From: an uncultured bacterium
GTDB lineage: Bacteria; Edwardsbacteria; AC1; EtOH8
NCBI GenBank assembly: GCA_963780225.1
Contig: CAWAAX010000003.1
Location: forward strand, 24,193 to 88,192
Direction of reading: 5' to 3'
DNA: 64,000 nt
Part shown: positions 1-64,000 of the stretch, piece after piece
Layout: every line of letters begins with the position of its first letter
Position numbering within the stretch: the first letter of the stretch is position 1
Notes under the pieces: generated by a model
Told to the model about the DNA's origin: nothing
What the model saw: the letters and a program-made list of their open reading frames with translations, nothing else
The model's database searches: none
Program-made: the position numbers and the translations under genes

Positions 1-25
1 TTCCAACAATTTATGTAAAGGCGTT

Positions 26-829
26 ATGCACTCACCTTCATTTTTAATGGCCTTCATCCTGACCACGCTGGCCGGTCTTTCCACCATGGTCGGCAGTTTT
101 CTGGTTCTTTTCACCAAAAAGACCAGCAACAGGGTACTTTCTGTCTCCCTGGGTTTTTCGGCCGGGGTGATGGTCTATGTCTCGTTCATGGAATTGCTGC
201 CCGAGGCCCGCTTAAGGCTGGTCTCTCACTTCGGGAGCCAGGCCGGAAACTGGTATGCGGTGGCCGCCTTCTTCGGCGGGGTGCTGCTGATCGGGATCAT
301 AGACAAGCTGGTGCCGGCCATCGAAAACCCCCACGAGACCCACGCCGCCAAAGAACTGAAGGACAAGAAGAATATAGACCTGCTGCGGATGGGCACCTTC
401 ACCGCTTTGGCCATCGCCATCCACAACTTCCCCGAAGGCATGGCCACTTTCACCGCCACGCTCAAGGATCCCACCCTGGGGCTTTTCATCGCCCTGGCCA
501 TCGCCATTCACAACGTGCCGGAAGGGATCGCTGTGGCGGTGCCCATTTACCACGCCACCGGCAGCAAACGCAAGGCCTTGTGGTATTCCCTTCTTTCAGG
601 TGTGGCTGAGCCTCTGGGAGCGGTGGCGGCCTATCTGCTGTTTCATGAGTATCTGACCGAAGGGGTCTTCGGGATAATTCTGGCGGTTGTAGCTGGGATA
701 ATGGTGTTCATCTCGTTCGACGAACTGTTTCCCACCGCCCGGGAGTGCGGCCAGCACCATTTGGCCATCTACGGACTGCTGGCCGGCATGGCGGTGATGG
801 CGGTGAGCATGTTGATGTTTGTGAGGTAG
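26..829 (+). CDS. zupT: ZIP-family zinc transporter ZupT
   Basis: 267-aa multi-TM ORF with paired HNFPEG / HNVPEG metal-binding motifs typical of ZupT. Confidence 0.85.
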   Translation: MHSPSFLMAFILTTLAGLSTMVGSFLVLFTKKTSNRVLSVSLGFSAGVMVYVSFMELLPEARLRLVSHFGSQAGNWYAVAAFFGGVLLIGIIDKLVPAIENPHETHAAKELKDKKNIDLLRMGTFTALAIAIHNFPEGMATFTATLKDPTLGLFIALAIAIHNVPEGIAVAVPIYHATGSKRKALWYSLLSGVAEPLGAVAAYLLFHEYLTEGVFGIILAVVAGIMVFISFDELFPTARECGQHHLAIYGLLAGMAVMAVSMLMFVR

Positions 830-834
830 GAGAA

Positions 835-880
835 GGTGGCTTCGATACAACCGCCAGAGGCGGTCACTCAGCCACCTTTC
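835..880 (+). terminator. Possible intrinsic terminator after zupT
   Basis: GGTGGCT...AGCCACC stem enclosing the CCGCC-AGA-GGCGG hairpin, followed by TTT. Confidence 0.45.
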
Positions 881-977
881 AGTTTACAGCCGGGGGCTGA
901 GTAGGCTGTAAGGCCGTATAGAAGCCCCAAACCCAGGTTATTTTAAAATCAGCTCACACTTTTCAATTTTACAAACA

Positions 978-2858
978 ATGCCCTTGCTCTCCTTCGCCAA
1001 TCCCGCCGGACTTTGGTTCCTGCCTTTGGCCGGGCTGCCGCTTTTGATCCACCTGTTTCGGAGACGGCGGGCCGGAGTAATCCCTTTCCCCGATATCCGG
1101 CTGCTGCAGCAGGTTCAGAACGCTGCGGTCCGGCCCAGCCGGATCAAGGAATACCTTCTTCTGGCGGTGCGCACGTTGATCATCCTTCTTCTGGTACTGT
1201 CACTGGCCCGGCCCGCAGTCAACCTAAACCTGCCGGGCTGGCTTGCCGGCGCTGCGCAGACCTGCGTAATCATCATCGACAACTCGGCCAGCATGGCGGC
1301 CGTCAGCCAGGATACCACTATGCTGGAAAGGGCCAAACAGAGCGCCCGGCAAATTTTAAAAGAGCTGGGGCCCAACGCCAGAGCGGCGGTGGTTTCGGCC
1401 GTGCCGGGCAGTCCGGTGGTCTGCGGACTGTCTTCTGTCCTGACGGCCGAACGCGCGGTAACCGCGCTGCCCCAGACCGAACTATCCACCGACCTGGAGG
1501 GCGCGCTCCAAACCGCGGCAGTCATTCTGGATAATACCCAAGCCTCCGGCGGACGGATCTTTCTTATTTCAGACCTGCAAAAAACGGCCTTTGGCCCCCA
1601 AAGTTCACCCCTCAATAAACTCCCCGGAGATCCTCCGGTCACGGTATCCCAAATAAAGCCATTCCGGCCTTTGAACAATCTGATCTGGCAGAAGGTTGAG
1701 GTAAAGCCTCTGATCAAAAAGATCATCATCAGGGGCAAGGTGGTAGGCGAATATGTTCCTCGGATCGGCCTGTCCGCCGGAAGCAAAATCTTATACCAAA
1801 CGGCCGCCCGTCCGGAAAAAGATGGGATAGTCACCCTGAGCTTCGGACTGCCGGAGCTGGACTCCCTGTCCCTTCATGCTTCCGGCGACGACCTGCCTTT
1901 GGATGACAGATACTATCTGGCTCCGGTTGACCGGACGGAAAAGAATGTTCTGCTGATCTTGGATGAACCCGGCGGCCAGCCGGATTACCTTTTTCGGGCC
2001 TTTGCGGCCATGGGCCCGGCCGGGTATAAAATAATAAAGCTGGATCCCCGGGGATATCAGTATTTTAAGGGGATAGATCTGGTCGTGGTCTCCAAAGCCT
2101 CAATAGACGCCATTTCAATGGCCGCCATCATAAAATCAACGCATAACGGTGCGGGTTTGCTGACAGCACCACCAGTCAATTCAGACCGGGAACAGTACCA
2201 GGAACTGCTGAAGCAGTTTTCCGACATCACCCTTTTGGGCCTGGCCGATTCGTTATCCCATAATATCTACCGTCTGAACAAAACAGGCAGCGAAGAAGAT
2301 CTCTTAAGCGATCTCAGTCCGGTCGAGCTGGAGGGGGTCAGGATAAAAACATATTGGAAAGCCTTTACCCGGCAAAAGGCAGTTTTGGCCATCAACCGGT
2401 CCGACCCGGCGCTGATCTTTGGCTCCGGTCCGAAATTTAAAACGGCGGTTCTTCTGACCGGAGGGCAAACCGGTTTTGGAGATCTGATTTTTAAACCAGC
2501 CTTTCTGGTGCTGTTGCTGCAAACCGCAGACCACCTGACCCAAAAAACCGGCCGGCAGTCGGTGACCGGATCAGACGGAACCAACTCCGCCGGGCCGCCG
2601 GAAACGAATCAAAGATCAGGCTGGGCCCAGATTAAGGGCGGGGGCTTTGAAGCGGTGAACCTTTCGGCGGCGGAGACAGATCTGACGCCGTTATCCGGCC
2701 TTGAGCTCAAGGGCCTCCTGCAAAAAATTTCGTGGCAGTATGCCGGAGCAGGCCCCGGAGCATTGCCGTCACAAACCCCCGCAGCCAAATTGTTCTTTTT
2801 TTTAGCCGGAATAATGCTTATTTTGGAGATGATTCTACGGGCGATCCCCAAAATATGA
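978..2858 (+). CDS. BatA-like membrane protein (N-terminal double-TM domain plus vWA-like domain)
   Basis: The N-terminus LWFLPLAGLPLLIHLFRRRR resembles the aerotolerance BatA N-terminal double-TM domain. VIIIDNSASM supplies a DxSxS MIDAS-like motif, and there is a C-terminal TM helix. Confidence 0.6.
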   Translation: MPLLSFANPAGLWFLPLAGLPLLIHLFRRRRAGVIPFPDIRLLQQVQNAAVRPSRIKEYLLLAVRTLIILLLVLSLARPAVNLNLPGWLAGAAQTCVIIIDNSASMAAVSQDTTMLERAKQSARQILKELGPNARAAVVSAVPGSPVVCGLSSVLTAERAVTALPQTELSTDLEGALQTAAVILDNTQASGGRIFLISDLQKTAFGPQSSPLNKLPGDPPVTVSQIKPFRPLNNLIWQKVEVKPLIKKIIIRGKVVGEYVPRIGLSAGSKILYQTAARPEKDGIVTLSFGLPELDSLSLHASGDDLPLDDRYYLAPVDRTEKNVLLILDEPGGQPDYLFRAFAAMGPAGYKIIKLDPRGYQYFKGIDLVVVSKASIDAISMAAIIKSTHNGAGLLTAPPVNSDREQYQELLKQFSDITLLGLADSLSHNIYRLNKTGSEEDLLSDLSPVELEGVRIKTYWKAFTRQKAVLAINRSDPALIFGSGPKFKTAVLLTGGQTGFGDLIFKPAFLVLLLQTADHLTQKTGRQSVTGSDGTNSAGPPETNQRSGWAQIKGGGFEAVNLSAAETDLTPLSGLELKGLLQKISWQYAGAGPGALPSQTPAAKLFFFLAGIMLILEMILRAIPKI

Positions 2859-2877
2859 AAAAATAACAAAAATTTAT

Positions 2878-2906
2878 TTGACAAAACGCTTAAAATGTGT
2901 TAATAA
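2878..2906 (+). promoter_or_regulatory. Sigma70-like promoter (TTGACA-17-TAATAA) ahead of a roughly 200-nt leader
   Basis: TTGACA at 2878-2883, a 17-nt spacer, then TAATAA at 2901-2906; the downstream CDS starts at 3106. Confidence 0.45.
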
Positions 2907-3105
2907 TTATGTTCTTGAGGTCTAAAAGCTTATCCGGGCAGGTGGCGCTTTCTTGTTTAATTAAAACACGGCAGGAACTTCTGCCCAATATATAATACCT
3001 AAACTACAATAATACAACCTCTTGTGCTCCAGGATTACGAAGTAAAAATTATGCCCGGCAGATTTACAATATTTCAAGCAATCACAAATTAAGGGGAGAA
3101 TTTTT

Positions 3106-4128
3106 ATGGCTGGCAATAAAGGCCCGAATTTGGGCGGAATGACAATGGTGCTGGCTCTTTCCGCTTTGCTGACGGTGGGAGCGGTACTGGGCGTGGCTTT
3201 GGTCACCTGGCCCGGAAGCGTCGCCCCGGCCCAGCCGGGCGCGGCCGATCCCAAACTGGAGATGTTTGCCGCCACCGCCAGCCGCCTGACCGGCTTCATA
3301 TTTTTCACCTATCCCGATGAGGTCAAAGATTACATGAGCCCGGTGCTGTCCGATTTGAAATCAAAACTGCCGGCCATAAAATCCATTACAGTTACCGACC
3401 CCGCCGGTCTGATAGTCGGCTCTGACATCGAAGATCAGATAGATAAAACTTACCGGCCGCCCAATGGAGCCAAACCTCCGGCCGGGGACAAGCTGGAGAT
3501 CCAGGAGCTAGCCCCGGGCCAGTTTCTGGTGGCCGTACCTGCTGTCTATAACAACAAGATCAAGGGCGGCCTCCGGATGGTGGTGGAACTGCCCCAGCCC
3601 AAGGCTTCAGGCGGCAACAGTAAAAATATGGTGATAATCATTGGGCTGGCCGCCATGCTGCTTGGCTTAATAATACCCATTGCGGCCGTTCCGTCCATGA
3701 CCAAGAAACTGACAGCAGTTTCGGCGGCTCCGGCCGGTGCGGGGAAAGCCCAGGCCATGAAGGCCGAAGAGTCCTCCATCAACACCCGGCTGGAATCCCT
3801 GCGCCGGGAGTTGGGCAAGGCCGAAGAGTTGAAAGCCGAGCAGAGTGGGTTGGCAGCCGAGGTGGAATCCCTGCGCAAGCAACAGTTTGAAGAGGGTTAT
3901 AAGCTGGAAGGGCTGAAGAAGGAAGTGACCGAACTGGGGGTTCAGATGGAACAGCGGCGCCAGATGCTGGAAGCCGCTCCCGATGAACGCCAGACTCAAC
4001 TGACCCAGGAAGACCGGGATCTGATGCAGAAGATCATCAATCATAAAAAAGAAGAGCTGGCCTTGGCCAGGAAGATCCAGGATATCCGGCGCAAGGTTAT
4101 GGAGCTGGAAAAACGAACCAAGGTCTAA
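3106..4128 (+). CDS. Membrane-anchored coiled-coil protein, function unknown
   Basis: 340-aa ORF with RBS AAGGGGAG. It has an N-terminal TM helix, a second TM helix near aa 175-195, and a charged heptad-like C-terminal half (EELKAEQSGLAAEVESLRKQ...). Confidence 0.55.
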   Translation: MAGNKGPNLGGMTMVLALSALLTVGAVLGVALVTWPGSVAPAQPGAADPKLEMFAATASRLTGFIFFTYPDEVKDYMSPVLSDLKSKLPAIKSITVTDPAGLIVGSDIEDQIDKTYRPPNGAKPPAGDKLEIQELAPGQFLVAVPAVYNNKIKGGLRMVVELPQPKASGGNSKNMVIIIGLAAMLLGLIIPIAAVPSMTKKLTAVSAAPAGAGKAQAMKAEESSINTRLESLRRELGKAEELKAEQSGLAAEVESLRKQQFEEGYKLEGLKKEVTELGVQMEQRRQMLEAAPDERQTQLTQEDRDLMQKIINHKKEELALARKIQDIRRKVMELEKRTKV

Positions 4129-4160
4129 AAGTTATAAACGCCGGGCAGCGGAAATATTTA

Positions 4161-4197
4161 AAAGACGGGGCAGAATTAAAATCTCCCCGTCTTTTAT
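4161..4197 (+). terminator. Intrinsic terminator
   Basis: AGACGGGG (4163-4170) pairs with CCCCGTCT (4185-4192), followed by TTTTATT. Confidence 0.65.
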
Positions 4198-4355
4198 TAA
4201 CGATTAATTTTTACTTCCCGGCCAATCGGACGGTGGCAGATCTCCAGGCGAACAGAGCTAAACTCTCAAGAGATGGTTCTGCCGGCGGTCCTTCCCGGCC
4301 GCGGAGCTACTGACCAGATCACGGTCAACGGATAATGAATTACAGGAACGGATAA

Positions 4356-5543
4356 ATGGAAAATACCGAGAAACCCAAGTTATCCCCAAACGTAGTCCGG
4401 CTGGGCTGGGTCAGTCTTCTGACAGACATCTCCTCGGAGATGCTCTATCCCCTGATCCCGATATATTTGACCACGGTGCTGGGCGCCCCGATGGCCGCCC
4501 TGGGACTGATAGAAGGTTTAGCCGAAAGCGTATCCAACATCCTGAAGATATTTTCCGGATGGTGGTCGGACCAGACCGGCCGGCGCCGGCCCTTTGTTAT
4601 TGGCGGCTACTCGCTTTCCGCTTTTTCCAAGCCTCTATTGGTATTCGCCCAGTTCATCGGCTGGCCTTTCGTCCTGGCAATGCGCATCATGGACCGCACC
4701 GGAAAAGGTCTAAGAACCTCGGCCCGGGACGCCTTGATCGCGGATTATACGCCGGATTCCCTGCGGGGCCGGGCATTTGGACTGCACCGGGCCATGGATT
4801 CCCTGGGAGCGGTGCTGGGACCTTTGGCGGCCCTGCTCTTCATGAGCCGGCTAGGCCAGGGCGCAAGCGCCTACCGGACCGTATTCTTATGGGCTTTTGT
4901 TCCGGCGGTGTTGGGGGTCTTTCTACTGTTTACCGTCAAAGAAAGGCCGTTTACCGCAAAATTCAAAAAACCCGAATTCCATTGGAAGGCGCTCAACCGT
5001 GATTTCAAGATATTCGTCTTCATCAACCTGATATTTGCCATCGGCAATTCATCCGATGTTTTTCTGATCATCCGGGCCAAGGAAATGTTCTCGGCCAATC
5101 CGGTGGTAATGTCTCTGCTGGCATACATGCTCTACAACCTCACCTATTCCCTGGGTTCCTATCCGGCCGGGGTGCTGGCAGACAAGATAGGACCGCGCAA
5201 GGTATTTACCCTGGGACTCTTGATCTTCGGAGCGGTGTATCTGGGATTCGCCTTCAACCACAGTCCGCATTTACTGTGGGTCCTGTTCGCCGTTTACGGG
5301 TTCTACACTGCCTTCACCGACGGGGTGGGCAAGGCCTACGCCTCAAAATTGGTGCAGGAAGAATTACGGGCTACCGGGATGGGGATCTATCATATGTCCA
5401 ACGGCCTGGCCACCTTTGCCGCCAGCGCTGCGGCCGGCCTGCTGTGGCAATCCTTTGGATACAAGGCACCATTTCTATATGGAGCAGGAGCCGCCCTGTT
5501 GGCGGTGATCATGTTCGTATTTTTAATCAAAGGGAAAAAATAG
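4356..5543 (+). CDS. MFS transporter
   Basis: 395-aa ORF with about 12 TM helices and an MFS-like loop motif (DRTGKGLR). Confidence 0.8.
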   Translation: MENTEKPKLSPNVVRLGWVSLLTDISSEMLYPLIPIYLTTVLGAPMAALGLIEGLAESVSNILKIFSGWWSDQTGRRRPFVIGGYSLSAFSKPLLVFAQFIGWPFVLAMRIMDRTGKGLRTSARDALIADYTPDSLRGRAFGLHRAMDSLGAVLGPLAALLFMSRLGQGASAYRTVFLWAFVPAVLGVFLLFTVKERPFTAKFKKPEFHWKALNRDFKIFVFINLIFAIGNSSDVFLIIRAKEMFSANPVVMSLLAYMLYNLTYSLGSYPAGVLADKIGPRKVFTLGLLIFGAVYLGFAFNHSPHLLWVLFAVYGFYTAFTDGVGKAYASKLVQEELRATGMGIYHMSNGLATFAASAAAGLLWQSFGYKAPFLYGAGAALLAVIMFVFLIKGKK

Positions 5544-6221
5544 ATGCCCGCAGCTATTGATGCCACAAATATCGGCAGGATATTCAAAGCCCCCAAAGGG
5601 GATCTCAAGGTTTTGTCCGGGCTGACTCTAACCATCGGAAAAGGGGAGACCATAGCCATCACCGGAGCCTCAGGTTCCGGCAAATCAACGCTGTTACAGA
5701 TCCTGGGATGTTTAGACCGGCCCACTTCCGGGCAGCTCACCATAGACGGACGGGAAACCGCCGGCCTTTCGGATCATGAATTGGCGTCGCTGAGGAACAA
5801 AAGCATGGGCTTCGTCTTTCAGTTCCACCATTTGCTGCCGGAATTCTGCGCCTGGGAAAATGTGGCTCTGCCGCTTTTAGTGCGGGGTCAGTCCCTTGGG
5901 TCGGCTGAGGGAACAAGCCGGAAGATACTCCGTGACCTGGGGCTGGAGGAAAGAGCTGAACACAAGCCCAACGAACTTTCGGGCGGAGAGCAACAGCGGG
6001 TGGCCATTGCCCGGGCCATGGCGGCCCGGCCCTTGGTCTTGCTGGCCGATGAGCCCACCGGCAACCTGGACCGGGCCACGGGACAGAACGTGGCTCAGCT
6101 TTTATGGGACCTCAACCAAAACACCGGAATAGCATTGGTAATAGTCACCCACAATCAGGAAATAGCCCAAAGGGCCCAAAGAACATTGGAATTGAAGGAC
6201 GGAAAACTGTGGACCAAATAA
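5544..6221 (+). CDS. ABC transporter ATP-binding protein (LolD/MacB-type)
   Basis: Walker [10 protein letters not shown], signature LSGGEQQR, Walker [12 protein letters not shown]; the ATG directly abuts the stop of the MFS gene. Confidence 0.8.
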
Positions 6222-6949
6222 AAGAACGGCAGACCCTAAAGACTGAGGACATCTTTAAAAGCTATAAAAAACACCGGGCGGTGAACGGGATCTCCCTGGA
6301 GGTAAAACAGGGCGAGGTGGTCGGCCTGCTGGGGCCCAACGGGGCCGGCAAGACCACCACCTTCAACATCATCACCGGTCTTTTGAAACCTGACTCCGGC
6401 AAGGTGCTTTTAGACCAGACCGAGATTACCGGGCTGCCCATGTACCAGCGGGCTAGGCTGGGGCTGGGATACCTGACCCAGGAAGCTTCGGTCTTTAGAA
6501 AATTGTCGGTGGAGGACAACATCATGGCCATTCTGGAAATGATGCCGCTGAGCAAGGAGCAGCGGCAGGAACGATTGAAATCACTGCTGAGCGAACTCAA
6601 CATAGAGCACCTGGCCAAGAAGAAGGCCTACGCCATTTCCGGCGGGGAGAGAAGAAGGGTGGAAGTGACCCGGGCCCTGGTCACCAATCCGGCTTTTTTG
6701 CTTCTGGACGAGCCCTTTACCGGGATCGACCCCATAGCCCGGGCCGACATCCAGCAGGTGGTGGTCAAGCTTAAGGAGCGGGGGATCGGGGTACTGATCA
6801 CCGACCATAACGTTCGGGAGACACTGGAGATCACCGACCGGGCCTATGTGATTTACGAAGGAAAAGTGTTTGCCTCGGGCACGCCTCAGGAGATAGTGGA
6901 CCACTCCGGAGCCCGGGAAAAATTTTTAGGAGAGAAGTTTACCCTGTAA
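6209..6949 (+). CDS. lptB: LPS export ABC transporter ATP-binding protein LptB
   Basis: Walker A GPNGAGKTT, ISGGERRR, LLLDEPFTGIDP and an LptB-type C-terminus. I place the start at the in-frame GTG at 6209, because the ATG at 6104 lies inside the preceding gene. Confidence 0.8.
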   Translation: MDQIKERQTLKTEDIFKSYKKHRAVNGISLEVKQGEVVGLLGPNGAGKTTTFNIITGLLKPDSGKVLLDQTEITGLPMYQRARLGLGYLTQEASVFRKLSVEDNIMAILEMMPLSKEQRQERLKSLLSELNIEHLAKKKAYAISGGERRRVEVTRALVTNPAFLLLDEPFTGIDPIARADIQQVVVKLKERGIGVLITDHNVRETLEITDRAYVIYEGKVFASGTPQEIVDHSGAREKFLGEKFTL

Positions 6950-7026
6950 TTAATGCTAGTAAATAACTGGACGATATTCAAATATAATATAAAAATCCAC
7001 TTAACAGAACATCAATAATCCCCGCA

Positions 7027-7887
7027 ATGAAAACAGTTCTTTTCCTCTGTACCGAAAATTCCTGCCGAAGCCAGATGGCCGAGGCCTTTGCTATGCAACT
7101 GGGGGCCGGGGTGATCGAGGCCTACAGCGCCGGCTCCAGCCCTTCGGATTCGGTCAATCCACAAGCCATTGCCGTAATGAAGGAAAAAGGAGTTGATCTC
7201 TCCGGAGCCCGCCCCAAGGGATTCAAGGACCTGCCGGTCGGCCGGGCGGATTATCTGGTGACCATGGGCTGCCGGGACGTCTGTCCGGTTTTCCCAACCA
7301 CCAAACAGGTGGAGTGGAAACTTCCGGATCCCAAGGGCCAGCCGGTGGAGTTCTTCCGCTGTGTCAGGGACGACATCGAAAAGAAAGTGAAGGAACTGAT
7401 AGAAACTATCTCGGCCAAGAACGTCAAACGGGATTATGCCGGGGTGGCGGAGATCCTCAAAGGCAAAGTGAGCCCGGCCATGGGAAGCGATGATAGAATG
7501 AAAATGGCGACGGATGTCCTCTGGGAGGGACTTAAGGACAAGGGTTTGGACTGGGTGGGATTTTACCGGCTGCTGCCGGGGCAGGAGGCCATGGAACTGG
7601 TCTGCCGCCAGCCCCGGGCGGCCTGTTCCCCCATCGGCCTGCAGGGCGTCTGCGGAAAAGGGATGAAGGATAAGACCGCTCAGATAGTAAAGGACGTGTA
7701 TGCCCTGGGAGACAAGCATATCATCTGCGATCCGGCCAACCTGTCCGAGGTAGTGGTTCCGCTGATCGAGCCCGATGGCAGCTGCCGGGCGGTGCTGGAC
7801 CTGGACAGCCGGGAGCTGGGGGCTTTTGACCAGCAGGACGCCGAGGGTCTGGCATTTGTACTGAGAAGCGCAGGACTGTCAGTTTAA
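7027..7887 (+). CDS. Fusion protein: ArsC/LMW-phosphatase domain plus GAF-type free methionine-(R)-sulfoxide reductase domain
   Basis: The N-terminal P-loop is LCTENSCRSQMAE (CX5R-S). The C-terminal half carries fRMsr-like blocks: WVGFYRL, ACSPIGLQGVCGKG, HIICDPANLSEVVVPL. Confidence 0.7.
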   Translation: MKTVLFLCTENSCRSQMAEAFAMQLGAGVIEAYSAGSSPSDSVNPQAIAVMKEKGVDLSGARPKGFKDLPVGRADYLVTMGCRDVCPVFPTTKQVEWKLPDPKGQPVEFFRCVRDDIEKKVKELIETISAKNVKRDYAGVAEILKGKVSPAMGSDDRMKMATDVLWEGLKDKGLDWVGFYRLLPGQEAMELVCRQPRAACSPIGLQGVCGKGMKDKTAQIVKDVYALGDKHIICDPANLSEVVVPLIEPDGSCRAVLDLDSRELGAFDQQDAEGLAFVLRSAGLSV

Positions 7888-7947
7888 ACCAAAATGATTA
7901 CGATGGCCTGTCTTTCTTAGGGCAATCTGAGATATAACAGGAATCTA

Positions 7948-8213
7948 TTATGTTCTTTTCTTTTTGTGCCGCCGCTTCATTTGAAGGCAAGCTTGCTTAG
8001 CTAAGGGCAGGCTCCAAAAAGAACCAAAAGCTACGCCTTTGGCGGGCCACGCTTACGCTAAAGCTCTCAGCGGGCCGCGTTGCGCTTCTCGTTGATGACG
8101 GGCTTGTCTGAACTCGGGCTTTGGCCAAGCCCTCAAACATGCCAGACAAGCTTTTTCCGCCATCAACTGCGATGCTCACTGATCGTTTTAACGCGACTAC
8201 CGGGTTTAGTAAC
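7948..8213 (+). repeat. Dispersed structured repeat, copy 1 (diverged, with an insertion)
   Basis: Aligns by eye with 45334-45556 and with the reverse complement of 21950-22168. Shared blocks include GGGCTTGTCTGAACTCGGGCTTTGGCCAAGCCCTCAAACA and CAACTGCGATGCTCACTGAT. Confidence 0.75.
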
Positions 8214-8246
8214 CATTGATCTAAGGTAACGGGATAATCGTTAAAT

Positions 8247-8286
8247 AAAAAAGCCCTCCCGCATAATGCGGGAGGGCCTTTTTTCG
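8247..8286. terminator. Bidirectional intrinsic terminator
   Basis: An 11-bp stem GCCCTCCCGCA / TGCGGGAGGGC flanked by an A-run and a T-run; it lies just downstream of pepF on the minus strand. Confidence 0.7.
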
Positions 8287-8301
8287 TTTCATCGGAAATT
8301 A

Positions 8302-10086
8302 CTATTTACTCAACCTTTTCAATTCTTCCAGCCAGCCTCTCACCACGTCATAGCTTCCCTGCCAGAACGAGGCCGAGCACATGTCTATCCCCACCTGCTT
8401 TAGGATCAGCTCCGGGTTTTGCGATCCGCCGTAGGCCAAGATCTGCTCGATCTTGGGCACAAAGGAACGGCCTTCATTTTTATACCGGGCGTAAAGGGCC
8501 ATGGACAACAGTTCCCCGAAATTATAGGCATAACAATAGAATGGCGTCTTGAATATGTGGGAAACATAAGCCCACTCGTAACGAAATTCCTCGGCCACCG
8601 ATACCGAGGAGCCAAACTGCTCCTTCAGCATTTTCAGGTAAAAGTCGGAGAGCTGGCTTTCCTTGGCGCCCTGGAGCAGCATCTGGTGGGCAGCCATCTC
8701 AAATTTAACAAAGTAGGCCTGGCGCATCACGGTGGCGTAGGAGTCGCCGATCTTCTCCAGCAGCATGGCCCGCTTTTCCCTGTCAGACTTGGTCTGGGCC
8801 AGCAGCCGTTCGAACACCAGCATCTCGGCGGTGGTGGAGGCGGTCTCGGCCAGGGGCAGGGTGGTCTCGGCCGGCGTGACCGAATGGGCCGAGGCATAAA
8901 GGTCATGGGCCCCGTGCCCCAGCTCATGGGCCAGGGTCATCACCGAGGAGTTGTCGCCGGAATAATTCAGCAGGATGTAGGGGGTTGTTTTTGGTGTGAT
9001 CATGGCGCAGAAGGCGCCTGCCTCCTTGCCCGGCCGGGGGTGGGTATCGATATGGCCGGCCTCGAAAATCTGCCGGGCGTTTTGGGCCAGGCCGGGAGAA
9101 AATTCATTGAAGGTCTCCAAGACCAGGGCTTTGGCCCGGTCAAAGGGCATGGAAGCCTTTTGTTTTTCCAGCGGGGCGTAAATGTCGTAGCGCCGCAATT
9201 GCTTCATTCCCAGCAGGCTGGCCTTGAGCTTAAAATACTCCTGATAAAGGCCGGCGTTGTCCGAGCTGACCTGTAACAAGGTCTCGATAGCCTGGTCCGG
9301 GACCTGGTTGTAAAAGTTACGCATGGCCATTGGAGAGACGAAATTCCGTTCCTTGGCATCCTGGTCCCAGTCTTTGGCCAGAGCCTGGTAGATGACGTAG
9401 AATTTGGAGATATTGTCCTGATAAGGCTTGAAAAGAGCCTGATAGGCAGCCTGACGCTCGGCCGGGTTGGGGCTGTAGAAGCAGGCCCGGATAGGGCTTT
9501 GGGTTTTGAATACTTTTTCCTTTTTCCCTTTGGGCTTAAAGCGGTACTCGAAACCGTCGCTGATCAGGTTATAAATCTCGTTCAGGGGATCAGCCCCGGT
9601 GACTTTTTTCCGGGATATTACTTTTTCCACATTCGGCTCCAGGGTATGGACCGCGCCCTGGCGCTGATAATCCAGGACATATTCCAGGTCTGGCACCGCT
9701 TTAAAAAGCCTTTGGGCGTTGGCGTCATCCAGCCTGCTCAGACCATCCACCGGCTTGCCCATCAGCCATTGGGTGATGGGCATCAGGGCTTGGCTGTGGC
9801 TGACCATCAGGTCCTGGGCCTTGGACTTGTAGAACCTGGCATCCTGGGAGTTGACGTCCACCGACATCCAGAGGGAGCCGTAGGAGCTCAGGCGGTTGAT
9901 GTCCTCCTTGAGACTTTCGGTGAAAGCCATCAACTGCTTAAAACTTTCCTCCGTCATTCCCGGGGACAGGGCCTTTAGATGGTCATCCAGCCTTGAGAGA
10001 TTCTTCTCGGTGTCCTGGAAAAGCTGATCAAACTTTCCCCGGGCCACGATGTCGTTTAGGTTCCAGTGCATTTCCTGTTTGGTCAT
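8302..10086 (-). CDS. pepF: Oligoendopeptidase F (M3B family)
   Basis: 594 aa with the HELGHGAH zinc motif and typical PepF length and blocks. Confidence 0.85.
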   Translation of the reverse strand: MTKQEMHWNLNDIVARGKFDQLFQDTEKNLSRLDDHLKALSPGMTEESFKQLMAFTESLKEDINRLSSYGSLWMSVDVNSQDARFYKSKAQDLMVSHSQALMPITQWLMGKPVDGLSRLDDANAQRLFKAVPDLEYVLDYQRQGAVHTLEPNVEKVISRKKVTGADPLNEIYNLISDGFEYRFKPKGKKEKVFKTQSPIRACFYSPNPAERQAAYQALFKPYQDNISKFYVIYQALAKDWDQDAKERNFVSPMAMRNFYNQVPDQAIETLLQVSSDNAGLYQEYFKLKASLLGMKQLRRYDIYAPLEKQKASMPFDRAKALVLETFNEFSPGLAQNARQIFEAGHIDTHPRPGKEAGAFCAMITPKTTPYILLNYSGDNSSVMTLAHELGHGAHDLYASAHSVTPAETTLPLAETASTTAEMLVFERLLAQTKSDREKRAMLLEKIGDSYATVMRQAYFVKFEMAAHQMLLQGAKESQLSDFYLKMLKEQFGSSVSVAEEFRYEWAYVSHIFKTPFYCYAYNFGELLSMALYARYKNEGRSFVPKIEQILAYGGSQNPELILKQVGIDMCSASFWQGSYDVVRGWLEELKRLSK

Positions 10087-10128
10087 GATGTTTACTCCCT
10101 GAATATTAAAGGTTTAATCTGAACAGAG

Positions 10129-10950
10129 TTAAACTGATCGTTTACTGTAAATGTTCATGTTCCACAAAGCTCCGGAATATTTTTGCGGTTGCCATAATCC
10201 GAAACCATCGATACAAATCGGTTCAAATCCGCATTTTCTTAGGAATACAAGAATGGTATGAGCATTAAAATGGTAAACATGAGCTATTAACGAAGCAGTT
10301 GGGCCTTTGGTTTCGGTGTCCGGTAACCTTAAGATCAATAAACCATTTTTATCAAGTAATGAAAATGCTTTGCGGATATATGCGGCAGGGTTTAAGGTGT
10401 GCTCAATTACGCTATACATGGCAATTATATCGTATTTGTCTGATTCGCTAATGTCTAAAAAGTTGCCTTTTAAGGCGGTGATCCCTGAATTGTGAAGTGC
10501 TTGTACACATTTCTCGTCGGTTTCTATTCCAAAAGCCTCCCAACCTCGTTGCTTGGCCTCTTTGAGTGTATATCCAGCACCGAAGCCTACTTCAAAAAAT
10601 CTGCCTTTTGATGCAAAGCGTTCTATGTCATTTAGTCGTAATACTGCAGTATCCTGCAAAGCTTTAGGATCATGAAATACATCAAGAGTAGCCTGCTCGT
10701 AAAGCGGATCGTTAGCGTTGGTATTGTGATATATTTCCGAATAAATATAATCGTAAAATGATTGAGATGGCTGGGGGTCCAGCCACATCATACCATCATG
10801 TAAGCAGCGCACAGTATGAAATAATTGACCATTAAGCACAAAACTATTGAGGGGTGTAATGTCCCTACGCTGGCATAAAAGACAGCCAACCTCACGTGTG
10901 TCTATGTGCAAAATATCGGGAATATTTATGTTGAAAATATTTGGAACCAT
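10129..10950 (-). CDS. Class I SAM-dependent methyltransferase with an N-terminal Cys cluster
   Basis: Motif I FFEVGFGAGY; N-terminal CLLC...VRCLHDG; clearly lower GC than the flanking genes. Confidence 0.7.
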   Translation of the reverse strand: MVPNIFNINIPDILHIDTREVGCLLCQRRDITPLNSFVLNGQLFHTVRCLHDGMMWLDPQPSQSFYDYIYSEIYHNTNANDPLYEQATLDVFHDPKALQDTAVLRLNDIERFASKGRFFEVGFGAGYTLKEAKQRGWEAFGIETDEKCVQALHNSGITALKGNFLDISESDKYDIIAMYSVIEHTLNPAAYIRKAFSLLDKNGLLILRLPDTETKGPTASLIAHVYHFNAHTILVFLRKCGFEPICIDGFGLWQPQKYSGALWNMNIYSKRSV

Positions 10951-11020
10951 AAAGGCATTTCAAATAAACGCAAAATATCGGGTGTGATAGGAACGGCAGT
11001 ATCACAATAAAGTGTTAAAA

Positions 11021-13504
11021 CTACTCGGTCACTTTGACCGGATTCACCTTCCAGATCTCACTGGCATACTGGGCGATGGAGCGGTCGCTGGAGAATTTGC
11101 CCATCCGGGCTACGTTGTAGATGGATTTCTTAAGCCAGAGGTCGGGCTGCAAAAAGGTCTGGTCCACTTCGTGCTGGCAGCGCAGGTAATCGGCAAAGTC
11201 GGCCAGCAGCATGTAATGATCTCCCTGATTCAGCAGGTTTTCAACCAGAGGCCGGAACAGTCCGGGCTCTTCCGGGGAAAAATGCCCGGCGGACAGCAGG
11301 TCCACCACTTTTTTAAGCCGGGGGTCGGAATCGTAGTACTTCCTAGGGTCATAGCCCTGCTGCCGCTTTTCTATGACTTGGTCGGCCTTGAGGCCGAAGA
11401 TGAAGATGTTGTCCGCCCCCACTTCCTCCATGATCTCCACGTTGGCCCCGTCCAAAGTTCCGATGGTCAGCGCCCCGTTCAAGGCGAATTTCATATTGCC
11501 GGTGCCGGAAGCTTCCATCCCGGCGGTGGAGATCTGCTGGGAAAGGTCGGCAGCCGGGATGATCAGCTCGGCCAGGCTGACCCCGTAATTGGCCAGAAAG
11601 ACCACCTTTAAATTCTGCCCCACCTCCGGATCGTGGTTCACTTTTTCGGCCACGGCGTTGATCAGCCGGATGACCAGCTTGGCAGTGACATAGCTGGGGG
11701 CGGCCTTGCCGGCAAAGATCACGGTGCGCTTTACGTGATCGCCTTTGGGGTTCTCCTTGATCTCGTTGTACCGGGCGATCACCCCTAAAATGTTCAACAG
11801 CTGCCGCTTGTATTCGTGGATCCTTTTGACCTGGCAGTCGAACAGCGAATCTACCGGGACCTCGATCCCGTTGTGGCGGCGGATGTATTCGGCCAGCCGG
11901 ATCTTGTTGGAGCGCTTGACCACCTGCCATTTCTCCCGGAACAGCACGTCGCCGGCAAAAGGCTCCAGTTTTTTCAGCTGGGTCAGGTCTTTTATCCAGC
12001 CGTTGCCTATTTTTTTGTTGATCAGGCCGGCCAGGTCCCGGTTGCAGGTGTTAAGCCAGCGCCGGGGGGTGATGCCGTTGGTCTTGTTGTTGAATTTCCC
12101 CGGAAAGAAATCGTTGAATTCCGGAAACACCTTTTCCTTAAGGATGCTGGTATGCAGCTCGGCCACCCCGTTCACCGAATGGCTGCCCACGATGGCCAGA
12201 TGGGCCATCTTTACCTGGGGATCGGAGCCCTCGCCGATGATGGACATGGCCTTAAGTTTGGACTGGTCGCCGGGATATCTTTTGGCCACCGCTTCCAGAA
12301 AGCGGCGGTTGATCTCCACAATTATCTGCATATGGCGGGGCAGCAGATGGGTCATCATGGAAACAGGCCAGTGCTCCAGGGCCTCGGGCATTACGGTGTG
12401 GTTGGTGTAAGCGAATGCCTGATTGGTCAACGCCCAGGCCGCATCCCACTCCAGGCCCTCCTCGTCCATCAGCAGGCGCATCATCTCGGGGATGGCTATG
12501 GCCGGGTGGGTGTCGTTCAGCTGAAAGGCGGTCTTTTGGGCGAAGGCGCCGAAATCGGGATGGGTCTTTTTATAGCGCCGGATGGCGTCCTGCAAAGTGG
12601 CGGTGACGAAGAAGTATTCCTGTTTCAGCCTAAGCTCCCGGCCCTGGTAAACGTTGTCGCTGGGGTACAGCACCCGGGTGATGTTCTCGTTCTGGTTCTT
12701 CTGCTCCACCGCCGCCACGTAGTCGCCGCTGTTGAAGTAGTTGAGGTCAAACTCCCGGGTGGACTTGGCCGACCAGAGTCTGAGGGTGTTGACGGTCTGG
12801 TTGCCGAAGCCCGGCACCGGCACGTCGTAGGCCATGGCCAGCACGTCCTGGCCGTCCTTCCATTCAAAGCGGTGGCGGCCGTCTGTCCGCAATGTCTGCT
12901 CCACCTTGCCGTAGAACTTGACCGGGTACAGGTATTCGGGCCGGGGCAGCTCCCAGGGGTTGCCGTAGCGCAGCCAGTTGTCGGGAGTCTCCACCTGTTG
13001 GCCGTTCAGTATCTTTTGGGAAAATATCCCGTACTCGTAGCGGATGCCATAGCCGTAGGCCGGCAGCTCCATGGTGGCCATGGAATCCAGAAAGCAGGCG
13101 GCCAACCGGCCCAGTCCGCCGTTGCCCAGCCCCGCGTCCCATTCAAAATCCTCCAGTTGTTCTATATCCAGGCCCAGATCGGTCATGGCGTCATGAGCCG
13201 CCTCGTCCATCTGGAGGTTCAGCAAGTTGTTGCCCAGCAGGCGGCCGATCAAAAATTCCAGCGAAAGGTAGTAGACCCTTTTAGTGTCGTCACGGTAATA
13301 GGCCTGCTGGGTCTTGATCCAGCGCTCCACCAGCCGCTCCCGCACTGTCAGGGCCAGGCCGGTAAAGTAGTCGCGGTCGGTGGCCGAGTATTTGTCCTTG
13401 GCCAGGGCAAAGGTCAAATTGTCGCCGAAGGAGCGCTTGATGGAATTCTTGTCCAGGCCCTGCCGGGTGACGGGGTAGTTATTGTTTTTTCCGTTTTCGG
13501 GCAT
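11021..13504 (-). CDS. glgP: Glycogen/alpha-glucan phosphorylase
   Basis: 827 aa with the phosphorylase signature EASGTGNMKFALNGALTIGTLDGANVE (PLP-lysine region). Confidence 0.92.
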   Translation of the reverse strand: MPENGKNNNYPVTRQGLDKNSIKRSFGDNLTFALAKDKYSATDRDYFTGLALTVRERLVERWIKTQQAYYRDDTKRVYYLSLEFLIGRLLGNNLLNLQMDEAAHDAMTDLGLDIEQLEDFEWDAGLGNGGLGRLAACFLDSMATMELPAYGYGIRYEYGIFSQKILNGQQVETPDNWLRYGNPWELPRPEYLYPVKFYGKVEQTLRTDGRHRFEWKDGQDVLAMAYDVPVPGFGNQTVNTLRLWSAKSTREFDLNYFNSGDYVAAVEQKNQNENITRVLYPSDNVYQGRELRLKQEYFFVTATLQDAIRRYKKTHPDFGAFAQKTAFQLNDTHPAIAIPEMMRLLMDEEGLEWDAAWALTNQAFAYTNHTVMPEALEHWPVSMMTHLLPRHMQIIVEINRRFLEAVAKRYPGDQSKLKAMSIIGEGSDPQVKMAHLAIVGSHSVNGVAELHTSILKEKVFPEFNDFFPGKFNNKTNGITPRRWLNTCNRDLAGLINKKIGNGWIKDLTQLKKLEPFAGDVLFREKWQVVKRSNKIRLAEYIRRHNGIEVPVDSLFDCQVKRIHEYKRQLLNILGVIARYNEIKENPKGDHVKRTVIFAGKAAPSYVTAKLVIRLINAVAEKVNHDPEVGQNLKVVFLANYGVSLAELIIPAADLSQQISTAGMEASGTGNMKFALNGALTIGTLDGANVEIMEEVGADNIFIFGLKADQVIEKRQQGYDPRKYYDSDPRLKKVVDLLSAGHFSPEEPGLFRPLVENLLNQGDHYMLLADFADYLRCQHEVDQTFLQPDLWLKKSIYNVARMGKFSSDRSIAQYASEIWKVNPVKVTE

Positions 13505-13542
13505 CTGTGTCCTTACTGCTGTAAGCTATAAGCTGTATGCTT

Positions 13543-13896
13543 TCAGCCTTTAAGCTTTTTGATGAAGGCGATCAGCATACATTTAATTTCAATAATTTGA
13601 GCCGTCAGATTGTCGTAAGTGGAACCGTTTAGATATTGCAGGTCCTTAGATAATAAAATATGGTATTCAAGTTCGCTGGCAGAACCGGCTGCAATACATA
13701 AAAACCTGGCCAATTCGGCGTCTCCAAACCGGCAGCACCCTTCAGCGATATTGGCGGGGATTGACGAAGCCGCACGCCTGATCTGACTGGTCAAACCATA
13801 AGTTTCTTCTTTTGGGAACGAGCGCGAAGCCGTGTAAATGGCAAGTGTCAGCTTATGAGCTTTCTGCCAGACCTTCAAATTCTTAAAGTCCTGCAT
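13543..13896 (-). CDS. Four-helix-bundle protein (23S rRNA intervening-sequence protein family)
   Basis: LKVWQKAHKLTLAIY...QIRRAASSIPANIAEG is characteristic of the family; 117 aa, AT-rich. Confidence 0.85.
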   Translation of the reverse strand: MQDFKNLKVWQKAHKLTLAIYTASRSFPKEETYGLTSQIRRAASSIPANIAEGCCRFGDAELARFLCIAAGSASELEYHILLSKDLQYLNGSTYDNLTAQIIEIKCMLIAFIKKLKG

Positions 13897-13965
13897 AAAT
13901 TCCTCCGTATGCTTTGTGTTTAACCCGGTAATCTTACAGCATACGGCTGACAGCTTATGGCTGTG

Positions 13966-15267
13966 TCAGGAAGCCCCGAACAACGCATCCTCTATCTTAT
14001 ACGTTCCCAGACTCGGCGCATTCATGAACCCGTGCCAGGCGGCCTCGGCGTAGCGCCCGCTCTCCAGCACGTAGAACAGCCACTGGTCCACGTAGCGGGG
14101 ATCCTCCTGCAAAAAGCCCGAGCCGATGTGCTCCAGCCATTCCTGGTTGAACTTCTCGTGGGCCCCCACCGGCGGGGCGATGATGATGGGCAGTCCCAGC
14201 GCGGTGTAGAAGGACATCTCCGAGGGCTTGGTCCAGATGATGTCGGTATCGTGCAGTTCCTGGTTGAAGGCGGCAAAGTAGGCCCGCTTGTCCAGACCGT
14301 AGACCACCTTGACCCCGGAGCGGCTCTCGCAGTCGCAGCCCATGGCGCTCAATTCCTTCTTGAAATAACTGGCCACGTCCAGCCGGGTGCCGGCCACCAG
14401 GGTCACCCGGATCTTGCCCTGCTCGATCTTCTTCTTGAGCGATCTGACGATGGTGATGCCGATCTCGGTCTGGGCCCCGGCCCCGCCCACCATGTAGCAC
14501 AGGGTCACCGGGCGCTTGCTCTTCTCCTTGACGTCGCCCAGGTATTTGTGGATCACCTCGCGGTAGGCCGAGATGAACCGGTTGTTGGGGTCCAGGGTAG
14601 GCAGGCGCTCCAGCAGGTCCTTCTTTAAAATGGTCTGGTCCCGGCCGCCGATGTTCTCCCGGGGCAGGGGAAAGCCGGTCATGGTTATCCGGTCCTCGGG
14701 CACCCCGTACTGGCGCAGGCGCATGGAGGCGTGGCGGGAGGGGGTCAGGTAGTTGATCCGGGACTCGGCCGGGTTCTTGCTGACCCAGACCCGGTTCATG
14801 TCGGTGTCGGTGATGACGCAGTAGACCCGCTGCAGTCCCAGATAGTCCGCGGCCAGGGCCGGGATGAAGTGGGTGGCGATGAAGGGCAGGCTTTCCTTTT
14901 TCACATAGTCTATCAGGCTGGAACACAGGCCCCACTTCTCTATCATCTTCTTGGTCCTCAGCACCGTGGCGGTGGGCCGGAAATCAACCTTGAAAGGATA
15001 GAAGGGGGCTATGGCCTGCAGTTTGTCGTACAGCCCAAAGATGAACGGCCCGATGCCGGGGATGGATTTAAGCCGGGAGACCGTCTCGTAGCCGATCCGG
15101 CTCCACTCCCAGATGTTCTTTTCCCGGGGCGAGATGATCTGGTCGTTGTTGGCGGTGATTATCCGCTCGTTGGCGATCTCGTTAAGGGGATAGGCGGCCC
15201 GCTGGTGGCCGTAGCCCATGTCCACCGAGACCACCCAGGCCCGTCTGGAACCTTCTTGTGCAGGCAT
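13966..15267 (-). CDS. GT-B-like glycosyltransferase (MGDG-synthase/UgtP-like), tentative
   Basis: The N-terminal VSVDMGYGHQRAA resembles the GxGH motif of MGDG-synthase-type enzymes, and MVGGAGAQ appears mid-protein; the family was not verified. Confidence 0.45.
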   Translation of the reverse strand: MPAQEGSRRAWVVSVDMGYGHQRAAYPLNEIANERIITANNDQIISPREKNIWEWSRIGYETVSRLKSIPGIGPFIFGLYDKLQAIAPFYPFKVDFRPTATVLRTKKMIEKWGLCSSLIDYVKKESLPFIATHFIPALAADYLGLQRVYCVITDTDMNRVWVSKNPAESRINYLTPSRHASMRLRQYGVPEDRITMTGFPLPRENIGGRDQTILKKDLLERLPTLDPNNRFISAYREVIHKYLGDVKEKSKRPVTLCYMVGGAGAQTEIGITIVRSLKKKIEQGKIRVTLVAGTRLDVASYFKKELSAMGCDCESRSGVKVVYGLDKRAYFAAFNQELHDTDIIWTKPSEMSFYTALGLPIIIAPPVGAHEKFNQEWLEHIGSGFLQEDPRYVDQWLFYVLESGRYAEAAWHGFMNAPSLGTYKIEDALFGAS

Positions 15268-15379
15268 AGTCTTTAGCTATTAGCATTTATGATTATGAAT
15301 TAAGGGAACTTATCACAGAACTCATCCCGTTTCCTGCTTCTGGTCAAGAGAAGTGCAGTAGGGTCGAGTTTTAATCGTA

Positions 15380-15841
15380 TCAGCTCTTGGTTATCTGCTC
15401 CGCAAATTTGTCCAGCTCCGCCGCGTACTGGCTTCCGGCCACCTGCTTGGTCTTGACCGTCAGCGTGGCTAAAGGCTTTTGCCCCAGGATATCCTCCACA
15501 TGGGAGAAAAGCCCCTGGTCGCCGGAGCCGCCCATGGTGCAGAAGCAGGCTGACTTTTTGATCTTGCTTTTCTGCTGGGTCAGGTAGGTCCGCAACGCCG
15601 GAGCCATGGTGCCGGCCCAGACCGGCGAGCCCACCACCACCAGGTCGTACTGGGCCGGGTCCTTTTGGGCCGGGGAGATCACGGTCATGAATTTTTTGAC
15701 GGCGTCCCGGCCGCCCTTGAGCCAGCCCATGATGCCCTTGCGGCTGGTGTTGTCCACTAATTCTTCCGTGTCGGCCTGCAGTTTGGCCGCCAGGGCCAGG
15801 GCCAGCTTTTTGGTGAACCCGGTGCGGCTGTAATAGACCAC
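15380..15841 (-). CDS. Flavodoxin-like protein
   Basis: N-terminal MVYYSRTGFTKK (FMN phosphate-binding loop type) and GSPVWAGTMAP. Confidence 0.7.
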   Translation of the reverse strand: MVYYSRTGFTKKLALALAAKLQADTEELVDNTSRKGIMGWLKGGRDAVKKFMTVISPAQKDPAQYDLVVVGSPVWAGTMAPALRTYLTQQKSKIKKSACFCTMGGSGDQGLFSHVEDILGQKPLATLTVKTKQVAGSQYAAELDKFAEQITKS

Positions 15842-15978
15842 TAGAAGTTTTCATGTTACATTTTCCTATGTTCAATTTAATTTTATTATTCAAGACCGCA
15901 GAAGACTGAAGATGGAAGCAAGATTATGTTTTGCGTGTATTTTGATTTTGCGTTTTTTCGTGCTATTTTGTGGTTGAA

Positions 15979-16959
<981 letters not shown>

Positions 16960-17327
16960 AATATCAGGCCTTTCAAAATGCTAAATGCTAAATCATAAAA
17001 CCTAAACAATATCCAATTTCTAAAAATAAAACTCAAAACAAAACAAAGACTTTAGGATTTAGATATTATCATTTAGGATTTGCATAGCTTATTTACGGGT
17101 AGAATAAGCTATGTTATTAGTCTAACAGATTTAAATGCTATAAGTCAATCATAAAATCAGTATTTTACCGGTAATAACCCTATCTATACGCCTGGGGCCG
17201 GTAACTTATTGCCAATGTGGCCTTAAATGCCATAATATACTTAAAAAATCTTTACTTTTCGGGAACCGGACAGCTACCATTTTTACTCTAATCAATTATC
17301 ACTAACTGTCTAATAAGGAGTTTTACC

Positions 17328-19343
17328 ATGCATTTTAAGAAGTTGCTGTGGGTTCTGCTGTTATTCCCGGCCCTGGCCTGGTCCCAGGGGATCAGCTGGG
17401 GGCCAAGAGTAAGGGTGGATGATGCCTTGGATCCCGTTCCTCATGAGGCCATTCATCCCTACACCATCATCGATGACAGCCTGGCTGCCAGCCCCAGGGT
17501 CTACACCGTTTGGGAGGACGACCGGGATGGCAATGGGCGTCACGCCATCTATTTTGCTAAATCCACAGACTTGGCAGCCACTTATTCCCGGCCTAATGTG
17601 GTGGTTTGCAACGACAGCCTGGACAACGTCTACCCCTGGATGGTCAAGGGGGCTTCGGGAGCTATCTACATCGTCTGGCAGGTGAACTACCCCGACACCT
17701 ACTGGAGGATCTACCTCTCCAAGTCCACCGACGGCGGGGCCACCTTCAGCCTGCCCGACACCATCAAAGGGCCGTCCATCCTGAACAATAAGGAAGACGC
17801 CAATAACTACGGCCTGCTGCCCCGGATCGCGGTGGACCCCAGGGACAGCATCCTTTACCTGGTCTGGACCGAGGCCACTGGGGCCCTGGCCACCAAGATC
17901 CGTTGCTCCCGGTCCCTGACCAAGGACAACAACTTTTCCGGGATGGTCCGGGTCAACGTGGACTCGCTGAAGGCTGCCAAGCACCCGGCCATCGCCACCG
18001 ATGACAGCGGACAAGTCTATGTGACCTACGAACAGAGCGACGGCGGGAACACCAACGACCCGCAGTGCGACATCTTCTTCAACCAGTCCAACGACTATGG
18101 GCTGTCCTTCGGGGCGGCCGACCTGATGATCAACGACAACGGCGACGTAGCCCGGATGCAGAACCCCACCATCGACCGTATCAAAAATAAGACCATGGTG
18201 ATCTGGGAGGATACCCGGACCGGGGTGGCGGCCTCCAACGCCCAGCCGGTGCTGTTCTTCAGCCAGAAGTCCGACACTTCGGCCGCCTTCTCGGCCAACG
18301 TCCGGGTCAGCGACACCCTTTCCGGCACCTGGAACTACCGGCCCCGGATGGCCATCGACCAGACAACCGGCAACATGATCGTGGTCTGGCACTCCAACCT
18401 GGGCCTGACCGACTCGCTTTTTGAACTGAGGCTGTGCGCCTTCAACGATACCGTCAACGAGTTCACTCCGTCCTATAAGATGTTCGATACTTACACCGGC
18501 AACAGCGGGGCCAATTTCGGCAACATCTTCTATCCCCCGGCGGTGGCCATCACCAACATCGACTCGGTGGCCAACTTCTTCCTGGTCTGGCGGGATCTAA
18601 TCGAGGACACCACCGGCAACATCTATTCCCGGCACGGGCATGTGGTGATCAGCCAGGTGGATTTGGACATCTTCCCCGACCTGCTGGATGCCGCAGGCGA
18701 CAGCCTGGATTTTGGAGTGCTGCCGGCCGGCCCGGCTTACGTCTCCCGCAGTTTCCGGATCGTAAATACCCGGGACTCGCTTAATCCCGATTCCTTGGAC
18801 GGCCCCAGCACTGCGGTGATCGACAGCCTGACGGCCAACGGCATCACTTTGCACAATGTTGACAACTCCTTGCTGACCTTAAGCGTTGGCTTCATAGAAT
18901 CTCCGGCCTCTTTCCCCGCCCTGAACATCGGCCAGACCTTGGACGTGACCATCACCTTGTACGTTCCCGAAGGAACCCCGGCCGGGCGTTACGTGGGCTA
19001 TGCCAAACTGCGGGCGGTGGGAAATGACCTGACGGTGGACACCGATTCCATCAGGATCGTAGTCCAGGGCCCAACCGCAGCCACGGACCTGGAGAACTTA
19101 AGGGTATTCCCCAACCCCTTTAAGCCCTACATCGGACACACCTGTGTCAACTTCGAGGGGCTGACGTCTTCGGCCACCATCAGGATATACGACATCAAGG
19201 GCCGCTTGGTGGAAGAGATCGCCGAGACCAACGGCGACGGTTTGGCCACTTGGGCCGCCAAAGCCGCCAGCGGGGTGTACATATATTCCGTGACCAATCC
19301 CCAGGGGGCAAAAAAGACCGGCAAGATAGCCATAATCCGATAA
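17328..19343 (+). CDS. Secreted BNR/Asp-box repeat protein with a T9SS-type C-terminal sorting domain
   Basis: Signal peptide; Asp-box motifs SKSTDGGATFS, AKSTDLAATYS, NQSNDYGLSFG; C-terminal VFPNPFKP...GVYIYSV...KIAIIR. Confidence 0.7.
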   Translation: MHFKKLLWVLLLFPALAWSQGISWGPRVRVDDALDPVPHEAIHPYTIIDDSLAASPRVYTVWEDDRDGNGRHAIYFAKSTDLAATYSRPNVVVCNDSLDNVYPWMVKGASGAIYIVWQVNYPDTYWRIYLSKSTDGGATFSLPDTIKGPSILNNKEDANNYGLLPRIAVDPRDSILYLVWTEATGALATKIRCSRSLTKDNNFSGMVRVNVDSLKAAKHPAIATDDSGQVYVTYEQSDGGNTNDPQCDIFFNQSNDYGLSFGAADLMINDNGDVARMQNPTIDRIKNKTMVIWEDTRTGVAASNAQPVLFFSQKSDTSAAFSANVRVSDTLSGTWNYRPRMAIDQTTGNMIVVWHSNLGLTDSLFELRLCAFNDTVNEFTPSYKMFDTYTGNSGANFGNIFYPPAVAITNIDSVANFFLVWRDLIEDTTGNIYSRHGHVVISQVDLDIFPDLLDAAGDSLDFGVLPAGPAYVSRSFRIVNTRDSLNPDSLDGPSTAVIDSLTANGITLHNVDNSLLTLSVGFIESPASFPALNIGQTLDVTITLYVPEGTPAGRYVGYAKLRAVGNDLTVDTDSIRIVVQGPTAATDLENLRVFPNPFKPYIGHTCVNFEGLTSSATIRIYDIKGRLVEEIAETNGDGLATWAAKAASGVYIYSVTNPQGAKKTGKIAIIR

Positions 19344-19357
19344 CCGAAGATATTTCT

Positions 19358-19434
19358 ATCCGCAGATTACGCAGATATAAAATAAAGGGGTAAATCATAT
19401 AGTTGAATCTGCAAAATCTGTGAAATCTGCGGAT
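19358..19434. repeat. Intergenic inverted repeat built from GCAGAT/ATCTGC words
   Basis: ATCCGCAGATT (19358-19368) is the exact reverse complement of AATCTGCGGAT (19424-19434); the interior holds three tandem AATCTG words. Confidence 0.7.
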
Positions 19435-19464
19435 CCGTAAGTTTCATCAGAAAATAAATGGAGA

Positions 19465-20364
19465 ATGAAGATCATGAAAAAAATATTTTATTCAACCGTG
19501 CTACTGCTTTTCGCCACCCAGCTCTGGGCTTTGACCCCGGGCGACAAGTCAGCGGTATTTCTGACCCTGCCCCAGGGAGCCCGGCCCACTGCCATGGGCG
19601 AGGCCTACACCGCCATCTCCGGGGATATCTACGGGAGTTTCTGGAACCCGGCCGGGGTGGCCGATCTGGGGCCGATGGCCTTCACCGCCAGCATGGCGCC
19701 CACTTATCTGGACATGTATTACGGCTACCTGGCCGGGGGAATGAGCTTCGGCCAGAACGCGGTGGCCCTGTCCATCACCCATTTCAATTACGGCGACATG
19801 GTGGGCCTGGACCAGTATGCCCGCAATGAGATCACCTTCAATGGCTCGGATCTGGGAATCGCCGCTACCTATGCCCGGCGCTTCGCCCGGCAGAAGCTGC
19901 ATCTGGGCGCTTCGCTCAAGATCGCCAGCCAGTCCATAGAGGAAGAATCGGCCACCTCGGTAATGATGGATCTGGGCGCCATCAAAAAATTTAACCGGCT
20001 GACTCTGGGAGCGGCGGTGAGAAATTTGGGGCCGGGCCCCAAATTCGTGGACGAGTCGGCCGGCCTGCCCATCACCTTCAGTTTGGGATGCAGCTATTAC
20101 TTTTACAATATGCCCCTGCTGCCGGTGTTCTCGTTGGACATGCCTTTGGACGACGTGCCCTCGGCCGGACTGGGACTGGAATACAGCCTGCCCAAATATC
20201 TGGCCTTAAGGGCCGGGCTTAAGACCGACCGCGACCAGGGCTTCGTCTCCATGCTAAGGTTCGGGCTGGGGATCAATGTCAGCGGCATCTCGGTGGATTA
20301 TGCCATGATCCCGGGGGACGAGATCGGGTCGACCCATATGATCACTCTGGGATATAGAAAATAA
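19465..20364 (+). CDS. PorV/PorQ-family outer-membrane beta-barrel protein
   Basis: Signal peptide plus LPQGARPTAMGEAYTAISGDIYGSFWNPAG, typical of the PorV/PorQ family; about 300 aa. Confidence 0.7.
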   Translation: MKIMKKIFYSTVLLLFATQLWALTPGDKSAVFLTLPQGARPTAMGEAYTAISGDIYGSFWNPAGVADLGPMAFTASMAPTYLDMYYGYLAGGMSFGQNAVALSITHFNYGDMVGLDQYARNEITFNGSDLGIAATYARRFARQKLHLGASLKIASQSIEEESATSVMMDLGAIKKFNRLTLGAAVRNLGPGPKFVDESAGLPITFSLGCSYYFYNMPLLPVFSLDMPLDDVPSAGLGLEYSLPKYLALRAGLKTDRDQGFVSMLRFGLGINVSGISVDYAMIPGDEIGSTHMITLGYRK

Positions 20365-20688
20365 AAAATCAAAAGGCAAAAATCAAATTAGTTGTGTAAT
20401 TACATTGTGAACGCGTTTAGTTGTTTATAGGACCCTCCTTTTCATTAACAGCCGCCTCCGGAATCCTCCTCCGTTTGCTTTCTGGCTTCGTTCAGAATGC
20501 GGCGGACAAGGCACCGGGGCGGCTTTGTTTTTTTTATACTCATCATGGGGTTATTTTGCTTGATTTTGTCCTTCTTTGGTAGTATGCTTAGAGTATATTT
20601 AAAAGCAAGTTTTTCATCTTTGATCTTACTATGTTTTGGGTCGAAAAGAGGCTTAAATATATAGACATATATATGGACAAAATATGTA

Positions 20689-20717
20689 TTGACATCAATA
20701 TAACAATATGATAATAT
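20689..20717 (+). promoter_or_regulatory. Sigma70-like promoter for fic (TTGACA-17-TAATAT)
   Basis: TTGACA at 20689-20694, a 17-nt spacer, TAATAT at 20712-20717. Confidence 0.55.
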
Positions 20718-20729
20718 TATGTTTACAGC

Positions 20730-20771
20730 GGACATATTAAAGGACATGTATGAGGACATATAATTCGACAC
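20730..20771 (+). promoter_or_regulatory. Four 12-nt-phased GGACAT-type iterons overlapping the fic start codon
   Basis: GGACAT at 20730, 20742 and 20754, and CGACAC at 20766, with an exact 12-nt period; related AGACAT / GGACAA / TGACAT words lie at 20663, 20675 and 20690. Confidence 0.6.
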
Positions 20772-21943
20772 ATCCTTGGATAAAATTCAACATAGACCTC
20801 CGCCCAACCCCGCCGCAATTATGGATGTCGCTAGGCGAGGCCTCATCAAAGTGCGAACATATTGCCGGTGTGCCATTGCGCCCCCAAACAGCCAGGGAAA
20901 TGCATCTGATCTACCTGGCCAAGGGCGTGGCCGCCACTACTGCCATAGAAGGCAATTCCCTGTCGGAAGAGCAGGTCCTTCAGCATATGGATGGCACGCT
21001 TAAGCTGCCGCCGTCAAAGGAATATCTGGCCCAGGAAGTGGAAAATATAATTACGGCCTGCAATCAGATAGGCGAAGGTTTGCACAACGGTGGTGTTGAG
21101 CTTACTCCGGAACGAATAAAAGAATTCAACCGGCAGGTGCTGAATAAACTTACGCTGGAGAAGGATGTTGTGCTGGGGGAGATCCGGACGCACTCGGTGG
21201 TGGTGGGTAATGTTTACCGGGGGGCGCCGGCCGAGGATTGCGGGCATCTGCTGGAACGTTTATGTCAGTGGTTAAACAGCGATGACTTTAAACCTGTAGC
21301 AGGCATGGAGACGGTCTATGCCATCATCAAGGCCGTAGTGGCTCATGTTTACCTGGCCTGGATACATCCTTTCGGCGACGGCAACGGACGCACCGCCCGC
21401 CTGGTGGAATTTCAGATACTATTGTCCGCCGGAGTGCCCACCCCGGCGGCCCATCTGCTGAGCAATCACTATAACCAGACCCGCACCGAATACTACCGCC
21501 AGCTTGATTCGGCCAGCAAGACCGGCGGCGAGATAATTCCTTTCTTGTCGTATGCTGCGCAGGGGTTTGTTGACGGTCTGAGGGAACAGCTGGAACGCAT
21601 CCGAAATCAGCAATGGGATGTTACCTGGGAAAATTACGTCCATGACATGTTTCACAGCAGGATCAGCCGTTCCGATATCCGGCAGAGAAACCTGGTCCTG
21701 GATATTTCCCATTCCCAAAAGCCAGTGCCGCCCCCAAAGATCGCCGAACTTTCGCCCCGGCTGGCCAGGGACTACGCCGGCAAAACATATAAAACGATCC
21801 AACGCGATCTGAATGCCATGGAAAAAATGAACCTGATAGAACGGACAGCAGACGGGGTTAGGGCCAAGAAAGAAACCATACTGGCTTTCCTGCCTTGGAA
21901 GAACATCAGTAATGATCATCCAGCCAGCTCGGAAAACTTGTAG
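20750..21943 (+). CDS. Fic-family protein (class II, auto-inhibited AMPylase type)
   Basis: Active-site motif HPFGDGNGRTAR; N-terminal inhibitory motif TTAIEG, which fits (S/T)xxxE(G/N); C-terminal wHTH-like tail. Confidence 0.9.
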   Translation: MRTYNSTHPWIKFNIDLRPTPPQLWMSLGEASSKCEHIAGVPLRPQTAREMHLIYLAKGVAATTAIEGNSLSEEQVLQHMDGTLKLPPSKEYLAQEVENIITACNQIGEGLHNGGVELTPERIKEFNRQVLNKLTLEKDVVLGEIRTHSVVVGNVYRGAPAEDCGHLLERLCQWLNSDDFKPVAGMETVYAIIKAVVAHVYLAWIHPFGDGNGRTARLVEFQILLSAGVPTPAAHLLSNHYNQTRTEYYRQLDSASKTGGEIIPFLSYAAQGFVDGLREQLERIRNQQWDVTWENYVHDMFHSRISRSDIRQRNLVLDISHSQKPVPPPKIAELSPRLARDYAGKTYKTIQRDLNAMEKMNLIERTADGVRAKKETILAFLPWKNISNDHPASSENL

Positions 21944-21949
21944 ACAATA

Positions 21950-22168
21950 GGCACCAACCCCGGTTGTCGCGTTAAAACGATCAGTGAGCATCGCAGTTGA
22001 CGGCGGTTAAAAGCTTGTCTGCATGTTTGAGGGCTTGGCCAAAGCCCGAGTTCAGACAAGCCCGCCGGCGACGAGAAGCGCAGCGCCCGGAGAGTTTTAA
22101 GCGACGAGCTTTTTTCTTTTTGGTTCTTTTTCTTAGTTGGCGGTACAAAAAAGAAAAAGAACACAATT
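21950..22168 (-). repeat. Dispersed structured repeat, copy 2 (inverted orientation)
   Basis: The reverse complement is near-identical by eye to 45334-45556. Confidence 0.8.
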
Positions 22169-22273
22169 GCGTCTATAGTTACGTTTTCACCAAAATCGCT
22201 ATATTCTTTATACTTTTTCCGAGCAAGATAGATAGACATTACACCAGTAATCTTTAGCTAAAAAGGAGCAGCC

Positions 22274-23293
22274 ATGGAACGCATCGTCCAATTGCTGAAG
22301 GACCTGGAGGCCATCCATTCGCCCTCCGGCTATACCGACGAAGTCACAGTCACATCGCCGAGCTATGCCAGAAGAACGGGATAAAGACCAGGCTCACCAA
22401 CAAGGGCGGCACTTTTGTGCGGGAACCACAATGCCCCCAAGCTGGTGGTATCGGGCCATGTGGATACCCTGGGCCTGATGGTCAGCGGCATCAACAGCGA
22501 CGGCAGCCTGGCCTTCACCAAGATCGGCTCGCCGGTGCTGGCCTCGTTCGAGGGCGAGTACGTCACCATCATCACCTCCGAGGACAAGAAGTTCCGGGGC
22601 ACCCTGCTGTTGAACAACCCGGCGGCCCACGTTAATAAGGAGGCGGACAAGGCAGAGCGCAAAGCCGACAGCATGCACATCCGGCTGGACGCCGAGACCA
22701 GCAAGAAAGAGGAGACCGAGAAGCTGGGGATCCGCACCGGGGATTTCATCTGCTTTGACCCCCGCTTTGAGTACACCGATTCCGGGTTCATCAAGTGCCG
22801 GTTCCTGGACGACAAGGCCGGCTCGGCCGCCATGCTGGATGCCCTGCTGGCGCTGGGTTCCAAGGAGCTGGAAAAACTGCCGGTGACCTTCTTCTTCTCC
22901 AATTACGAGGAGGTGGGCCACGGGGCCTCGGCCGGGGTGCCCCCAAGCGCAACCGAGATGCTGGTGGTGGACATGGGAGTGGTGGGCGAGAAGGTGGACG
23001 GGGTGGAGACGGCGGTCTCCATCTGCGTCAAGGATTCCAACGGGCCATACGACTATGCCATCAGGCAGAAGCTCTCCCGGCTGGCCACGGCCCACGGCAT
23101 TGCCCACCGGCTGGACGTGTTTCCCCTGTACGGCTCGGACGGGAGCGCGGCCCTGGCGGCCGGGCACGATATAAGGGTGGGGCTGATAGGCCCCGGGGTG
23201 AGCGCCAGCCACGGGATGGAGCGGACCCATTTGAAGGGGTTGAACGCGGCCCGGGACCTGCTGATGGCGTATATCAATGATACGTTGAAATAG
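22274..23293 (+). pseudogene. M42-family peptidase with two compensating frameshifts
   Basis: The N-terminus MERIVQLLKDLEAIHSPSGYTDEV reads in the frame of 22274 and stops at 22382-22384. HIAELCQKNGIKTRLTNKGGTFV reads in the adjacent frame. NHNAPKLVVSGHVDTLGLMV onward is back in the first frame and runs to 23293. Confidence 0.8.
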
Positions 23294-23312
23294 AACAGCG
23301 CAAACTGAAATG

Positions 23313-23340
23313 AAAAAGCCGGGCATTGCCCGGCTTTTTA
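23313..23340 (+). terminator. Intrinsic terminator after the M42 peptidase gene
   Basis: AGCCGGG-CATTG-CCCGGCT hairpin flanked by AAAAA and TTTTT. Confidence 0.6.
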
Positions 23341-23342
23341 TC

Positions 23343-23371
23343 TTGATTTTGTCAGGCTTACGGTGTAGAAT
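23343..23371 (+). promoter_or_regulatory. Sigma70-like promoter of the tcmP-gp37 cassette (TTGATT-17-TAGAAT)
   Basis: TTGATT at 23343-23348, a 17-nt spacer, TAGAAT at 23366-23371; the AAGGAG RBS and an ATG at 23397 follow. Confidence 0.55.
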
Positions 23372-23396
23372 AAACTCGATATTAAGGAGATATATT

Positions 23397-24230
23397 ATGG
23401 CTAAAAGTATACATGATGAAGTTGGGTACTGGTCTGAAATAAAGCTGGACATTATTAAAGACTATGCTCAAGAATACACAAAAATATTAAGCAAGCAAAA
23501 ATTGAGCTACATCTATATTGATGCATTCGCTGGTTCCGGTATTCATGTATCTAAAAAAACGGGCGAATATATTCTTGGTAGCCCAATGAATGCACTCCTC
23601 GTCACCCCACCTTTTAATGAATATTATTTAATTGACCTCGATCAAGATAAAACTGATAATTTGAAAGAATTAGCCCAAGGCAGGAAAGATGTATTTATTC
23701 ACGAAGGCGATTGTAATAAAATTCTTAAAGGCAGCGTATTCCCTAAGGCAAAATGGGAAAATTATCGCAGGGCATTGTGTATTCTTGACCCCTACGGACT
23801 TCATTTGAATTGGGATATAATATATACTGCAGGGCAGATGAAAAGTATTGAAATATTCCTTAATTTCCCGGTAGCAGATATGAATCGCAATGTCCTGTGG
23901 GGTGATCCCACTAAAGTAGAAAGCAGCCAATTAGAGAGAATGAATGCTTATTGGGGTGATGATAGCTGGCGCAAAGTTGCATATTCCACAGAAGGAAATT
24001 TTTTAGGTTACGAAGAGAAGCAAGGAAATGAAGCAATTGCCAAAGCTTTCCAAAAACGGCTAAAAACCATCGCTGGTTTCAAGTACGTACCAAACCCCAT
24101 TCCAATGCGTAATAAAAACAATGCAATTGTATACTATCTATTTTTTGCATCTCAAAATCCAACGGCTTCAAAAATAGTTAATCATATCTTTACAAAATAT
24201 AAAGATAGAAAAGGCAGCAATGGCACTTAG
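23397..24230 (+). CDS. tcmP: Three-Cys-motif partner protein TcmP
   Basis: The N-terminus GYWSEIKLDIIKDYAQEYTKIL and the IDAFAGSG block match my recollection of the TcmP family. It lies directly upstream of, and overlaps, a Gp37/Gp68 gene. I moved the start to the ATG with a strong RBS rather than the track start at 23310. Confidence 0.7.
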   Translation: MAKSIHDEVGYWSEIKLDIIKDYAQEYTKILSKQKLSYIYIDAFAGSGIHVSKKTGEYILGSPMNALLVTPPFNEYYLIDLDQDKTDNLKELAQGRKDVFIHEGDCNKILKGSVFPKAKWENYRRALCILDPYGLHLNWDIIYTAGQMKSIEIFLNFPVADMNRNVLWGDPTKVESSQLERMNAYWGDDSWRKVAYSTEGNFLGYEEKQGNEAIAKAFQKRLKTIAGFKYVPNPIPMRNKNNAIVYYLFFASQNPTASKIVNHIFTKYKDRKGSNGT

Positions 24231-24948
24231 TAAAATCGAATGGACCGAATCAACCTGGAACCCTGTGACCGGGTGCACCAAGGTCAGCCCAGGGTGTCTG
24301 AACTGCTACGCCGAAAGAATGACCAGGCGCTTGCAGGCCATGGGCCAGCCCAATTATAAGCACGGGTTTAACGTGGCGGTTCACAGCCGTTCCCTGCAGC
24401 AGCCATTGGTATTAAAAAAGCCGCAGATGATATTCGTGAATTCCATGAGCGACCTTTTCCACGATAAGGTGCCGTCGGAGTTCATTCTCCGGGTTTTCGA
24501 AGTAATGGACAAGGCATTTTGGCACACCTACCAGATACTAACCAAACGGGCGGACCGTCTTATTGAAATGGATGCTTTCATGGACTGGCCGGACAATGTA
24601 TGGATGGGGGTCAGCGTAGAAACAAGCGAATATAAAAACCGCATAGAGATGCTAAAACGGTGTGGCGCCAAAGTAAAGTTTTTATCATGTGAGCCTTTGC
24701 TTGGTAGTCTTGGCAAGCTGGATCTCAACGGAATAGATTGGGTTATTGCCGGGGGGGAATCCGGACCAGGGGCCAGGCCGGTTGACCCAGAATGGGTGGA
24801 AGAGATACGGGATCAATGCCTTAAAGCGGAAGTGCCATTTTTCTTTAAGCAATGGGGCGGGTTCAACAAGAAAAAGGCGGGCCGTTTGCTGGATGGGAAG
24901 GTATGGGACCAAATGCCAAAGCAGTATCAGTCCGTGAATTATGCTTAA
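24220..24948 (+). CDS. Phage Gp37/Gp68-family protein (DUF5131)
   Basis: IEWTESTWNPVTGCTKVSPGCLNCYAERM, FVNSMSDLFH, QILTKR, FLSCEPLLG, WVIAGGESGPGARP and FFFKQWGG are hallmark blocks; it overlaps tcmP by 11 nt. Confidence 0.85.
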   Translation: MALSKIEWTESTWNPVTGCTKVSPGCLNCYAERMTRRLQAMGQPNYKHGFNVAVHSRSLQQPLVLKKPQMIFVNSMSDLFHDKVPSEFILRVFEVMDKAFWHTYQILTKRADRLIEMDAFMDWPDNVWMGVSVETSEYKNRIEMLKRCGAKVKFLSCEPLLGSLGKLDLNGIDWVIAGGESGPGARPVDPEWVEEIRDQCLKAEVPFFFKQWGGFNKKKAGRLLDGKVWDQMPKQYQSVNYA

Positions 24949-25002
24949 ATCAATCTAACTTTTAACCGCTTTCAAAACATTGACCTAAAATTAAAAAGCC
25001 GG

Positions 25003-25160
25003 GCATCGCCCACCGGCTGGAGGAATTTTCCCTGTACGGCAAGGGTGAAGCTGATCGGGCTGGGGTCTCAGCCAGCCACGGGATGGAGCGGACCCATTTG
25101 AAGGGGCTGAACGCGAGCAGGGACCTGCTGATGGCCTATGTGAAAGAGACGTTGAACTAA
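25003..25160 (+). pseudogene. Relic duplicate of the M42 peptidase 3' end
   Basis: The segment translates in frame as HRLEEFSLYG...GVSASHGMERTHLKGLNASRDLLMAYVKETLN*. This parallels 23107-23293 (HRLDVFPLYG...GVSASHGMERTHLKGLNAARDLLMAYINDTLK*) with an internal deletion. Confidence 0.75.
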
Positions 25161-25294
25161 CCACACTTTCCGCCGATTAACGTCAGGCTATACTGCCGGC
25201 GGGCATTTACAACAGGCTACCGGACATCAGACTTTACTGATTTTGGACAATCTTTTAACTTTAGAGGAATAAAACAACTCAGGGAGGTTGGTAC

Positions 25295-27103
25295 ATGAAA
25301 AACGTTATAATCCTAGCCGGTCTAATTCTTTGTCTGGCCCAGCCGGGTCCCGCCCAAAACGCAGCTAATCAGGATTCGCTGGCGCTGGAGAAAACATTCG
25401 ATCAGTTCTTCCGTGACTACATTGCCCTTAGGCCCGAGATAGGTTCCTATCTGGGCCTCTCCCGGCAGATGGGCTATGCTTTTGACCGGTCCCGGCTGGA
25501 TGACATTTCCCCGGATGGCGACAGAGCTTACCTCAACCTGCTGAAGGGGTATATAAAAAAACTTGGCCAGGCATACAAAGGCCGGATTACTGCGCAGCAG
25601 AAAATAGATGTTGAAAATTTAAAATGGCAGCTTACGGTGGAAGTCCGGCTGTATGAAAATATCGACAACAGATACGTGGTAAATCACCTTAACGGCGTGC
25701 AGAACGCGACCATCAATACCCTTAAAGACTACCACCCGATAAACGAGCTTCGGGATGCCGAAGACTATCTGGCCCGGATGGAAAGGATCCCGGCCAAAAT
25801 TGATCAGGCAATGTCGAACCTGACCCGGCAGGAAAAGAAAGGTATCTCTGCCCCGGCCTTCATCGCCGAACGGGTGATAGCGGGGATCGATGAATTCACA
25901 GGTCCTGCCCCCAATCAAAATCTGTTATATAACGATTTCAGGGACAAGATATCAACGGTAAAAAGTATTGACCCGGCAACGGCGGCCGACCTGTGCCGGA
26001 AAGCGGAACAACTGATCGGCGACAGCATCTACCCGGCCTACCGAAAGTTCAGAACCAGGGTGGAAGAATCAAGACAAAAAGCCGATAACCGGGCTGGCGT
26101 GTGGAAACTGCCCAAGGGAAGTACTTATTACAACCATTGCCTGACATACGAAACGTCGGTGAAACTGTCCCCGGAACAGGTTCACCAACTGGGGCTGAAC
26201 GAGGTCAAGGTCCTGCAGCAAAGGTGCCTGGTCCTGCTAGATTCCCTGGGGATCAGGGGGGATAAAAGTTTCGGCAAGCTGATGGAAGAATACTGGGATT
26301 TTCTGGGCAAGCCGGAGATAAAAGAAAAGATCAGCTATCCCCAGGACAGCTCCAGCCGGGCGGTGGTGCTCAAGGATTACCAGGCTCTGATCGACAACGC
26401 CTTTTTGTTGCTGCCCCAGGCATTTTCCTACATTCCCAAAACGAAAGTGATGGCGTTACCAGTGCCACCACATAAGGAAAAAGGCGGATTGACAACATAC
26501 AGCCCCGCCCCGTTGGATGGCACGAGAAAGGCATCGTTCGATGTGAATCTTTCCTGGTTGCCGGACAAACCGGATATGGCTCCATTGACTTTTCACGAAA
26601 CCGTTCCGGGCCACCATTACCAGATTGCGCTGCAACAGGAGCTATGCCAGAACCGGATGTACCGTAACATCTTCTGGATATCCGGTTTCGGTGAAGGATG
26701 GGCCATGTATGCCCAGGATTTGGCCTGCGAGCTGGGCTGGCTGCCGGACATTCATTCCCGGATAGCAGAAATAAATTCCCAGCTGTTCCGGGCGGTGCGG
26801 ATAGTTTTAGATACAGGGATCCATCTGAAGAAATGGGACAAACAGCAAGCCCTGACCTATATGAAGGAGAACCTGGGCTGGGCCTCCAAGAATGAGGTCG
26901 ACCGCTATGTGGTCTGGCCGGGCCAGGCCTGCTCGTATACCTTGGGTAAGATAAAGATCAAGGAATTGCGGGAAAGGACCAGGGCAAAGCTGGGGAATGA
27001 ATTTGACCTGAAGGAATTTCACAGGATAGTGCTGGAGAACGGCAGCCTGCCGTTGGATGTTCTGGAGAAAAAGGTTGATGCCTATATCAAGGCCAGCATT
27101 TAG
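25295..27103 (+). CDS. DUF885-family protein (secreted, metallopeptidase-like)
   Basis: Signal peptide; FHETVPGHHYQ motif and the EGWAMY block typical of DUF885. Confidence 0.85.
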   Translation: MKNVIILAGLILCLAQPGPAQNAANQDSLALEKTFDQFFRDYIALRPEIGSYLGLSRQMGYAFDRSRLDDISPDGDRAYLNLLKGYIKKLGQAYKGRITAQQKIDVENLKWQLTVEVRLYENIDNRYVVNHLNGVQNATINTLKDYHPINELRDAEDYLARMERIPAKIDQAMSNLTRQEKKGISAPAFIAERVIAGIDEFTGPAPNQNLLYNDFRDKISTVKSIDPATAADLCRKAEQLIGDSIYPAYRKFRTRVEESRQKADNRAGVWKLPKGSTYYNHCLTYETSVKLSPEQVHQLGLNEVKVLQQRCLVLLDSLGIRGDKSFGKLMEEYWDFLGKPEIKEKISYPQDSSSRAVVLKDYQALIDNAFLLLPQAFSYIPKTKVMALPVPPHKEKGGLTTYSPAPLDGTRKASFDVNLSWLPDKPDMAPLTFHETVPGHHYQIALQQELCQNRMYRNIFWISGFGEGWAMYAQDLACELGWLPDIHSRIAEINSQLFRAVRIVLDTGIHLKKWDKQQALTYMKENLGWASKNEVDRYVVWPGQACSYTLGKIKIKELRERTRAKLGNEFDLKEFHRIVLENGSLPLDVLEKKVDAYIKASI

Positions 27104-27197
27104 CGGATGATCCAGCGAGGATGAAACATCCCGGCATTGGTTTTTCCGGGAATTAACTTTCTTTTAGAGGGTTCTTTGGATTCGGATCTGGTTTTAG

Positions 27198-27240
27198 GCC
27201 AAAACAGTAATGATTGAAATGCTGTTTTGGCTTTTCTTTT
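27198..27240 (+). terminator. Intrinsic terminator
   Basis: GCCAAAACAG (27198-27207) pairs with CTGTTTTGGC (27222-27231), followed by TTTTCTTTTT. Confidence 0.7.
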
Positions 27241-27243
27241 TGC

Positions 27244-27272
27244 TTGTAATTAGGGCTTAAATTATATACAAT
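27244..27272 (+). promoter_or_regulatory. Sigma70-like promoter (TTGTAA-17-TACAAT) for the SET-domain gene
   Basis: TTGTAA at 27244-27249, a 17-nt spacer, TACAAT at 27267-27272; this argues against the track start at 27272. Confidence 0.55.
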
Positions 27273-27313
27273 TGCAGCAACATTCAAACCACTACCAATC
27301 GAAAGCAGTACTG

Positions 27314-27862
27314 ATGTTAGCTCCGCTATTCGCAGTGAAAAAAATAAAGAACAAAGGCCAGGGTCTTTTCGCCAGGGAATTCATTCCCCGGGGAACCATA
27401 GTGTTCTTTGAATGCCATAATTGCAAAGCGACGTCCAAAGCCACTTTCCAAAAACTTTCCCCCGCCCAAAAGGAGAAGCTGCTATTCCATGCCTACACCG
27501 TCAAGGACGGCTCGGTGGTGATGCCCTGTGGCGACTCCAAGTACATGAACCACTGCTGTGACTCCAACATCCTGGATACCGGGAAGGGATACGACATCGT
27601 GGTCCGGGACATCAAAAAAGGCGAGGAGGCCACCTACGACTACCGGGTCTTTTATGACCAGGACTGGGGCTTCCAGTGCGCCTGCGGCTCCAAGAACTGT
27701 TGCGGCACCTTCCGCTGCCAGCACCCTCTGCCCAAAGGGGTGCGGGCCTGGTGGGACAAGAAGATCAAGCCGGCCCAAAAACTGATCGGCAAAGTCCCCC
27801 AGCCGCTAAAAAAAGATCTGGTCAAGCATGAGCCAAAACACACGAGGCTATTTCATTCCTAA
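27314..27862 (+). CDS. SET-domain protein (putative protein lysine methyltransferase)
   Basis: KYMNHCCDSN (NHSCxPN-like), GEEATYDY (ELxxDY-like) and the post-SET motif CACGSKNC. Confidence 0.8.
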   Translation: MLAPLFAVKKIKNKGQGLFAREFIPRGTIVFFECHNCKATSKATFQKLSPAQKEKLLFHAYTVKDGSVVMPCGDSKYMNHCCDSNILDTGKGYDIVVRDIKKGEEATYDYRVFYDQDWGFQCACGSKNCCGTFRCQHPLPKGVRAWWDKKIKPAQKLIGKVPQPLKKDLVKHEPKHTRLFHS

Positions 27863-27870
27863 TACTTTTT

Positions 27871-27917
27871 AACCTCTCCCTTCCCCTCCCCTCGAGGGGA
27901 GGGCAGGGTGGGGTTAC
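27871..27917. repeat. REP-like GC-rich palindrome (CCTCCCCTCGAGGGGAGG core)
   Basis: Near-perfect hairpin centred on CTCGAG; a sister copy lies at 43382-43427 and a related element at 34901-34935. Confidence 0.65.
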
Positions 27918-27923
27918 TAAAAA

Positions 27924-28166
27924 ATGCAGACAGAAATAAATGTTATGCTCTTAAACATAAAGATCGTTCCCAATGCCAAGGCCGAAAAGCTGGTAAAAGA
28001 AGCCGACCGCTACAAGGTCTACGTAACCGCCCCGGCGGTGGACGGCAAGGCCAATCAAAGACTGGTGGAGTTCCTGGCCGGGCATTTCAAGGTCAGAAAA
28101 ACAGCCGTCACCATCCTAAGGGGCCAGACCTCGCGGCTGAAAGTGGTGGAGATAAAAACCGAATGA
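27924..28166 (+). CDS. DUF167 (YggU-like) protein
   Basis: IKIVPNAKAEKL...VYVTAPAVDGKANQRLVEFLA...ILRGQTSRLKVVEI matches the DUF167 pattern. Confidence 0.8.
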   Translation: MQTEINVMLLNIKIVPNAKAEKLVKEADRYKVYVTAPAVDGKANQRLVEFLAGHFKVRKTAVTILRGQTSRLKVVEIKTE

Positions 28167-28693
28167 AGACCATCAAGTATTCCCGGATCATATTGACCGG
28201 CTTGACCCTGATGGATGCAGGCTTCATCCTGCTCAGCGGGTTCATCATGCAAAGCCCGGTCCTGCTGATCAAGCTTCTGGGGATCATAGTTCTGTTTGCC
28301 GCCACCATGGGCGCTGCCCTGATCAGCCGGGAGTGGGTGCGCCCTTCTCAGGTCCAGTTACAGGATGATGAGGTCATCGTGCAATGGAACAACTGGGAAC
28401 TGCGGGGCAGGGTAACAGAGAAACAAATTACCGGACAAAAACCAAAATGCTTAAGGCTCAAAGTAACCGGACACAAGATTATAGTGTACCCGGTGGGGCC
28501 GATGTTCATTTTGGCCGGTCTTTTGATTGATCTTCTGCGGAAGCGTCTGCCCCGGCTGCTGGACAGAACTTTCTTTTATAATCGTGATAAACTGGCCTCA
28601 CAATTGTCTTCTGGTCCGGAAACCGCAGAATTCGTGCTTAACATTCCGGTGATATTGTTTGGGAAAAGAAAGGTGAAAAAATGGCTTGGCTGA
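28163..28693 (+). CDS. Small membrane protein, unknown function
   Basis: The ATG overlaps the DUF167 stop (ATGA). There are two N-terminal TM helices and one later. The upstream part of track ORF 27908-28693 overlaps DUF167 out of frame and is discounted. Confidence 0.5.
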   Translation: MKTIKYSRIILTGLTLMDAGFILLSGFIMQSPVLLIKLLGIIVLFAATMGAALISREWVRPSQVQLQDDEVIVQWNNWELRGRVTEKQITGQKPKCLRLKVTGHKIIVYPVGPMFILAGLLIDLLRKRLPRLLDRTFFYNRDKLASQLSSGPETAEFVLNIPVILFGKRKVKKWLG

Positions 28694-30036
28694 AAAACAT
28701 CTTCCAAAGGGCCAGACCCCTGGCCCCCGGGCTGTACCACTACCGGGGACAGGAGGGTGGCCGGTTCTTCCGGCTGCACCTGCGGATAGAGCCCGATGCC
28801 CGGGGGGTGCTGGTGATCAACGCCTCCAAGATCCTGCACCTTAACCAGACAGCGGCCGAGCTAGCCAAGCACATCATAGAAGGCGACGACGCCAAAACAG
28901 CGGCGGAGCAGATGAAACAGCGCTACCGGGGGGTCAAGCCGGCGGCGCTGGAGAACGATTTCAACCAGCTGAAGCAGAAGATCTTTGCCCTGGCCTCCAC
29001 CGATGATATCTGCCCGGTGACCTATCTGGACATCAACCGGATCGAGCCCTTCGAGACCCCGGTCAGCGCGCCCTACCGGATGGACCTGGCCCTGACCTAC
29101 AAATGCAACGACGCCTGCAGCCACTGCTACCTGCCCAAGGACCGGATGCCCCAGGAACTCACCGCCCAGCAGTGGAAACAGATCCTGTCGAAATTGTGGG
29201 ATACCGGGATCCCCCACGTCTGCTTCACCGGTGGCGAGGCCACCCTAAGGCCGGACCTGGTTGACCTGATCGCCTATGCCGAGGAGACCGGCCTGGTGAC
29301 AGGGCTTTTGACCAACGGCCGGAAACTGAAGGACAAAAAACTGGTCAAACAGATGACCGAAGCCGGGCTGGACCATTTCCAGATCACATTGGAATCGCAC
29401 CTGGCCTCGGTTCACGACAAGATGGTGGGCAGCAAGGAAGCTTTTGAGGACACGGTCAAGGGGATAAAGAATGCTGTGGCTTCGCCGGTCTACACCATCA
29501 CCAATACCACCCTGACCAGGCTCAACGCCAAGGGCATGGAGAAGACCATGGAATTCCTCAAAAAACTGGGGATCACCACCATGGCCTGCAACGGGCTGAT
29601 CTACTCCGGCCAGGGCGCCTCCTGCGGCCTGGGCTTCACCGAAGCGGAGCTGGTGCCGCTGATGGAACGGATCCGGGAAAAGGCCCGGAAACTGGACCTC
29701 AAACTCATCTGGTACACGCCCACCCAGTACTGCCAGCTGGACCCGGTGAACCTGGAGCTGGGGGTCAAGACCTGCACCGCCGCCCGTTACAACATGTGCG
29801 TGGAGCCGGACGGCTCGGTCATCCCCTGCCAGAGCTACTTTGCCCCGCTGGGGAACCTCCTGACCGACAAGTGGGAGAAGATCTGGAACGCCAAGCCGGC
29901 GGTGGATCTCCGTAATAAGGCATATCTGATGGACAAGTGCAAGGGGTGCCAGAAACTGCCGCTGTGCGGAGGGGGATGTCCGATATACAATAACCAGAAC
30001 GAGGTGCTGTGCGTGGACAGCAAGTCCAACGGGTAA
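28681..30036 (+). CDS. Radical SAM/SPASM protein with an N-terminal PqqD-like (RRE) domain
   Basis: CNDACSHC (CX3CX2C). C-terminal SPASM cysteines are CTAARYNMCVEPDGSVIPC and CKGCQKLPLCGGGC. The N-terminal roughly 100 aa (VLVINASKILHLNQTAAELAKHIIEGDD...) resemble PqqD/RRE. Confidence 0.85.
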   Translation: MAWLKNIFQRARPLAPGLYHYRGQEGGRFFRLHLRIEPDARGVLVINASKILHLNQTAAELAKHIIEGDDAKTAAEQMKQRYRGVKPAALENDFNQLKQKIFALASTDDICPVTYLDINRIEPFETPVSAPYRMDLALTYKCNDACSHCYLPKDRMPQELTAQQWKQILSKLWDTGIPHVCFTGGEATLRPDLVDLIAYAEETGLVTGLLTNGRKLKDKKLVKQMTEAGLDHFQITLESHLASVHDKMVGSKEAFEDTVKGIKNAVASPVYTITNTTLTRLNAKGMEKTMEFLKKLGITTMACNGLIYSGQGASCGLGFTEAELVPLMERIREKARKLDLKLIWYTPTQYCQLDPVNLELGVKTCTAARYNMCVEPDGSVIPCQSYFAPLGNLLTDKWEKIWNAKPAVDLRNKAYLMDKCKGCQKLPLCGGGCPIYNNQNEVLCVDSKSNG

Positions 30037-30135
30037 AATATCTGAGGCACTTTCTTTATTAGGAAAATGAACTGTCTTTGGAGTGGAAGGGAAGAGAGTT
30101 CCTCTAAAAAACATAAATATTCTAAAATACTATCC

Positions 30136-30693
30136 ATGGAACCGACCCTGACTACCGGGCGGCTCATCATTAAGCCGCATAACTTGGCTGATGCCGAAGC
30201 GATGAACCGTTGGGCCAACGATCAGGAGCTGTGCTATTGCAGTGACGACCAGCCCGGTTCGTCCGTGCCTGAAACAATTGAGGAAACCCGGCGCTACCTT
30301 GAGCGGGTTACAACCAGGCCGGGCAACAATATTATCCGCTGGGGCATCCACCGCGCGGAGGACGAGATGCTCATCGGCTTTTGCATGATTGCTTACATCG
30401 ACCGGCATAATCGGAGATGCAAAATAGGGTTGACCATCGGGGAGAAGACGGCCTGGGGCAAGGGTTACGGCAGGGAAGTTCTTGAAGCGATGATATCCCA
30501 TTGTTTCAAAACTCTTGATATGAACCGCATCGGAGCCGAGATATATGCGTTTAATGAACGTTCTATCCGCTTATTCGAGAGGGCGGGATTCAGCCGTGAG
30601 GGGATCATTCGGCAGAGCGTGATGAAGAATGGCCGGTACGAGGATGAATACGTGTATGGCCTGCTACGTGATGAATGGCGCCGGGAAACATAG
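30136..30693 (+). CDS. GNAT-family N-acetyltransferase (RimJ/RimL-like)
   Basis: LIIKPHNLADAEAM..., WGKGYGREVLEAMISHCF and RLFERAGF are motif A/B-type blocks; I chose the start at the internal ATG (MEPTL). Confidence 0.8.
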   Translation: MEPTLTTGRLIIKPHNLADAEAMNRWANDQELCYCSDDQPGSSVPETIEETRRYLERVTTRPGNNIIRWGIHRAEDEMLIGFCMIAYIDRHNRRCKIGLTIGEKTAWGKGYGREVLEAMISHCFKTLDMNRIGAEIYAFNERSIRLFERAGFSREGIIRQSVMKNGRYEDEYVYGLLRDEWRRET

Positions 30694-30749
30694 TGCGGTT
30701 CGGCAACGGGTAGAGCATAGTTCATCAGTTCGCGCATCCGGTGTCTGCG

Positions 30750-30779
30750 GGTTACAGCACAGAACGAAGTGCTGTAACC
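30750..30779. repeat. Perfect 11-bp hairpin between convergent genes
   Basis: GGTTACAGCAC (30750-30760) pairs with GTGCTGTAACC (30769-30779). Confidence 0.6.
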
Positions 30780-30799
30780 ATAATCCTCCCGGCGGAAAC

Positions 30800-30832
30800 A
30801 AAAAAGGTGCGATCAACAACGCACCTTTTTTG
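30800..30832. terminator. Bidirectional intrinsic terminator
   Basis: AAAAAGGTGCG...CGCACCTTTTTT between the convergent GNAT (+) and TPR (-) genes. Confidence 0.7.
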
Positions 30833-30860
30833 TATTCCTCTTAAAGACATAGTAACTATT

Positions 30861-33800
30861 TTATGCCGAAGCCTCCAGCGCGGTAGAACGCTGCCCCAGT
30901 TCTTTTAACACTGCCAAGCCCGAAGCCTGCTCCATCCGGCGCTTGACCTCCCGGAAATCAGTCTGGTCCAGGTAGATCATCCGGTAGGCCGCCACCGCGG
31001 CGGCGTAGTTCCCCAAAGACTCATAGCACTGCCCCAGCAGATAGCAGACGTCCATCTGAAAACGGCTGAAGGGGTGTTCTGAAAGGGGAACTGCCCGCAA
31101 GACCTCCAGGGCCGAAACCGCCTCGCCCCGGCCCAAAAAAGCCCGGGCCATCAAAAGCAACCGGCGGCCGGCGGTCTCCTTGTCCTGAGGCTTAAAGGCC
31201 AGCAGATTGAGGGCGGTGTCGTGCTTGCCCACCCCTAAAAGTTTTCCGGCCAGATCCAATTTGCGGAATTCGTCGTCCGGGGCCTCCTGCAGGGCCTGAT
31301 AAGATTTGTCCACCTCTACCTGCATCCGGCGCACGTTGAACCGGCGCATGGCCCGGAAAATCTCGTTAGAGTCTGGATTCAACTGCCGCACCTGGTCCAT
31401 GATCTTCTCGGCCTTTTCTTCCTGCCGCAGGGCCAGATGGCTTTCGGCCAGGTAAAAAAGGGCCCGCGTCTTGCGCTCGGGGTCTTCCACCATTTTGACG
31501 GCCCCGGAAAGCAGGTCCCTGGCCTGGGGGAATTTCCCCATCTCAAAATATATAACCCCCAGGGCTTCGTAAATCTCCGGCAGGTCAGGATGCTGGGTCA
31601 TCATCCTTTCGATGGCGGCGGCGGCCACCACCCGGCGAGCCGGGTCAAGTTCCGAAACCCGAACCAGCCCGGCAATGGATGATTTGATGTCGCCCGATTC
31701 GGCTAAAAGCCGGGCCCGGAAGAATATAACTTCCGTCTGGTTGGGATTTTGCTCCAAGATTCCATTCAAGGATTCCAGCACTTTAGGCCGGTCCTCGGGA
31801 CGCAGTTTGGCCACGGCTTCGAACTCCATCAGGGCCAGGTCATAGCGGCCTGCCCGGACCTGAAGTTGGGCCAAGAGGTAGCGGGCCGGGGCAATCTGGG
31901 GGAACTGGTCAATGATGGCCTGGAGCCTGGCGGAAACCTCAGCCGATTGTTCTTCAGATATCTCCAGTATCTGCCGCAGCATTTCCACGCTCTGCTCGGA
32001 GGCCTTCCGCTGGGCATAAATCCGGGACAGCAGATAGAGTCCGGCTATATTTTCCTTATCCCGCTGCAGTACCTGGCGCAGGAGCCCGATGGCCGGTTCG
32101 GCCAGTCCTTCCTCACGAGCCAAGGCCTGTTCCAAAAGATCTACGACCTCCTCCAGGGAGTTTTTCAACACCAGTGATTTGGCCAAGGCCATTTTCACCT
32201 GGGGTTGGTCCGGGTTTTTGGCCAGCATCTGCCGGTAAAGGGCTATCACCTGGTCGGTGATGGCCGGGGCCAGTTCCAGGGCCTGGCTTAAGGCGGAGGC
32301 GGCGGGTCCGAAATTTTGCAACACCATATTGATCTGGGCGTCGGCCAGCAGGGCCCGATGATTGGCCGGGTCGGCGGTCTGGATATCCTTGATGTCCGCC
32401 AATATCTTTTCGGCCCAGCGCGGTTCCCGCTGGGTCACAAACAGCAGTTCGTCCAGGGACCGGTCATATTGACCGAGGTGCAGCAGAACCTTGGCCCGGG
32501 CATAATGGCCTGGAAGGCTGGTGTCGTCTATCTCCAACAGTTTTTTTAAATTCAGCAAAACCTCTTCCGAGAGGGCCCCGTCCAGCTCCGAAGCTTTCAT
32601 TAATCCGCCGCCGGCCTTGGTCAGCTCGCCTTTTTCCAGATAGATCTGTCCCAGACGCAGGTAGGCTTTGGCTGATCCGGTCCCGGGCCACTTGGCTACT
32701 ATGATATTTGCCTGATCAAAGGCCTTTTCCAAAAACCGTTGCTGATATAGCAACTCCATCTGCAACAGGTTCAGTTGCAGGTCATCGGGTTGCTGCCGCA
32801 GGAGCTCCTGCAGTTTAAGGCTGACCTGGGGCAGCAGGGATCTGTCGCTGGAAGCAGCCGCCAGCAGGGCGGCGGCCATGGGCGCCGGTTCGGCGTCGCG
32901 CTGGTGCATTTCCGCCAGGGCCAGCTGCAGCGGTCCGGATTGGGGAAAATCGCGGGACAATTCCAGCAGGGAATTTTTGGCGGCAGAGGAAACTTCCGAC
33001 TGCTGGTGGAGCTTGAGAAACAAGGCGTATGCCGCCGGCTGATCATCCGACCTGGTCCAGGCCGCGGCTTTGACCAGCTGGACGGCAGGCTGGTCCTGCC
33101 CCTGTTGTTCCAGGCTTTGGCAGAGCATGGCCAGGTTCTGGTTGAATTGGGGGCCGGCCTGGGGCGAAACAGAATCCAGCAATGGCAGGAATTCCGGCCA
33201 GCCGGCGGGGTTTCTTTTTGCCAGCTCGGCGCCCAGCATCGCCACTTCCGCCAGCTTTTTGTTTTTTATGAAAACCTCCAGCAGCGGGATGGCCAGGGAC
33301 TGGTCAAACTCTTTGGCCAGCAGGCCCTGTATTTTGGACAAGGATCTTTCCCGCCATTCACTCCCCAGGCCGGCCAGGTACTGGTAAACCCTGGCCCCCT
33401 TCAGTTTTTCCCGCCTCAAGAGATAACATTCGGCCAGATATTCCAAAGCTAAAGGCTGGTCCAGGTTTTTGTCCAGAAGACCGTTGAGTTTTTCCAGGGC
33501 TAGATCCACCATAGTGGCGTCCTTGGAAACCATCTCCTTAAGCGATTTTACGACCTGATCGGCCTGGCCGGCCGCGGAATAGGCATCTATGATCCGGGTG
33601 GCGGCCTCCAGATTTCCAGGGGATTTGCCTAATATCTGGTGATAGCGGTCAAGGACTTGATCCAACATTTCCGGGGCCATTTCGGCCACCCGGGCAAAGG
33701 AACTCATGGCCAGATCGGGTTTGGCGGCCTCCAGGGCGCAATCTCCCAGGAACATGTAGCCATCGGTGTTTTGGGGATCCAGTTTCAGAATCTCCCGCAA

Positions 33801-34706
33801 ATGCGCCAGGATGGTCTCCCGATGTCTCTGGTCAAGCTTCCACAGTTTTTTAGCCGCCGCCAGTCCCGGCAATGCCTGCTGTATTTTTAGGTAGAGCTGG
33901 ATAATCAGAGCCAGGGCGTCTATGTTTGCAGGTTCTTTTTCCAAGAAGTCCTTCAACCGGTCTATCACCGGCTGGGGGTTCTGACCTTTGGCCGCTTCGG
34001 AATAAAGCTCCAAGGCTTTTTCTGTCTGGCCGGTCTTGATCAGCACGTCGCCGTACCGCATGGCCACTTCGGTCACCCCGGTCCCGGAGGCGGCGATCTG
34101 GAAAGCAGCTTCGTTCACATTGGGATGCTCATCCGGAGACTGGACCGCCACCGAGTCCAGCAGATCGAAGGCCGGCAGGGGCTGTTCCTTGCGGTAGTAT
34201 AAAAGGGACAAACTCAGAAGCACACCCATGTCCTTGGCCCTGGTTCCGGCCGGCTTGGCCGGCCCCTGATAGCGATCTAAGGATTCTTTGATCTTCCCGT
34301 AGCGGGAAAGCATGCTGTCGATATCCCGGTCGGCCAAAACCTTAAGAATTTTAGTAGCCGGTTCGATATTACGCCGGGAGACATTCATCTCGAAGGCCAG
34401 ATCCCCCAGATCGGAGGAGCGGTTTCCGTTATAAAAAAGATCTTCGGCCGTTTCCAGCACTTCCTTGGAACGGGCCGGAGCCAGGCTGATGGCGTTCTTA
34501 AGGACGGAGGCGGCATCCCGGCCTTTTTCGTCGGCCTGATGGGCCCCGGCCAGGGCCAAAAGCAGCTCAAAGTCCTCGGTATTGTTCTTGAGTCCCGAGG
34601 CCAGCAGCTCAGCCGCCTTGCCGGGCTTGCCTTCGGTCCTCAGCTTGTCGGCTTTCTGTAGTATCTGCTCTTTGGAAAGCAGGAAAAAATCGGCTAAGGG
34701 AGACAT
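30861..34706 (-). CDS. Very large TPR-repeat protein
   Basis: 1281-aa ORF composed almost entirely of TPR-like helical repeats (recurrent A..Y/L..A...P motifs). Confidence 0.8.
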   Translation of the reverse strand: MSPLADFFLLSKEQILQKADKLRTEGKPGKAAELLASGLKNNTEDFELLLALAGAHQADEKGRDAASVLKNAISLAPARSKEVLETAEDLFYNGNRSSDLGDLAFEMNVSRRNIEPATKILKVLADRDIDSMLSRYGKIKESLDRYQGPAKPAGTRAKDMGVLLSLSLLYYRKEQPLPAFDLLDSVAVQSPDEHPNVNEAAFQIAASGTGVTEVAMRYGDVLIKTGQTEKALELYSEAAKGQNPQPVIDRLKDFLEKEPANIDALALIIQLYLKIQQALPGLAAAKKLWKLDQRHRETILAHLREILKLDPQNTDGYMFLGDCALEAAKPDLAMSSFARVAEMAPEMLDQVLDRYHQILGKSPGNLEAATRIIDAYSAAGQADQVVKSLKEMVSKDATMVDLALEKLNGLLDKNLDQPLALEYLAECYLLRREKLKGARVYQYLAGLGSEWRERSLSKIQGLLAKEFDQSLAIPLLEVFIKNKKLAEVAMLGAELAKRNPAGWPEFLPLLDSVSPQAGPQFNQNLAMLCQSLEQQGQDQPAVQLVKAAAWTRSDDQPAAYALFLKLHQQSEVSSAAKNSLLELSRDFPQSGPLQLALAEMHQRDAEPAPMAAALLAAASSDRSLLPQVSLKLQELLRQQPDDLQLNLLQMELLYQQRFLEKAFDQANIIVAKWPGTGSAKAYLRLGQIYLEKGELTKAGGGLMKASELDGALSEEVLLNLKKLLEIDDTSLPGHYARAKVLLHLGQYDRSLDELLFVTQREPRWAEKILADIKDIQTADPANHRALLADAQINMVLQNFGPAASALSQALELAPAITDQVIALYRQMLAKNPDQPQVKMALAKSLVLKNSLEEVVDLLEQALAREEGLAEPAIGLLRQVLQRDKENIAGLYLLSRIYAQRKASEQSVEMLRQILEISEEQSAEVSARLQAIIDQFPQIAPARYLLAQLQVRAGRYDLALMEFEAVAKLRPEDRPKVLESLNGILEQNPNQTEVIFFRARLLAESGDIKSSIAGLVRVSELDPARRVVAAAAIERMMTQHPDLPEIYEALGVIYFEMGKFPQARDLLSGAVKMVEDPERKTRALFYLAESHLALRQEEKAEKIMDQVRQLNPDSNEIFRAMRRFNVRRMQVEVDKSYQALQEAPDDEFRKLDLAGKLLGVGKHDTALNLLAFKPQDKETAGRRLLLMARAFLGRGEAVSALEVLRAVPLSEHPFSRFQMDVCYLLGQCYESLGNYAAAVAAYRMIYLDQTDFREVKRRMEQASGLAVLKELGQRSTALEASA

Positions 34707-34900
34707 GGTACAAAAGCTCCGTAAAGGGTGGAATTTATCATTTGATCATCGGCCTTCAAGCCTATGTCTAACATTTAAACTTAACACAAGCCTATTTTAA
34801 AGTCAAGGATAAATCGAGAATTTATTAAAATAAAAAAGGGAGTGAACTCAACCCTACTTCGTCAGCCTAATGCAAGCCTTTCTCAGTGCTGGCTTTCACT

Positions 34901-34935
34901 TCCCCTTCTCTTGATAAGAGAAGGGGCGGGGGATG
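34901..34935. repeat. REP-like palindrome (CCCCTTCTCTT-GAT-AAGAGAAGGGG)
   Basis: An 11-bp perfect stem; related in style to the elements at 27871 and 43382. Confidence 0.55.
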
Positions 34936-34976
34936 AGTTATAAATGATTCCTTCGCTGTAGTCCAAACCATAAAGT

Positions 34977-35012
34977 AAAAAAGGAAGCCCGAAAGGTATT
35001 TCGGGCTTCCTT
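34977..35012 (-). terminator. Intrinsic terminator of the kbl-like gene
   Basis: GGAAGCCCGAAA...TTCGGGCTTCC stem followed by a T-run on the minus strand. Confidence 0.7.
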
Positions 35013-35035
35013 ACCTGAAAATCAAACTTATCCGG

Positions 35036-36217
35036 TCAGATCAACCCCAGCTCTTTTCCGGCGGCCCGGAATTCTTCCAGCACCCGGTCCAGCTGGGCAT
35101 CGGTGTGGGCGGCCGAAAAACTGGTGCGGATCATCTCCCTGCCCTCGGGGACGGCCGGGGACATCACCGGGTTGGCGAAGATGCCGTGGTCCATCAGATG
35201 CTTCCAGAAGGCGAAGGCCTTTTCCCGCGAGCCGATCATCAGCGGGATGATGGGGGTGCAGGCCGATCCGGTGTCGTAACCCAGGTCCTTGAAGCCCTTC
35301 AGCATCTTGTCGGTGTTGTGCCAGAGTTTCTTGAGCAGTTCCGGCTCGTCCTGCAGCACGTCCACCGCCGCCGAGACGGCCGCGGTCAGGGCCGGGGGCA
35401 GGGCGGCCGAGAAGATCATGCTCCGGGCAAAATGCTTGACGTAGTCGATCACCTCAAAATCCCCGGCCACCACACCGCCGATGGCGGCGAAGCTCTTGGA
35501 GAAAGTGCCCATGATCAGGTCGGTCTCCTTCTCCAGGCCAAAATGCTCGGCGGTGCCCCGGCCGTGGGCTCCCAGAACCCCCAGGGCGTGGGCGTCGTCC
35601 ACCAGCAGCCGGGCTCCGTGCTTTTGGCAGACCTTGATGATGCCGGGCAGGTCGGCGATGTCGCCCTCCATGCTGTATACTCCGTCCACGATCACCATCT
35701 TTCCCTTGCCGTGGTCCAGGCCCTGCAGCACCCGGTCCAGGCTCTGGGCGTCGTTGTGCTGGAAGCGGCGCATCGGTGAATAGGAAAGGCGGCAGCCGTC
35801 CAGGATGGAGGCGTGGTCGTATTTGTCGGTGATCAGGATGTCGTCTTTTGTTCCCAGGCAGGAGATGACCCCCAGGTTGGTCTGCATCCCGGTGGAGAAG
35901 ACCAGGGCCGCCTGCTTGTTCAAAAATTTGGCCAGTTTGGCCTCCAGCTGGTTGTGCATGTCCAAGGTTCCGGTTAAAAAGCGGGAGCCGGTGCAGCCGG
36001 TGCCGAATTTCTCGATGGCCTTGATGGCCGCCTCCTTGACCCGGGGATGGGTGGTCAGGCCCAGGTAGTTGTTGGAACCGATCATGATCATCTTCTTGCC
36101 GTCGATGATCACCTCCGGCTCCTGGGCCGAGGACAGGGGGTGGAAATAGGGGTAAAGACCGGCATCCCGGGCGTCCCGGGCATCGGTGAAGTCAACGCAT
36201 TTTTTGAAGATATCCAT
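35036..36217 (-). CDS. Alpha-oxoamine synthase family PLP enzyme (Kbl / BioF / serine palmitoyltransferase-like)
   Basis: 393 aa with the PLP-lysine block GTFSKSFAAIGG and DDAHALG; the subfamily cannot be resolved by eye. Confidence 0.8.
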   Translation of the reverse strand: MDIFKKCVDFTDARDARDAGLYPYFHPLSSAQEPEVIIDGKKMIMIGSNNYLGLTTHPRVKEAAIKAIEKFGTGCTGSRFLTGTLDMHNQLEAKLAKFLNKQAALVFSTGMQTNLGVISCLGTKDDILITDKYDHASILDGCRLSYSPMRRFQHNDAQSLDRVLQGLDHGKGKMVIVDGVYSMEGDIADLPGIIKVCQKHGARLLVDDAHALGVLGAHGRGTAEHFGLEKETDLIMGTFSKSFAAIGGVVAGDFEVIDYVKHFARSMIFSAALPPALTAAVSAAVDVLQDEPELLKKLWHNTDKMLKGFKDLGYDTGSACTPIIPLMIGSREKAFAFWKHLMDHGIFANPVMSPAVPEGREMIRTSFSAAHTDAQLDRVLEEFRAAGKELGLI

Positions 36218-36358
36218 TAAAAAAACCTTTAAAAAGATTAAACGCTGTTTTTAATTATACAATAATGAGGCATTTTTTACAAGGGAGAAGAAGTAAAAGC
36301 TCATCGTTTTGATGAGCTTTTACTAAATTGTAAGAGAACAAATATTTTAAAATTTATC

Positions 36359-36387
36359 TTGACAAACTGGCCCTTCGGCATTATAAT
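36359..36387 (+). promoter_or_regulatory. Consensus sigma70 promoter (TTGACA-17-TATAAT) with no downstream CDS
   Basis: TTGACA at 36359-36364, a 17-nt spacer, TATAAT at 36382-36387. Confidence 0.65.
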
Positions 36388-36393
36388 TCAAAT

Positions 36394-36460
36394 AATCCGC
36401 TTATGCGGAGGTGGATGGCCTAGTGCTATCGGAATTGGGACTCGCAAGAGTCCCTTTTCT
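36394..36460 (+). ncRNA. Candidate small RNA of about 65 nt (unknown family)
   Basis: The predicted TSS lies about 7 nt after the -10 box. It contains the CCGC-TTAT-GCGG hairpin, then the GGGACTC-GCAA-GAGTCCC hairpin (36437-36454) followed by TTTTCT. It is convergent with the DUF3800 gene and ends 3 nt before that gene's stop. Confidence 0.4.
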
Positions 36461-36462
36461 AT

Positions 36463-37230
36463 TTATATAAATTTCTTTCCATAAATCACGCCAGTTCTCC
36501 TATAATACTTTAACTGCAATATTTCCACAGTCTTTTGAGCAAAAGCAGAAAGATTATTTGGAATATCTTGTTCGGCAAGTATTTCATTCCGGCTTTCATG
36601 AGCCAATAAATCAGCGATCTGCAAACCGCTGATATTATTGAGTTTTGGTTTTACCTTAAGTTCCCTGCTTGTTAAAAACGTCTTAAATCTATCCGGATCA
36701 ACATAGGAAGTTCCATTTTCTAAAAGCCTTCTATAAGACGCTTTTAACCGCATATCAGCTTTTCCGCCCCTTGATTCAGCCATTACATCGCCGTTGCTTC
36801 CGCTTTGTTCCAAAAAGAATACAAACCTTTCCAGCAAAACAGCCAGACAATAATGGTATGTATCATATCTCCAGGTGCTATAAGTTTCTTTGTGCCTCTT
36901 TTTGTCGATACAAACGGTAATTACTGTATATTGCCAGCTATTTAATAAATTGAGCAGTTCTTCGTCAAAGGCTTGCCTTTTCTCCGGGTCTTTCAAACAT
37001 TCAAAAGGGGAAAGTCTCCTTACCATTTCTTTACGATGGAATATAATAGGGTCATCAGAGTGATAACTAAAGTATTTCCGTTTTAGACTTTCCATCTGCG
37101 GGTGAATGATAGAATCGGAGTATCTAAGCTCGGTAATTATACCGGTTAAACTAAGATATCTATGATTGGGATTGTCCGAACTGTCCAAATCGGGATTACC
37201 CACTTCATCGATATAAATGCGGTATTTCAT
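36463..37230 (-). CDS. DUF3800-domain protein
   Basis: The N-terminus YRIYIDEVGN is typical of DUF3800; 255 aa, in a strongly AT-rich island. Confidence 0.75.
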   Translation of the reverse strand: MKYRIYIDEVGNPDLDSSDNPNHRYLSLTGIITELRYSDSIIHPQMESLKRKYFSYHSDDPIIFHRKEMVRRLSPFECLKDPEKRQAFDEELLNLLNSWQYTVITVCIDKKRHKETYSTWRYDTYHYCLAVLLERFVFFLEQSGSNGDVMAESRGGKADMRLKASYRRLLENGTSYVDPDRFKTFLTSRELKVKPKLNNISGLQIADLLAHESRNEILAEQDIPNNLSAFAQKTVEILQLKYYRRTGVIYGKKFI

Positions 37231-37310
37231 TGCTTTTATATTACCATTAAACCCCGATAAAAATCAACCATAAAGGCGGCAGCATAACTATTGCGCCGTC
37301 TTTTATCTTT

Positions 37311-38060
37311 TTAAATCTTTTTGCCTCTACCCGCGGGCGTTTTCCCCACCATCAACTGCACCAACTCATCTCCCAGCTTTTCCGGCCGATCCTCTATGAT
37401 CTTGAAACCCGCCTGTTTCAAGGCTTTCCGCCACTGGGCCAAAGTGAACAGCCCGGCGGTGTGGGTGTCGTGCTCGATCCTCAAATTCCTGCCCCGGCGG
37501 ATCAGGTAGACGAAGGCCATTTCGTAATTGCTGTCCCCGGGGTTGGGATCGTAGTCGTTCTCTATGTAGGTGATGTCGTATCCCCCGGACCTTGAGCGCC
37601 AGACCGAGGTCTTGCTCTGCTCAAAGCGCTCCTTGCAGTCCTCCACATAAAGCGCCATCACTCCGCCGGGCTTAAGGTGGCGGCGGGCGTTCTTAAGGGC
37701 CTTAAGCAGGTCCTTTTCGGTCTGCATGTAGATGATGCCGTCGTTGAAGAAGACCGCGTCGAATTTTTTCTTCAGGTCAAATGACCGCATGTCGCCAACG
37801 TGATAATCGGCCTTGGGGTTAAGCTTTTTGGCCTGGGCGATCATCTGCGGGCTGAGGTCCACACCGGTCACGGCAAAGCGCTTTTTCAGCCAGTAGTCGT
37901 TCTTGCCGCCGCCGCAGGCGATGTCCAAAATGGTCCCGGCCTTTGGGCAGTGCTTTTTTATTAGGCTGATGAACCGGGCGCTTTCGGGCTCATAGTCCTC
38001 CACCTTTTCCCACAGCGGCCACAGCCAGCTCAGGTCTTGGTACAGACGATTTTTAGGCAT
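37311..38060 (-). CDS. Class I SAM-dependent methyltransferase
   Basis: Motif I ILDIACGGGKN, with post-I and II blocks VTGVDLSPQM and FDAVFFN. Confidence 0.75.
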   Translation of the reverse strand: MPKNRLYQDLSWLWPLWEKVEDYEPESARFISLIKKHCPKAGTILDIACGGGKNDYWLKKRFAVTGVDLSPQMIAQAKKLNPKADYHVGDMRSFDLKKKFDAVFFNDGIIYMQTEKDLLKALKNARRHLKPGGVMALYVEDCKERFEQSKTSVWRSRSGGYDITYIENDYDPNPGDSNYEMAFVYLIRRGRNLRIEHDTHTAGLFTLAQWRKALKQAGFKIIEDRPEKLGDELVQLMVGKTPAGRGKKI

Positions 38061-38143
38061 AAAAAGTTTGAAATGTTCAATATGTTTGAAATTGTTTGAA
38101 ACGGTTCAAACTGATCAAACCAGTTCAAACCGTTTCCAACTGT

Positions 38144-39157
38144 TTATATCCAGCCTTGTTCCTTGTACCACTTGGCGGTCTCGGCGATCCCCCGGGCCAG
38201 ATCGTACCGGCACTGGAAGCCGAAATCCTCCTTTGCGGCTTGGGAGGAAACGGTCCAGTATCTTTGCGACATCTCCCGCACCTTCTGCCGTGGTTACCAT
38301 GGCCGGTTTGTCCAAAGATAAGCCCCAGCCTCGTTGAACAGGGCCGAGAGGTGGGCCAGTTGCAGCGGGAGGTGGAGTTTGAGGATCTTTTTTTCAGACA
38401 TCCGGCAATGGTCTCCGATATCTCGTCCCAGGAATATGATCCATCTTCAGCCAGGAAAGTATGTTTTTCCCAGGGAACTTTTCGAAGCGGCGGCCAGCAT
38501 CATTCCATCAACCAGGTCCTTTACGTAAATTAGATGGGCGTGGCGGGTCCCAAAACCCGGCAGCAGTGCCAGGCCCCGGTTGACCCACTTGAAATACGCC
38601 AGCACTTCGGTATCCCGGGGGCCGTAGACCGATGGGGGGCGCACAATGGTAACCGGCAGTCTGCCCGAAATCTCCATCAGCTCCCGCTCGGCCTGCAGTT
38701 TGCTCCGGCCATAGTCGGACAAAGGCCGGCATTCATCCCGCTCGCAGACCGGTTTCTCCAAACATTCCGCCGGTCCGGCCGCCGCCTGGCTGGAGGCAAA
38801 GAGAAAGCGCTTTAAACCCGGAGCGGCTGTCATGGCGGCCCTGGCCAGGTTCATCGTGGCCCGGGTGTTATGAAGATAAAAATCCTTCGGGTCCTTTGCT
38901 TTGACCGCTCCTGCCAAATGAAAGATGTAATCCACTCCGGAGACGGCCTGCTCCAAAAAACTGTTGTCTTGCAGGCTGCCGGACACAAACTCAATATCCA
39001 GGCCCTTGATCCATCTCAGGTCGCTGGTGGGACGGACCAAAGCCCTCACCCGAAAGCCCTGTTTCAGCAGGGATTCGGCCAGGTGGCTGCCGATGAACCC
39101 GGTGGCGCCGGTAATCAAAGCCAGCGGTCTTATGGCGGGAATTGAATTGTCTGGCAT
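38144..39157 (-). pseudogene. NAD-dependent epimerase/dehydratase, multiply frameshifted in the C-terminal third
   Basis: The N-terminal Rossmann motif is ITGATGFIGSHL, and the ORF ends at 38447. The rest of the protein continues in the other two frames: SWDEISETIAGCLKK, then ILKLHLPLQLAHLSALFNEAG, then REMSQRYWTVSSQAAKEDFGFQCRYDLARGIAETAKWYKEQGWI. Confidence 0.75.
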
Positions 39158-39345
39158 AGATACAAGTTTAAGGTAAAAGGTCCCGGTCTGTCAATATAAA
39201 TTGTATGTCCCGTTCCGTTACGATTTATGGTCCCAAAAACAGCTAAATAATGCTTGACATTTATGCGTTTTGTGTTAAATTATAAGGTTTGAAGGCTCAG
39301 GATAAGCGGCCGTAAAAACAATCCACAAATGCTGAATAGACCATC

Positions 39346-39777
39346 ATGATCATCGCCATCGGCACAGACATCGCCAAGGTGGAGCGCATAGCACAGGCCT
39401 ACGAAACCTACGGCCGGCGCTTTCTGCAGAAAGTATTCACCGAGGAGGAGGCCCGGTTCTGCCTTACCCGCAAGCACCCTGCCCCGGCCCTGGCCGCCCG
39501 GTTCGCCGCCAAGGAGGCCGTCTCCAAGTGTCTGGGGACCGGATTCCGGCGCGGGGTCTATCCCAACCTGATCGAGATTGTGGACAACGAGAAGAGCCGG
39601 CCCACGGTCAAACTGCACGGGAAGGCTCAGGAGTTCGGGAAGGATTACATCTTTCATCTGTCGCTGTCGCACGAGAGGGAGTATGTGATAGCGGTGGCGG
39701 TGATGGAGAAACCAGAAGTTCCAGATTTCCCGCGAAATACACTAAATGACGCAAAAAAATGCAATATTCGTTTCTGA
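39346..39777 (+). CDS. acpS: Holo-ACP synthase with a roughly 22-aa C-terminal extension
   Basis: MIIAIGTDIAKVERI..., AARFAAKEA and SLSHEREYVIAVAVME. The ORF then reads on into AT-rich DNA (PEVPDFPRNTLNDAKKCNIRF). Confidence 0.85.
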   Translation: MIIAIGTDIAKVERIAQAYETYGRRFLQKVFTEEEARFCLTRKHPAPALAARFAAKEAVSKCLGTGFRRGVYPNLIEIVDNEKSRPTVKLHGKAQEFGKDYIFHLSLSHEREYVIAVAVMEKPEVPDFPRNTLNDAKKCNIRF

Positions 39778-39878
39778 AAGATGTGTAAGCATTATGTCTT
39801 AATTATTGTGCATCGTATGTTAAATATGATAAGTAATTGGTTAAACGGATGAATAATTAAAGTAATTATAAGCTGGCA

Positions 39879-40733
39879 TTGCAGGTACATATGCGACTGT
39901 CCGAAAGAACTATACAAGCGCTGGGGAAGTTGGTGACGGGTGATGAGAAGCTCACCCCCTACCGATCTGGGCCTAAACTCGTAACATTTTTCAATGAGCT
40001 TGGGTGTAACGACCACTACCCTGAAGGTGGGGGGTTCCCCTCGCGCTGGAAGTTCGCCGAAGACAAGCTTCGAGAACTGAACGGTAAAGATGCGATCCGT
40101 GCAGTCATATCACAGACACTCGACCCGCGTGCCTTCTTGGACTTCGAAGGTCAACAATCCTTGGCTGTTGAATATATCAACAAGTATCTCCGATTTGATG
40201 ATTATGAAGTGGTCATCGAAGCCGATTTGATAAAGATTCGTAATTTGAAGGGTGCGACAGTTGAACTGGTTCAACCTTACAAGGAATCAGCTGAACTCAC
40301 ACATCTTTTCATAGATGAACAGATTCAGAAATGTGAACGAAAGATCGGGGAGAGTGACTTTGACGGCGCCATCACCAATGCGCGATCCCTTCTTGAAGCC
40401 GTACTCGTGTCGCTTGAGCGTGAGTTATCTCCGTCACCCGAGGAATACGATGGTGACCTCGTAAAGCTTTACCGTCGTGTACAGAAGCTCCTCAATCTGG
40501 AACCATCACGCAAAGATGTATCTGACTCGCTTAAGCAGGTGCTTACTGGACTCACAAGTATCGTTAATGGCTTAGCGTCTCTTCGGAATAAGATGGGCGA
40601 TGCTCATGTTTCGACTTCCCGAGCAGCACGTCATCATGCAAAACTAGCCGTAAACGCTTCAAAGACGTTGGCCGACTTCCTGTTTGAGACAAAGACATAC
40701 CAAGCGAACAGGGGCGCGAAGAATACCAACTAA
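39879..40733 (+). CDS. Abi_C-domain (abortive infection C-terminus) protein
   Basis: The C-terminal LASLRNKMGDAHVSTSRAARHHAKLAVNASKTLADFLFE matches the Abi_C RN..GDAH pattern; GC is lower than the flanks; the alternative ATG at 39891 is possible. Confidence 0.65.
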   Translation: MQVHMRLSERTIQALGKLVTGDEKLTPYRSGPKLVTFFNELGCNDHYPEGGGFPSRWKFAEDKLRELNGKDAIRAVISQTLDPRAFLDFEGQQSLAVEYINKYLRFDDYEVVIEADLIKIRNLKGATVELVQPYKESAELTHLFIDEQIQKCERKIGESDFDGAITNARSLLEAVLVSLERELSPSPEEYDGDLVKLYRRVQKLLNLEPSRKDVSDSLKQVLTGLTSIVNGLASLRNKMGDAHVSTSRAARHHAKLAVNASKTLADFLFETKTYQANRGAKNTN

Positions 40734-40841
40734 CAATGATACGCAGCCGTTGCTTAATAAGCCGTGCTCAGAAGATACTGACCATTAGCATGTAAACCTG
40801 TCTATTATAATCCCAGTGGGCAGTAAAAAGGAGGAACTGAA

Positions 40842-42417
40842 ATGCTAGTCGTCACCCCCCAGCAGATGCAGGAGATAGACGCCCGGGCCATCAAGAAGTA
40901 CAAGGTGCCGGGCCTGACCCTGATGGAGAACGCCGCCCGGGCCCTGGCCGAAAAGGCGCTGGAGATGCCTGCCCTAAATTCTCCGGCCACGGTCTGCATA
41001 GTCTGCGGGCCGGGCAACAACGGCGGCGACGGCCTGGCCGCGGCCCGGCTGCTGAAGGAACAGGGCTGCGAGGTGCAGGTCTTCCTGCTTGGTTCAATTT
41101 CCGATCTTAAAGGCGACGCCAGAACAAACGCCAAAAAGCTTAAGGCCGCCAAAATAAAAATAAATGAGATCAAGAGCGGGGCGGGCCTGACGGCGTTGAA
41201 GGCCGGCTTCAAAAGATCAGGCATGGTCATAGACGCCATCTTCGGCACCGGGTTCAAGGGAACTGCCGGCCACCGCCTAAGCGGGGCAAGCAAGCTGGCG
41301 GGTCAGGTGATAGAAGCCATCAACTCCTCCGGGCGTCCGGTGCTGTCGGCCGACATTCCCTCCGGGGTCAACGGCGAGACCGGCCAGGTGGCGGGCCCGG
41401 CGGTCAAGGCCGATGCCACGGTAACCATGGGATTGCTGAAAACCGGATTATTGTTCTATCCCGGAAGATCCCTGGCCGGGGAAATATCCGTGGCCGACAT
41501 AGGCTTTCCTCCAAAAGCCATAGCCGAGCAAAAGACCGGAACAAATACCATCGACCAGGAATACGTCCGGCAGTTACTGCCCAGCCGGCCGCCCGACGCC
41601 TACAAGGGAAGCTGCGGAACCGTCTTAGTACTGGCCGGCTCGGCGGGGATGACCGGGGCGGCCCGGCTGGCCTCGCTTTCGGCTTTGCGCTCCGGGGCCG
41701 GGCTGGTGTACCTGGGGATCCCGGAGAGCCTGAGCGATGTGATGGAGTCCAAGCTGACCGAGGCCATCATCAAGCCCCTGCCGGAGACCCGCACCAGGAC
41801 CCTTTCTTTGCAGTCGTTGGACAGGATCAGGGCCCTGATGACCAAGTCCGATGCGGTCCTGATCGGCCCGGGGCTTTCCACCCATCCGGAAACATTGGAG
41901 CTGGTTCAGGCGGCGGTCAAAAGCCTGAAGGCCCCGGCCGTGCTGGATGCCGACGCCTTGACCGCCCTGTCCGGCAATGTCCAGTTGCTTAAGACCCAGG
42001 TCCCGCTGGTATTGACCCCCCATTACGGGGAAATGGCCCGGCTGACCGGAAAGACCATCGCCGAAATAAAAGCCGACCCCATGCGGGCGGCCGGGGAATT
42101 CGCAACGTGAATACAATAAAACGATGGTGCTGAAGGGCGCCCCCACCGTCATCGCCGGGCCATCGGGAAACATCTGGATCAACACCACCGGAAACAGCGG
42201 CATGGCCACGGCCGGCTCGGGCGACGTGCTGGCCGGGCTGATAGCCGGGTTGCTGGCCCAGGGCCTTCTTCCGGAAAATGCGGCGGCGCTGGGGGTCTGG
42301 CTGCACGGTCTGGCCGGGGACCTGGCCAGGGAAAACAAGACCGAGTACTGCCTGCTGGCGGGGGATATCTTAGATAATCTCCCTGCGGCTTACAAAAAAC
42401 TGATGGAGGTTTTATGA
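40842..42417 (+). pseudogene. nnr: Bifunctional NAD(P)H-hydrate repair enzyme Nnr, single frameshift near 42100
   Basis: YjeF_N block GPGNNGGDG and carbohydrate-kinase block GSGDVLAG. The reading frame breaks at the TGA at 42108 and resumes as (REYNKT)MVLKGAPTVIAG in the next frame. Confidence 0.8.
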
Positions 42418-42776
42418 TGGTTTGGCTGGGATACGGATTGCTGGGGGCTTTGGCCGGAGTGGTCAGCGGATTGTTCGGCATCGGCGGGGCGGTGGTGATC
42501 GTGCCGGTCCTGGTGCTGCTGTTCAAGTTCTCCCAGCATCAGGCACAGGGCACCTCGCTGGCCACACTGCTTCTGCCCATCGGGCTGCTGGCGGCCTGGC
42601 GCTATTATTCGGCCGGACACGTCAACGTCAGGGCGGCCGGGGTGATGGCGGTATGCTTCTTCTTCGGCGGCCTGCTGGGGGCGGTGCTGGCCGAGAAGAT
42701 CTCCGGGGTCTGGCTGCAGCGCTCGTTCGGGGTCTTCCTGCTGGCCATTGCGGTCAAGATGATACTGGCGAAATAA
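42414..42776 (+). CDS. TauE/SafE-family half-size membrane protein
   Basis: GLFGIGGAVVIVPVL...AQGTSLATLL pattern; 120 aa, about 4 TM helices; ATGA overlap with the nnr stop. Confidence 0.7.
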   Translation: MMVWLGYGLLGALAGVVSGLFGIGGAVVIVPVLVLLFKFSQHQAQGTSLATLLLPIGLLAAWRYYSAGHVNVRAAGVMAVCFFFGGLLGAVLAEKISGVWLQRSFGVFLLAIAVKMILAK

Positions 42777-42836
42777 ACATGATAGATGGCCGCACCACCA
42801 TTGCTGACGGGGAAAAGATGAAGGAAAGTTTGTAAT

Positions 42837-43190
42837 ATGCCTATTTACGAATACATCTGCCAGGACTGCAAAAAGCGGGTCAGCCTGCTGATCCTTAATC
42901 CCTCCACCTATGGAATCCCCAAGTGTCCCAACTGCAGCAGCCAAAGACTGGAGCGGCTGATGTCCCGGTTCCGGACCCTCCGGTCCGAGGAGTCAAGGAT
43001 GGAACGGCTGGCCGACCCTTCCTCTTTTTCCGGGGTGGACGAGAACGACCCGGCTTCCGTCGCCAAATGGGCCAAGAAGATGGGCAAGGAGCTGGGGGAT
43101 GAGGCGGGCGAAGGGTTTGACGAGATGGTAGACCAGACCATAGAGCAGGATATCCATAAAAGCGACAGCACGGAAGAATCGTTTGAGTAG
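42837..43190 (+). CDS. FmdB-family zinc-ribbon protein
   Basis: MPIYEYICQDCKK...CPNCSS (CxxC...CxxC) with an acidic C-terminal tail. Confidence 0.8.
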   Translation: MPIYEYICQDCKKRVSLLILNPSTYGIPKCPNCSSQRLERLMSRFRTLRSEESRMERLADPSSFSGVDENDPASVAKWAKKMGKELGDEAGEGFDEMVDQTIEQDIHKSDSTEESFE

Positions 43191-43205
43191 CCGAACAGGG
43201 AGGCT

Positions 43206-43384
43206 GGCAACGATGGAAACGTTGGAGTGGTCCGGTAAGGGACCGGGCAACGTTGGAAATGCAGGAGGGGTCTGGCAAGGGGCTGAGCGATGATGGAAAC
43301 GCTGGAGGGGTCCGGCAAAGGGGCCGGGCAACGGGGGAAACGTTGGAGGAGCCAAACAAGGAAGACCGGCAATGATGGAAGACC
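43206..43384. repeat. Tandem array of about 4.4 degenerate units of about 41 nt
   Basis: Units start at 43206, 43246, 43287, 43327 and 43369 (partial). The shared core is GGCAACGATGGAAACGTTGGAGGGGTCCGGCAAGGG. Unit lengths are 40, 41, 40 and 42 nt, so there is no reading-frame periodicity. Confidence 0.8.
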
Positions 43385-43427
43385 TCTCCCTCTTATTCCT
43401 CCCCTCGAGGGGAGGGAAGGGTGGGGT
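43382..43427. repeat. REP-like GC-rich palindrome, sister of 27871-27917
   Basis: Shares ACCTCTCCC...CCTCCCCTCGAGGGGAGGG.AGGGTGGGG with the copy at 27871. Confidence 0.65.
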
Positions 43428-43606
43428 CGGTGGTGGACGACCGGGACGACAATAATAATCGGGTCAGCAACGGTGTATACGTCTACCGCCTACAAAGCGA
43501 TAGCCAATGCCTGACCCACAAGATGATTCTTCTAAAATGATATTTTATTCAATGGTTAAAAACTCTGTGTCTCTGTGTCTCTGTGGCAACAATTGAAAGC
43601 TGACAA

Positions 43607-44587
43607 ATGAAACCATTCATAGCCATAACCATCGGCGACCCGGCCGGGATCGGCCCGGAGATCGCCATTAAGGCTGCGACAGACCAGGAAGTCTTGCAGC
43701 GTTGCCGTCCAGTGCTGGTAGGGCCGCAGGAGATATGGGAACAGGCGGCCCGGGCAATGGAAATCAAAATCACAGGGCTGGAGATGCATGATATCTATTA
43801 TGAAAAATTCTCCCTGATCCCTGGCAAGACCTCGGCCCAAAGCGGAGGCATTGCGGCTCACGCAATCATAGCCGGGGCTCTCTTGGCGCTGGATAATCAG
43901 GTATCAGCCATGACCACTGCGCCCATCTCCAAGCTGGCACTGCGTCAAGCCGGCTACGAACAGCCGGGCCACACCGAACTATTGGCGGAGATCTGCGGGG
44001 TAAAGGATTTCGGAATGATGTTCGCCTCCGAGAACATCAAGGTCACTTTGGCCACCATCCATCAGCCTTATTCAGGGGTCCCAAAAACCCTGACCACGGC
44101 GGTGATCAAGGAAAAGATTGAACTGACCCAAAAGGCCTTGATGAACTGGTGGGGCATCAAGGACCCCAGGATCGGAGTATTGGGGCTTAACCCCCATGCC
44201 GGGGAGGACGGGCTGTTCGGTTCCGAGGAAAAAGAAGTGATCCTTCCTGCGGTAAAATCATTCCAGAGATTGGGCGGTGCAGTAACGGGGCCATTGTCTT
44301 CGGAATCGGGCTTCAGTCTAATCCGCCAGGGAAAATTAGACGCCTTGATAGCCATGTACCACGATCAGGGCCTGCTGCCGCTGAAGGTTTTGGGCGGGAC
44401 CATCAACATCACTCTGGGCCTTCCCATCATCCGCACCTCGCCCGATCACGGCACGGCTTTGGATATTGCCTGGCAAAACAAGGCCGACCACCTTCCCATG
44501 AAGAAGGCCATTCTGCTGGCATCCATTCTGGGAGGCAAAAAATACTTCCGGTCAATTTTTCACCAGCCAAAACAGAACAGGATATGA
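43607..44587 (+). CDS. pdxA: 4-hydroxythreonine-4-phosphate dehydrogenase
   Basis: ITIGDPAGIGPEI, GHTELLA, NPHAGE and DHGTA blocks. Confidence 0.9.
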   Translation: MKPFIAITIGDPAGIGPEIAIKAATDQEVLQRCRPVLVGPQEIWEQAARAMEIKITGLEMHDIYYEKFSLIPGKTSAQSGGIAAHAIIAGALLALDNQVSAMTTAPISKLALRQAGYEQPGHTELLAEICGVKDFGMMFASENIKVTLATIHQPYSGVPKTLTTAVIKEKIELTQKALMNWWGIKDPRIGVLGLNPHAGEDGLFGSEEKEVILPAVKSFQRLGGAVTGPLSSESGFSLIRQGKLDALIAMYHDQGLLPLKVLGGTINITLGLPIIRTSPDHGTALDIAWQNKADHLPMKKAILLASILGGKKYFRSIFHQPKQNRI

Positions 44588-44591
44588 GAAA

Positions 44592-45296
44592 ATGATAGAA
44601 CTCGTGCACGTCACCAAGACCTTTCAGAACAGCTGGACCGCCCTCAAGGACATCAGTTTTGAACTGGAGAAGGGCGAGTTCGTTTTTCTGATCGGGCCTT
44701 CGGGCTCTGGCAAAAGCACCATCCTTAAGACCATCATGATGGAGATCCTGCCGGACGAGGGGCTGGTGAAGGTGGCGGGCTTCGGCTCGGACTGCATCAA
44801 GGCCAGGGATATCCCCAAACTGCGGCGCAAGCTGGGGGTCATCTTTCAGGACTTCAAACTGTTGCCCGAAAAAACTGTTTACGAAAATGTGGCCTTTGCT
44901 TTGGAAGTAACCGGGACCGCTGTTAAGGCCATCCACAAAAAATCCATGGCGGCCTTGAACGAAGTGGGTATGTCCCACAAAAGGCATTCCTTTCCCTACC
45001 AGCTCTCCGGCGGGGAACAGCAGAAGTCGGCCATCGCCCGGGCCCTGGTCAACGATCCCTTCATCCTTTTAGCCGACGAGCCCACCGGCAACGTGGACCC
45101 GGCCGGGACTTTGGAGATCATTCAGATACTGAAGAACATCAACGCCAAGGGCACGGCGGTGCTGATGGCCACCCACGAGCACGAGCTGGTGAAGAAGATG
45201 CCCCACCGGGTGATAGAGCTGGAGGCCGGGGCCATCATCCGGGACATGCCGGGCAAGAGTCATTACCGCCGGGGCAGCCATATTGAAAACGAGTAG
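44592..45296 (+). CDS. ftsE: Cell-division ABC ATPase FtsE
   Basis: Walker [30 protein letters not shown], FtsE-like N-terminus; no ftsX follows. Confidence 0.85.
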
Positions 45297-45333
45297 CCTG
45301 TATTTATACAGAAAATAGTTTTCGTATCTATTA

Positions 45334-45556
45334 CAATTATGTTCTTTTTCTTTTTTGTACCGCCAACTAAGAAAAAGAACCAAAAAGAAAAAAGCTCGTC
45401 GCAAAATACTATCCGGGCGCTGCGCTTCTCGCTGACGGCGGGCTTGTCTGAACTCGGGCTTTTGCCAAGCCCTCAAACAGGCGCAGACAAGCTTTTAACC
45501 GCCGTCAACTGCGATGCTCACTGATAGTATTTAACGCGACAACCGGGGTTGGCACC
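45334..45556 (+). repeat. Dispersed structured repeat, copy 3 (reference copy)
   Basis: A 12-bp hairpin pairs 45341-45352 with 45369-45380. A long composite stem pairs 45434-45450 with 45484-45506 and encloses the GGGCTT/AAGCCC hairpin. No conserved ORF is shared among the copies. Confidence 0.8.
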
Positions 45557-45620
45557 TTTTGTTCTCCATGCTTCCTGAGTTGATTGGATGATTATTTAAC
45601 AAAATTTAAAGAAGGATATC

Positions 45621-45776
45621 ATGTCTAAGACAATCACCGCCGCCTCCAACGGGATCGGGATGGGGTCCGCCCTGGCCATGATCCTGTCCTGGTCCATCAA
45701 CCATTCCATCCTGTGGGCCATACTGCACGGGATCTTCGGATGGTTCTATGTGATCTATTTTGCCATAATGCATTAG
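45621..45776 (+). CDS. 51-aa small membrane protein
   Basis: RBS GAAGGA 7 nt upstream; MSKTITAASNGIGMGSALAMILSWSINHSILWAILHGIFGWFYVIYFAIMH contains two hydrophobic helices; not in the ORF track because it is under 60 aa. Confidence 0.5.
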   Translation: MSKTITAASNGIGMGSALAMILSWSINHSILWAILHGIFGWFYVIYFAIMH

Positions 45777-45917
45777 GTTCCGGGCTTCCGGCGGCCGGAA
45801 TACTGCCCGGCCAGGGAAGTTTTGAAAAATATTTTGCGTTCGGTGAAACAAATTTGAACCCTCCGGCGTATTCTCCTTTGAACAGGGAAACAACCAACCA
45901 TCAAAAGGAGAACGTCA

Positions 45918-46010
45918 ATGAAAACCAGCAACCCCCAGTTTGAGTGGGACGGCTTGATCCCGGTGGCCTTTCTGGTCAGCATGATCGTGATGACAATAGT
46001 CAGCATCTAA
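45918..46010 (+). CDS. 30-aa single-TM mini-protein (tentative)
   Basis: RBS AAGGAG; MKTSNPQFEWDGLIPVAFLVSMIVMTIVSI; followed by a hairpin terminator near 46040-46075. Confidence 0.35.
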   Translation: MKTSNPQFEWDGLIPVAFLVSMIVMTIVSI

Positions 46011-46152
46011 ATGACTGAACAATATACAGGCCGCTAATAAAAAGCCCTCCAACCCGTAATTGGCAGGGCTTTTTACGTTATTTCCGGCCTTCCAGCCGCT
46101 CCACCGACTTAAGCAACATCAAGACACACCAGGGAAAAGCCAAGCATCGCCA

Positions 46153-46713
46153 ATGCCCGCCGACAAACAGGACATAATACTGGTCCAGCGCTGCCTGGAC
46201 GGAGATTCCAGGGCTTTTAACGACCTGATGAACAAATACAAGCGCCAGGTCTTCAGCCTTATTTTCCGGCTGGTCAAAAGCCCGGCCGATGCCGAGGACA
46301 TCCTGCAGGACACCTTCATCAAGGCCTACCGCAACCTGTCCTCGTTTGACGCCCAGTACCCCCTGCTGACCTGGCTTTTCAAAATAGCCCACAACACCTC
46401 CATAGATTTCTTAAGGGCCAACAAGGGCGAGACCGTGACCATCCATGACGAGGAGAATCCGATAGACCTGGAAGATACGAGTTCCTCCCTGGAGGAAAAG
46501 ATGGAGCAGTCATCGGAAAAGGAGCTGATAGAGAGAATGGTGGACTCGGTCCCGGCGCCTTACCGCGAGGTCCTGATCCTGCGCCACCAGCAGGAGCTGT
46601 CCTACGAAGAGATCGCCGAAGCCGTTCAGATCCCCATGGGCACGGTCAAGGTCCGCCTGTTCCGGGCCCGGGAGATCCTTAAAACCAAGCTGGAAGCGGC
46701 CGGTTACGGATAG
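46153..46713 (+). CDS. ECF (sigma-70 family) RNA polymerase sigma factor
   Basis: Region 2 (FNDLMNKYKRQVFSLIFRLV...DILQDTFIKAY) and region 4 (LSYEEIAEAVQIPMGTVKVRLFRAR); I chose the start at the internal ATG (MPADKQ). Confidence 0.85.
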   Translation: MPADKQDIILVQRCLDGDSRAFNDLMNKYKRQVFSLIFRLVKSPADAEDILQDTFIKAYRNLSSFDAQYPLLTWLFKIAHNTSIDFLRANKGETVTIHDEENPIDLEDTSSSLEEKMEQSSEKELIERMVDSVPAPYREVLILRHQQELSYEEIAEAVQIPMGTVKVRLFRAREILKTKLEAAGYG

Positions 46714-46938
46714 CCTGTAAATTTCATGCACCGAATAACGAAGGACTACGAAACTAACCACGGAAACACCGAAGTCTGGAAAACACGGAACCTGGGGCGC
46801 AACATAAAGATCAATTCTGTGATTCAGTCATTCCGTGTTTCTGTGGTAAAAGCAATAATATCTAATAGTTCTAATAACCTGCCAAACCGGCGAAACAAAA
46901 TGCCCACCCATTGCGTATTCACCACAGAGGATAAAAAA

Positions 46939-47526
46939 ATGAACTGCATAGAACTTAAACATAAGCTGCCGGACTATATCGACCAACTGCTTGATAAGCA
47001 AGAAGTTAAGTCGGTAAAAGACCATTTAAGGACCTGCCGGTCCTGCCAGAAGGAATACCGGCTGTATTCCTTGGCCGTGGCCTCGGTGGCCGGCTTGCCG
47101 CTGCTTTCGCCCTCTCCGGATTTCAATTCCAAGGTCTTTTCGGCCCTAGGGTTGGAGTACAAACCATCGCTTTTCCCGGCCTGGTCCAAGTGGGCCGTCG
47201 GCCTGGCCAGCCTGGCCCTGATGTGGGCCGGAGGAGCAATGCTGGCAGGGATCTATGCCGTCAGCAGGCTGGGACTGGCCCAGACCTACTTATACCTGAA
47301 GAACCCCCAAAAAATCTTCACCGCCCTGCAGTTTGCCCTGGTCAAAACCTGGTTCGTTCTCTCCGATATCGTTAACAATGCCCAGGCCCTGATGGCCTGG
47401 CTGTTCAAAGGTTCAAACCTGCCGCTACAGATATTATTAACATTCCTGGCGGCGGCCGGAGTGGTGATGCTGGCAGGGATGAAGATGAGATACCAGCCTC
47501 AGGGTAGATCATGGAACCATTCATAA
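46939..47526 (+). CDS. Membrane anti-sigma factor (zf-HC2 type)
   Basis: HLRTCRSCQKEY (HxxxCxxC) near the N-terminus, then TM segments; I chose the start at MNCIELKH. Confidence 0.7.
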   Translation: MNCIELKHKLPDYIDQLLDKQEVKSVKDHLRTCRSCQKEYRLYSLAVASVAGLPLLSPSPDFNSKVFSALGLEYKPSLFPAWSKWAVGLASLALMWAGGAMLAGIYAVSRLGLAQTYLYLKNPQKIFTALQFALVKTWFVLSDIVNNAQALMAWLFKGSNLPLQILLTFLAAAGVVMLAGMKMRYQPQGRSWNHS

Positions 47527-47555
47527 AAAACAAAATAAACACAAGGAGAACTAAA

Positions 47556-48815
47556 ATGAACACAAACCGTAAGTTCATGCTCGGACTGGCTCTGGCCCTG
47601 ACGATTGGGACGCTGGTCCTGATGCTGGCCGCAGCCACCCTGCTGGCCCAGAAGGATACGATGGTCATAAAGACCAAGCTGCTGGAGAAGACCACGGCCA
47701 TCAAGGTTCAGGGGCTAAGCGAGCCGGCGCCCAAGGCCGGCGAGATCTACAAGCTGAAGATGGCCGGCAAGGACATCGAGATCAACGCCAAGGACTCCCG
47801 GGTCGGGGATGTGCACATTGCGGCTGGCGACACCATAGATGACGATCTGGCCACCAAGGGCGGCAGCATCACGGTGGACGGAGTGGTCACCGGCGACTGC
47901 GCAGCCATGGGCGGATCGGTCTTTGTCAACGGCGAGGTGCAGGGCGACGTGGCCTGCTTCGGCGGTTCGGCCGATGTGGCCGGCACCGTGGGCGGCGGAC
48001 TGGCCTGCTTTGGAGGCTCGGCGGACATTACCGGCAGCGTGGGCGAAGAGCTGGCCTGCTTTGGCGGCACGGTCACGCTGGGGCCCAAGTCATCGGTGGG
48101 CGGCGACGTATCGGTGATGGGCGGCACGGTGGAGAAATCCGACAGCGCCCAGATCGGCGGCGAGATCCAGAAGCTGGACCTGGGAATGCTCAACAACATG
48201 CTGCCGGGGATGATCGGCCATGCCAGGGTGGTACATGAGCATCCCGTAAAGTCAAGGTTCCTGGTCTTCGGGGTCTGGTTCTTCGTGGCCCTGGGCTTCA
48301 GCCTGATAATCCTTCTGATCACGGCCCTCTTTCCCCGTCATATAGAAGCGGTGAAGAACGCCACCCTGCAGGACGCCTGGAAGTCCTTCGGCATAGGCCT
48401 GCTGGTGATAGTGGCCTTCATGCCGGTCTGGATAATGCTGATCATAACCATAGTCGGCATCTTCGCGGTGCCGCTGGCCTACGCCGCGGCCCTGCTGGTC
48501 TCCCTGGCCGTCTTTGGAATGATCCTGGGTCAAAGGTTCTTCCAGATCACCAACAAACCCCAGCCGGGCATCGTGCTGACCGCAATGACCGGTTTCCTGC
48601 TGCTGATGGCGGTGATGGTGGCCGGGATGCTGATCAACGTGGCCGGCAGCCCCTTCAACATCCTGGGCTGGATACTGGTGATCATCAGCTGGATAGCCTG
48701 CTGGATAGGCATCTCCCTGGGTCTGGGCGGAGTCTGGCTGTCCCGGTTCGGCACGGTCAAAACCTATCGCTCCCCGGCTTTGCCGCCGGCCGTCCCCGAA
48801 ACAAAGCCGCAGTAA
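47556..48815 (+). CDS. Membrane protein with a bactofilin-like/polymer-forming repeat domain
   Basis: Repeated GDVACFGGSADVAGTVGGGLACFGGSADITGSVGEELACFGG beta-helix-type repeats, followed by about 5 TM helices; RBS AAGGAG. Confidence 0.6.
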   Translation: MNTNRKFMLGLALALTIGTLVLMLAAATLLAQKDTMVIKTKLLEKTTAIKVQGLSEPAPKAGEIYKLKMAGKDIEINAKDSRVGDVHIAAGDTIDDDLATKGGSITVDGVVTGDCAAMGGSVFVNGEVQGDVACFGGSADVAGTVGGGLACFGGSADITGSVGEELACFGGTVTLGPKSSVGGDVSVMGGTVEKSDSAQIGGEIQKLDLGMLNNMLPGMIGHARVVHEHPVKSRFLVFGVWFFVALGFSLIILLITALFPRHIEAVKNATLQDAWKSFGIGLLVIVAFMPVWIMLIITIVGIFAVPLAYAAALLVSLAVFGMILGQRFFQITNKPQPGIVLTAMTGFLLLMAVMVAGMLINVAGSPFNILGWILVIISWIACWIGISLGLGGVWLSRFGTVKTYRSPALPPAVPETKPQ

Positions 48816-48825
48816 AGGGAACGCC

Positions 48826-49017
48826 ATGATCAAGAAACTTTACCGTTCCCGGGACAATAAAATGGCAGGAGGGGTCTGCGCCGGACTGGCTAAGTACTTT
48901 GAACTGGACCCCACTTTGGTCCGGCTGGGAATGGCGGTACTGATGGTGCTGGGCGGAGGGATACTGATATACATCATCGCCTGGCTGATAGTGCCCGAGG
49001 AACCAACCATACAATGA
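48826..49017 (+). CDS. PspC-domain protein
   Basis: LYRSRDNKMAGGVCAGLAKYFELDPTLVRL followed by a TM helix. Confidence 0.8.
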   Translation: MIKKLYRSRDNKMAGGVCAGLAKYFELDPTLVRLGMAVLMVLGGGILIYIIAWLIVPEEPTIQ

Positions 49018-49102
49018 ACAATTAATCCTACTACGCTCTGCCTATGCCAAGGCTTTGGCAGACAAGCATAGCTTCGTCGGACAAGCAATTAACAATTAGC
49101 AG

Positions 49103-49142
49103 GAACCCCGGAGCCTGGAATATCAGGTCCGGGGTTCTTTAG
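49103..49142 (+). terminator. Intrinsic terminator
   Basis: GAACCCCGGA (49103-49112) pairs with TCCGGGGTTC (49128-49137), followed by TTT. Confidence 0.7.
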
Positions 49143-49162
49143 CTTTATCCCAAATATATCAC

Positions 49163-49191
49163 TTGACACTTGATTTTTGAAGTGATAAACT
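49163..49191 (+). promoter_or_regulatory. Sigma70-like promoter (TTGACA-17-TAAACT) with a roughly 190-nt leader
   Basis: TTGACA at 49163-49168, a 17-nt spacer, TAAACT at 49186-49191. Confidence 0.5.
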
Positions 49192-49378
49192 AATAAGGTA
49201 ATTGCGGTAATGCTCACGCAATATTTGTGCATAACCGGATAAAATCTGCGTTTTTATAACATCTACTATATTCTTTCTACTTTTCCTGATCAAGTTAGAT
49301 AGTCATTAAGTTTAAAAAGAAACCATTAAAAAACAATCGCTAAAAGACAGTATCCAAAAAGTAAATCAGGGAGGGAAA

Positions 49379-52300
49379 ATGGCAAGATTTAAAATGTTCG
49401 TGATAATGGCTGCTTTATCGGCCATTATCAGCAATGCATCTTGGGCTTTAAATATTGAAAAAGTCGAATACAGGGATTCCTGGGCCAAGCAGGGCATCAG
49501 CATTGATAAAAGCAGCCGGGCCGGCATGGATTTGACTTTTTCCTTAAAGGAGTTTTTCTTTGAAGAAAAAGATGTTGAAGGTGGCAAGGCCGTGGCGGTA
49601 AAAACGGCCGGTTCTCTATTGCCCATAGGGGCGGGATACCCGGATTTGCCGGTCATCAGCCATTATGTGGCACTTCCCAAAGGCGCCACTCCCAAGGTGA
49701 AAATAATTTCATACCGGGAGGAAAAATACAGCGGGATAAACATTGCTCCCTGCATGGAACTGCCTTTTGATACGGACCAAGAAATCAAACCTCTGGCAAA
49801 GAAGACCGAAATTTATGACAAGAACGAATTTTTCCCCAATGATTTTGTCATGCAATCTCCGCTTCAGAAAATGAGGGGTATGGATGTTTTTATTATATCC
49901 TTTTCGCCGTTCAGATACAATCCGGTTACCAAGGATCTGGTAGTCAGAAGGGATATGAAAGTCGAAATCTCTTTCGACGGTGGCACCGGAGAATTTGGGG
50001 ACGATTTATACCGGCATCCCTTATTCGAAGGAGTGCTTAGACAAAATATAATTAATTACGGCTCCATTCAGCCGACTAAATATGTCGAATTGGCTCAAGC
50101 CACCGCTACTGCAAAGGGATCCGAAGAGGTCGAATATATCATCATTGTTCCGGATGACCCCAGTTTTATTGCTTGGGCAGATACCTTAAAGGAATTTCGT
50201 AAAAAGCAGGGGATCAAGACCGGCATTTTTACTATTACCGAGATAGGCGGCAATACTCCGGCGATGGTGGAAGCCTTTATCGACAACGCTTATAACAATT
50301 GGACGATAAAACCCTTGGGCGTGTTGATGTTTTCCGATCTGGAATCCACCAGCAAGGCCTACGGCCTTACCTCCTCAACCCCGATTCCACATCCCAGCTC
50401 CTACCCCGACTATGTGTCCGACAATGTGTTCGGAGATGTTGATATCACCGATGCCGCCACCACTTGGGATAACGGCGGAGCGCCGGAGCTGGTATTTGCC
50501 AGGATGACCGCCCAGACAGCATCCCAGTGTTCCATCATGGTCAAGAAGATCATAAATTATGAATCCCATCCGCCGTCCGGCAGTAGTTTTTACAGTTTGC
50601 CGCTTTCGGCCGCCGGATGGCAGGATGAACGGTGGTTTGGTATGTGCTCCGAGATCGTCCGCGGCTTTCTTAAAAACAAACTGGGAAAGACCACTCAACA
50701 GCAATATGCCTTGGTGGATGCCAATGGCCCGGCAGAAGGCGATCCCTGGTCTACTACCGATCCCAGCGCCGTAGTGGCGGCCTACGGCCCCAGCGGCGAA
50801 GGCTACATTGCCGCCGCCGTGCCGGCTGGAATGGATTGGAGCTCCGGTACTGCTGATGGGGTAGTAAGCGCCGTCAATAACGGCTGTTTTATGATTATGC
50901 ACCGGGATCACGGTAATTATTACGGCTGGGGAGAGCCGGCTTTCACTAGGACAAATATACTCAGCCTAACTAATACCGACCTTACCTTTGTTTTTTCCAT
51001 GAATTGCCAAACAGGTGCATTTCAGTACCCGGACGCAGAAACCTTTTCCGAGAGATTTCATCGCATCCAATACGGAGCGCTGGGCGTGGTTTGCGCCACC
51101 GAAGTATCGTATTCGTTTGTTAACGACGCTTTGATCATCGGCGTGATGGACGGCTTATGGCCAAATTTCAATACCAGCAATAATTATGACATTCCTAATG
51201 CCGGCGCCGGCCAAACCTATGAAAAGTATTCCGAAGACCTACGCCCAGGGTTTGCATTGGCCTCAGGGAAATGGCATTTGATGAGCCAGACCTATACCAA
51301 TCCCGTTATTCCCTTGGCTTACAAGGGATTTACCTGTCAACTCTTTCACCTGTTTGGCGATCCCTTTATGACGTTTTGTTCCCAGATTCCCGATACTTTT
51401 GTGCTGACGTTTTATAGCAGCATACCCTGCGGCAGCCAGGCGTTTTCAGTCAACGTGAAAAATCAAAGCGGGCAGAACGTGCCGGGCGCTTTGATAGGCC
51501 TTTATATGCCGACCAATTCTCCCGAGATCATAACTTCAAATATCGCTGACGAGAACGGCAACATAACGTTCAGCATCAATCCCCAGGTAAGCGGCCCGTT
51601 GTATGTTACCGCCACCAAATCCAATTTTGTGCGCCATGAAACTTATGCCACGGTCAATTCCGGGACGCCGTCAAAGCCCACCTTGGTCAAATTGCTTGAC
51701 GGGGCCAGGGTGCCGGAATTAAAACCGGCAGTATCATTTTATTCTATAGATTCCTTGAAAAACCCGATTGATTACCGCGTTATCTGGGATACCACGGCCA
51801 ATTTTAATTCGCCGGTAAAAGACAGCATAACTACGGCTGCTTTCAGCAGTGGAGAAACCGTTAATTTTATCTTTCCCGTTAACCTGGTTGATGGCAGAAC
51901 GTATTGGTGGAAGGTAAAGGGGCGAGACCCGTCCGGAACCAACCTTTTTGGGTTGGAAAGCGACATCAGGTCATTCACCATAGGAACAGAGCTGCCGGCC
52001 GGTTCTGTCAGCTGGTTCCATGCCAAGGGATATCAATTTGCTTCCGATAATTGCACCGGAGCCGTGACAATCAAAGCAGACAGCGTGATTTTGGCCGAGC
52101 CCTCATCGGGGACAGTGGTGCTATTAAACGAAAACTTTGATGCCGGAACAAGTCTGCCCAACGGATGGAGCAGAAATGAAGTATACAATAATGAATATGA
52201 CTGGACCATAGGTACCAGCGCCAGCATTCTAAGCCAACCACCCAATTACGGAACTTATTATGCCTATGTAAGCTATCCGTCCTCCGGGCCAGGCACAACC

Positions 52301-53317
52301 AGCGATGCCGATGAATTGATTACGCCGCTTGTGTCTTTAGTAAATGGGGCATCAGGCTTGGTGTTAAAATATGGCATAGGATACAATTATGCTCAATTTG
52401 GCGATAGCCTAAGCACTTGGGTAAGATTTTCCCAGGGAGAATCGTGGCAGGTGGTATCCAGTAGAACTTCAAGTCAAACCAGTGCGACAGATTCCATTAA
52501 TTTAACCGGCTATTTGCCAAAAGACAGCGTTCAGGTTATGTGGCGTTTTTCATCTCCCGGCGGAAGAGCTGGAGAATATGTTGCTATAGATAATGTGCTG
52601 ATCAGCTGTGATTATTCTCTTCCCAATACGGACGGATCCCTGATAACCAGCCCGGTTGTGTATAGTTCCTTAGCAAACTCCACCGTAACCGACAGGGTTT
52701 CATATGGCTGGGGCAAGGTTATGTGGCACAAAAAACTTATCTCCGATTCCATAGGGGTCAGGATCGATTATCTTAATAACAATGTTTGGGCGCCAGTACC
52801 AGAGGCTGTATTGCCGGGAAATTCCGAAGGCTATTGGGATATGAATTCCGCAACAGACAGCTTAAGCTTAAACGGCCTGGATACGTTGGTATACGATACA
52901 TTGAGAGCCGTGGTGCTGATGTGCCGTCCTTTAAGTAAATCAAGCGCCAATCCGGTCCTGATTGACATTGAAATGGGCAGACCCGGATATATGGCGGCTA
53001 CCGGCGTTGTAACATCCGACAATGACAGAACCACACCCAAAATATTCAGCTTGGGACAAGCCTATCCCAATCCCGCTTCCGGAAAGGTTAGCATCAAATA
53101 TACACTTAGCACCACGGGCCAAACCAGCGTGAAGGTTTATAACATTTTGGGTGCAGAGGTCAAAACCCTGGTCAATTCCAGGCAGGATGCCAATGCCTAT
53201 ATGGTAACCTGGGACGGCAAAGACAATAACGGGAGGGCAGTGGCCAACGGCGTCTATTTCTATAAATTAGTATCGGGAGAATTTACCGCCACTAAAAAAA
53301 TGATGCTGTTGAAATGA
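49379..53317 (+). CDS. Gingipain-like C25-family cysteine peptidase with a T9SS C-terminal sorting domain
   Basis: EYIIIVPDD...WADTLKEFRKKQGIKTGI, catalytic-type HRDHGNYYGW and SMNCQTGAF, and the C-terminal YPNPASGKVSIKY...GVYFYKL...MMLLK sorting domain. Confidence 0.75.
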   Translation: MARFKMFVIMAALSAIISNASWALNIEKVEYRDSWAKQGISIDKSSRAGMDLTFSLKEFFFEEKDVEGGKAVAVKTAGSLLPIGAGYPDLPVISHYVALPKGATPKVKIISYREEKYSGINIAPCMELPFDTDQEIKPLAKKTEIYDKNEFFPNDFVMQSPLQKMRGMDVFIISFSPFRYNPVTKDLVVRRDMKVEISFDGGTGEFGDDLYRHPLFEGVLRQNIINYGSIQPTKYVELAQATATAKGSEEVEYIIIVPDDPSFIAWADTLKEFRKKQGIKTGIFTITEIGGNTPAMVEAFIDNAYNNWTIKPLGVLMFSDLESTSKAYGLTSSTPIPHPSSYPDYVSDNVFGDVDITDAATTWDNGGAPELVFARMTAQTASQCSIMVKKIINYESHPPSGSSFYSLPLSAAGWQDERWFGMCSEIVRGFLKNKLGKTTQQQYALVDANGPAEGDPWSTTDPSAVVAAYGPSGEGYIAAAVPAGMDWSSGTADGVVSAVNNGCFMIMHRDHGNYYGWGEPAFTRTNILSLTNTDLTFVFSMNCQTGAFQYPDAETFSERFHRIQYGALGVVCATEVSYSFVNDALIIGVMDGLWPNFNTSNNYDIPNAGAGQTYEKYSEDLRPGFALASGKWHLMSQTYTNPVIPLAYKGFTCQLFHLFGDPFMTFCSQIPDTFVLTFYSSIPCGSQAFSVNVKNQSGQNVPGALIGLYMPTNSPEIITSNIADENGNITFSINPQVSGPLYVTATKSNFVRHETYATVNSGTPSKPTLVKLLDGARVPELKPAVSFYSIDSLKNPIDYRVIWDTTANFNSPVKDSITTAAFSSGETVNFIFPVNLVDGRTYWWKVKGRDPSGTNLFGLESDIRSFTIGTELPAGSVSWFHAKGYQFASDNCTGAVTIKADSVILAEPSSGTVVLLNENFDAGTSLPNGWSRNEVYNNEYDWTIGTSASILSQPPNYGTYYAYVSYPSSGPGTTSDADELITPLVSLVNGASGLVLKYGIGYNYAQFGDSLSTWVRFSQGESWQVVSSRTSSQTSATDSINLTGYLPKDSVQVMWRFSSPGGRAGEYVAIDNVLISCDYSLPNTDGSLITSPVVYSSLANSTVTDRVSYGWGKVMWHKKLISDSIGVRIDYLNNNVWAPVPEAVLPGNSEGYWDMNSATDSLSLNGLDTLVYDTLRAVVLMCRPLSKSSANPVLIDIEMGRPGYMAATGVVTSDNDRTTPKIFSLGQAYPNPASGKVSIKYTLSTTGQTSVKVYNILGAEVKTLVNSRQDANAYMVTWDGKDNNGRAVANGVYFYKLVSGEFTATKKMMLLK

Positions 53318-53405
53318 ACCCATTTGAAAGGGCTTTCAAATAGGCCGTTCTTAAAAAGCGACAGTTTCACTAATAGTTAAACACGGCCTTTGCACTAATC
53401 AAAAA

Positions 53406-53762
53406 ATGATCGATAAAAAAGAGATCCGGCGGCAATACAAAGAGACCATCCAGCCCATGGGGGTCTACCAGATAACCAACCTAGCCAACGGGAAGGTATT
53501 TCTGGAAAGCAGCAAGAACCTCAACGCCATATTCAACCGGAGTCTGTTCCAACTCCGGGGCGGTTTGCATATGAATGAAGGCCTGCAGAAGGATTTTAAG
53601 CAGTACGGAGAATCTAATTTTGCCTTCGAAGTGGTGGACAGGCTGGAGCCCAAGGAGGGCCAGGGTTATGATTACAGCCGAGATCTGAAAGCGCTGGAAG
53701 AGATCTGGCTGGAAAAGCTTCAGCCCTACGGCGACAGGGGTTACAATGACAAAAAGTCGTAA
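53406..53762 (+). CDS. GIY-YIG nuclease-family protein
   Basis: GVYQITNLANGKVFLESSKNLNAIFNR (GIY...YIG...R), 118 aa. Confidence 0.8.
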   Translation: MIDKKEIRRQYKETIQPMGVYQITNLANGKVFLESSKNLNAIFNRSLFQLRGGLHMNEGLQKDFKQYGESNFAFEVVDRLEPKEGQGYDYSRDLKALEEIWLEKLQPYGDRGYNDKKS

Positions 53763-53792
53763 AATCAGCAAAACCGCAAACTAACCGCGATC

Positions 53793-54752
53793 ATGAAGAA
53801 AACGATCATTTTATTCCTGACCCTAATGGCACTATGGGCTGGCCTGGCTGCGGCCGCTGTCCCGCCGGAGGGACCGGATTCGGTCTATGCCGGTATGTAT
53901 GTCAACAGGATTTATGACGTCTCCTTAAGGGATAATAAATTCTCGGCCGACTTCTACCTGTGGTTCCGCTGGAAAAACAAGGACTTGGATCCCATCAAAA
54001 GCTTTGAGATCGTGGGCGGGGAGAAGACCTTTCAGTCCGAGCCTTACCGGTCTAAAGACAATGATATCAACTACGCCTTCAGCCGGGTGACGGCGGTGAT
54101 GACTCAGCACTGGGAGGTCTCCGCCTTTCCCTTTGACGATCACGTGTTGACCGTGCAGATCGAGGACGGGGAGAGCGAGGCCGGGACCCTGGTCTATGTC
54201 CTGGACGCCGGAAACGTCGGCAAAAGCCCGGAAATAAAGATCCCCGGCTGGGCTTTGGACAAATTTTATTTCGGGGTGGTGCCCTATACCTATGCCACCA
54301 ATTACGGCGATCCTTTACTGCCGGCGGAAAACCAGTCGGTATTTTCCCGGTTTTACTGTTCGGTCAGGGTGATCCGGGCGGGCGCAGGCTATTTTATAAA
54401 ACTACTGTTCGGGATGTTCATCGCCGCTTTTATAGCCTTTCTGGCCTTCTTCATCAAGCCCACCGATCTGGATCCCAGATTTGGACTGGGAGTGGGCGGG
54501 ATCTTTGCGGCGGTGGCCAGCCAGTACGTGATAACCTCGTCCCTGCCGGACACCAATATCATGACCATAGCAGACCAACTGCACATAGCCACATTTATCT
54601 TTATCTTTCTGTCCATCGCCGAGTCTACCATTTCCCTGTGGTTGTTCAACTCAGGCCGGGAGCAAAGATCCGGAACCCTGGATCATTTCTGCCGCTATGC
54701 GGTGCCAATATCATACATGATCGTTTGCCTGATGATCACGCTTTTCCGGTAG
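53793..54752 (+). CDS. Prokaryotic pentameric ligand-gated ion channel (Cys-loop receptor homologue)
   Basis: Signal peptide. The extracellular beta-sandwich start is VYAGMYVNRIYDVSLRDNKFSADFYLWFRWKNKDL. After RFYCSVRVIRAGAGYF there are M1-M3 helices and a final M4. At 319 aa it is GLIC/ELIC-sized. Confidence 0.7.
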   Translation: MKKTIILFLTLMALWAGLAAAAVPPEGPDSVYAGMYVNRIYDVSLRDNKFSADFYLWFRWKNKDLDPIKSFEIVGGEKTFQSEPYRSKDNDINYAFSRVTAVMTQHWEVSAFPFDDHVLTVQIEDGESEAGTLVYVLDAGNVGKSPEIKIPGWALDKFYFGVVPYTYATNYGDPLLPAENQSVFSRFYCSVRVIRAGAGYFIKLLFGMFIAAFIAFLAFFIKPTDLDPRFGLGVGGIFAAVASQYVITSSLPDTNIMTIADQLHIATFIFIFLSIAESTISLWLFNSGREQRSGTLDHFCRYAVPISYMIVCLMITLFR

Positions 54753-54821
54753 GTCTTATGGCAGAAATTGTTCGTTTTTTACAATTGATGCCGCAGGGGA
54801 AACCGCTTAGGGGTCTGGCCC

Positions 54822-54850
54822 TTGATTTTTTGGGATTCGGGAATTATAAT
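54822..54850 (+). promoter_or_regulatory. Sigma70 promoter (TTGATT-17-TATAAT) for the M16 protease pair
   Basis: TTGATT at 54822-54827, a 17-nt spacer, TATAAT at 54845-54850. Confidence 0.6.
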
Positions 54851-54931
54851 TATCAAAGGGGTACTTCCCCATATGAAGTCCTATCAACTTCCGGTGCCAT
54901 TGGCGCACCTTACATCACTTAAGGAGGATAA

Positions 54932-56260
54932 ATGTCGAAGAAATTGATCCTGGTAATATTTTTTTTGGGTTTTAGCCTGAGCAATGTCCTGGCCCTGGAC
55001 ACTCTGGCGGTCCATGAGGACAGCCTGGCCAACGGCCTGAGGATACTGGTGCTGGAAAAACACGATCTGCCCATCGCCAGTTTCCAGGTTTGGTACCGGG
55101 TGGGTTCGCGAAATGAACGTCCGGGCATCACCGGGATCTCCCATTTATTGGAACACATGATGTTCAAAGCTTCAGGAAAGATAGGCCCGGATGATTTTAC
55201 CCGGATAGTGCAGAAATACGGAGGCCATAATAACGCCTTTACTTCCAAGGACTACACCGCCTATTACGAAAATATTGCAGTGGAGTTTTTGCCCCAGATG
55301 ATGGAATTGGAGGCCGGCCGGATGTACCAGCTTAAACTGGATTCTTTGGAATTCGAGTCGGAACGCAACGTAGTAATAGAAGAACGGCGGCTGAGGGAGA
55401 ACTCCCCCTGGGGGCGGCTGGCCGAGGAATCGGACGCTGCAGCCTTTATGGCGCATCCCTATGGCTGGCCGATCTTGGGTTGGCCGTCGAACCTGAGGAC
55501 CATTACCCTGAAAGACATGCGCCAGCATTATTCCACCTACTATGCTCCCAATAACGCCACGGTGGTGGTGGTAGGAGATGTGAATCCAAAAGAGATGGTC
55601 AAATCGGTCAATCAGTATTTCGGCCAAATACCACGGGGCCAGCAGGCCCCTCCCCTGGTGGCTACGGTGGAGCCGATTCAGGTGGGAGAACGCAGAGCCA
55701 GCGTGGTGCGCCAGGCCCAGATGCCCCTGATGCTTATAGCCTATCACGGCTGCCTGGCCGGGGAATACGACGAGGTGGCGCTGGATCTACTGTCAACCAT
55801 TCTCTCCGGAGGGGAAAGTGCCAGGCTTTATCAAAGCCTGATCTACCGGCAAAAACTGGCCCTTTACGCCGAGGCTTACAACGATGCCCGGACCGATCCT
55901 GGTCTGATAAGCTTTTACGCCGCTCCCATAGCCGGGCGGACCACCGCCGAACTGGAACAGGCCCTTTACGCCGAGCTGGACCTGGTAAAAACCCAGGGGG
56001 TTACCCCGGCGGAGTTGGCCAAGGCCAAGAGCCAGCTTAAGGCCCAATATATTTTTTCCCGGCAGAATAATTATCGTTTAGGCGAGCAGCTGGGATCGGC
56101 TGCTACTCGGCACGACTGGCGGGACATCAACAATTATCTCAAATATCTGGATAAAATAAAGGCTGAAGACATCAAACAGGCCGCGGTCAAATACCTGTCC
56201 CCGGAAAACAGAACCGTGACCACACTTGTTCCTCAGACAATAAAGGGCCAGGAGAAATAA
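54932..56260 (+). CDS. M16-family (pitrilysin) zinc peptidase, catalytic subunit
   Basis: HLLEHMMFK (HxxEH) motif; 442 aa. Confidence 0.85.
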   Translation: MSKKLILVIFFLGFSLSNVLALDTLAVHEDSLANGLRILVLEKHDLPIASFQVWYRVGSRNERPGITGISHLLEHMMFKASGKIGPDDFTRIVQKYGGHNNAFTSKDYTAYYENIAVEFLPQMMELEAGRMYQLKLDSLEFESERNVVIEERRLRENSPWGRLAEESDAAAFMAHPYGWPILGWPSNLRTITLKDMRQHYSTYYAPNNATVVVVGDVNPKEMVKSVNQYFGQIPRGQQAPPLVATVEPIQVGERRASVVRQAQMPLMLIAYHGCLAGEYDEVALDLLSTILSGGESARLYQSLIYRQKLALYAEAYNDARTDPGLISFYAAPIAGRTTAELEQALYAELDLVKTQGVTPAELAKAKSQLKAQYIFSRQNNYRLGEQLGSAATRHDWRDINNYLKYLDKIKAEDIKQAAVKYLSPENRTVTTLVPQTIKGQEK

Positions 56261-56261
56261 A

Positions 56262-57623
56262 ATGAAAAAAATATTTATTTTTACCATTCTTTCGGTTCTG
56301 ATGCTGATATCTTTTGCCGCCGCCCAGTCTGGCTGGCAGCCGCCCCGGCCCCAAAGGGTGACGCTGGGGAACGGCTTGGTTTTACTGGTGGTTCCAAAGA
56401 TCAGCCTGCCGTTGGTCACCGTAAGCGCCATGGTCAAAGGCGGCAGCGCCTCCGATCCCAAGGATCTAAGCGGGCTGGCGAATTTTACCGCCGGGATGCT
56501 TTCCAAGGGGACCACATCGCGCACCGCCCAGCAGATAGCCCAGAGTTTCGACCAGTCCGGGGCCCAGTTCTCAGTTAACTGCGATAACGACGCCTCGTAT
56601 TTTTCCCTGACCTGCCTGAGCCAGGATCTGGATAAACTGCTGCCGGTCTTTATGGATCTGCTGCAAAATCCCAGGATGGATTCCTCGGAAGCCGAAAGAC
56701 TGAGGGATCAATTGATCACTTCCATTCAGGCACAGCAAGACCAGCCCCAGACCGTCAGCCAATTGGCTTATGAAAAATTGCTGTACGGCCAGCACCAATA
56801 CAACCACCCGGTGGAAGGGGAAGAAGCCACGGTCAGCGCCATAAGATCAGGGGACCTGATCTCCTACCACAAAAAATATTTTGTTCCCAATAATGCCGTG
56901 ATCGCCATAGTGGGAGATGTGCATCCGGCCAAAATCGCAGGGCTCTTAAAAAAGCTGACCAAAACCTGGTTTAAATCAGAAACTCCGTCCACGGTCTTTG
57001 GCCAGATCCCCAAAATAGCCGGTCCGGGCCTGCAGATGATCCACCGGCCCATCACTCAGGCCTATGTGGTGCTGGGCTTTCTGGGCCCCAAACGTCTTGA
57101 TCCCGATTATCAGGCGGCCCGGGTAATGAATTATATTTTGGGCGGCGGAGGATTTGTTTCCCGCTTGGTTGCTAAGATCAGGGTGCAGCAGGGACTGGCT
57201 TACGATGTTTATTCTTATTTTTCTCCCCGGTTGGACTACGGACCATACACCTTTACCGTTCAGACCAAATGCCAGACCGCTGATACCGCCATTAAAACCA
57301 TGCTGGTGGAAATGGATCGTATCAAAAAAGAACCGGTTTCTGACCAGGAGTTGTCGGAGGCCAAAGCCTATTTCCGGGGCAGCTATCCCTTCCGCTATGA
57401 GACAAACGGACAGATCGCAGGACAAATATTGGGGGCCGAACTTTACGGGTTAAGCTCCGACCAGGTCATAAAGGATATGGAAGCGATACAAAAGATTACC
57501 AAAGAGGATCTTCTACAGGCCGCCCAACGTCTATTGAAGCCCCAGAACTACATTGTTACTATGGCCACAGATACGTCTCTGACCAAAATTAACGTTCCGG
57601 GATTGGCGATAGAAAAAAAATAG
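56262..57623 (+). CDS. M16-family peptidase, non-catalytic partner
   Basis: M16 fold blocks but no HxxEH (ANFTAGMLSKGT sits at the equivalent position); it starts 1 nt after the partner's stop. Confidence 0.8.
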   Translation: MKKIFIFTILSVLMLISFAAAQSGWQPPRPQRVTLGNGLVLLVVPKISLPLVTVSAMVKGGSASDPKDLSGLANFTAGMLSKGTTSRTAQQIAQSFDQSGAQFSVNCDNDASYFSLTCLSQDLDKLLPVFMDLLQNPRMDSSEAERLRDQLITSIQAQQDQPQTVSQLAYEKLLYGQHQYNHPVEGEEATVSAIRSGDLISYHKKYFVPNNAVIAIVGDVHPAKIAGLLKKLTKTWFKSETPSTVFGQIPKIAGPGLQMIHRPITQAYVVLGFLGPKRLDPDYQAARVMNYILGGGGFVSRLVAKIRVQQGLAYDVYSYFSPRLDYGPYTFTVQTKCQTADTAIKTMLVEMDRIKKEPVSDQELSEAKAYFRGSYPFRYETNGQIAGQILGAELYGLSSDQVIKDMEAIQKITKEDLLQAAQRLLKPQNYIVTMATDTSLTKINVPGLAIEKK

Positions 57624-57660
57624 AACCGGGTGATTTGCCCGGGAACTTCGCAGTAAAAAG

Positions 57661-57700
57661 AAAGGACAGGCTCCGCATTAATGTGGAGCCTGTCTTTTTA
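57661..57700. terminator. Bidirectional intrinsic terminator
   Basis: GACAGGCTCC (57665-57674) pairs with GGAGCCTGTC (57685-57694), flanked by AAA and TTTTT. Confidence 0.7.
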
Positions 57701-57730
57701 TTGACTAATATCTTATGAACGTTTAAGGAA

Positions 57731-58114
57731 TCAATGGCTTTCTTCACCATTGGATCCCAGGTCATCCAGGGTCATTTCCCGGAAAGTGGATTTTAACACC
57801 TGTCCCATCAGCGGGTCTTTTTCGATTTTTGATGGCGCTCCCAGCTCATCCAACGTGAACATCCGGGCTCCCACTCCGATCTTGGAGGCTGGATCGATCT
57901 CGACCGGCGGCTCAAAGCGGCGGGGGGCCTCCACCTGAACCTGGGGCTGGTTTTGGGCAGCCGGCTCGGCTGGAGCTTTGGTGTAGTGGGTGATGCCCAT
58001 GGCTTGCTCTGGAGATTTGTCCAGTTCCTTTGATTGCGGCAGGAGTTCCTTGAGCCGGCTGACCGGCCGTTCCGCATTCAGGGCCTGTTCTATTTTTTTT
58101 AATGCTTCGTCCAT
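57731..58114 (-). CDS. Hypothetical protein (low-complexity, Pro/Gln-rich centre)
   Basis: 127-aa ORF starting 3 nt after the stop of the upstream gene on the same strand; no recognisable domain. Confidence 0.4.
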   Translation of the reverse strand: MDEALKKIEQALNAERPVSRLKELLPQSKELDKSPEQAMGITHYTKAPAEPAAQNQPQVQVEAPRRFEPPVEIDPASKIGVGARMFTLDELGAPSKIEKDPLMGQVLKSTFREMTLDDLGSNGEESH

Positions 58115-58116
58115 TA

Positions 58117-59649
58117 TTATGTCCGCTTGGCCCGGTATATGGATATTTTACGCCTGGCTTCATCATTAGTGGGCTGAACCGCCAGCACCTTTTCCCAAGA
58201 CTTGATGGCCAGGTCAAATTTTTCCATTTCCTCGTAGGCCGTTCCCAGGTTCAGGTAAGCCAGAGAATAATCGGCCTGCCGGGCTATGGCCTGGTTGAAA
58301 TACTCCACCGCCTGCTGGTAATCCTTTTTCCCCTTGTAAAGGCAGCCCAGGTTGTTGTAGGCCTCGGGGGCTTCGGGCGAAAGCTCCACCGCTTTTTTGA
58401 AGGCGGCCACGGCCTCTTCCCGCCGTCCCTGATCGCTGATGGCCAGGCCCAGGTTGTTGTAAGCCTCGTAAAAATCCGGCCGGAGATCTATAGCTTTCTT
58501 GAATTGAGCTTCGGCCCCGGAGAGCTCCCGCCGGTAATAAAGCATCACGCCCCGGTCGTTGTTCTCCTCGGCCTGCCGTAGGCGGCGCTCGTTGCCGGCC
58601 TGGCGCTGTTCGTTGCGTTGAGCTTCCAAGACAGCCAGCAAGGCCTCCTGGGCCTGGGCCAGCCGCTGTTCCACTGCCTCCAGATTGCCGCCGCCAGCTG
58701 GCTTGCCTTCGGACAGATTTTTTAAACCGGAGCTCATTTGATCTAAAGTCAAAGACAGTTTGTTGGTTTGATCCGACTGCAGGGCCAGAGATTTCTCGGC
58801 CAGGATGGCCTGCTGTTCCTTAAGCTCCTGCTGGCCCTTGGCCAGGCTGGTCACGGCCTGGGTCAGGCTCAAATTCTGTTCCGTCTGGCGCTGGGTGTCC
58901 TCCAGCATCAGCTCCAGGATGCCGGTGAATTTTTCCTGGCTTTGGACCAGGGCCTCCTTGATGGCCGTCAATTGCGCTTCCGAACCGCCGCTTTCCGGGC
59001 GGCCCGTCAGAGCCTCCTTGATGGCATCCAGCTTGGCGCCCAGCTTGTCTCCGTCCTGGGCCTGCAGAACCTCCTGGGACGATCTTTTCTGCTGTTCCTC
59101 CAAGGTCAGCTCCAGGATGTCGCTGAACTTGGCCTGGGACATCTTAAGTTCCTCGGTCAGCCCGGCCAATAACTGATGGACCTGGGTCAGGTCGGCCTTG
59201 GGCAGTTCCGCCAGCTTGTCGCTGATCTGGGCCAGGGGTTGTTTCAACTCCGAGAGGTCCAAAGCCTGGCCTTCGCCTCCCTTGGCGGCCGGGGCGTTTT
59301 TGACGGCCTCGGCCAGCCGGTCGATGGCCTCGTTGGTGGCGTCGGTCTTCTTCAGTATATGGAGCAGGGTGGCGGCGGTGTTCTCCTTGATCTCCTTGAG
59401 CTCGGCCACCACCGAACCGGCTTTGCCGCCATCTTCCGGATGCTCATCGGTCTTCCGCATCTTCCGGTCTATCACCGGCAGCGAGCACCTTTGGGCATCG
59501 GCGTCGAATATCTCGCACTCGGCGCCCAGACAGTCCCGCAGCTCGGCCAAGGGGAGTTCTTTTTCCTCCAGCAGCTTGCCGTCGGCGTCGTACTTAAGTT
59601 CTTTGACCACCTGCTTGGATGTTAGGAACGGACACTTGTTCATCGGCAA
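58117..59649 (-). CDS. Cys-cluster / coiled-coil / TPR protein, unknown function
   Basis: The N-terminus has four Cys (CPFL...CLGAEC...RC). The internal duplicated blocks are SQAKFSDILELTLEEQQKRSSQ and SQEKFTGILELMLEDTQRQTEQ. TPR repeats follow at the C-terminus (YNNLG... x3). Confidence 0.6.
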   Translation of the reverse strand: MPMNKCPFLTSKQVVKELKYDADGKLLEEKELPLAELRDCLGAECEIFDADAQRCSLPVIDRKMRKTDEHPEDGGKAGSVVAELKEIKENTAATLLHILKKTDATNEAIDRLAEAVKNAPAAKGGEGQALDLSELKQPLAQISDKLAELPKADLTQVHQLLAGLTEELKMSQAKFSDILELTLEEQQKRSSQEVLQAQDGDKLGAKLDAIKEALTGRPESGGSEAQLTAIKEALVQSQEKFTGILELMLEDTQRQTEQNLSLTQAVTSLAKGQQELKEQQAILAEKSLALQSDQTNKLSLTLDQMSSGLKNLSEGKPAGGGNLEAVEQRLAQAQEALLAVLEAQRNEQRQAGNERRLRQAEENNDRGVMLYYRRELSGAEAQFKKAIDLRPDFYEAYNNLGLAISDQGRREEAVAAFKKAVELSPEAPEAYNNLGCLYKGKKDYQQAVEYFNQAIARQADYSLAYLNLGTAYEEMEKFDLAIKSWEKVLAVQPTNDEARRKISIYRAKRT

Positions 59650-59900
59650 AATTTCTCCATTATTGAAAGTTTAAGATAACATAAACTTAAGGCTAAGTCA
59701 ATATGTTTTTGCAATAATCTCATGACTGCCCAGACTATCCAATAGGGTAAAATGATTTTTTAATGATTTGCCTTGACTTTGTTTAAAAGCTGTTCTAAAC
59801 TTAACAATTGACGTTAAAACGGCACCCAGGCTTGCTTGGTTGCCATTCATGAGTAATCATAAATCCTTTTTAATCATTAAGCATCTAAATTAATAACAAC

Positions 59901-60461
59901 TTGATCTACGACGAAAACATCCTCATAGCACAGGCCCGGGCCGGAAGCCAGAGGGCCCTGTCCCAGATAGTGAAGCACCACCAGAACGGGGTCTATTCCC
60001 TGGCTCTGCGGATGATGGGCAACCGGGAGGACGCCGAGGACGTGCTGCAGGAGACCTTCCTGGCCTTTCACAAAAGCCTGCCCCGGTTCAAGGGGCTGTC
60101 CACCCTTTCCACCTATTTCTACCGGATGGCCACCAACTTCAGCCTGATGAAACTGAGGCAGAAGAGAACCCGGCGGCCCGAGCACCACACGGTAAATCTG
60201 GAGGAAGCCTTTGAAGAGCCGGACAGGAAACCGGACCCCATGCAGAGCACCCTGAACCTGGAACTCAAGAAAAAGCTGGACCAGGCTCTGATGCAACTGC
60301 CGGAAAAGGAGAGGGCGGTGTTCATCCTCCGGGACGTGGAGGATCTGCCGGGGGAAGAAGTGGCCAAAGTCTTAAAGATCAGCCTGCCGGCCATGAAGTC
60401 CAGGTTGCACCGGGCCCGGAATGTCTTAAAGGAAAAATTAACACCCTATATCAGGGGCTGA
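59901..60461 (+). CDS. ECF sigma factor
   Basis: Regions 2 and 4 are recognisable (VYSLALRMMGNREDAEDVLQETFL; EEVAKVLKISLPAMKSRLHRAR); TTG start as in the track. Confidence 0.85.
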   Translation: MIYDENILIAQARAGSQRALSQIVKHHQNGVYSLALRMMGNREDAEDVLQETFLAFHKSLPRFKGLSTLSTYFYRMATNFSLMKLRQKRTRRPEHHTVNLEEAFEEPDRKPDPMQSTLNLELKKKLDQALMQLPEKERAVFILRDVEDLPGEEVAKVLKISLPAMKSRLHRARNVLKEKLTPYIRG

Positions 60462-60466
60462 CCCAA

Positions 60467-60742
60467 ATGAGCACAATAAAGAAAAACGCAGAAAAACATC
60501 ATTGCCGGGGGATGGGGGCGGTATTCTCCCAATACCTTGACAAGGAGCTGGCCCAGCAGGTCTGCCGCAAGCTGGAGAAGCACCTTAAGGATTGCCCCGA
60601 CTGCCAGACCTATTTTGACACCCTAAAGAAAACTGTCACCCTATACCGGGGCCTGGGATCACAAAAGGTCCCGCCGGACGCCCAGCGCAGGCTGTACAAG
60701 GTCATCAGGCTGGAAGCCGGGAAAAAAGGCGCAAAAAAATGA
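60467..60742 (+). CDS. Soluble ZAS-type anti-sigma factor (RsrA-like)
   Basis: HLKDCPDCQ (HxxxCxxC) plus an upstream Cys (HHCRG); no TM segment; 91 aa. Confidence 0.7.
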   Translation: MSTIKKNAEKHHCRGMGAVFSQYLDKELAQQVCRKLEKHLKDCPDCQTYFDTLKKTVTLYRGLGSQKVPPDAQRRLYKVIRLEAGKKGAKK

Positions 60743-60814
60743 ATCCCCGGCGGCGGCCCCGGCATCTAAAATACAGATAACAAAAAAATTCAATATATGA
60801 ACAGGAGAGATACA

Positions 60815-61141
60815 ATGGCGGCAATCCATTTAACTGACGGCACCTTCGATCAGGAGGTTTTAAAATCCAACACTCCGGTGCTGGTTGACTTTTGGGCTTC
60901 ATGGTGCGGACCCTGCCGGATGGTGGGACCGGTGATAGAGGAATTGTCCAACGACTACCAGGGCAAGGTCAAGATCACTAAGCTGGACGTGGATGCCAAC
61001 CCGGGAAAGTCCGGCCAGTTCGGCATCCGCAGCATTCCCACCATGCTGATCTTCAAGAACGGCCAGGTCATAGACACGCTGATCGGCGCCATGCCCAAGG
61101 CGGCCATTGCCGCCCGGCTGGATGCGGCCATCACCAAGTGA
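60815..61141 (+). CDS. trxA: Thioredoxin
   Basis: WASWCGPCRM active site; start at MAAIHL with RBS AGGAGA. Confidence 0.9.
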   Translation: MAAIHLTDGTFDQEVLKSNTPVLVDFWASWCGPCRMVGPVIEELSNDYQGKVKITKLDVDANPGKSGQFGIRSIPTMLIFKNGQVIDTLIGAMPKAAIAARLDAAITK

Positions 61142-61194
61142 TCACGGAACCGATCCCCGGTAACACCAGGTAACCCTTAAAATGGAGGTTCATC

Positions 61195-61407
61195 ATGAAA
61201 AGGAACGAGAGCACAGCCGACCGGATAATACGGGCCATAATCGGAATAGCCCTGCTGGTATTTGGATTCATAGTAACCGGAACCCTGCAATGGGTATTGC
61301 TGGCCGCAGGGATACTGGCGGTATTCACGGCCATCACCGGGTTCTGCGGGCTGTACAAACTCCTGGGCATCAGCACCTATAAAGAGCAGGCCCCGCCCCA
61401 GAAATAA
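61195..61407 (+). CDS. DUF2892 (YgaP-like) membrane protein
   Basis: DRIIRAIIGIALLVFG...FTAITGFCGLYKLLGIS pattern. Confidence 0.75.
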   Translation: MKRNESTADRIIRAIIGIALLVFGFIVTGTLQWVLLAAGILAVFTAITGFCGLYKLLGISTYKEQAPPQK

Positions 61408-61446
61408 CCACCAAAATCAAAACCCTGTTCCCGCGAAAGGATAAAC

Positions 61447-61662
61447 ATGCCCATATACGAATACCAGTGCACCAAGTGCGGCAACAAGTTCGAAAACCTG
61501 ACCAACTCCTGCTGCGCCCCCAGCCCCAAGTGCCCCAAGTGCCAGGCGGACACCGAAAAGCTGATGTCCACCTTTGCCGCCTCGGTGGACGGAGGATCGG
61601 GCAGCCACGGCCATGACGGCGGGGGAAGCTGCTGCTCCGGCGGAGGCTGCAGCTGCGGCTGA
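61447..61662 (+). CDS. FmdB-family zinc-ribbon protein with a Gly/Cys-rich tail
   Basis: MPIYEYQCTKCGNKF...CPKCQ, with the tail GGGSCCSGGGCSCG. Confidence 0.8.
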   Translation: MPIYEYQCTKCGNKFENLTNSCCAPSPKCPKCQADTEKLMSTFAASVDGGSGSHGHDGGGSCCSGGGCSCG

Positions 61663-61858
61663 GGTCCTGGAATACTGCCATGAACAAACACCGGATCAGA
61701 AGATACCTTCTGTTCATCATCTCCCTGATCGCCCTGGCGGGCTTCGGGTCCCAGATCCTCCTGGGGATCATTCACGGCACTGCCTCACAATGCAGCGTTT
61801 CCGGGCCGTGCCGGTGAAAATACCTGAAGGGTAAAAACAAAATAGGCGTTAAAAACAC

Positions 61859-62056
61859 ATGATAGTCATCAGATCAGAATACTGCCCCCAGAACCACCAC
61901 TGCCCCTCCCTGAGGGTCTGCCCGGCCGGGGCCATCAAGCAAGACGGGGTCAAGGCCCCGTACATCGACCAGAAAAAATGCACCGATTGCGGACTCTGCG
62001 TCCAAAGCTGCCGGGTCTTCCAGCAGGTTGCCACCCCTTCGCCGGTCAATAAATGA
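61859..62056 (+). CDS. Small 4Fe-4S ferredoxin-like protein
   Basis: CTDCGLCVQSC (CxxCxxCxxxC) plus the N-terminal CPQNHHCPSLRVCP; ATGA overlap with the trxB start. Confidence 0.65.
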   Translation: MIVIRSEYCPQNHHCPSLRVCPAGAIKQDGVKAPYIDQKKCTDCGLCVQSCRVFQQVATPSPVNK

Positions 62057-62982
62057 GCGATATCAAAAATTACGACATAGCCATTCTGGGGGCCGGTCCG
62101 GCCGGGATGACCGCCGGGCTATATGCCGGGCGGGGCGGCCTTAAGGCCGTGATCATAGAAAAGATGATGCCCGGAGGCCTGGTGGCCAACACCGAGAAGA
62201 TAGACAATTACCCCGGCTTCCCCGAAGGCATATCAGGCTTTGAGCTGGCCCAGAAAATGGAACAGCAGGCCAAGAAGTTCGGGGCCGAGATCATCTCCGC
62301 CCAGGCGGAGTCCGTGGTGCCGGAAGACAAATACCAGCTGATAAAACTCTCCGACGGAACAACCATAAAATCAAAGGCCCTGATCATTGCCACCGGCGCC
62401 TTTCCCAAGACCCTGGGGGTGCGGGGCGAAAAGGAACTGCTGGGCAAGGGGGTCTCCTATTGCGCCATCTGCGACGGGGCCTTCTTCAAGAACCAGGCGG
62501 TGGCGGTGCTGGGCGGCGGCGATTCCGCGGTCCAGGAGGCGGTTTACCTGGCTGGCCTGGCCTCCAAGGTGACGGTGATCCACCGGCGCAATGTCTTGAG
62601 GGCGGCCGATTCCATCCAAAAGGTGGCCTTTGCCAACGATAAGATAGCTTTTGCCTGGAACAAGGAGATCCTGGCCATAGAAGGCAGCGCCGGGGTGACT
62701 GGCATCAAGGTCATGGACAAACAAACGCTTAAGGAAGAGGTGATCCCGGCCACCGGGGCCTTCATCTACGTGGGCTACAAACCCAGCAGCGATCTGGTCA
62801 AAGACATTCTTAAAACAGACGAACAGGGATACATCATCACCGACGACCGCATGGCCACCTCTGTTCCCGGCATCTATGCCTGCGGGGACGTCCGGCAGAA
62901 GCTGGTCCGGCAGGTCTCCAGCGCGGTGGGGGACGGCGCCACCGCCGCCATAGCCGCCCAGCAGTATCTGGAATTCAAGTAA
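62053..62982 (+). CDS. trxB: Thioredoxin-disulfide reductase
   Basis: GAGPAG FAD motif, redox CAICDG, GGGDSA and HRRNVLRA (NADPH-site HRRxxxR). Confidence 0.9.
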   Translation: MSDIKNYDIAILGAGPAGMTAGLYAGRGGLKAVIIEKMMPGGLVANTEKIDNYPGFPEGISGFELAQKMEQQAKKFGAEIISAQAESVVPEDKYQLIKLSDGTTIKSKALIIATGAFPKTLGVRGEKELLGKGVSYCAICDGAFFKNQAVAVLGGGDSAVQEAVYLAGLASKVTVIHRRNVLRAADSIQKVAFANDKIAFAWNKEILAIEGSAGVTGIKVMDKQTLKEEVIPATGAFIYVGYKPSSDLVKDILKTDEQGYIITDDRMATSVPGIYACGDVRQKLVRQVSSAVGDGATAAIAAQQYLEFK

Positions 62983-63082
62983 GCAACTCGGGACTGCCGC
63001 AGAGATCATAAAGTAAGGGCACGATTCGTCGTGCTCCAACAGTAACGGCCGATATATCGGCCCCAACCTAAGGAGAACCGTC

Positions 63083-63463
63083 ATGGCCGAAAGAAACCAG
63101 GTATACAAATGCGAGATCTGCGGCAATATCGTGGAAGTGCTGCACGGCGGCAAGGGCGAGCTGGTCTGCTGCGGCAAGCCTATGAAGCTTTTCACCGAGA
63201 ACACCGTGGATGCCGCCAAGGAAAAACACGTTCCGGTGATAGAAAAAATGGCCGGCGGCTGGAAGGTCAAGGTCGGCTCGGTGGCGCACCCCATGGAGGA
63301 CAAGCACCACATCGAGTGGATCGCCATCTACGGCGGGGACCGGGTCCACCGCAAGTACCTTAAGCCCGGCGAGGCCCCGGAAGCCGAGTTCCAGTGCCCG
63401 GCCAAGGAGATCACCGCCAAGGAATTCTGCAACCTTCACGGCCTGTGGTCGGCCAAAGAATGA
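63083..63463 (+). CDS. dfx: Desulfoferrodoxin (superoxide reductase, 2Fe type)
   Basis: N-terminal desulforedoxin [10 protein letters not shown]...CCG, and the neelaredoxin-type [12 protein letters not shown] and C-terminal C..HGLW. Confidence 0.9.
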
Positions 63464-63635
63464 CCCTATTAGGAAACCAGGAATGCAGGAGATACTAATT
63501 TTGCGTACGTGGTTTCTCAAATAATCACAATCCAATGTATTGTCGGGTAAAAAATTGTCAATATCAGGAATTCTTGAATACAACAAGTTCATGTTTTCCT
63601 GGCTTCCTTATGAAATATCAAACCAAGGAGACAAA

Positions 63636-64000
63636 ATGAAAAGCATCAAAGGGTCCAAGACTGAGAAGAACCTGCTTAAATCATTCGCCGGGGAGTCCCA
63701 GGCCCGCAACCGCTACACCTATTTCGCCAGCGCCGCCCGCAAGGAGGGTTTTGAGCAGATAGCCAACTTCTTCATGGAAACGGCGGAGAACGAGAAGGAA
63801 CATGCCAAGGTGTTCTTTAAATTCCTGGAGGGCGGAGAACTGGATATCACCGCCGCCTACCCGGCCGGAAAGATCGGCAGCACCAAGGAGAATCTGGAGG
63901 CAGCAGCGGCCGGAGAGAACATGGAATGGACCACCATCTACGCCGACTTCGCCAAGACCGCCCGGGACGAGGGCTTTGAGGACGCGGCGGTGGCCTTTGA
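63636..64000 (+). CDS. rbr: Rubrerythrin (3'-truncated by the window end)
   Basis: TEKNLLKSFAGESQARNRYTYFA...ENEKEHAKVF diiron four-helix motifs; RBS AAGGAG. Confidence 0.9.
   Translation, partial: MKSIKGSKTEKNLLKSFAGESQARNRYTYFASAARKEGFEQIANFFMETAENEKEHAKVFFKFLEGGELDITAAYPAGKIGSTKENLEAAAAGENMEWTTIYADFAKTARDEGFEDAAVAF

Follow-up and report, generated by a model that had tools for sequence, protein, structure and literature searches.

The window, a stretch of 64,000 nucleotides from an uncultured bacterium of the Edwardsbacteria, carries the 3' end of an M42 peptidase gene twice. The second copy, 25012-25160, is a decayed relic; sequence comparison identifies it as the older end of the gene, displaced downstream, and the arrangement as a real recombination scar. 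Between the two ends lie tcmP and a DUF5131 gene, a candidate anti-phage pair. Our preferred reading, to which we give a probability of about 0.45, is an allele exchange anchored in the peptidase gene, with a right-hand join that would have been illegitimate and made within two terminator loops via the 10-bp identity GGCATYGCCC. The features of the locus are collected in Table 1.

Table 1. Features of the peptidase-cassette locus, in window coordinates.
Feature	Position	Strand	Details
Fic-domain gene (context)	20750..21943	+	PADLOC SoFic model match
M42 peptidase gene, 'A'-end allele	22275..23293	+	PF05343, E = 7e-69
GGCATTGCCC within the gene	23096..23105	+	similarity to the relic starts here; gene-side partner of junction j2
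Functional 3' end of the M42 peptidase gene ('A' end)	23106..23293	+	188 nt including the stop codon
27-nt repeat, left copy	23305..23331	+	8-nt spacer plus left arm and loop of the hairpin
Perfect palindromic hairpin AAAAAGCCGGGCATTGCCCGGCTTTTT	23313..23339		-20 kcal/mol, z = -4.2; loop holds the second GGCATTGCCC
Promoter-like site TTGATT-17-TAGAAT	23343..23371	+	upstream of tcmP; conserved in L001, L082 and L003
tcmP (PADLOC PDC-M41A)	23397..24230	+	TIGR04474; PDLC04638, E = 9e-81
DUF5131 / Gp37-Gp68 family (PADLOC PDC-M41B)	24220..24948	+	PF07505, E = 3e-103; PDLC04639, E = 4e-120
DUF5131 terminator, left arm and loop	24964..24983	+	homology to L001, L081 and L003 ends at 24983 in the loop (junction j1)
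27-nt repeat, right copy	24985..25011	+	left half of the hairpin only; ends in GGCATCGCCC (25002-25011)
Relic 'B' end of the peptidase gene (..YVKETLN*)	25012..25160	+	38-nt and 1-nt deletions

The two copies of the gene end, of 188 nt and 149 nt, are 86-87% identical. A repeat search paired 23096-23134 with 25002-25040 (39 nt, 87%) and 23195-23292 with 25062-25159 (98 nt, 86%), and local alignment of the two ends gave a score of 138 against 17.0 ± 2.4 for shuffles (maximum 26), far beyond a chance match. The first-pass annotation had proposed that the last ~190 nt of the gene recur at 25012-25160 as a diverged, internally deleted, in-frame copy. The pairwise alignment it called for is significant and bears out the recurrence, the divergence and the deletions. 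The relic is 39 nt shorter than the functional end through two separate deletions, and since the ~18 nt between them have moved to another reading frame, the copy is in frame overall only. It retains the ancestral C-terminus ..KETLN, where the functional end reads ..YINDTLK*. Fixed differences between the two types are limited to the last ~20 nt, with none across the first ~175 nt. The 'A' type of end, also found in L001, L081, L082 and L153, is the normal end in every close relative, with cassette and relic present or absent.

The GC profile shows the compositional break that had been anticipated, from 0.64-0.68 in the 3' part of the peptidase gene to 0.35-0.39 in tcmP, 0.45-0.54 in the DUF5131 gene and 0.60 in the relic. 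Together with the domain matches it agrees with the earlier description of an AT-rich insert carrying tcmP and a gp37/gp68 gene. The peptidase gene of the window is itself broken: the alignment shows two frameshifts, -1 near 22349 and +1 near 22411, so that translation stops after 36 codons and the full-length PF05343 domain does not lie in an intact frame. These frameshifts had escaped the first reading. The protein is 95% identical to the products of the intact 339-aa genes of L001 and L081. Upstream, the Fic gene lies within a 1.8-kb segment (20464-22251) that is missing from L081.

Directly behind the peptidase gene, 19 nt past its TAG stop codon, we observed a hairpin with a perfect 12-bp stem, a 3-nt loop and a T5 run on both strands. 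A GC-rich hairpin with a T run after a stop codon looks like an intrinsic terminator, here probably a bidirectional one serving the peptidase gene. The hairpin is kept in L001, L082 and L153, in the last of these without the cassette, and in L003 with another loop; it is absent from any other place in 233 loci. The promoter-like site that follows it precedes different cargo in L119. Flanking repeats described earlier as 19 bp long are present, but their true length is 27 nt at 89% identity (23305-23331, CTGAAATGAAAAAGCCGGGCATTGCCC; 24985-25011, CTAAAATTAAAAAGCCGGGCATCGCCC). With up to 3 mismatches allowed, the 19-mer has 3 matches in the window where chance would give 0.05. Its first occurrence forms the left arm and loop of the hairpin, a structure overlooked in the first reading. 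GGCATYGCCC occurs exactly three times in the window, at 23096-23105, 23322-23331 and 25002-25011; the copy inside the gene, first placed at 23097-23106, was one position off.

The two junctions on the right can be located to the base. At j1 (24983/24984) the terminator of the DUF5131 gene, an intact hairpin of -17.3 kcal/mol in L001, is cut in its loop, and L082 is cut at the identical point. At j2 (25011/25012) the right half-hairpin is fused directly to gene-internal sequence, and the join falls at GGCATYGCCC. Both junctions lie in hairpin loops. They are only 27-29 nt apart, the short patch that separates them matches sequence found close by, and neither shows a target duplication. On this anatomy j1 and j2 look illegitimate. 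A microhomology-mediated event, offered in the first-pass annotation as an alternative to site-specific integration, fits it at least as well.

L082, an independent metagenome contig that is 88-94% identical to the window, carries j1 and j2 in the same base-for-base layout. Its relic, at 2517-2714 of that contig, is undeleted and runs into the ancestral downstream flank, the same DNA that stands behind the unduplicated gene of L003 (gttgaYctca plus a 28-nt motif). The motif agrees at 24 of 28 nt between the two contigs, with a score of 36 against 14.2 ± 1.9 for shuffles, and in 233 loci it is found only behind the L082 relic and the L003 gene. In the window the DNA beyond the relic has been replaced, and the flank kept in L082 is missing.

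Between the two gene ends, in the window and likewise in L082, only tcmP and the DUF5131 gene are present, with no integrase or recombinase gene, as the first reading had said of integrases and transposases. The same reading had taken the cassette for an inserted element, which the relatives do not support: in L001 and L003 a unit of hairpin, promoter, tcmP, DUF5131 gene and terminator stands downstream of unduplicated peptidase genes and passes on its right into the native promoter of the carboxyltransferase gene, a right junction shared by both. The cassette itself is probably not what inserted.

The two genes are adjacent and co-oriented, and each is a strong match to its A or B model of the PADLOC candidate system PDC-M41 (related: PDC-M30), which makes the cassette a candidate anti-phage pair; a literature search found no experimental report of phage protection for this candidate system. 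DUF5131 is a subgroup of the radical-SAM superfamily (PMC9477430), and its homologues are common on viral contigs. The DUF5131 protein is 88-95% identical across relatives. The tcmP allele is AT-rich and hypervariable, at 26-34% identity to the alleles of L001, L082 and L003; unlike PDC-M41 in general, the A gene here is swapped among alleles within a conserved frame. A structural model of TcmP (pLDDT 88.5) found its best PDB matches in RlmJ/DUF519, and the predicted fold is that of an RlmJ-like class I methyltransferase. In other phyla tcmP-DUF5131 pairs lack this hairpin, and their neighbours include GmrSD, HEPN and NTP_transf_2 (nucleotidyltransferase) genes and a cluster of helicase/PLD-domain genes.

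The spacer between the peptidase and carboxyltransferase genes measures 1.3-3.6 kb across relatives, and its cargo differs in L001, L002, L003, L081, L083/84, L085, L086/87, L119 and L153. Three alternative alleles (L081, L082 and L119) occur together in one metagenome. These comparisons indicate that the stretch is a hot spot for small AT-rich defence or toxin-antitoxin cargo in the UBP2/Edwardsbacteria group. The L119 peptidase gene shares 91-100% identity with the close group as far as alignment column ~880 and 82-87% over its final ~140 nt, with other cargo beyond; this clearly mosaic 3' end points to a homologous crossover inside the gene. The peptidase gene of the window has no resolvable recombination breakpoint. 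A second gene end is present in only 3 of about 155 loci. One of these, L002, has a complete gene, then minus-strand ImmA-like and HTH genes, then a 175-nt second gene end, then the native terminator. Its repeat begins ~29 nt further downstream than that of the window and its cargo is unrelated; judged by this layout, it is a second, independent gene-end duplication in the same clade.

We suggest that UBP2/Edwardsbacteria strains swap cargo through homologous crossovers in the 3' part of the peptidase gene, in which case the gene end would move along with the cargo. In the common ancestor of the window and L082 an incoming allele, consisting of a complete 'A' end, terminator hairpin, promoter, tcmP and DUF5131 gene, would have been joined on its left side by homologous recombination and on its right side illegitimately. 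The terminator of the cassette would have been severed in its loop at j1, a 27-nt duplicate of the peptidase terminator's left half would have come next, and this half-hairpin would have been joined at j2 to the interior of the resident gene via the GGCATYGCCC common to loop and gene. The resident 'B' end would thereby have been shoved downstream rather than replaced, an outcome known as homology-facilitated illegitimate recombination or 'C-terminal displacement'. Later, in the lineage of the window, the relic would have decayed by its 38-nt and 1-nt deletions, the DNA past the relic stop codon would have been exchanged again, tcmP would have been replaced by another allele and the peptidase gene would have gained its two frameshifts. 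The anatomy of the junctions and its recurrence in L082, the ancestral flank of the relic, the varied cargo and the mosaic gene end are observed; the direction and number of these events, and the absence of a dedicated recombinase, are what we infer from the comparison.

Several observations argue for this exchange. Both junctions recur in L082 with an intact relic, the relic holds the ancestral ..KETL.. state and, in L082, the ancestral flank, and the supposed insert is resident cargo that stands behind unduplicated genes in L001 and L003. The diversity of cargo at the hot spot and the mosaic end of the L119 gene also speak for it, as do the illegitimate-looking junctions, the lack of a recombinase gene between the copies and the rarity of second ends. 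Orphaned 3' ends behind newly arrived modules have been ascribed to the same mechanism at T6SS, Rhs and CDI loci, although homology-facilitated illegitimate recombination is rare in experiments (PMC5361080). A one-step version leaves the 27-nt half-hairpin between j1 and j2 unexplained, and either a templated patch or a donor cassette already lying between two hairpins must be assumed. The near-star phylogeny of the close relatives does not fix the order of events, and loss of a relic from L001, L081 and L153 is an alternative. The independent duplication in L002, together with the use of M42 genes by phages elsewhere, favours a site-specific process.

Such a process is the basis of the main rival, which we consider unlikely. 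Here a tyrosine-recombinase element would have integrated at GGCATYGCCC, or close to it, in the 3' part of the M42 gene, bringing a replacement end; its integrase and nearly all else would later have been deleted, leaving cargo between an element-borne end (A) and the original end (B) as the attL/attR scar of a degraded prophage or ICE. The architecture, with repeats of the gene end on both flanks, is classical for integration at the 3' end of a gene. In IMG/VR the proviruses L171, L173 and L174 show an M42 gene end followed by a tyrosine integrase, ImmA and HTH genes, and in one 56.8-kb contig the gene end recurs near either terminus as a direct repeat of 153 nt with 100% identity, which indicates that the M42 3' end is a true prophage attachment site in other bacteria. 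These viral examples reach just 54-58% identity and belong to an unrelated, AT-rich lineage. L002, an independent case in the same clade, has an ImmA-like/HTH pair; the confinement of fixed A/B differences to the last ~20 nt would fit a segment of identity bordered by the element on one side and by the host on the other, and the frequency of DUF5131 homologues on viral contigs also speaks for this origin. Against it, neither the window, L082 nor L002 has an integrase between the copies, and none of about 20 clade-level loci has an integrase-bearing insertion at the M42 gene. The repeat boundaries of the two events lie ~29 nt apart and enclose unrelated cargo, which does not fit one shared crossover site. 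The same cassette behind the unduplicated genes of L001 and L003, with a native right junction, is hard to derive if it was element-borne, and all members of the close group, the cassette-free L153 included, have the 'A' end. The first-pass annotation had proposed such an integration with a replacement end: the displaced end is real, as the flank in L082 attests, but the distribution of the cassette and of the 'A' end does not follow from it. The empty site that it predicted, a gene ending in the 25012-25160 version, was found in none of 160 peptidase loci. None of the genomes compared had an undisturbed 'B'-type gene end, which counts against the allele exchange as well.

We regard an intragenomic complex tandem duplication by replication template switching as less likely still. 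In an L003-like chromosome of the stem lineage, a fork halted in the DUF5131 terminator loop would have added about 24 nt templated by the peptidase terminator's left half and then, at the 10-bp identity, jumped once more, into the peptidase interior, duplicating the segment from gene end to cassette; deletions and collapses would have followed. Two junctions 27-29 nt apart in hairpin loops, one at a 10-bp microhomology and with a templated patch between them, are what this process would leave. Relatives have the DNA between the gene ends as a native part of the locus, the A and B ends have no fixed differences over the first ~175 nt, and collapse of two cassette copies would give the L001/L081 arrangement with its intact terminator and native right flank. 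However, the ancestral flank stands behind the relic and the hairpin directly behind the functional end, so that the duplication must predate a deletion common to all close relatives and have persisted despite 1.7-kb direct repeats. No second cassette stands behind the relic in L082 or the window, and the foreign AT-rich genes between the copies of L002 are unexplained.

Mobilisation of the 1.9-kb unit 23106-25011 as an integrase-less circle is very unlikely. The unit would comprise gene end, hairpin, promoter, tcmP, DUF5131 gene and half hairpin, and its circle junction, preceded by the DUF5131 gene, would read …GCCGGGCATYGCCC|ACCGG. It could enter by a RecA-dependent single crossover within its 188-nt gene-end copy, or with the help of a recombinase acting in trans on the 11+5+11-nt palindrome. 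A single insertion of exactly 23106-25011 at the GGCATYGCCC of a B-end gene recreates the entire locus, the palindrome is laid out like a recombinase core site, as arm, spacer and arm, the 10-mer of its loop recurs in the gene, and CIME-type elements lacking an integrase exist. The hairpin can just as well be an ordinary bidirectional terminator, it is found nowhere else in 233 loci and is missing at the tcmP-DUF5131 pairs of other phyla, the L001 and L003 cassettes have no second hairpin or relic, and no candidate recombinase was found. The wider proposal is a long shot: that 23106-25011 is a minimal mobile defence cassette with a copy of the host gene 3' end and a palindromic recombination site, moving as a mini-circle by RecA or by a recombinase borrowed from a prophage that uses the M42 end as attB. 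If it holds, the RecA route would be a natural 'insertion-duplication' that never damages its target gene.

An assembly chimera or collapsed strain mixture at the junctions, raised in the first-pass annotation and prompted by an evidently metagenome-assembled source, by contigs of relatives that break nearby (L161 and L162 begin ~95 nt upstream of DUF885) and by the two peptidase frameshifts, can practically be dismissed, since L082 reproduces both junctions in another assembly with an undeleted relic and exact identities of at most 14 nt are too short to mislead an assembler.

Among described systems the closest known kind, by analogy, is that of the rhs, CDI and T6SS effector-immunity loci, where C-terminal displacement and orphaned 3' ends are ascribed to homology-facilitated illegitimate recombination (Kirchberger et al. 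2017, PMC5361080, citing Jackson 2009, de Vries & Wackernagel 2002 and Prudhomme 2002). As there, a conserved 5' part of a gene serves as homologous anchor, a new 3' end arrives with linked cargo, the former 3' piece ends up downstream and degenerates, recombinase genes are lacking and the alleles are polymorphic in populations. Unlike those loci, the anchor here is a housekeeping-type peptidase, the exchanged end keeps its function and brings no new toxin domain, the cargo consists of two candidate anti-phage genes, and the junction lies at two terminator loops with an unusually long 10-bp identity. The e14 element and phage 21 reportedly integrate at the 3' end of icd in E. coli with a replacement end. 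With these, and with the IMG/VR proviruses, whose target belongs to the same M42 family, the window shares a complete gene with an alternative end, an insert and a direct repeat of the last 150-250 nt; unlike them it has no integrase, excisionase or phage gene, its insert is just 1.7 kb and also stands behind unduplicated genes in relatives, and its boundary differs from that of L002. CIMEs (cis-mobilisable elements) are said to occupy the 3' end of fda in Streptococcus thermophilus, and CIMEs derive from, or are mobilised by, integrase-bearing relatives. The locus resembles them in its small integrase-less DNA between attL/attR-like copies of a gene end, whose att function is putative here, but no cognate ICE or prophage was found in the clade of the window, nor an integrase-bearing helper element among the small sample of clade-level loci compared. 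As in integrons, a variable cassette lies close to a promoter, is delimited by a hairpin and contains no recombinase gene of its own. We rejected this comparison, as the hairpin is a perfect terminator-like palindrome without attC R''/L''/L'/R' boxes, extrahelical bases or a GTTRRRY core; no intI, attI or integrase-like ORF was found near the locus. Defence-island hot spots between conserved core genes are a general phenomenon in E. coli and Pseudomonas pan-genomes. The present one is similar in its fixed flanking genes, variable small defence or toxin-antitoxin cargo, frequent lack of mobility genes and exchange by flanking homology; it differs in belonging to an uncultivated candidate phylum and in retaining the physical scar of one non-homologous join.

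The locus may serve as a base-resolved example, from uncultivated bacteria, of small defence modules exchanged at a chromosomal hot spot without a mobility gene, in which one homologous crossover in a conserved flanking gene and one illegitimate join in terminator loops would have left a datable relic. The 3' end of the M42 peptidase gene emerges as a recurrent target of recombination, with two independent scars in this clade and true prophage attachment sites elsewhere. The cassette also offers a lead of its own. TcmP is swapped while its partner stays steady, and its model resembles an RlmJ-like amino-methyltransferase, a pattern that would be expected of a specificity or modification subunit.

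The M42 peptidase gene in the window has a second end lying beyond the tcmP-DUF5131 cassette. The composition profile across the locus moves from a GC content of 0.64-0.68 in the peptidase gene to 0.35-0.39 in tcmP and 0.45-0.54 in the DUF5131 gene. A search of the window against Rfam gave zero matches at gathering thresholds. The hairpin was also considered as a dispersed repeat or att site, which is ruled out for the sampled data as it occurs at this single locus only among the window and 233 loci.

Features of the peptidase locus in the window
Feature	Coordinates	Basis or remark
M42 peptidase gene	22275-23293	PF05343
Perfect hairpin AAAAAGCCGGGCATTGCCCGGCTTTTT	23313-23339	19 nt past peptidase stop codon; -20 kcal/mol, z = -4.2
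Promoter-like site TTGATT-17-TAGAAT		Between hairpin and tcmP
tcmP	23397-24230	TIGR04474
DUF5131/Gp37-Gp68 gene	24220-24948	PF07505
Second peptidase gene end	25002-25160	Sequence match to the gene's own end

The first-pass annotation had read this arrangement as an integrase-less cassette inserted at the 3' end of the gene. Its duplicated gene end was borne out, with a local alignment score of 138 against 17 ± 2.4 for shuffles, and the two ends match in one block of 39 nt (87%) and another of 98 nt (86%). The flanking repeat, put at 19 bp, is present but reaches 27 nt (23305-23331 and 24985-25011, 89% identical); the 19-mer itself occurs three times against 0.05 expected. The core GGCATYGCCC is found exactly three times, including inside the gene as had been noted, although at 23096-23105, one base to the left of the position first reported. 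The second copy had also been described as internally deleted yet still in frame. It is indeed 39 nt shorter than the functional end, having lost 38 nt and 1 nt in two different places, but the short stretch between these is out of frame. The second copy is a decaying relic, and in a dN/dS comparison over 51-65 codons its excess changes were mostly non-synonymous, with counts too few for dating, a pattern consistent with neutral decay.

A peptidase-based scan of genomes and metagenomes gave 160 loci. In L082, a locus from a separate assembly and 88-94% identical, the layout and both junctions are as in the window: the DUF5131 terminator breaks off within its loop, followed by CC and then by TTAAAATGAAAAAGCCGGGCATTGACC fused to the gene's ACCGGCTGGA..., and the relic is full length. 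These matching junctions exclude the assembly chimera that had been raised against the arrangement and, together with the full-length relic, show that the deletions in the window's relic came later. An ATG within ...AAATGAAAAAGCC..., the left flank of the hairpin, opens a reading frame (window 23310-24230; L082 2505-2717). In the window this frame is continuous with that of tcmP; in L082 it crosses the intact relic in frame as a 70-codon ORF (MKKPGIDHRLDVF...). No ribosome-binding site is evident for this frame in the window or L082, and it is probably a coincidence.

The relative L001 (UBP2 UBA5202; peptidase 95% identical) has the gene, hairpin, promoter, tcmP, DUF5131 and an intact terminator, with the promoter of a carboxyltransferase gene ~60 nt beyond that terminator and no relic. 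In L003 (peptidase 73% identical) the gene has its native end, and ~190 nt of likewise native flanking sequence separate it from the hairpin-promoter-tcmP-DUF5131-terminator unit, the right junction of which is identical to that in L001. As the cassette therefore lies behind unduplicated peptidase genes, it is resident cargo of the locus in several lineages without any duplication, and its integration there, as first proposed, is not supported. By its flanking genes the window clusters with L081 and L082 inside the close group, its MoxR being 94% identical to that of L081 compared with ~90.5% for L001. Neither the DUF885 protein nor the DUF5131 protein of the window had an exact match on record.

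The locus is a hot spot. In the loci that have both flanking genes, the spacer measures 1.3-3.6 kb and its cargo is different almost every time. L001 and L003 carry PDC-M41 (tcmP and DUF5131), L002 an ImmA-like gene, an HTH gene and two beta-lactamase-like genes, L085 an NYN-domain gene, L083 and L084 an HTH gene and lipoprotein genes, L086 and L087 ASCH-like and GNAT genes, and L153, which has the hairpin without the cassette, one secreted protein. In L081 a HigB-like gene and an HTH-M78 fusion replace the hairpin and tcmP, followed by the retained DUF5131; over L081 5516-7769, DUF5131 has 94% nucleotide identity without tcmP, and the HTH-M78 (IrrE-like) fusion and HigB-like toxin gene replace the promoter too. 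One metagenome holds three alleles, L081, L082 and L119, and in L119 the promoter-like sequence precedes unrelated genes. The L119 peptidase gene shares 91-100% identity with the close group as far as alignment column ~880, but 82-87% across its final ~140 nt, which points to a homologous crossover within the gene that moved the gene end together with new cargo. At GGCATTGCCC, sliding comparisons of the window peptidase with relatives gave no clear mosaic boundary.

Upstream of the peptidase gene, and so opposite the cassette, a 1.8-kb segment (window 20464-22251) that is not in L081, where 231 nt stand instead, contains an AT-rich leader, a Fic-domain gene (PADLOC SoFic model, E = 2e-59) and a ~230-nt repeat, and is a second variable defence-type insertion. 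The repeat has three copies, 93-94% identical, at 21945-22175 and, on the minus strand, 45334-45552 and 8081-8204. Its fold is a long stem (-84 kcal/mol, z = -3.95) with a terminator-like hairpin behind it, and it has no match in Rfam. The copies lie next to housekeeping genes, and one of them overlaps the Fic ORF at its end. The peptidase gene itself carries, within 22340-22420, two indels separated by 62 nt, one of -1 near 22349 and one of +1 near 22411, neither within a homopolymer, and a stop results after 36 codons; the genes of L001 and L081 are intact (339 aa). Either the gene is a pseudogene or the sequence is in error, a question on which same-strand ORF pairs, overlapping or abutting, at 5544-6949 and 42390-43372 bear, as these may be further frameshifted genes.

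TcmP and DUF5131 match A and B of the PADLOC candidate system PDC-M41, and homologous pairs in other phyla lie within defence islands, neighboured by a GmrSD gene, a helicase/PLD-domain gene cluster, and HEPN and nucleotidyltransferase (NTP_transf_2) genes. A literature search on the two found annotation mentions only and no functional study; DUF5131 is listed as a radical-SAM subgroup (PMC9477430). A PDB sequence search found no relatives of either protein. The predicted model of TcmP (pLDDT 88.5) has a class I methyltransferase fold, nearest to the m6A methyltransferase RlmJ (TM ~0.55, E = 1e-6), and the motifs YIDAFAGSG and DPYG are invariant. Inside a conserved frame, TcmP alleles are 26-34% identical (L001 and L082, 76%) compared with 88-95% for DUF5131, and the swapped stretch begins at the ribosome-binding site and reaches the first DUF5131 codons. 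The alleles compared (window 23397-24230, L001 3238-4128, L082 854-1747, L003 11177-12007) match different PDC-M41A models in PADLOC; in nucleotides, the upstream promoter and ribosome-binding site and the downstream DUF5131 are 84-94% identical, so that the swap is bounded by the start codon on one side and the first DUF5131 codons on the other. TcmP is the putative specificity or modification subunit of a restriction-modification-like pair.

The functional end of the peptidase gene (..YINDTLK*) is the normal gene end in all close relatives. Fixed differences between the relics of the window and L082 and all such ends are confined to the last ~20 nt, where the relics retain KETL, as found in more distant relatives. 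Behind the L082 relic come gttgatctca and a 28-nt motif that also follows the unduplicated L003 gene (24/28 positions, score 36 against 14 ± 1.9 for shuffles) and is found in these two places only in 233 loci. Given the retained KETL state and this L003-type flank, the relic corresponds in position to the ancestral end of the gene, and its reading as a displaced gene end is supported. A gene-conversion comparison of the two kinds of end showed no clear trend, with 3 sites matching the copy's own genome, 2 matching the other genome and 9 that were mixed. Simple tandem duplication is ruled out, since the spacer and hairpin behind the functional end do not recur after the relic. Past the relic stop codon the window's flank differs again from that in L082. 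The stretch from there to DUF885 (25161-25294) has no counterpart in L082 or in 88%-identical DUF885 contigs, and appears to be a third, window-specific breakpoint; the only close DUF885 homologue (88%) is on contigs L161/L162, which start ~95 nt upstream of the gene with different upstream sequence.

Two new junctions are present, separated by 27-29 nt. One is in the loop of the DUF5131 terminator and the other in the loop of the peptidase terminator copy, at a 10-bp identity with the gene. As first noted, the insert has no integrase or transposase; a recombinase gene, a target duplication and a foreign backbone are all absent. We tentatively favour displacement during allele exchange (probability roughly 0.45), in which the left side would arise by homologous recombination inside the peptidase gene and the right side by an illegitimate join. 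The half-hairpin patch is the weak point, as it would require templated insertion or a donor cassette with two flanking hairpins. The same process has been proposed for the orphaned 3' ends of T6SS, Rhs and CDI loci (PMC5361080).

The main rival, that the second gene end is an att scar, is unlikely for the window. Among ~155 loci a second gene end is present only in L002, L082 and the window. Of these, L002 is an independent event, with an ImmA/HTH pair between the copies and a repeat boundary different from that of the window/L082 event. IMG/VR proviruses ordered M42 gene end, tyrosine integrase, ImmA, HTH speak for an att scar, as does one IMG/VR contig with a 153-nt perfect repeat of the gene end. 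These proviruses show that some bacteria have a bona fide attB at the M42 gene end, and they make L002 look like a stripped prophage. In L002 10880-12210 the peptidase 3' end is duplicated over 175 nt (~90% identical) without an integrase, enclosing an ImmA/CapP-like metalloprotease gene and an HTH gene, both on the minus strand. The proviruses L172/L173 (IMGVR_UViG_3300022758_000384), L171 and L174 lie inside M42 peptidase gene 3' ends with genes for a tyrosine integrase, an ImmA-like protease and an HTH repressor; the 153-nt direct repeat of one contig is 100% identical. A literature search found no description of this attachment site, and GenBank phages searched with the peptidase C-terminus gave unannotated fragments only, uninformative at 45-48% identity. 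The att-scar reading is weakened here because L001 and L003 carry the window's 'insert' as native sequence of the locus. Less likely than either displacement or an att scar are an intragenomic template-switch duplication, which is improbable, a mobilisable mini-circle, which is more doubtful still, and an artefact, which is hardly credible.

The locus adds a new example of known processes: exchange of cargo at a hot spot together with C-terminal displacement, or else possibly an att scar that has degraded. Its value lies mainly in the unusually legible junctions and in the swapping of TcmP alleles.

What the first reader, a model, noticed from the sequence alone, without database searches (positions are those of the whole stretch)
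23397..24948. TcmP + Gp37/Gp68 (DUF5131) two-gene module: a functionally uncharacterised three-Cys / Rossmann-like pair, candidate nucleic-acid modification or defence system
The two genes overlap by 11 nt and share their own TTGATT-17-TAGAAT promoter and a strong RBS, so they form a self-contained operon.

- The Gp37/Gp68 protein has the N-terminal cysteine triad CTKVSPGCLNC (C-x5-C-x2-C). The triad is reminiscent of Fe-S/radical-SAM-like clusters.
- TcmP carries IDAFAGSG, which resembles SAM-methyltransferase motif I.

The pairing of these two families is documented in family databases: the TcmP family is defined by this neighbourhood. To my knowledge no biochemical function or phenotype has been established.

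Here the pair rides on a small mobile-looking AT-rich island, in the same ~5-kb stretch as a Fic gene and a dispersed repeat. This is typical defence-island context.
Basis: partly seen in the sequence, partly recalled or inferred. Interest (0 to 1): 0.85.

Follow-up and report, generated by a model that had tools for sequence, protein, structure and literature searches.

The report
TcmP–DUF5131 radical-SAM gene pair
A real, horizontally acquired two-gene operon pairs a methyltransferase-like protein with a radical-SAM enzyme; it is already catalogued as an untested candidate phage-defence system (PADLOC PDC-M41), so this copy is a new member of a known, still unexplained kind.

Summary
TcmP (23397-24230) and DUF5131 (24220-24948) overlap by 11 nt behind their own terminator, promoter and RBS. 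Both curated models hit strongly.

The pair is not new. TIGR04474 is defined by this neighbourhood. PADLOC lists the pair as PDC-M41, one of 145 untested candidates. RadicalSAM.org already places DUF5131 in the radical-SAM superfamily. I found no functional study.

What I add:
- **TcmP fold.** TcmP models as an RlmJ-like class-I methyltransferase. Motif I, a GSP motif and the Asp-Pro of motif IV are conserved across the family.
- **DUF5131 fold.** It weakly resembles spore photoproduct lyase. Its cysteine motif is Cx6Cx2C, not Cx5Cx2C.
- **Linkage.** The genes are adjacent in 77 of 78 evaluable loci found through TcmP.
- **Partner swapping.** DUF5131 is conserved, while TcmP falls into at least 12 types. 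In this lineage exactly the TcmP ORF has been replaced.
- **Acquisition scar.** The unit is AT-rich and sits beside a diverged duplicate of the neighbouring M42 gene's 3' end.
- **Context.** Neighbours elsewhere are mostly housekeeping genes, so the defence-island reading is weak.

Best reading (inferred): a mobile nucleic-acid base-modification module used in genetic conflict, with TcmP as the variable partner.

The parts
23096..23292 (+). 3' end ('copy A') of the M42 peptidase gene, which reads through to the stop at 23291-23293. This is the left copy of the duplicated gene end that brackets the inserted module.
   Evidence: the repeat finder families D1, D3 and D7; alignment A5; Pfam Peptidase_M42 6.9e-69 for 22415-23293.
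23313..23339 (.). Perfect palindromic terminator-like hairpin AAAAAGCCGGGCATTGCCCGGCTTTTT, at the left boundary of the module. It terminates M42 and insulates the module's promoter.
   Evidence: Terminator scan: 12-pair stem on both strands. It is unique in the window. An equivalent hairpin precedes the promoter in L001 and L167.
23343..23371 (+). Sigma-70-like promoter, TTGATT-17-TAGAAT.
   Evidence: Promoter scan, 9 of 12 matches. The -35 box is invariant and the -10 box nearly so in L001 and L167, although their TcmP genes differ.
23385..23390 (+). Ribosome-binding site AAGGAG, 6 nt upstream of the TcmP ATG.
   Evidence: Read directly from the sequence.
23397..24230 (+). tcmP, 277 aa: an RlmJ-like class-I SAM-methyltransferase-fold protein and the variable, swappable partner. 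36% GC.
   Evidence: TIGR04474 6.1e-62. PADLOC PDC-M41A 8.8e-81. AF2 model pLDDT 88. Foldseek RlmJ E 2e-7, TM 0.58. hhalign to RlmJ 80.6%. The ORF is replaced by other TcmP types in L001, L003, L166 and L168.
24220..24948 (+). DUF5131 / Gp37-Gp68 gene, 242 aa: putative radical-SAM enzyme with C19-x6-C26-x2-C29 and G178-G-E-S-G-P. It is the conserved partner and is translationally coupled to tcmP by the 11-nt overlap.
   Evidence: PF07505 3.4e-103. PDC-M41B 3.6e-120. phrog_2045. Invariant columns in alignment A2. Top fold hits are spore photoproduct lyase, SuiB and a nitrogenase FeMo-co maturation entry (7bi7), all weak. 84-93% nt identity in relatives whose TcmP differs.
24955..24983 (+). Remnant (first arm and loop) of the module's own downstream terminator. 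Nucleotide similarity to relatives L001, L003, L165 and L166 ends at 24983.
   Evidence: BLASTN end-points. An intact hairpin 'aaccgcttt...aaagcggtt' is present in L001 and L003.
24985..25011 (+). Truncated second copy of the left-hand hairpin region (CTAAAATTAAAAAGCCGGGCATCGCCC). It forms the right junction and is fused at the 10-nt core GGCATCGCCC to the M42 remnant.
   Evidence: the repeat finder D10. L168 carries the full hairpin at this position. Alignment A5.
25002..25159 (+). Diverged, non-functional duplicate ('copy B') of the M42 3' end. It is 86-87% identical to 23096-23292, has an internal gap of about 39 nt, and ends in its own TAA. I read it as a scar of the acquisition event.
   Evidence: the repeat finder D1, D3 and D7; whole-window D3; alignment A5; 81.6% identity to the L001 M42 end.

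Best explanation
This is a horizontally mobile, self-contained operon of about 1.7 kb (terminator, promoter, tcmP, DUF5131 gene).

**Proposed mechanism**
- The two products act together on a nucleic-acid base.
- TcmP is a class-I SAM-dependent methyltransferase-fold protein of the RlmJ/DUF519 lineage. I propose it binds SAM, selects and flips the target nucleotide, and probably methylates it. It is the variable, exchangeable partner that sets specificity.
- DUF5131 is a small radical-SAM enzyme related to spore photoproduct lyase. I propose it uses a [4Fe-4S] cluster held by Cx6Cx2C to generate a 5'-deoxyadenosyl radical and to perform H-abstraction chemistry on the same nucleotide. It is the conserved catalytic partner.
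- The resulting covalent mark would serve in genetic conflict: marking self or interfering with invading DNA or RNA. That fits the pair's status as PADLOC candidate PDC-M41.

**Shown**
- Gene structure and family membership.
- Fold resemblance of both proteins.
- Family-wide conservation of the SAM and catalytic-loop motifs.
- Near-obligate adjacency of the two genes.
- Horizontal spread, swapping of TcmP types, and the insertion scar.

**Inferred**
- The substrate, the chemistry, any physical complex, and any defence phenotype.
For: **Membership**
- PF07505 at 344.8 bits. TIGR04474 at 209.9 bits. PDC-M41A at 8.8e-81 and PDC-M41B at 3.6e-120.

**TcmP fold and motifs**
- AF2 model: pLDDT 88, pTM 0.86.
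- Best PDB folds: RlmJ, the 23S rRNA m6A2030 methyltransferase (E 2e-7, TM 0.58), the DUF519 protein 2oo3, and tRNA methyltransferase Trm1.
- Profile comparison with the RlmJ sequence gives 80.6% probability. It aligns TcmP G61-S-P with RlmJ GSP, and L130-D-P-Y-G with RlmJ IDPPYE.
- Across 30 TcmP sequences less than 50% identical to each other, D42, F44, G46, G48 (motif I), G61-S62-P63 and D131-P132 (motif IV) are kept in at least 70%.

**DUF5131**
- Invariant C19, C26, C29 and GGESGP.
- Listed as radical-SAM Megacluster-5-2, in the same megacluster as spore photoproduct lyase (PMC9477430).
- The top structural hits are spore photoproduct lyase, then SuiB and a nitrogenase FeMo-co maturation entry, 7bi7.

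**Linkage**
- Of 80 loci found through TcmP, 78 are evaluable. 76 have DUF5131 directly downstream, 1 has it convergent and 1 lacks it.
- 61 of 74 ORFs upstream of related DUF5131 genes hit TIGR04474.
- In L024 the two genes are in frame with no stop between them.

**Variable partner**
- Median identity across 128 pairs is 62% for DUF5131 and 27% for TcmP.
- Discordant pairs (DUF5131 vs TcmP identity): window/L001 89% vs 22%, L092/L095 90% vs 17%, L084/L085 86% vs 21%.
- There are 12 TcmP types among 57 pairs whose DUF5131 proteins are at least 54% identical.
- Here the variable block is exactly the TcmP ORF, set between a conserved promoter and a conserved DUF5131 gene.

**Conflict and mobility signals**
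- The distribution is phylum-hopping and includes archaea.
- TcmP is more AT-rich than the flanks in 99% of 126 loci, and DUF5131 in 85%.
- The pair is embedded in or beside a Type III restriction-modification (R-M) system in L006, L014 and L041.
- In Gordonia phages Bosnia and BaxterFox it sits between the integrase and the immunity repressor.
- DUF5131 is found on 424 plasmids.
- A SoFic-like gene lies 1.45 kb upstream in the window.
Against: - No experiment exists. No substrate, product or phenotype is known for any member.
- The DUF5131 model is only moderate (pLDDT 76). Its matches to spore photoproduct lyase are weak (E 1.7e-3, TM about 0.4).
- The cysteine motif is not the canonical Cx3Cx2C.
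- The TcmP catalytic loop is DPYG, one proline short of DPPY. The Tyr is not family-wide, and one type (L001) reads D-I-F at that position. TcmP may therefore bind without methylating.
- No sequence-level PDB hit for either protein.
- Most neighbours in related loci are housekeeping genes, so defence-island support is modest.
Physical interaction is therefore untested.
Confidence: 0.45

Rival explanations
1. Sensor-effector anti-phage system without self-marking. DUF5131 is a radical-SAM effector that, during infection, converts a nucleotide or damages nucleic acid, in the manner of viperin-type or Ophion-type radical-SAM defences. TcmP is the fast-evolving sensor or regulator that recognises phage cues.
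For: - A variable partner paired with a conserved partner is the usual sensor-effector pattern.
- PADLOC lists the pair as a candidate.
- In Gordonia prophages TcmP lies directly downstream of the immunity repressor.
- Radical-SAM enzymes do act in validated defences such as Ophion (bioRxiv 10.1101/2025.09.30.679545).
Against: - TcmP keeps the full SAM-binding motif and the catalytic Asp-Pro family-wide. That points to an enzyme rather than a pure sensor.
- DUF5131 has no resemblance to viperin-like enzymes in the fold search.
- Solitary DUF5131 genes are common in phages, which is odd for a host suicide effector.
Confidence: 0.2
2. A restriction-modification-like system. TcmP methylates self DNA at a type-specific motif. 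DUF5131 'restricts' unmarked DNA by radical-mediated damage, taking its target from TcmP as Res does from Mod in Type III systems.
For: - The low-identity, motif-only conservation of TcmP types resembles DNA methyltransferases of differing specificity.
- TcmP is swapped against a conserved partner, like Mod or HsdS against Res or HsdR.
- The pair is embedded in Type III R-M loci in L006, L014 and L041.
Against: - The orphan pattern is the reverse of R-M systems. DUF5131 often occurs without TcmP: about 13 of 74 related loci and most phage copies. TcmP almost never occurs alone: 1 of 78.
- In L167 TcmP is split into two ORFs while DUF5131 is intact. DUF5131 is therefore not an unchecked toxin.
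- The best TcmP structural relatives are RNA methyltransferases, not DNA methyltransferases.
Confidence: 0.1
3. An accessory rRNA or tRNA modification pair with no role in conflict. An RlmJ-like enzyme and a radical-SAM enzyme decorate a stable RNA, in the way RlmJ and RlmN/Cfr act on 23S rRNA. The pair spreads horizontally because it confers, for example, antibiotic or stress tolerance.
For: - The closest TcmP folds are rRNA and tRNA methyltransferases: RlmJ and Trm1.
- Most neighbours are housekeeping genes.
- Some Mycobacterium prophage copies of DUF5131 are annotated 'RNA methyltransferase'. These are annotations only.
Against: - Distribution across phyla is extremely patchy, with foreign-like composition.
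- At least 12 interchangeable TcmP types are hard to reconcile with a single conserved RNA target.
- The pair occurs on plasmids, in prophage immunity regions and inside R-M loci.
Confidence: 0.12
4. A DNA-repair module. DUF5131 is a lyase-type radical-SAM enzyme like spore photoproduct lyase that reverses a base lesion or adduct. TcmP is a lesion-binding accessory.
For: - Spore photoproduct lyase is the top structural match and is in the same RadicalSAM.org megacluster.
- Solitary DUF5131 genes sit among phage early, replication and DNA-methylase genes.
Against: - The structural match is weak.
- A repair function does not explain hypervariable, swappable TcmP types.
- It also does not explain the placement next to immunity repressors and R-M genes.
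Confidence: 0.06

Closest known systems
PADLOC candidate systems PDC-M41 (A = TcmP, B = DUF5131) and PDC-M30
   Same: Both window proteins match the PDC-M41 models over their full length: A at 8.8e-81 and B at 3.6e-120. They are adjacent and co-directional. PDC-M30B matches DUF5131 equally well. PDC-M30A models are longer TcmP types.
   Different: Nothing structural differs. PDC systems are untested predictions made by 'guilt-by-embedding' in BREX, DISARM and Type I R-M loci. This copy is not embedded in such a system. It sits between an M42 peptidase gene and a DUF885 gene.
[quoted passage not shown]
   Same: Scores are above both curated cut-offs. The defining neighbourhood is present. The three cysteines are invariant.
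   Different: Phage namesakes such as phiE125 gp37, Zirinka gp64 and Typha gp76 are longer (about 300-330 aa), 33-45% identical, and solitary. They lack TcmP within 3 kb. The window protein belongs to the compact, TcmP-linked cellular clade.
RlmJ (E. coli 23S rRNA A2030 N6-methyltransferase; DUF519 family, PDB 4blu/6qe0, 2oo3)
   Same: Best structural match to TcmP (TM 0.58, E 2e-7). Profile alignment pairs the GSP motifs and the catalytic loops. Motif I is D/T-x-F/H-A-G-x-G in both.
   Different: The TcmP loop is DPYG rather than DPPY. There is no sequence-level hit. TcmP is mobile, hypervariable and tied to a radical-SAM partner, whereas RlmJ is a solitary housekeeping enzyme.
Spore photoproduct lyase (radical-SAM DNA repair enzyme, PDB 4fhc/4rh0)
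   Same: Top fold match to the DUF5131 model and in the same RadicalSAM.org megacluster. It is a radical-SAM enzyme that acts on a flipped-out DNA lesion.
   Different: The match is weak (E 1.7e-3, TM about 0.4). The lyase has Cx3Cx2C (established knowledge) and is 340 aa. DUF5131 has Cx6Cx2C and is 242 aa. No lyase partner resembles TcmP.
Type III / Type I restriction-modification (variable Mod/HsdS, conserved Res/HsdR)
   Same: By analogy only: a variable methyltransferase-fold partner is exchanged against a conserved partner. The pair is physically embedded in Type III loci in L006, L014 and L041.
   Different: There is no nuclease or helicase. The orphan statistics are the reverse of R-M systems.
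NCBIfam TIGR04471 'radical SAM mobile pair protein A'
   Same: Weak similarity of DUF5131 over residues 14-211 (5.4e-27). It is another mobile two-gene radical-SAM set.
   Different: The score of 94.7 bits is far below the cut-off of 355, so DUF5131 is not a member.

Membership tests
Pfam PF07505 (DUF5131 / phage Gp37-Gp68) | Full-length HMM match above the gathering score. | tested here: met
   344.8 bits against 28.9; residues 4-233 on profile positions 2-243 of 243.
Pfam PF07505 (DUF5131 / phage Gp37-Gp68) | Three invariant N-terminal cysteines. | tested here: met
   C19, C26 and C29 are invariant in 30 homologues. The spacing is Cx6Cx2C.
NCBIfam TIGR04474 (TcmP) | HMM score above the curated cut-off. 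| tested here: met
   209.9 bits against 53; residues 11-268 on profile positions 1-262 of 263.
NCBIfam TIGR04474 (TcmP) | Encoded next to a PF07505 gene. | tested here: met
   11-nt overlap with the DUF5131 gene. The same adjacency holds in 77 of 78 evaluable related loci.
PADLOC PDC-M41 candidate defence system | Adjacent genes matching the PDC-M41A and PDC-M41B models. | tested here: met
   8.8e-81 and 3.6e-120, both full length. PADLOC's own system-calling thresholds were not run.
PADLOC PDC-M41 candidate defence system | Protection against phage or plasmid. | not testable with these tools
   PDC systems are explicitly untested. My full-text searches of the held library found no phenotype.
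Radical-SAM superfamily | Canonical Cx3Cx2C cluster motif. | tested here: not met
   The motif is Cx6Cx2C. Variant spacings are known in accepted radical-SAM enzymes (established knowledge), and RadicalSAM.org includes DUF5131.
Radical-SAM superfamily | Glycine-rich 'GGE' SAM-binding motif and a partial TIM-barrel fold. | tested here: inconclusive
   G178-G-E-S-G-P is invariant. The model has alternating beta/alpha elements. The best matches are spore photoproduct lyase, SuiB and 7bi7, but with E of 1.7e-3 or weaker, TM about 0.4 and pLDDT 76.
Radical-SAM superfamily | [4Fe-4S] binding and reductive SAM cleavage. | not testable with these tools
   Requires anaerobic reconstitution and a 5'-deoxyadenosine assay.
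Class-I SAM methyltransferase, RlmJ/DUF519-like | Rossmann-like methyltransferase fold with motif I (D/E-x-F-x-G-x-G). | tested here: met
   Foldseek probability 1.00, TM 0.58 to RlmJ. D42-A-F-A-G-S-G48; D42, F44, G46 and G48 are conserved across TcmP types.
Class-I SAM methyltransferase, RlmJ/DUF519-like | Catalytic motif IV, (D/N)PP(Y/F). | tested here: inconclusive
   TcmP has D131-P-Y-G, aligned to RlmJ D-P-P-Y with a one-residue gap. D and P are family-wide, but the aromatic residue is not. L001's type reads D-I-F.
NCBIfam TIGR04471 (radical SAM mobile pair protein A) | HMM score above the curated cut-off. | tested here: not met
   94.7 bits against 355.
Restriction-modification-like system | The protective methyltransferase can stand alone, whereas the harmful partner rarely does. 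| tested here: not met
   The reverse holds. TcmP alone occurs in 1 of 78 loci. DUF5131 lacks TcmP in about 13 of 74 loci and in most phage copies. In L167 TcmP is broken and DUF5131 is intact.
Defence-island resident | Neighbourhood enriched in known defence genes. | tested here: inconclusive
   In the window, a SoFic-like gene lies 1.45 kb upstream. In 56 related loci, a minority of the 108 immediate neighbours carry R-M domains (ResIII 4, N6_N4_Mtase 3, N6_Mtase 2, MmeI_Mtase 2). The rest, and the second neighbours, are housekeeping genes. No genome-wide background was computed.

The most novel reading that the evidence does not exclude
TcmP is an exchangeable specificity subunit that directs one conserved radical-SAM enzyme to write (or erase) a covalent mark on DNA or RNA. 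That would be a new class of epigenetic or immune system whose chemistry is radical-based rather than nuclease-based. It would have at least a dozen naturally shuffled specificities, and cassette replacement of the tcmP ORF would be the route to new targets.
Probability: 0.2. Interest if true: 0.85.

Novelty: new member of a known kind. Interest (0 to 1): 0.45.

Why it matters
The TcmP-DUF5131 pair is widespread. One TcmP subtype profile alone finds 4,371 clusters at 50% identity. DUF5131 occurs on 424 plasmids and in 181 phage records. It spans bacteria and archaea.

Neither protein has a known substrate. If the pair modifies nucleic acid, it would add radical-SAM chemistry to the repertoire of epigenetic or immune marking.

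This analysis gives three concrete handles for experiments:
- TcmP is an RlmJ-like enzyme with a conserved SAM pocket.
- DUF5131 is the constant partner.
- Natural TcmP swaps, such as this window against L001 and L168, provide ready-made specificity-exchange experiments.

This particular copy is ordinary for its family.

Tried and rejected
**Searches that found nothing useful**
- Sequence searches of both proteins and of the TcmP profile against the PDB gave no meaningful hit. Only fold and profile-profile comparison reached RlmJ.
- I looked for the uninserted 'empty site' through the downstream DUF885 protein in species genomes. No relative was found.
- Rfam search of 20000-26000 gave only a sub-threshold chance match on the terminator. 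The window has no tRNA gene.
- Literature searches for DUF5131, PF07505, TcmP, PDC-M41, PDC-M30 and Gp37/Gp68 found only annotation-table mentions, the RadicalSAM.org listing, and PADLOC usage. The radical-SAM defence Ophion is a different three-gene system.

**Ideas rejected**
- That the hairpin bracketing the module is an att-like, element-specific site. An exact-match scan of metagenomes returned at least 120 loci, and none carried TcmP or DUF5131. It is a generic terminator sequence, unique within the window.
- That the pair is a phage or prophage cargo gene set. The window-type TcmP occurs in 1 IMG/VR contig and 5 phage records.
- That the TcmP/DUF5131 chimera is an assembly artefact. L165, from another sample, carries the same combination at 94% nt identity over 23387-24983.
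- That a 552-aa hit is a TcmP-DUF5131 fusion. It is a tandem TcmP duplicate. Only L024 and two fragmentary ORFs suggest fusion.

**Caveat on one statistic**
- The pooled partner-divergence correlation (r = -0.09) is biased by how the two sets were sampled. I replaced it with within-set Mantel tests.
Full report
**1. The observation**

The window encodes two co-directional ORFs at the stated place. A 277-aa protein runs from ATG 23397 to the stop at 24228-24230. A 242-aa protein runs from ATG 24220 to 24948. They overlap by 11 nt.

A longer reading from ATG 23310 runs through a terminator and a promoter and has no counterpart in homologues. 23397 is therefore the true start.

Three signals lie upstream:
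- a perfect 12-pair palindromic terminator-like hairpin at 23313-23339;
- TTGATT-17-TAGAAT at 23343-23371;
- AAGGAG six bases before the ATG.

The -35 box is invariant and the -10 box nearly so in two diverged relatives, L001 and L167. The promoter is thus more than a chance consensus match.

IDAFAGSG and CTKVSPGCLNC are both present. The cysteine spacing is Cx6Cx2C, not Cx5Cx2C.

GC content is 36% for tcmP and 50% for the DUF5131 gene. The adjacent M42 peptidase gene is 63% and the window 54%.

**2. Family membership and what is already known**

- The second protein matches PF07505 (DUF5131) at 344.8 bits, against a cut-off of 28.9, and phrog_2045.
[quoted passage not shown] It has no Pfam family.
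- PADLOC-DB already holds the pair as candidate system PDC-M41: A at 8.8e-81 and B at 3.6e-120. DUF5131 also matches PDC-M30B.
- PDC systems are 145 untested candidates predicted by 'guilt-by-embedding' inside BREX, DISARM and Type I R-M loci (bioRxiv 10.1101/2024.01.29.577857).
- RadicalSAM.org lists DUF5131 as Megacluster-5-2, in the same megacluster as spore photoproduct lyase (PMC9477430).

Full-text searches found no functional study. TcmP appears only in annotation tables, for example SMa2243, listed with the hna gene (SMa2245) in an S. meliloti expression table.

**3. Structure**

*TcmP.* The AlphaFold2 model is confident (pLDDT 88, pTM 0.86).
- Its best PDB matches are RlmJ, the E. coli 23S rRNA A2030 N6-methyltransferase (E 2e-7, TM 0.58), the DUF519 protein 2oo3, and tRNA methyltransferase Trm1. 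Generic class-I methyltransferases follow.
- Sequence-only searches of the PDB found nothing.
- A profile comparison with the RlmJ sequence, which I verified against 4blu_A, gives 80.6% probability. It aligns TcmP G61-S-P with RlmJ's GSP. It also aligns L130-D-P-Y-G with RlmJ's I-D-P-P-Y-E, the catalytic loop of amino-methyltransferases.
- Across 30 TcmP sequences less than 50% identical to one another, the residues kept in at least 70% are K16, Y23, D42, F44, G46, G48, G61, S62, P63, L78, L89, D131, P132, R164, G187, L222, Y246, L248, F250 and A257.
- Motif I, the GSP motif and the Asp-Pro of motif IV are therefore family-wide. That argues for a working SAM-dependent enzyme rather than a degenerate scaffold. 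The aromatic residue of motif IV is not universal.

*DUF5131.* The model is only moderate (pLDDT 76).
- The best fold hits are spore photoproduct lyase, then the radical-SAM enzyme SuiB and a nitrogenase FeMo-co maturation entry (7bi7). All are weak (E at best 1.7e-3, TM about 0.4).
- C19, C26, C29, C200 and G178-G-E-S-G-P are invariant.

**4. Linkage of the two genes**

- A scan of one genome per species with the TcmP profile gave at least 551 loci. I kept the best 80. They span Nitrospirota, Chloroflexota, Verrucomicrobiota, Acidobacteriota, Desulfobacterota, Planctomycetota, Bacteroidota and others.
- Of these 80, 78 are evaluable. DUF5131 lies directly downstream and co-directional in 76, convergent in 1 (L079), and is absent in 1 (L026). 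The other two loci end at a contig edge.
- In the reverse direction, 61 of 74 ORFs immediately upstream of the DUF5131 genes most similar to this one, including some from Methanoregula, hit TIGR04474.
- In L024 the two genes are in one frame with no stop codon between them.
- Orphan TcmP is thus rare. Orphan DUF5131 is not: about 13 of 74 loci lack TcmP.
- In phages, 181 of 50,697 records carry DUF5131, but only 5 carry a TcmP detectable with this subtype.
- Five phage loci I inspected hold a longer, more divergent, solitary DUF5131 among early, replication or DNA-methylase genes: Typha, Zirinka, prophiGD13-2, PhiCh1 and phiE125.

**5. A conserved partner and a swappable partner**

Across 128 pairs, median pairwise identity is 62% for DUF5131 and 27% for TcmP. 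Within each sampled set the two divergences correlate only weakly:

| Set | Mantel r | p |
|---|---|---|
| Found through TcmP | 0.35 | 0.001 |
| Found through DUF5131 | 0.16 | 0.001 |

Among the 57 pairs found through DUF5131, whose DUF5131 proteins are all at least 54% identical, TcmP falls into 12 types that are less than 35% identical to each other.

Discordant pairs recur:

| Pair of loci | DUF5131 identity | TcmP identity |
|---|---|---|
| window / L001 | 89% | 22% |
| L092 / L095 | 90% | 17% |
| L084 / L085 | 86% | 21% |

In this window's lineage the swap can be read at nucleotide level.
- DUF5131 genes 84-93% identical in DNA occur in L001, L003, L166 and L168. The similarity starts at 24231-24232, the first base after the tcmP stop.
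- The 65-90 nt before the tcmP start (hairpin and promoter) are again conserved in L001 and L167.
- The tcmP ORF itself shows no DNA similarity and only about 26% protein identity.
- The housekeeping M42 gene next door is 76% identical in DNA between the window and L001. The TcmP difference therefore cannot be vertical divergence.
- L165, from another sample, carries the same tcmP-DUF5131 combination at 94% identity, which rules out an assembly chimera.

TcmP is also systematically more AT-rich than its partner. This holds in 95% of pairs, with a median difference of 4.5 points (Wilcoxon p = 8e-22). TcmP is more AT-rich than the flanks in 99% of loci.

**6. How it got here**

The last 197 nt of the M42 gene (23096-23292) recur right after the module, at 25002-25159. 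That copy is 86-87% identical, has an internal gap of about 39 nt, and keeps its own stop codon.

The right junction is a truncated copy of the left-hand hairpin region, CTAAAATTAAAAAGCCGGGCATCGCCC (24985-25011). It is fused to the M42 remnant at a 10-nt core, GGCATYGCCC, that also occurs inside M42 at 23096.

Relative L168 has the complete hairpin at that position.

I read this as a recombination scar. One side was anchored by homology in M42. The other was joined at a microhomology. Alternatively, a circle carrying a replacement gene end integrated there.

No integrase or tRNA gene lies nearby.

M42 adjacency recurs in relatives. The module lies downstream of M42 in L001 and L002, and upstream of M42 in L167.

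Flanking direct repeats longer than any control (control maximum 15 nt) also bracket the pair in four of 119 loci examined:
- L008: 70 nt at 97% identity, apparently from the 3' end of the upstream gene;
- L121: 35 nt;
- L009: 26 nt;
- L004: 16 nt.

In L001 the module lies between 79-nt inverted repeats.

The hairpin itself is a generic terminator sequence. Of at least 120 metagenome loci that hold it, none has the pair.

**7. Context**

In the window the pair sits between a disrupted M42 gene and a DUF885 gene. A Fic gene that matches PADLOC SoFic (2.3e-59) lies 1.45 kb upstream. A dispersed 225-nt repeat lies between the Fic gene and M42.

In 56 related loci, the 108 immediate neighbours are mostly housekeeping proteins: carboxyltransferase, Leu/Phe-tRNA-protein transferase, SAICAR synthase, RecA and IMPDH, among others. 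R-M domains appear in a minority (ResIII 4, N6_N4_Mtase 3, N6_Mtase 2, MmeI_Mtase 2). The 101 second neighbours are essentially housekeeping.

Three loci (L006, L014, L041) have the pair embedded in or beside a Type III R-M system.

In Gordonia phages Bosnia and BaxterFox, TcmP follows the immunity repressor and is convergent with DUF5131, between integrase and repressor. From general knowledge of actinophages, prophage-expressed defence genes commonly sit there.

DUF5131 is on 424 of 72,556 plasmids. pCAR1 carries an integrase-DUF5131-TcmP operon.

The pair is therefore an accessory, mobile unit with some conflict-type associations. It usually occurs as a lone two-gene insert, not in a defence island.

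**8. Interpretation**

The best-supported reading is a two-enzyme, SAM-dependent nucleic-acid base-modification module used in genetic conflict.
- Both partners' nearest structural relatives act on flipped-out nucleotides in RNA or DNA.
- TcmP keeps its cofactor pocket and catalytic Asp-Pro, while everything else diversifies and is exchanged. This is the pattern of a specificity-bearing methyltransferase.
- DUF5131 is the constant catalytic partner.

The orphan statistics, and the broken TcmP beside an intact DUF5131 in L167, argue against an R-M-like arrangement in which DUF5131 would be a toxin held in check by TcmP.

Substrate, chemistry, complex formation and phenotype are all inferred. 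I give this reading about 0.45.

**9. Verdict**

The finding is real and correctly identified, but it is a new member of a catalogued, uncharacterised kind. Its interest lies in the family's unsolved function and in the cassette-like exchange of TcmP types documented here. It does not lie in this particular copy.

Noticed in passing
window 22274-23293: The M42 peptidase gene is disrupted near its 5' end. The frame from ATG 22274 meets TAA at 22382-22384, and the intact ORF restarts only at 22415. Between about 22345 and 22412 the sequence reads as M42-like (HIAELCQKNGIKTRLTNKGG) only in another frame. This suggests two compensating frameshifts, so either a pseudogene or assembly errors.
   Followed up: partly
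window 21945-22169; copies at 8059-8218 and 45334-45561 (inverted): A dispersed repeat of about 225 nt, 87-96% identical between copies, lies in the intergenic space between the Fic gene and the M42 gene. It contains an internal palindrome (22123-22162). It has no Rfam match and is not found in any fetched locus.
   Followed up: partly
window 20750-21943: The Fic-domain protein (397 aa) matches the PADLOC SoFic model at 2.3e-59 over nearly its full length. It is a possible stand-alone defence gene 1.45 kb upstream of the pair.
   Followed up: no
L001 8914-8992 and 10982-11060: In the closest long relative, the whole TcmP-DUF5131 module is bracketed by 79-nt inverted repeats that are 80% complementary. 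Among all fetched loci they were seen only in L001 and L002, at the two module ends. The arrangement resembles a MITE or a composite element.
   Followed up: partly
L008 9877-9946 and 11659-11728; L121 2030-2064 and 4108-4142; L009 9876-9901 and 11584-11609: Direct repeats of 26-70 nt flank the pair in other genomes. In L008 the repeat encodes a C-terminal '...RVYRLYGLTKEEIKIVEG' peptide, so it appears to be a duplicated 3' end of the upstream gene, as in the window. Insertion at gene 3' ends with duplication may be a recurring mode.
   Followed up: partly
L024 10001-11548: TcmP and DUF5131 are in one reading frame with no stop codon between them (...NNYRRNKVQIMASNSKIEWTE...). This is a possible natural fusion. 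Two fragmentary ORFs (P0320, P0322) also join TcmP to a DUF5131 N-terminus.
   Followed up: partly
L163 (Gordonia phage BaxterFox KU963263.1 32212-32934, + strand): A full-length DUF5131 ORF (55% identical to the window protein) lies on the strand opposite to annotated genes 39-41. It appears to be unannotated in the record.
   Followed up: no
L296 (pCAR1 NC_004444.1 50722-53733); L297 (Hymenobacter plasmid): On plasmids the pair sits next to tyrosine recombinases. pCAR1 has a tight integrase-DUF5131-TcmP operon in the reverse gene order, with a 415-aa TcmP. A recombinase link might relate to TcmP exchange.
   Followed up: no
L167 2918-3728: In this relative TcmP is split into two ORFs (90 and 153 aa) while the DUF5131 gene is intact. 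The module lies upstream, not downstream, of the M42 gene.
   Followed up: partly
window 10001-11000, 36001-37000, 49001-50000: Three other 1-kb bins have 40-42% GC against a window mean of 54%. They may be further foreign inserts.
   Followed up: no
window 27272-27862: A 196-aa SET-domain protein (Pfam SET 7.9e-10) is encoded about 2.3 kb downstream of the pair. This is an uncommon domain in bacteria.
   Followed up: no

Follow-up and report, generated by a model that had tools for sequence, protein, structure and literature searches.

The textbook definition of a bacterial MITE is taken here from Delihas 2011 (PMC3184786). Described families such as the Correia/NEMIS elements of Neisseria, Nezha and Chunjie of cyanobacteria and Geobacter, and MaeMITE of Microcystis carry terminal inverted repeats around a transposase-less core, are bordered by target duplications, and are intergenic, multicopy and able to fold into long stem-loops (PMC3184786). 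The ERIC and REP-BIME sequences of enterobacteria are imperfect intergenic palindromes that are transcribed as part of intergenic DNA, and RNA-level effects on mRNA stability have been proposed for them (PMC3184786).

Here we examined a repeat that occurs three times in a stretch of 64,000 nucleotides from an uncultured bacterium (the window, meaning the whole stretch of DNA that was analysed). A sequence-only reading had described it as a novel structured non-coding repeat lacking transposon features. It is non-coding, it is absent from Rfam and its structure is compensated, as that reading held, but the transposon features are present. The repeat is almost certainly the base-paired core of a ~330-bp bacterial MITE, because inverted-repeat ends, a target duplication of fixed length, small size with no conserved ORF, a high number of dispersed copies, and sites that are filled in one genome and empty in another, each of which was tested for, are all found together. 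It matches no described family and thus appears, by comparison of sequences, to be a new family within a type of mobile DNA that is already known.

Architecture and ends of the element

Using nhmmer, core copies in the 64 kb were located at 7954-8206 (+), 21956-22161 (-) and 45342-45550 (+), and a covariance model run with filters off returned exactly three window matches, scoring 238.5 (copy 3), 235.5 (copy 2) and 135.9 bits (copy 1). This bears out the three copies first noticed, with no further copy in 64 kb. However, when the copies were aligned together with their flanks, homology continued beyond the repeat as originally delimited, for ~80 nt on its upstream side and ~46 nt on its downstream side. 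Full-length copies are ~320-470 bp and are formed of a left module of ~80 nt, a core of ~200 nt and a right module of ~46 nt. The features of the window are as follows.

21912..22240, reverse strand: copy 2, the sole full-length element of the window (about 329 nt), with ends that are common to 20-30 other full-length copies (blastn and nhmmer)
22163..22240, reverse strand: left module of copy 2 (nhmmer E = 1.3e-15), opening with the left terminal inverted repeat AATGTCTATCTATCTTGCTCGGAAAAAG and closing at a conserved (A/G)TG directly before the core
21956..22161, reverse strand: core of copy 2 (nhmmer E = 2.4e-73; covariance model 235.5 bits), with a 5' hairpin, an A-rich linker and the rod P1-P6
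21912..21955, reverse strand: right module of copy 2 (nhmmer match and inverted-repeat arm), closed by the right terminal inverted repeat ...TTTTCCGAGCTGGCTGGATGATCAT(T)
22241..22249, reverse strand: upstream target-site duplication of copy 2, TACTGGTGT, identical at 8/9 positions to the downstream copy TACTGATGT
21903..21911, reverse strand: downstream target-site duplication of copy 2, TACTGATGT, with a boundary of +/-1 nt and the element ending in CAT(T)
45334..45597, forward strand: copy 3, with core (45342-45550) and right module (45551-45597) but without a left module (238.5 bits)
45341..45380, forward strand: 5' hairpin P0 of copy 3, GTTCTTTTTCTT / AAGAAAAAGAAC (sequence and fold)
45380-45394, forward strand: purine linker of copy 3, CCAAAAAGAAAAAAG, which follows P0 and whose run lengths mirror the purine arm
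45398..45540, forward strand: rod of copy 3 (fold, with covariation in P2 and P5)
45398-45402 / 45536-45540, forward strand: rod helix P1 of copy 3 (fold)
45404-45413 / 45523-45532, forward strand: rod helix P2 of copy 3 (fold)
45431-45450 / 45484-45492 and 45499-45509, forward strand: rod helix P5 of copy 3 (fold)
45456-45461 / 45467-45472, forward strand: rod helix P6 of copy 3 (fold)
7902..8242, forward strand: copy 1, decayed and rearranged (nhmmer and covariance model), at a locus orthologous to the metagenome loci L090 and L026
7902-7953, forward strand: degenerate left module of copy 1
7954-8206, forward strand: core of copy 1, in which the 5' hairpin is expanded, a 31-nt hairpin module is present and the 5' strands of P1 and P2 are missing
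8207-8242, forward strand: degenerate right module of copy 1
49209..49309, reverse strand: solitary left module (left module proper at 49230-49309; nhmmer E = 2.1e-16), with no core behind it and no recognisable target duplication
27266..27273: empty insertion site, a single ATACAATT in the window, where locus L047 reads ATACAATTA-element-ATACAATTA
57615..57623: empty insertion site, a single AAAAAATAG just before a terminator-like hairpin in the window, where locus L073 reads AAAAAATAG-element-AATAATAG followed by the same hairpin

Copies 2 and 3 had been taken to match at almost every position; they are similar, but their identity is about 90-93%. A degenerate left module upstream of copy 3 was considered and rejected, as comparison with locus L024 showed the DNA there to be orthologous flank, and copy 1 aligns to the covariance model from position 53 onward only. 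The solitary left module may be a core-less mini derivative, given that AATGCTCACGCAAT at 49209-49222 resembles a right end. Across 69 complete cores, both end modules were recognisable in 31 and neither in 18, with one only in the others; the modules were located using nhmmer module profiles, blastn-short on the ends being too insensitive.

The ends of the element form an imperfect terminal inverted repeat of ~27-40 bp, AATGNCTATCTAACTTGCTCAGGAAAA and its complement, and the same two ends are common to 22 full-length copies. The outermost ~27 nt on either side are inverted copies of one another, with AATGACTATCTAACTTGCTCAGGAAAAG at the left end and, read as its complement, AATGATTATCCAATTAGCTCAGGAAAC at the right. 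A repeat finder paired the ends of copy 2 as 41-nt arms that are 71% complementary, while across 28 full-length copies 75% of cells were complementary over 26 end positions, compared with 29-47% when the partner was slid. Directly outside these ends lies a target-site duplication of 9 bp. The best flank match reached at least 8/9 in 17/29 full-length copies, compared with 181/5581 (3%) shuffled pairings in which left and right flanks were taken from different copies, and it was 9/9 in six copies; examples of exact duplications are ATACAATTA, TTTTCAGAA and TTCATATTA. A+T makes up 85% of the duplicated 9-mers but 46% of the window, and insertions are found in A+T-rich intergenic DNA, often adjoining terminators. 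The earlier statement that the repeat has no terminal inverted repeats and no target duplication is therefore wrong, since both lie in the extensions and were missed because the original coordinates cut the element short.

Movement, copy number and the search for a transposase

Synteny with parts of the window, at 80-95% identity, was seen in nine metagenome loci, and the two empty sites listed above were found by comparison with these relatives. Locus L072 carries a truncated element at the counterpart of the window 57615 site, and relatives carry additional copies near window 34.9 kb and 53.8 kb that the window does not have. The element has thus moved recently, related genomes being filled where the window is empty. 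About a quarter of complete cores lack recognisable end modules, and copy 3 and its L024 counterpart occupy the same site in opposite orientations, both without a left module; a simple cut-and-paste history does not explain these observations.

The element is abundant in this lineage, at a density of roughly one copy per 10-20 kb. Motif scans detected at least 10 copies in the MAG UBP2_UBA5202 (in a scan of one genome per species) and at least 80 loci in metagenome contigs, many of which end inside the element, while nhmmer detected 95 cores in 541 kb (window plus related loci). No match was found in plasmid and phage collections using blastn in distant mode, nor in viral contigs in two scans using a left-module motif and a core motif. 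As a separate observation, locus L001 contains a 665-nt patch that is 97% identical to the window within an otherwise unrelated alphaproteobacterial contig, and this is probably an assembly chimera.

A transposase with which the element could be associated was sought in several ways. The genes flanking all three copies, together with several other large ORFs of the window, gave no transposase-type Pfam match, in agreement with the sequence-only reading, and the 1312-aa gene adjoining the solitary left module was rejected as a transposase, as it encodes a C25 peptidase that has a type IX secretion tail. When ORFs of at least 180 aa in the 541 kb were clustered all against all, this showed no multicopy transposase ORF and yielded only ABC ATPases, sigma factors and orthologues. 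No autonomous insertion sequence with the same ends was present in the window or in 91 related loci, and a fuzzy search for additional left and right termini bracketing a transposase found only two stray ends.

The ends themselves offer one lead. The terminal 16 nt of the element, AATGACTATCTAACTT, align with the IS1A terminus AATGAC--TCCAACTT (ends taken from E. coli K-12, NC_000913) at 13/14 identical positions with one 2-nt gap and at the same distance from the tip. IS1 makes 9-bp duplications in A+T-rich DNA, and the element likewise has a 9-bp duplication and A+T-rich targets. Because these features and the terminal match coincide, an IS1-family enzyme is a candidate mobiliser. However, the GGT tip of IS1 ends is absent from the element, the similarity ends after ~16 nt, and other families also make 9-bp duplications (IS4/IS10, IS903 and, at 8-9 bp, IS256), so that membership of the IS1 family remains only a lead. 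Searching with IS1 InsA/InsB by tblastn gave only chance matches in the 541 kb.

Structure and conservation of the core

The core is ~200 nt and G+C-rich, and in its predicted fold a 5' hairpin (P0) and an A-rich linker precede a long irregular rod (P1-P6). Within the rod, P1 is GUCGC/GCGAC, P2 is variable, P3 and P4 are G-U-rich, P5 is about 20 bp with a bulge, and P6 is an apical hairpin. The stems proposed initially, namely the 12-bp polypyrimidine/polypurine hairpin, the long GACGGCGG-GCTTGTCTG / CAGACAAGC...CCGCCGTC stem and the inner GGGCTT/AAGCCC hairpin, along with the 3' tail, were all recovered in the sequence and in the minimum-free-energy fold, and the copy 3 fold lies below shuffled controls on both strands (z = -4.8 on the + strand and -5.5 on the - strand). 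Optional hairpins are inserted at fixed points; among them are a 31-nt module, an expanded P0 tip and two alternative nested modules of ~30-34 nt that are closed by a UUCG loop. Scanning the whole window against Rfam 15 gave no match at gathering thresholds, in line with the earlier statement that the repeat matches no ncRNA family that the reading could recognise, and a lenient scan of copy 3 (E up to 10) gave chance-level matches only, with a best E of 0.6 or worse and all of them on the low-complexity hairpin.

The mean pairwise identity of 69 complete copies of the core is 0.90, compared with 0.53 in the 80 nt upstream and 0.57 in the 48 nt downstream, although the copies were gathered by exact core motifs, which biases the sample to intact cores and inflates core conservation. 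Base pairing was assessed in an alignment of short-form copies with a hand-built structure. In 29 short-form copies, 92% of cells pair, and there were 29 double-change cells compared with 9.9 +/- 4.2 in shuffles (0/500 shuffles reached this value, in a test that is not tree-aware), while controls in which the partner was slid by 1-3 columns, keeping the relatedness of the sequences, gave 0-4. Maintenance of the stems, which had been proposed as a check on the repeat, is thus borne out. P2 exists in three self-complementary versions, AAAUACUAUC/GAUAGUAUUU, AAGAACCAUC/GAUGGUUCUU and UUAAAAC/GUUUUAA, 37 copies have U-A and 28 have C-G at the P5 pair 408/478, and P0 shows the compensated variants GUCC/GGAC (L017 and L053) and CUUUGC/GCAAAG (L035 and L082). 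RNAalifold applied to a gappy MAFFT alignment of 75 sequences recovered structure fragments only and no covariation. In the inverted-repeat arms there was no excess covariation, with a score of 0.118 compared with 0.115 in shuffles and reached by 173/500. Because covariation is in excess in the core and not in the arms, the ends would seem to behave as protein-recognition sites that decay after insertion and the core as a strand whose pairing matters, and we consider it reasonably likely that the core fold is under selection.

The principal alternative is a MITE with a functionless core, in which gene conversion among hundreds of copies, combined with the sampling of intact cores noted above, would generate the apparent conservation, and in which quasi-palindromy with templated correction from arm to arm would mimic compensation. 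Several observations are in keeping with this. At the copy-1 locus, compared between the window, L090 and L026, the flanks are about 79% identical and the 3' 130 nt of the core ~98%, with three different sets of 5' modules; the 3' core of copy 1 is near-perfect despite the loss of the 5' strands of P1 and P2. L019 and L057 represent one locus but are distinguished by a nested 34-nt module, and L025 looks recombinant, having a long-class hairpin and a short-class linker. Copies therefore do exchange sequence with one another, and concerted evolution has a share in core conservation; gene conversion could account for much of it without function. On the other hand, the region of each search motif is nearly invariant in the copies gathered by the other motif, and loop sequences are as invariant as stems. 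Furthermore, three P2 base pairs change together although their arms are ~120 nt apart, with double changes falling from 29 to the 0-4 of the slid controls, and the inverted-repeat arms, which are equally palindromic, are without a covariation effect. Complementary triple changes across such a distance, and the escape of the inverted-repeat ends, are not easily explained by concerted evolution. We therefore regard a functionless core as unlikely, albeit an alternative to be taken seriously.

A selected fold raises the question of which strand would carry it, and here the signals conflict. Mispairs in P5a/b, a helix supported by covariation, are mostly of A-C type (54, versus 6 of G-U type) and would be G-U wobbles on the reverse strand, which favours the reverse strand, whereas the four conserved G-U pairs on which P3 and P4 depend are possible on the forward strand only. 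The 5' domain shows a further regularity. With T(a)-C-T(b) standing for the pyrimidine arm and A(e)-G-A(f) for the linker that follows P0, a = e and b = f in 58/58 parsable copies, so that the linker is a mirror repeat of the purine arm. The run-length classes are 5,6 (29 copies), 4,5 (28 copies) and 5,5 (one copy), and in L025, which was not parsed and was read by eye, the rule is broken. Such a mirror arrangement would permit an intramolecular triple helix, of purine motif on the forward strand or of U.A-U type on the reverse strand, but this is only a hint because there are just two or three independent run-length classes. At its furthest extent this line of thought would give a MITE carrying a functional ~200-nt RNA, possibly of the reverse strand, with a rod kept by compensatory evolution and a 5' triple helix, which would act as a mobile stabilising or processing signal for neighbouring transcripts and be the counterpart of eukaryotic transposon triple-helix stability elements. 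We consider this full scheme doubtful.

Coding potential, remaining alternatives and comparison with known elements

The element is non-coding, because about half of 14 family members have an interrupted reading frame and its ORFs have no Pfam match. That conclusion had been reached before, on the grounds that the ORFs of copies 2 and 3 share only their last 13 residues; what copy 2, in the corresponding frame, has in common with the 61-aa ORF of copy 3 is instead the first ~47 residues. The copies are neighboured by an MFS/ABC operon and an M3 peptidase, by a Fic protein and an M42 peptidase, and by an ABC ATPase and a 51-aa membrane protein, that is, by genes that are unrelated from copy to copy and towards which the orientation of the element varies. 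Considering co-directional neighbours, the element is antisense in 26 cases and sense in 12, using crude longest-ORF gene calls. Consensus scans, which presuppose promoter types that the organism may not use, detected in the forward sense neither a sigma-70-type promoter nor an intrinsic terminator within the element, and in copy 2 they showed one outward promoter-like site in the left module, facing the M42 peptidase gene. A sigma-54 promoter at the 3' TGGCAC motif was rejected, having the wrong spacing and a motif that is not conserved in copy 1.

These data bear on the view that the copies are chromosomal genes for a novel structured small or cis-regulatory RNA, spread by ordinary duplication and not mobile, as first proposed. 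The covariation and the lack of an Rfam match would suit such genes, as would the terminators that follow several copies and a weak promoter-like TTGCTC-N17-TATAG(T/C) in the left module, facing the core, that can be read from the alignment. However, this candidate sigma-70 promoter was rejected as it falls below the threshold of the forward scan, the unrelated neighbours and variable orientation do not fit, and the inverted-repeat ends, 9-bp duplications and sites empty in relatives show transposition. Since target duplications and empty sites contradict it as the sole explanation, and since a match to a MITE is among the grounds for refutation that the sequence-only reading had itself named, a free-standing novel ncRNA gene is not supported and we hold this view to be very unlikely.

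Less probable again is a non-autonomous relative of RNA-guided elements, either of IS200/IS605 type with a TnpB/IscB omega-RNA or an IS110/IS1111 end with a bridge or seek RNA. A structured non-coding core of ~200 nt with a sharply conserved 3' part and no adjoining protein gene would be compatible with this. Terminal inverted repeats and target duplications are both absent from IS200/IS605 elements, and because the element has both it is not a guide-RNA element of that type. In addition, Rfam 15 gave no gathering-score match and the lenient scan no omega-RNA or bridge-RNA family, no multicopy ORF resembling TnpB, IscB or an IS110 recombinase occurs in the 541 kb, and the core is followed on its 3' side by the conserved right module where a variable guide would be expected. 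Finally, a small-protein or type I toxin-antitoxin-like locus, in which a short hydrophobic/basic peptide (MFFFFFVPPTKKK...) would begin at a conserved ATG where the core starts and be translated under the control of a folded mRNA, is barely credible: such loci are multicopy with heavily folded mRNAs, and an ATG or GTG does stand at the junction of left module and core in most copies, but the frame and length of the peptide differ between length classes (MFFFFFVPPTKKKNQKEK... versus MFFSFCTAKQKRTKRK...), several copies have early stops, no Shine-Dalgarno is visible upstream in the alignments, there is no Pfam match, and the 'codons' are a hairpin arm whose run lengths co-vary with non-coding tracts.

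The single explanation that we favour, and consider probable, is that the repeat is the core of a non-autonomous MITE and at the same time a folded single strand under selection. A DDE-type transposase encoded elsewhere would bind both ends and mobilise the element in trans, and the element would insert into A+T-rich intergenic DNA, duplicating 9 bp of target, with the ~200-nt core travelling as a passenger. An RNA of the core would arise, most likely, by co-transcription with neighbours and would influence how transcripts are processed or how stable they are, in the manner of ERIC, Correia and REP, while gene conversion between copies would add to the homogeneity of the core.

Whichever explanation holds for the core, an element of ~330 bp per 10-20 kb takes up an appreciable part of this lineage's intergenic DNA, its copies break metagenome assemblies and cause spurious ORF calls of 61-135 aa, and its insertions provide dated strain-level markers for an uncultured phylum-level lineage (UBP2). 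It also presents a MITE in which the passenger core is more constrained than the ends that move it, with compensatory changes in the core alone. If the core acts as RNA, this would show a transposon copying a structured regulatory module across a genome; if its conservation is only gene conversion, it would be a warning for covariation-based RNA discovery in repeat families.

Besides IS1, three groups of known elements can be compared with it. The formation of U.A-U major-groove triples needs two U-rich tracts and one A-rich tract, and in ENE-type triple-helix RNA stability elements, known from eukaryotic transposable-element and viral transcripts, we see a likeness to the reverse-strand 5' domain, in which two mirror-related U-rich tracts are followed by an A-rich tract, with matching run lengths in three co-varying classes. 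Unlike ENE-type elements, the domain has no U-rich internal loop clamping a 3' A-tail, and we know of no triple-helix stability elements in bacterial MITEs.

With the bacterial MITEs introduced above (PMC3184786), the element shares its inverted-repeat ends around a transposase-less core, its target duplications, its intergenic and multicopy distribution and its long stem-loop fold, and with Correia elements in particular it shares presence/absence differences between related strains. However, it has no sequence similarity to any of the described MITEs (blastn of plasmid and phage collections), and the target duplication of Correia and ERIC-type elements is TA, whereas here it is 9 bp. Furthermore, its core is far better conserved than its ends and carries compensatory changes, and it has a multi-helix core with optional hairpins where described MITEs form a simple hairpin of their inverted-repeat ends.

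As with ERIC and REP-BIME of enterobacteria, the element is an imperfect intergenic palindrome that occurs in size variants through insertions at fixed internal sites and that is often near gene 3' ends and terminators. It differs from these in size, at ~330 bp compared with 127 bp or ~35 bp, and in its clear 9-bp duplications and recent insertion polymorphism. Like ERIC, REP and Correia, it is a modular and palindromic repeat of intergenic DNA for which a role at the RNA level is plausible.

Orientation, spacing and flanks of element copies

At one intergenic site shared by two related genomes, between an ABC ATPase gene and a gene for a 51-aa membrane protein, the element lies in opposite orientations (window 45295-45620, the site of copy 3, versus L024:1191-1560, a locus in the other genome), and the left module is absent from both copies. 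Either independent insertions or inversion in place could account for this arrangement. Further upstream, window 44994-45104 is 73% similar over 111 nt to 5967-6077, and this stretch does not belong to the element. The similarity is that of paralogous ABC-transporter ATPase genes, which by chance precede copies 1 and 3.

Copy 2 is also found, together with ~160 nt from each flanking gene, in a 665-nt patch at L001:6476-7138 (contig CAVWDY010000018.1) that is 97% identical to window 21752-22409, with 1-3-nt indels among the differences. The rest of that contig is unrelated and comes from an alphaproteobacterial MAG, and the patch is probably an assembly chimera.

On some contigs, element copies were seen in tandem or closely spaced (L088:838-1305, L055, L075 and L016). 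At L088:838-1305 a full copy is followed 45 nt on by a core truncated at its 5' end, and L016 holds two copies in the same orientation, 3.6 kb apart.

Peptidase genes beside copy 2 and a lone left module

In the M42 peptidase gene adjoining copy 2 (window 22274-22480 (+)), codon 37 is an in-frame stop, preceded by a plausible N-terminus, MERIVQLLKDLEAIH...; the gene is a pseudogene, or else the assembly contains an error here. A 98-nt piece from the 3' end of this gene occurs twice in direct orientation, with 86% identity (window 23195-23292 and 25062-25159), the pair bracketing a 1.9-kb low-G+C (~45%) stretch that encodes a DUF5131 protein and a 306-aa protein with no Pfam match. Together with its flanking repeats, the stretch resembles a small integrated cassette whose attachment sites have been duplicated.

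Elsewhere in the window, a left module was observed without the core (49209-49309 (-)). It lies at the left-hand edge of a segment of 4.2 kb (49197-53401) which is missing from the syntenic locus L063, and which encodes a gingipain-like C25 peptidase of 1312 aa that carries a sorting tail for type IX secretion.

Short intergenic repeats and the 5' hairpin

Two further short intergenic repeat motifs recur, often immediately past the right end of the element:

First motif: AATCATGT(W)AATCCTGTC
Second motif: tandem AATCTGCG units, ending in GGATAG

These form 32 clusters in the 541 kb of the window and related loci, with occurrences in L002, L003, L010, L029, L045, L049, L051, L084, L088 and others, and at window 19376-19416 they make up an inverted pair between two genes.

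Within the element, the pyrimidine arm of the 5' hairpin and the purine linker that follows it have the same run lengths, both at window 45341-45394 and in all 58 parseable copies, among which three classes of run lengths occur. These matched runs form a mirror repeat, with which an intramolecular triple helix would be compatible.
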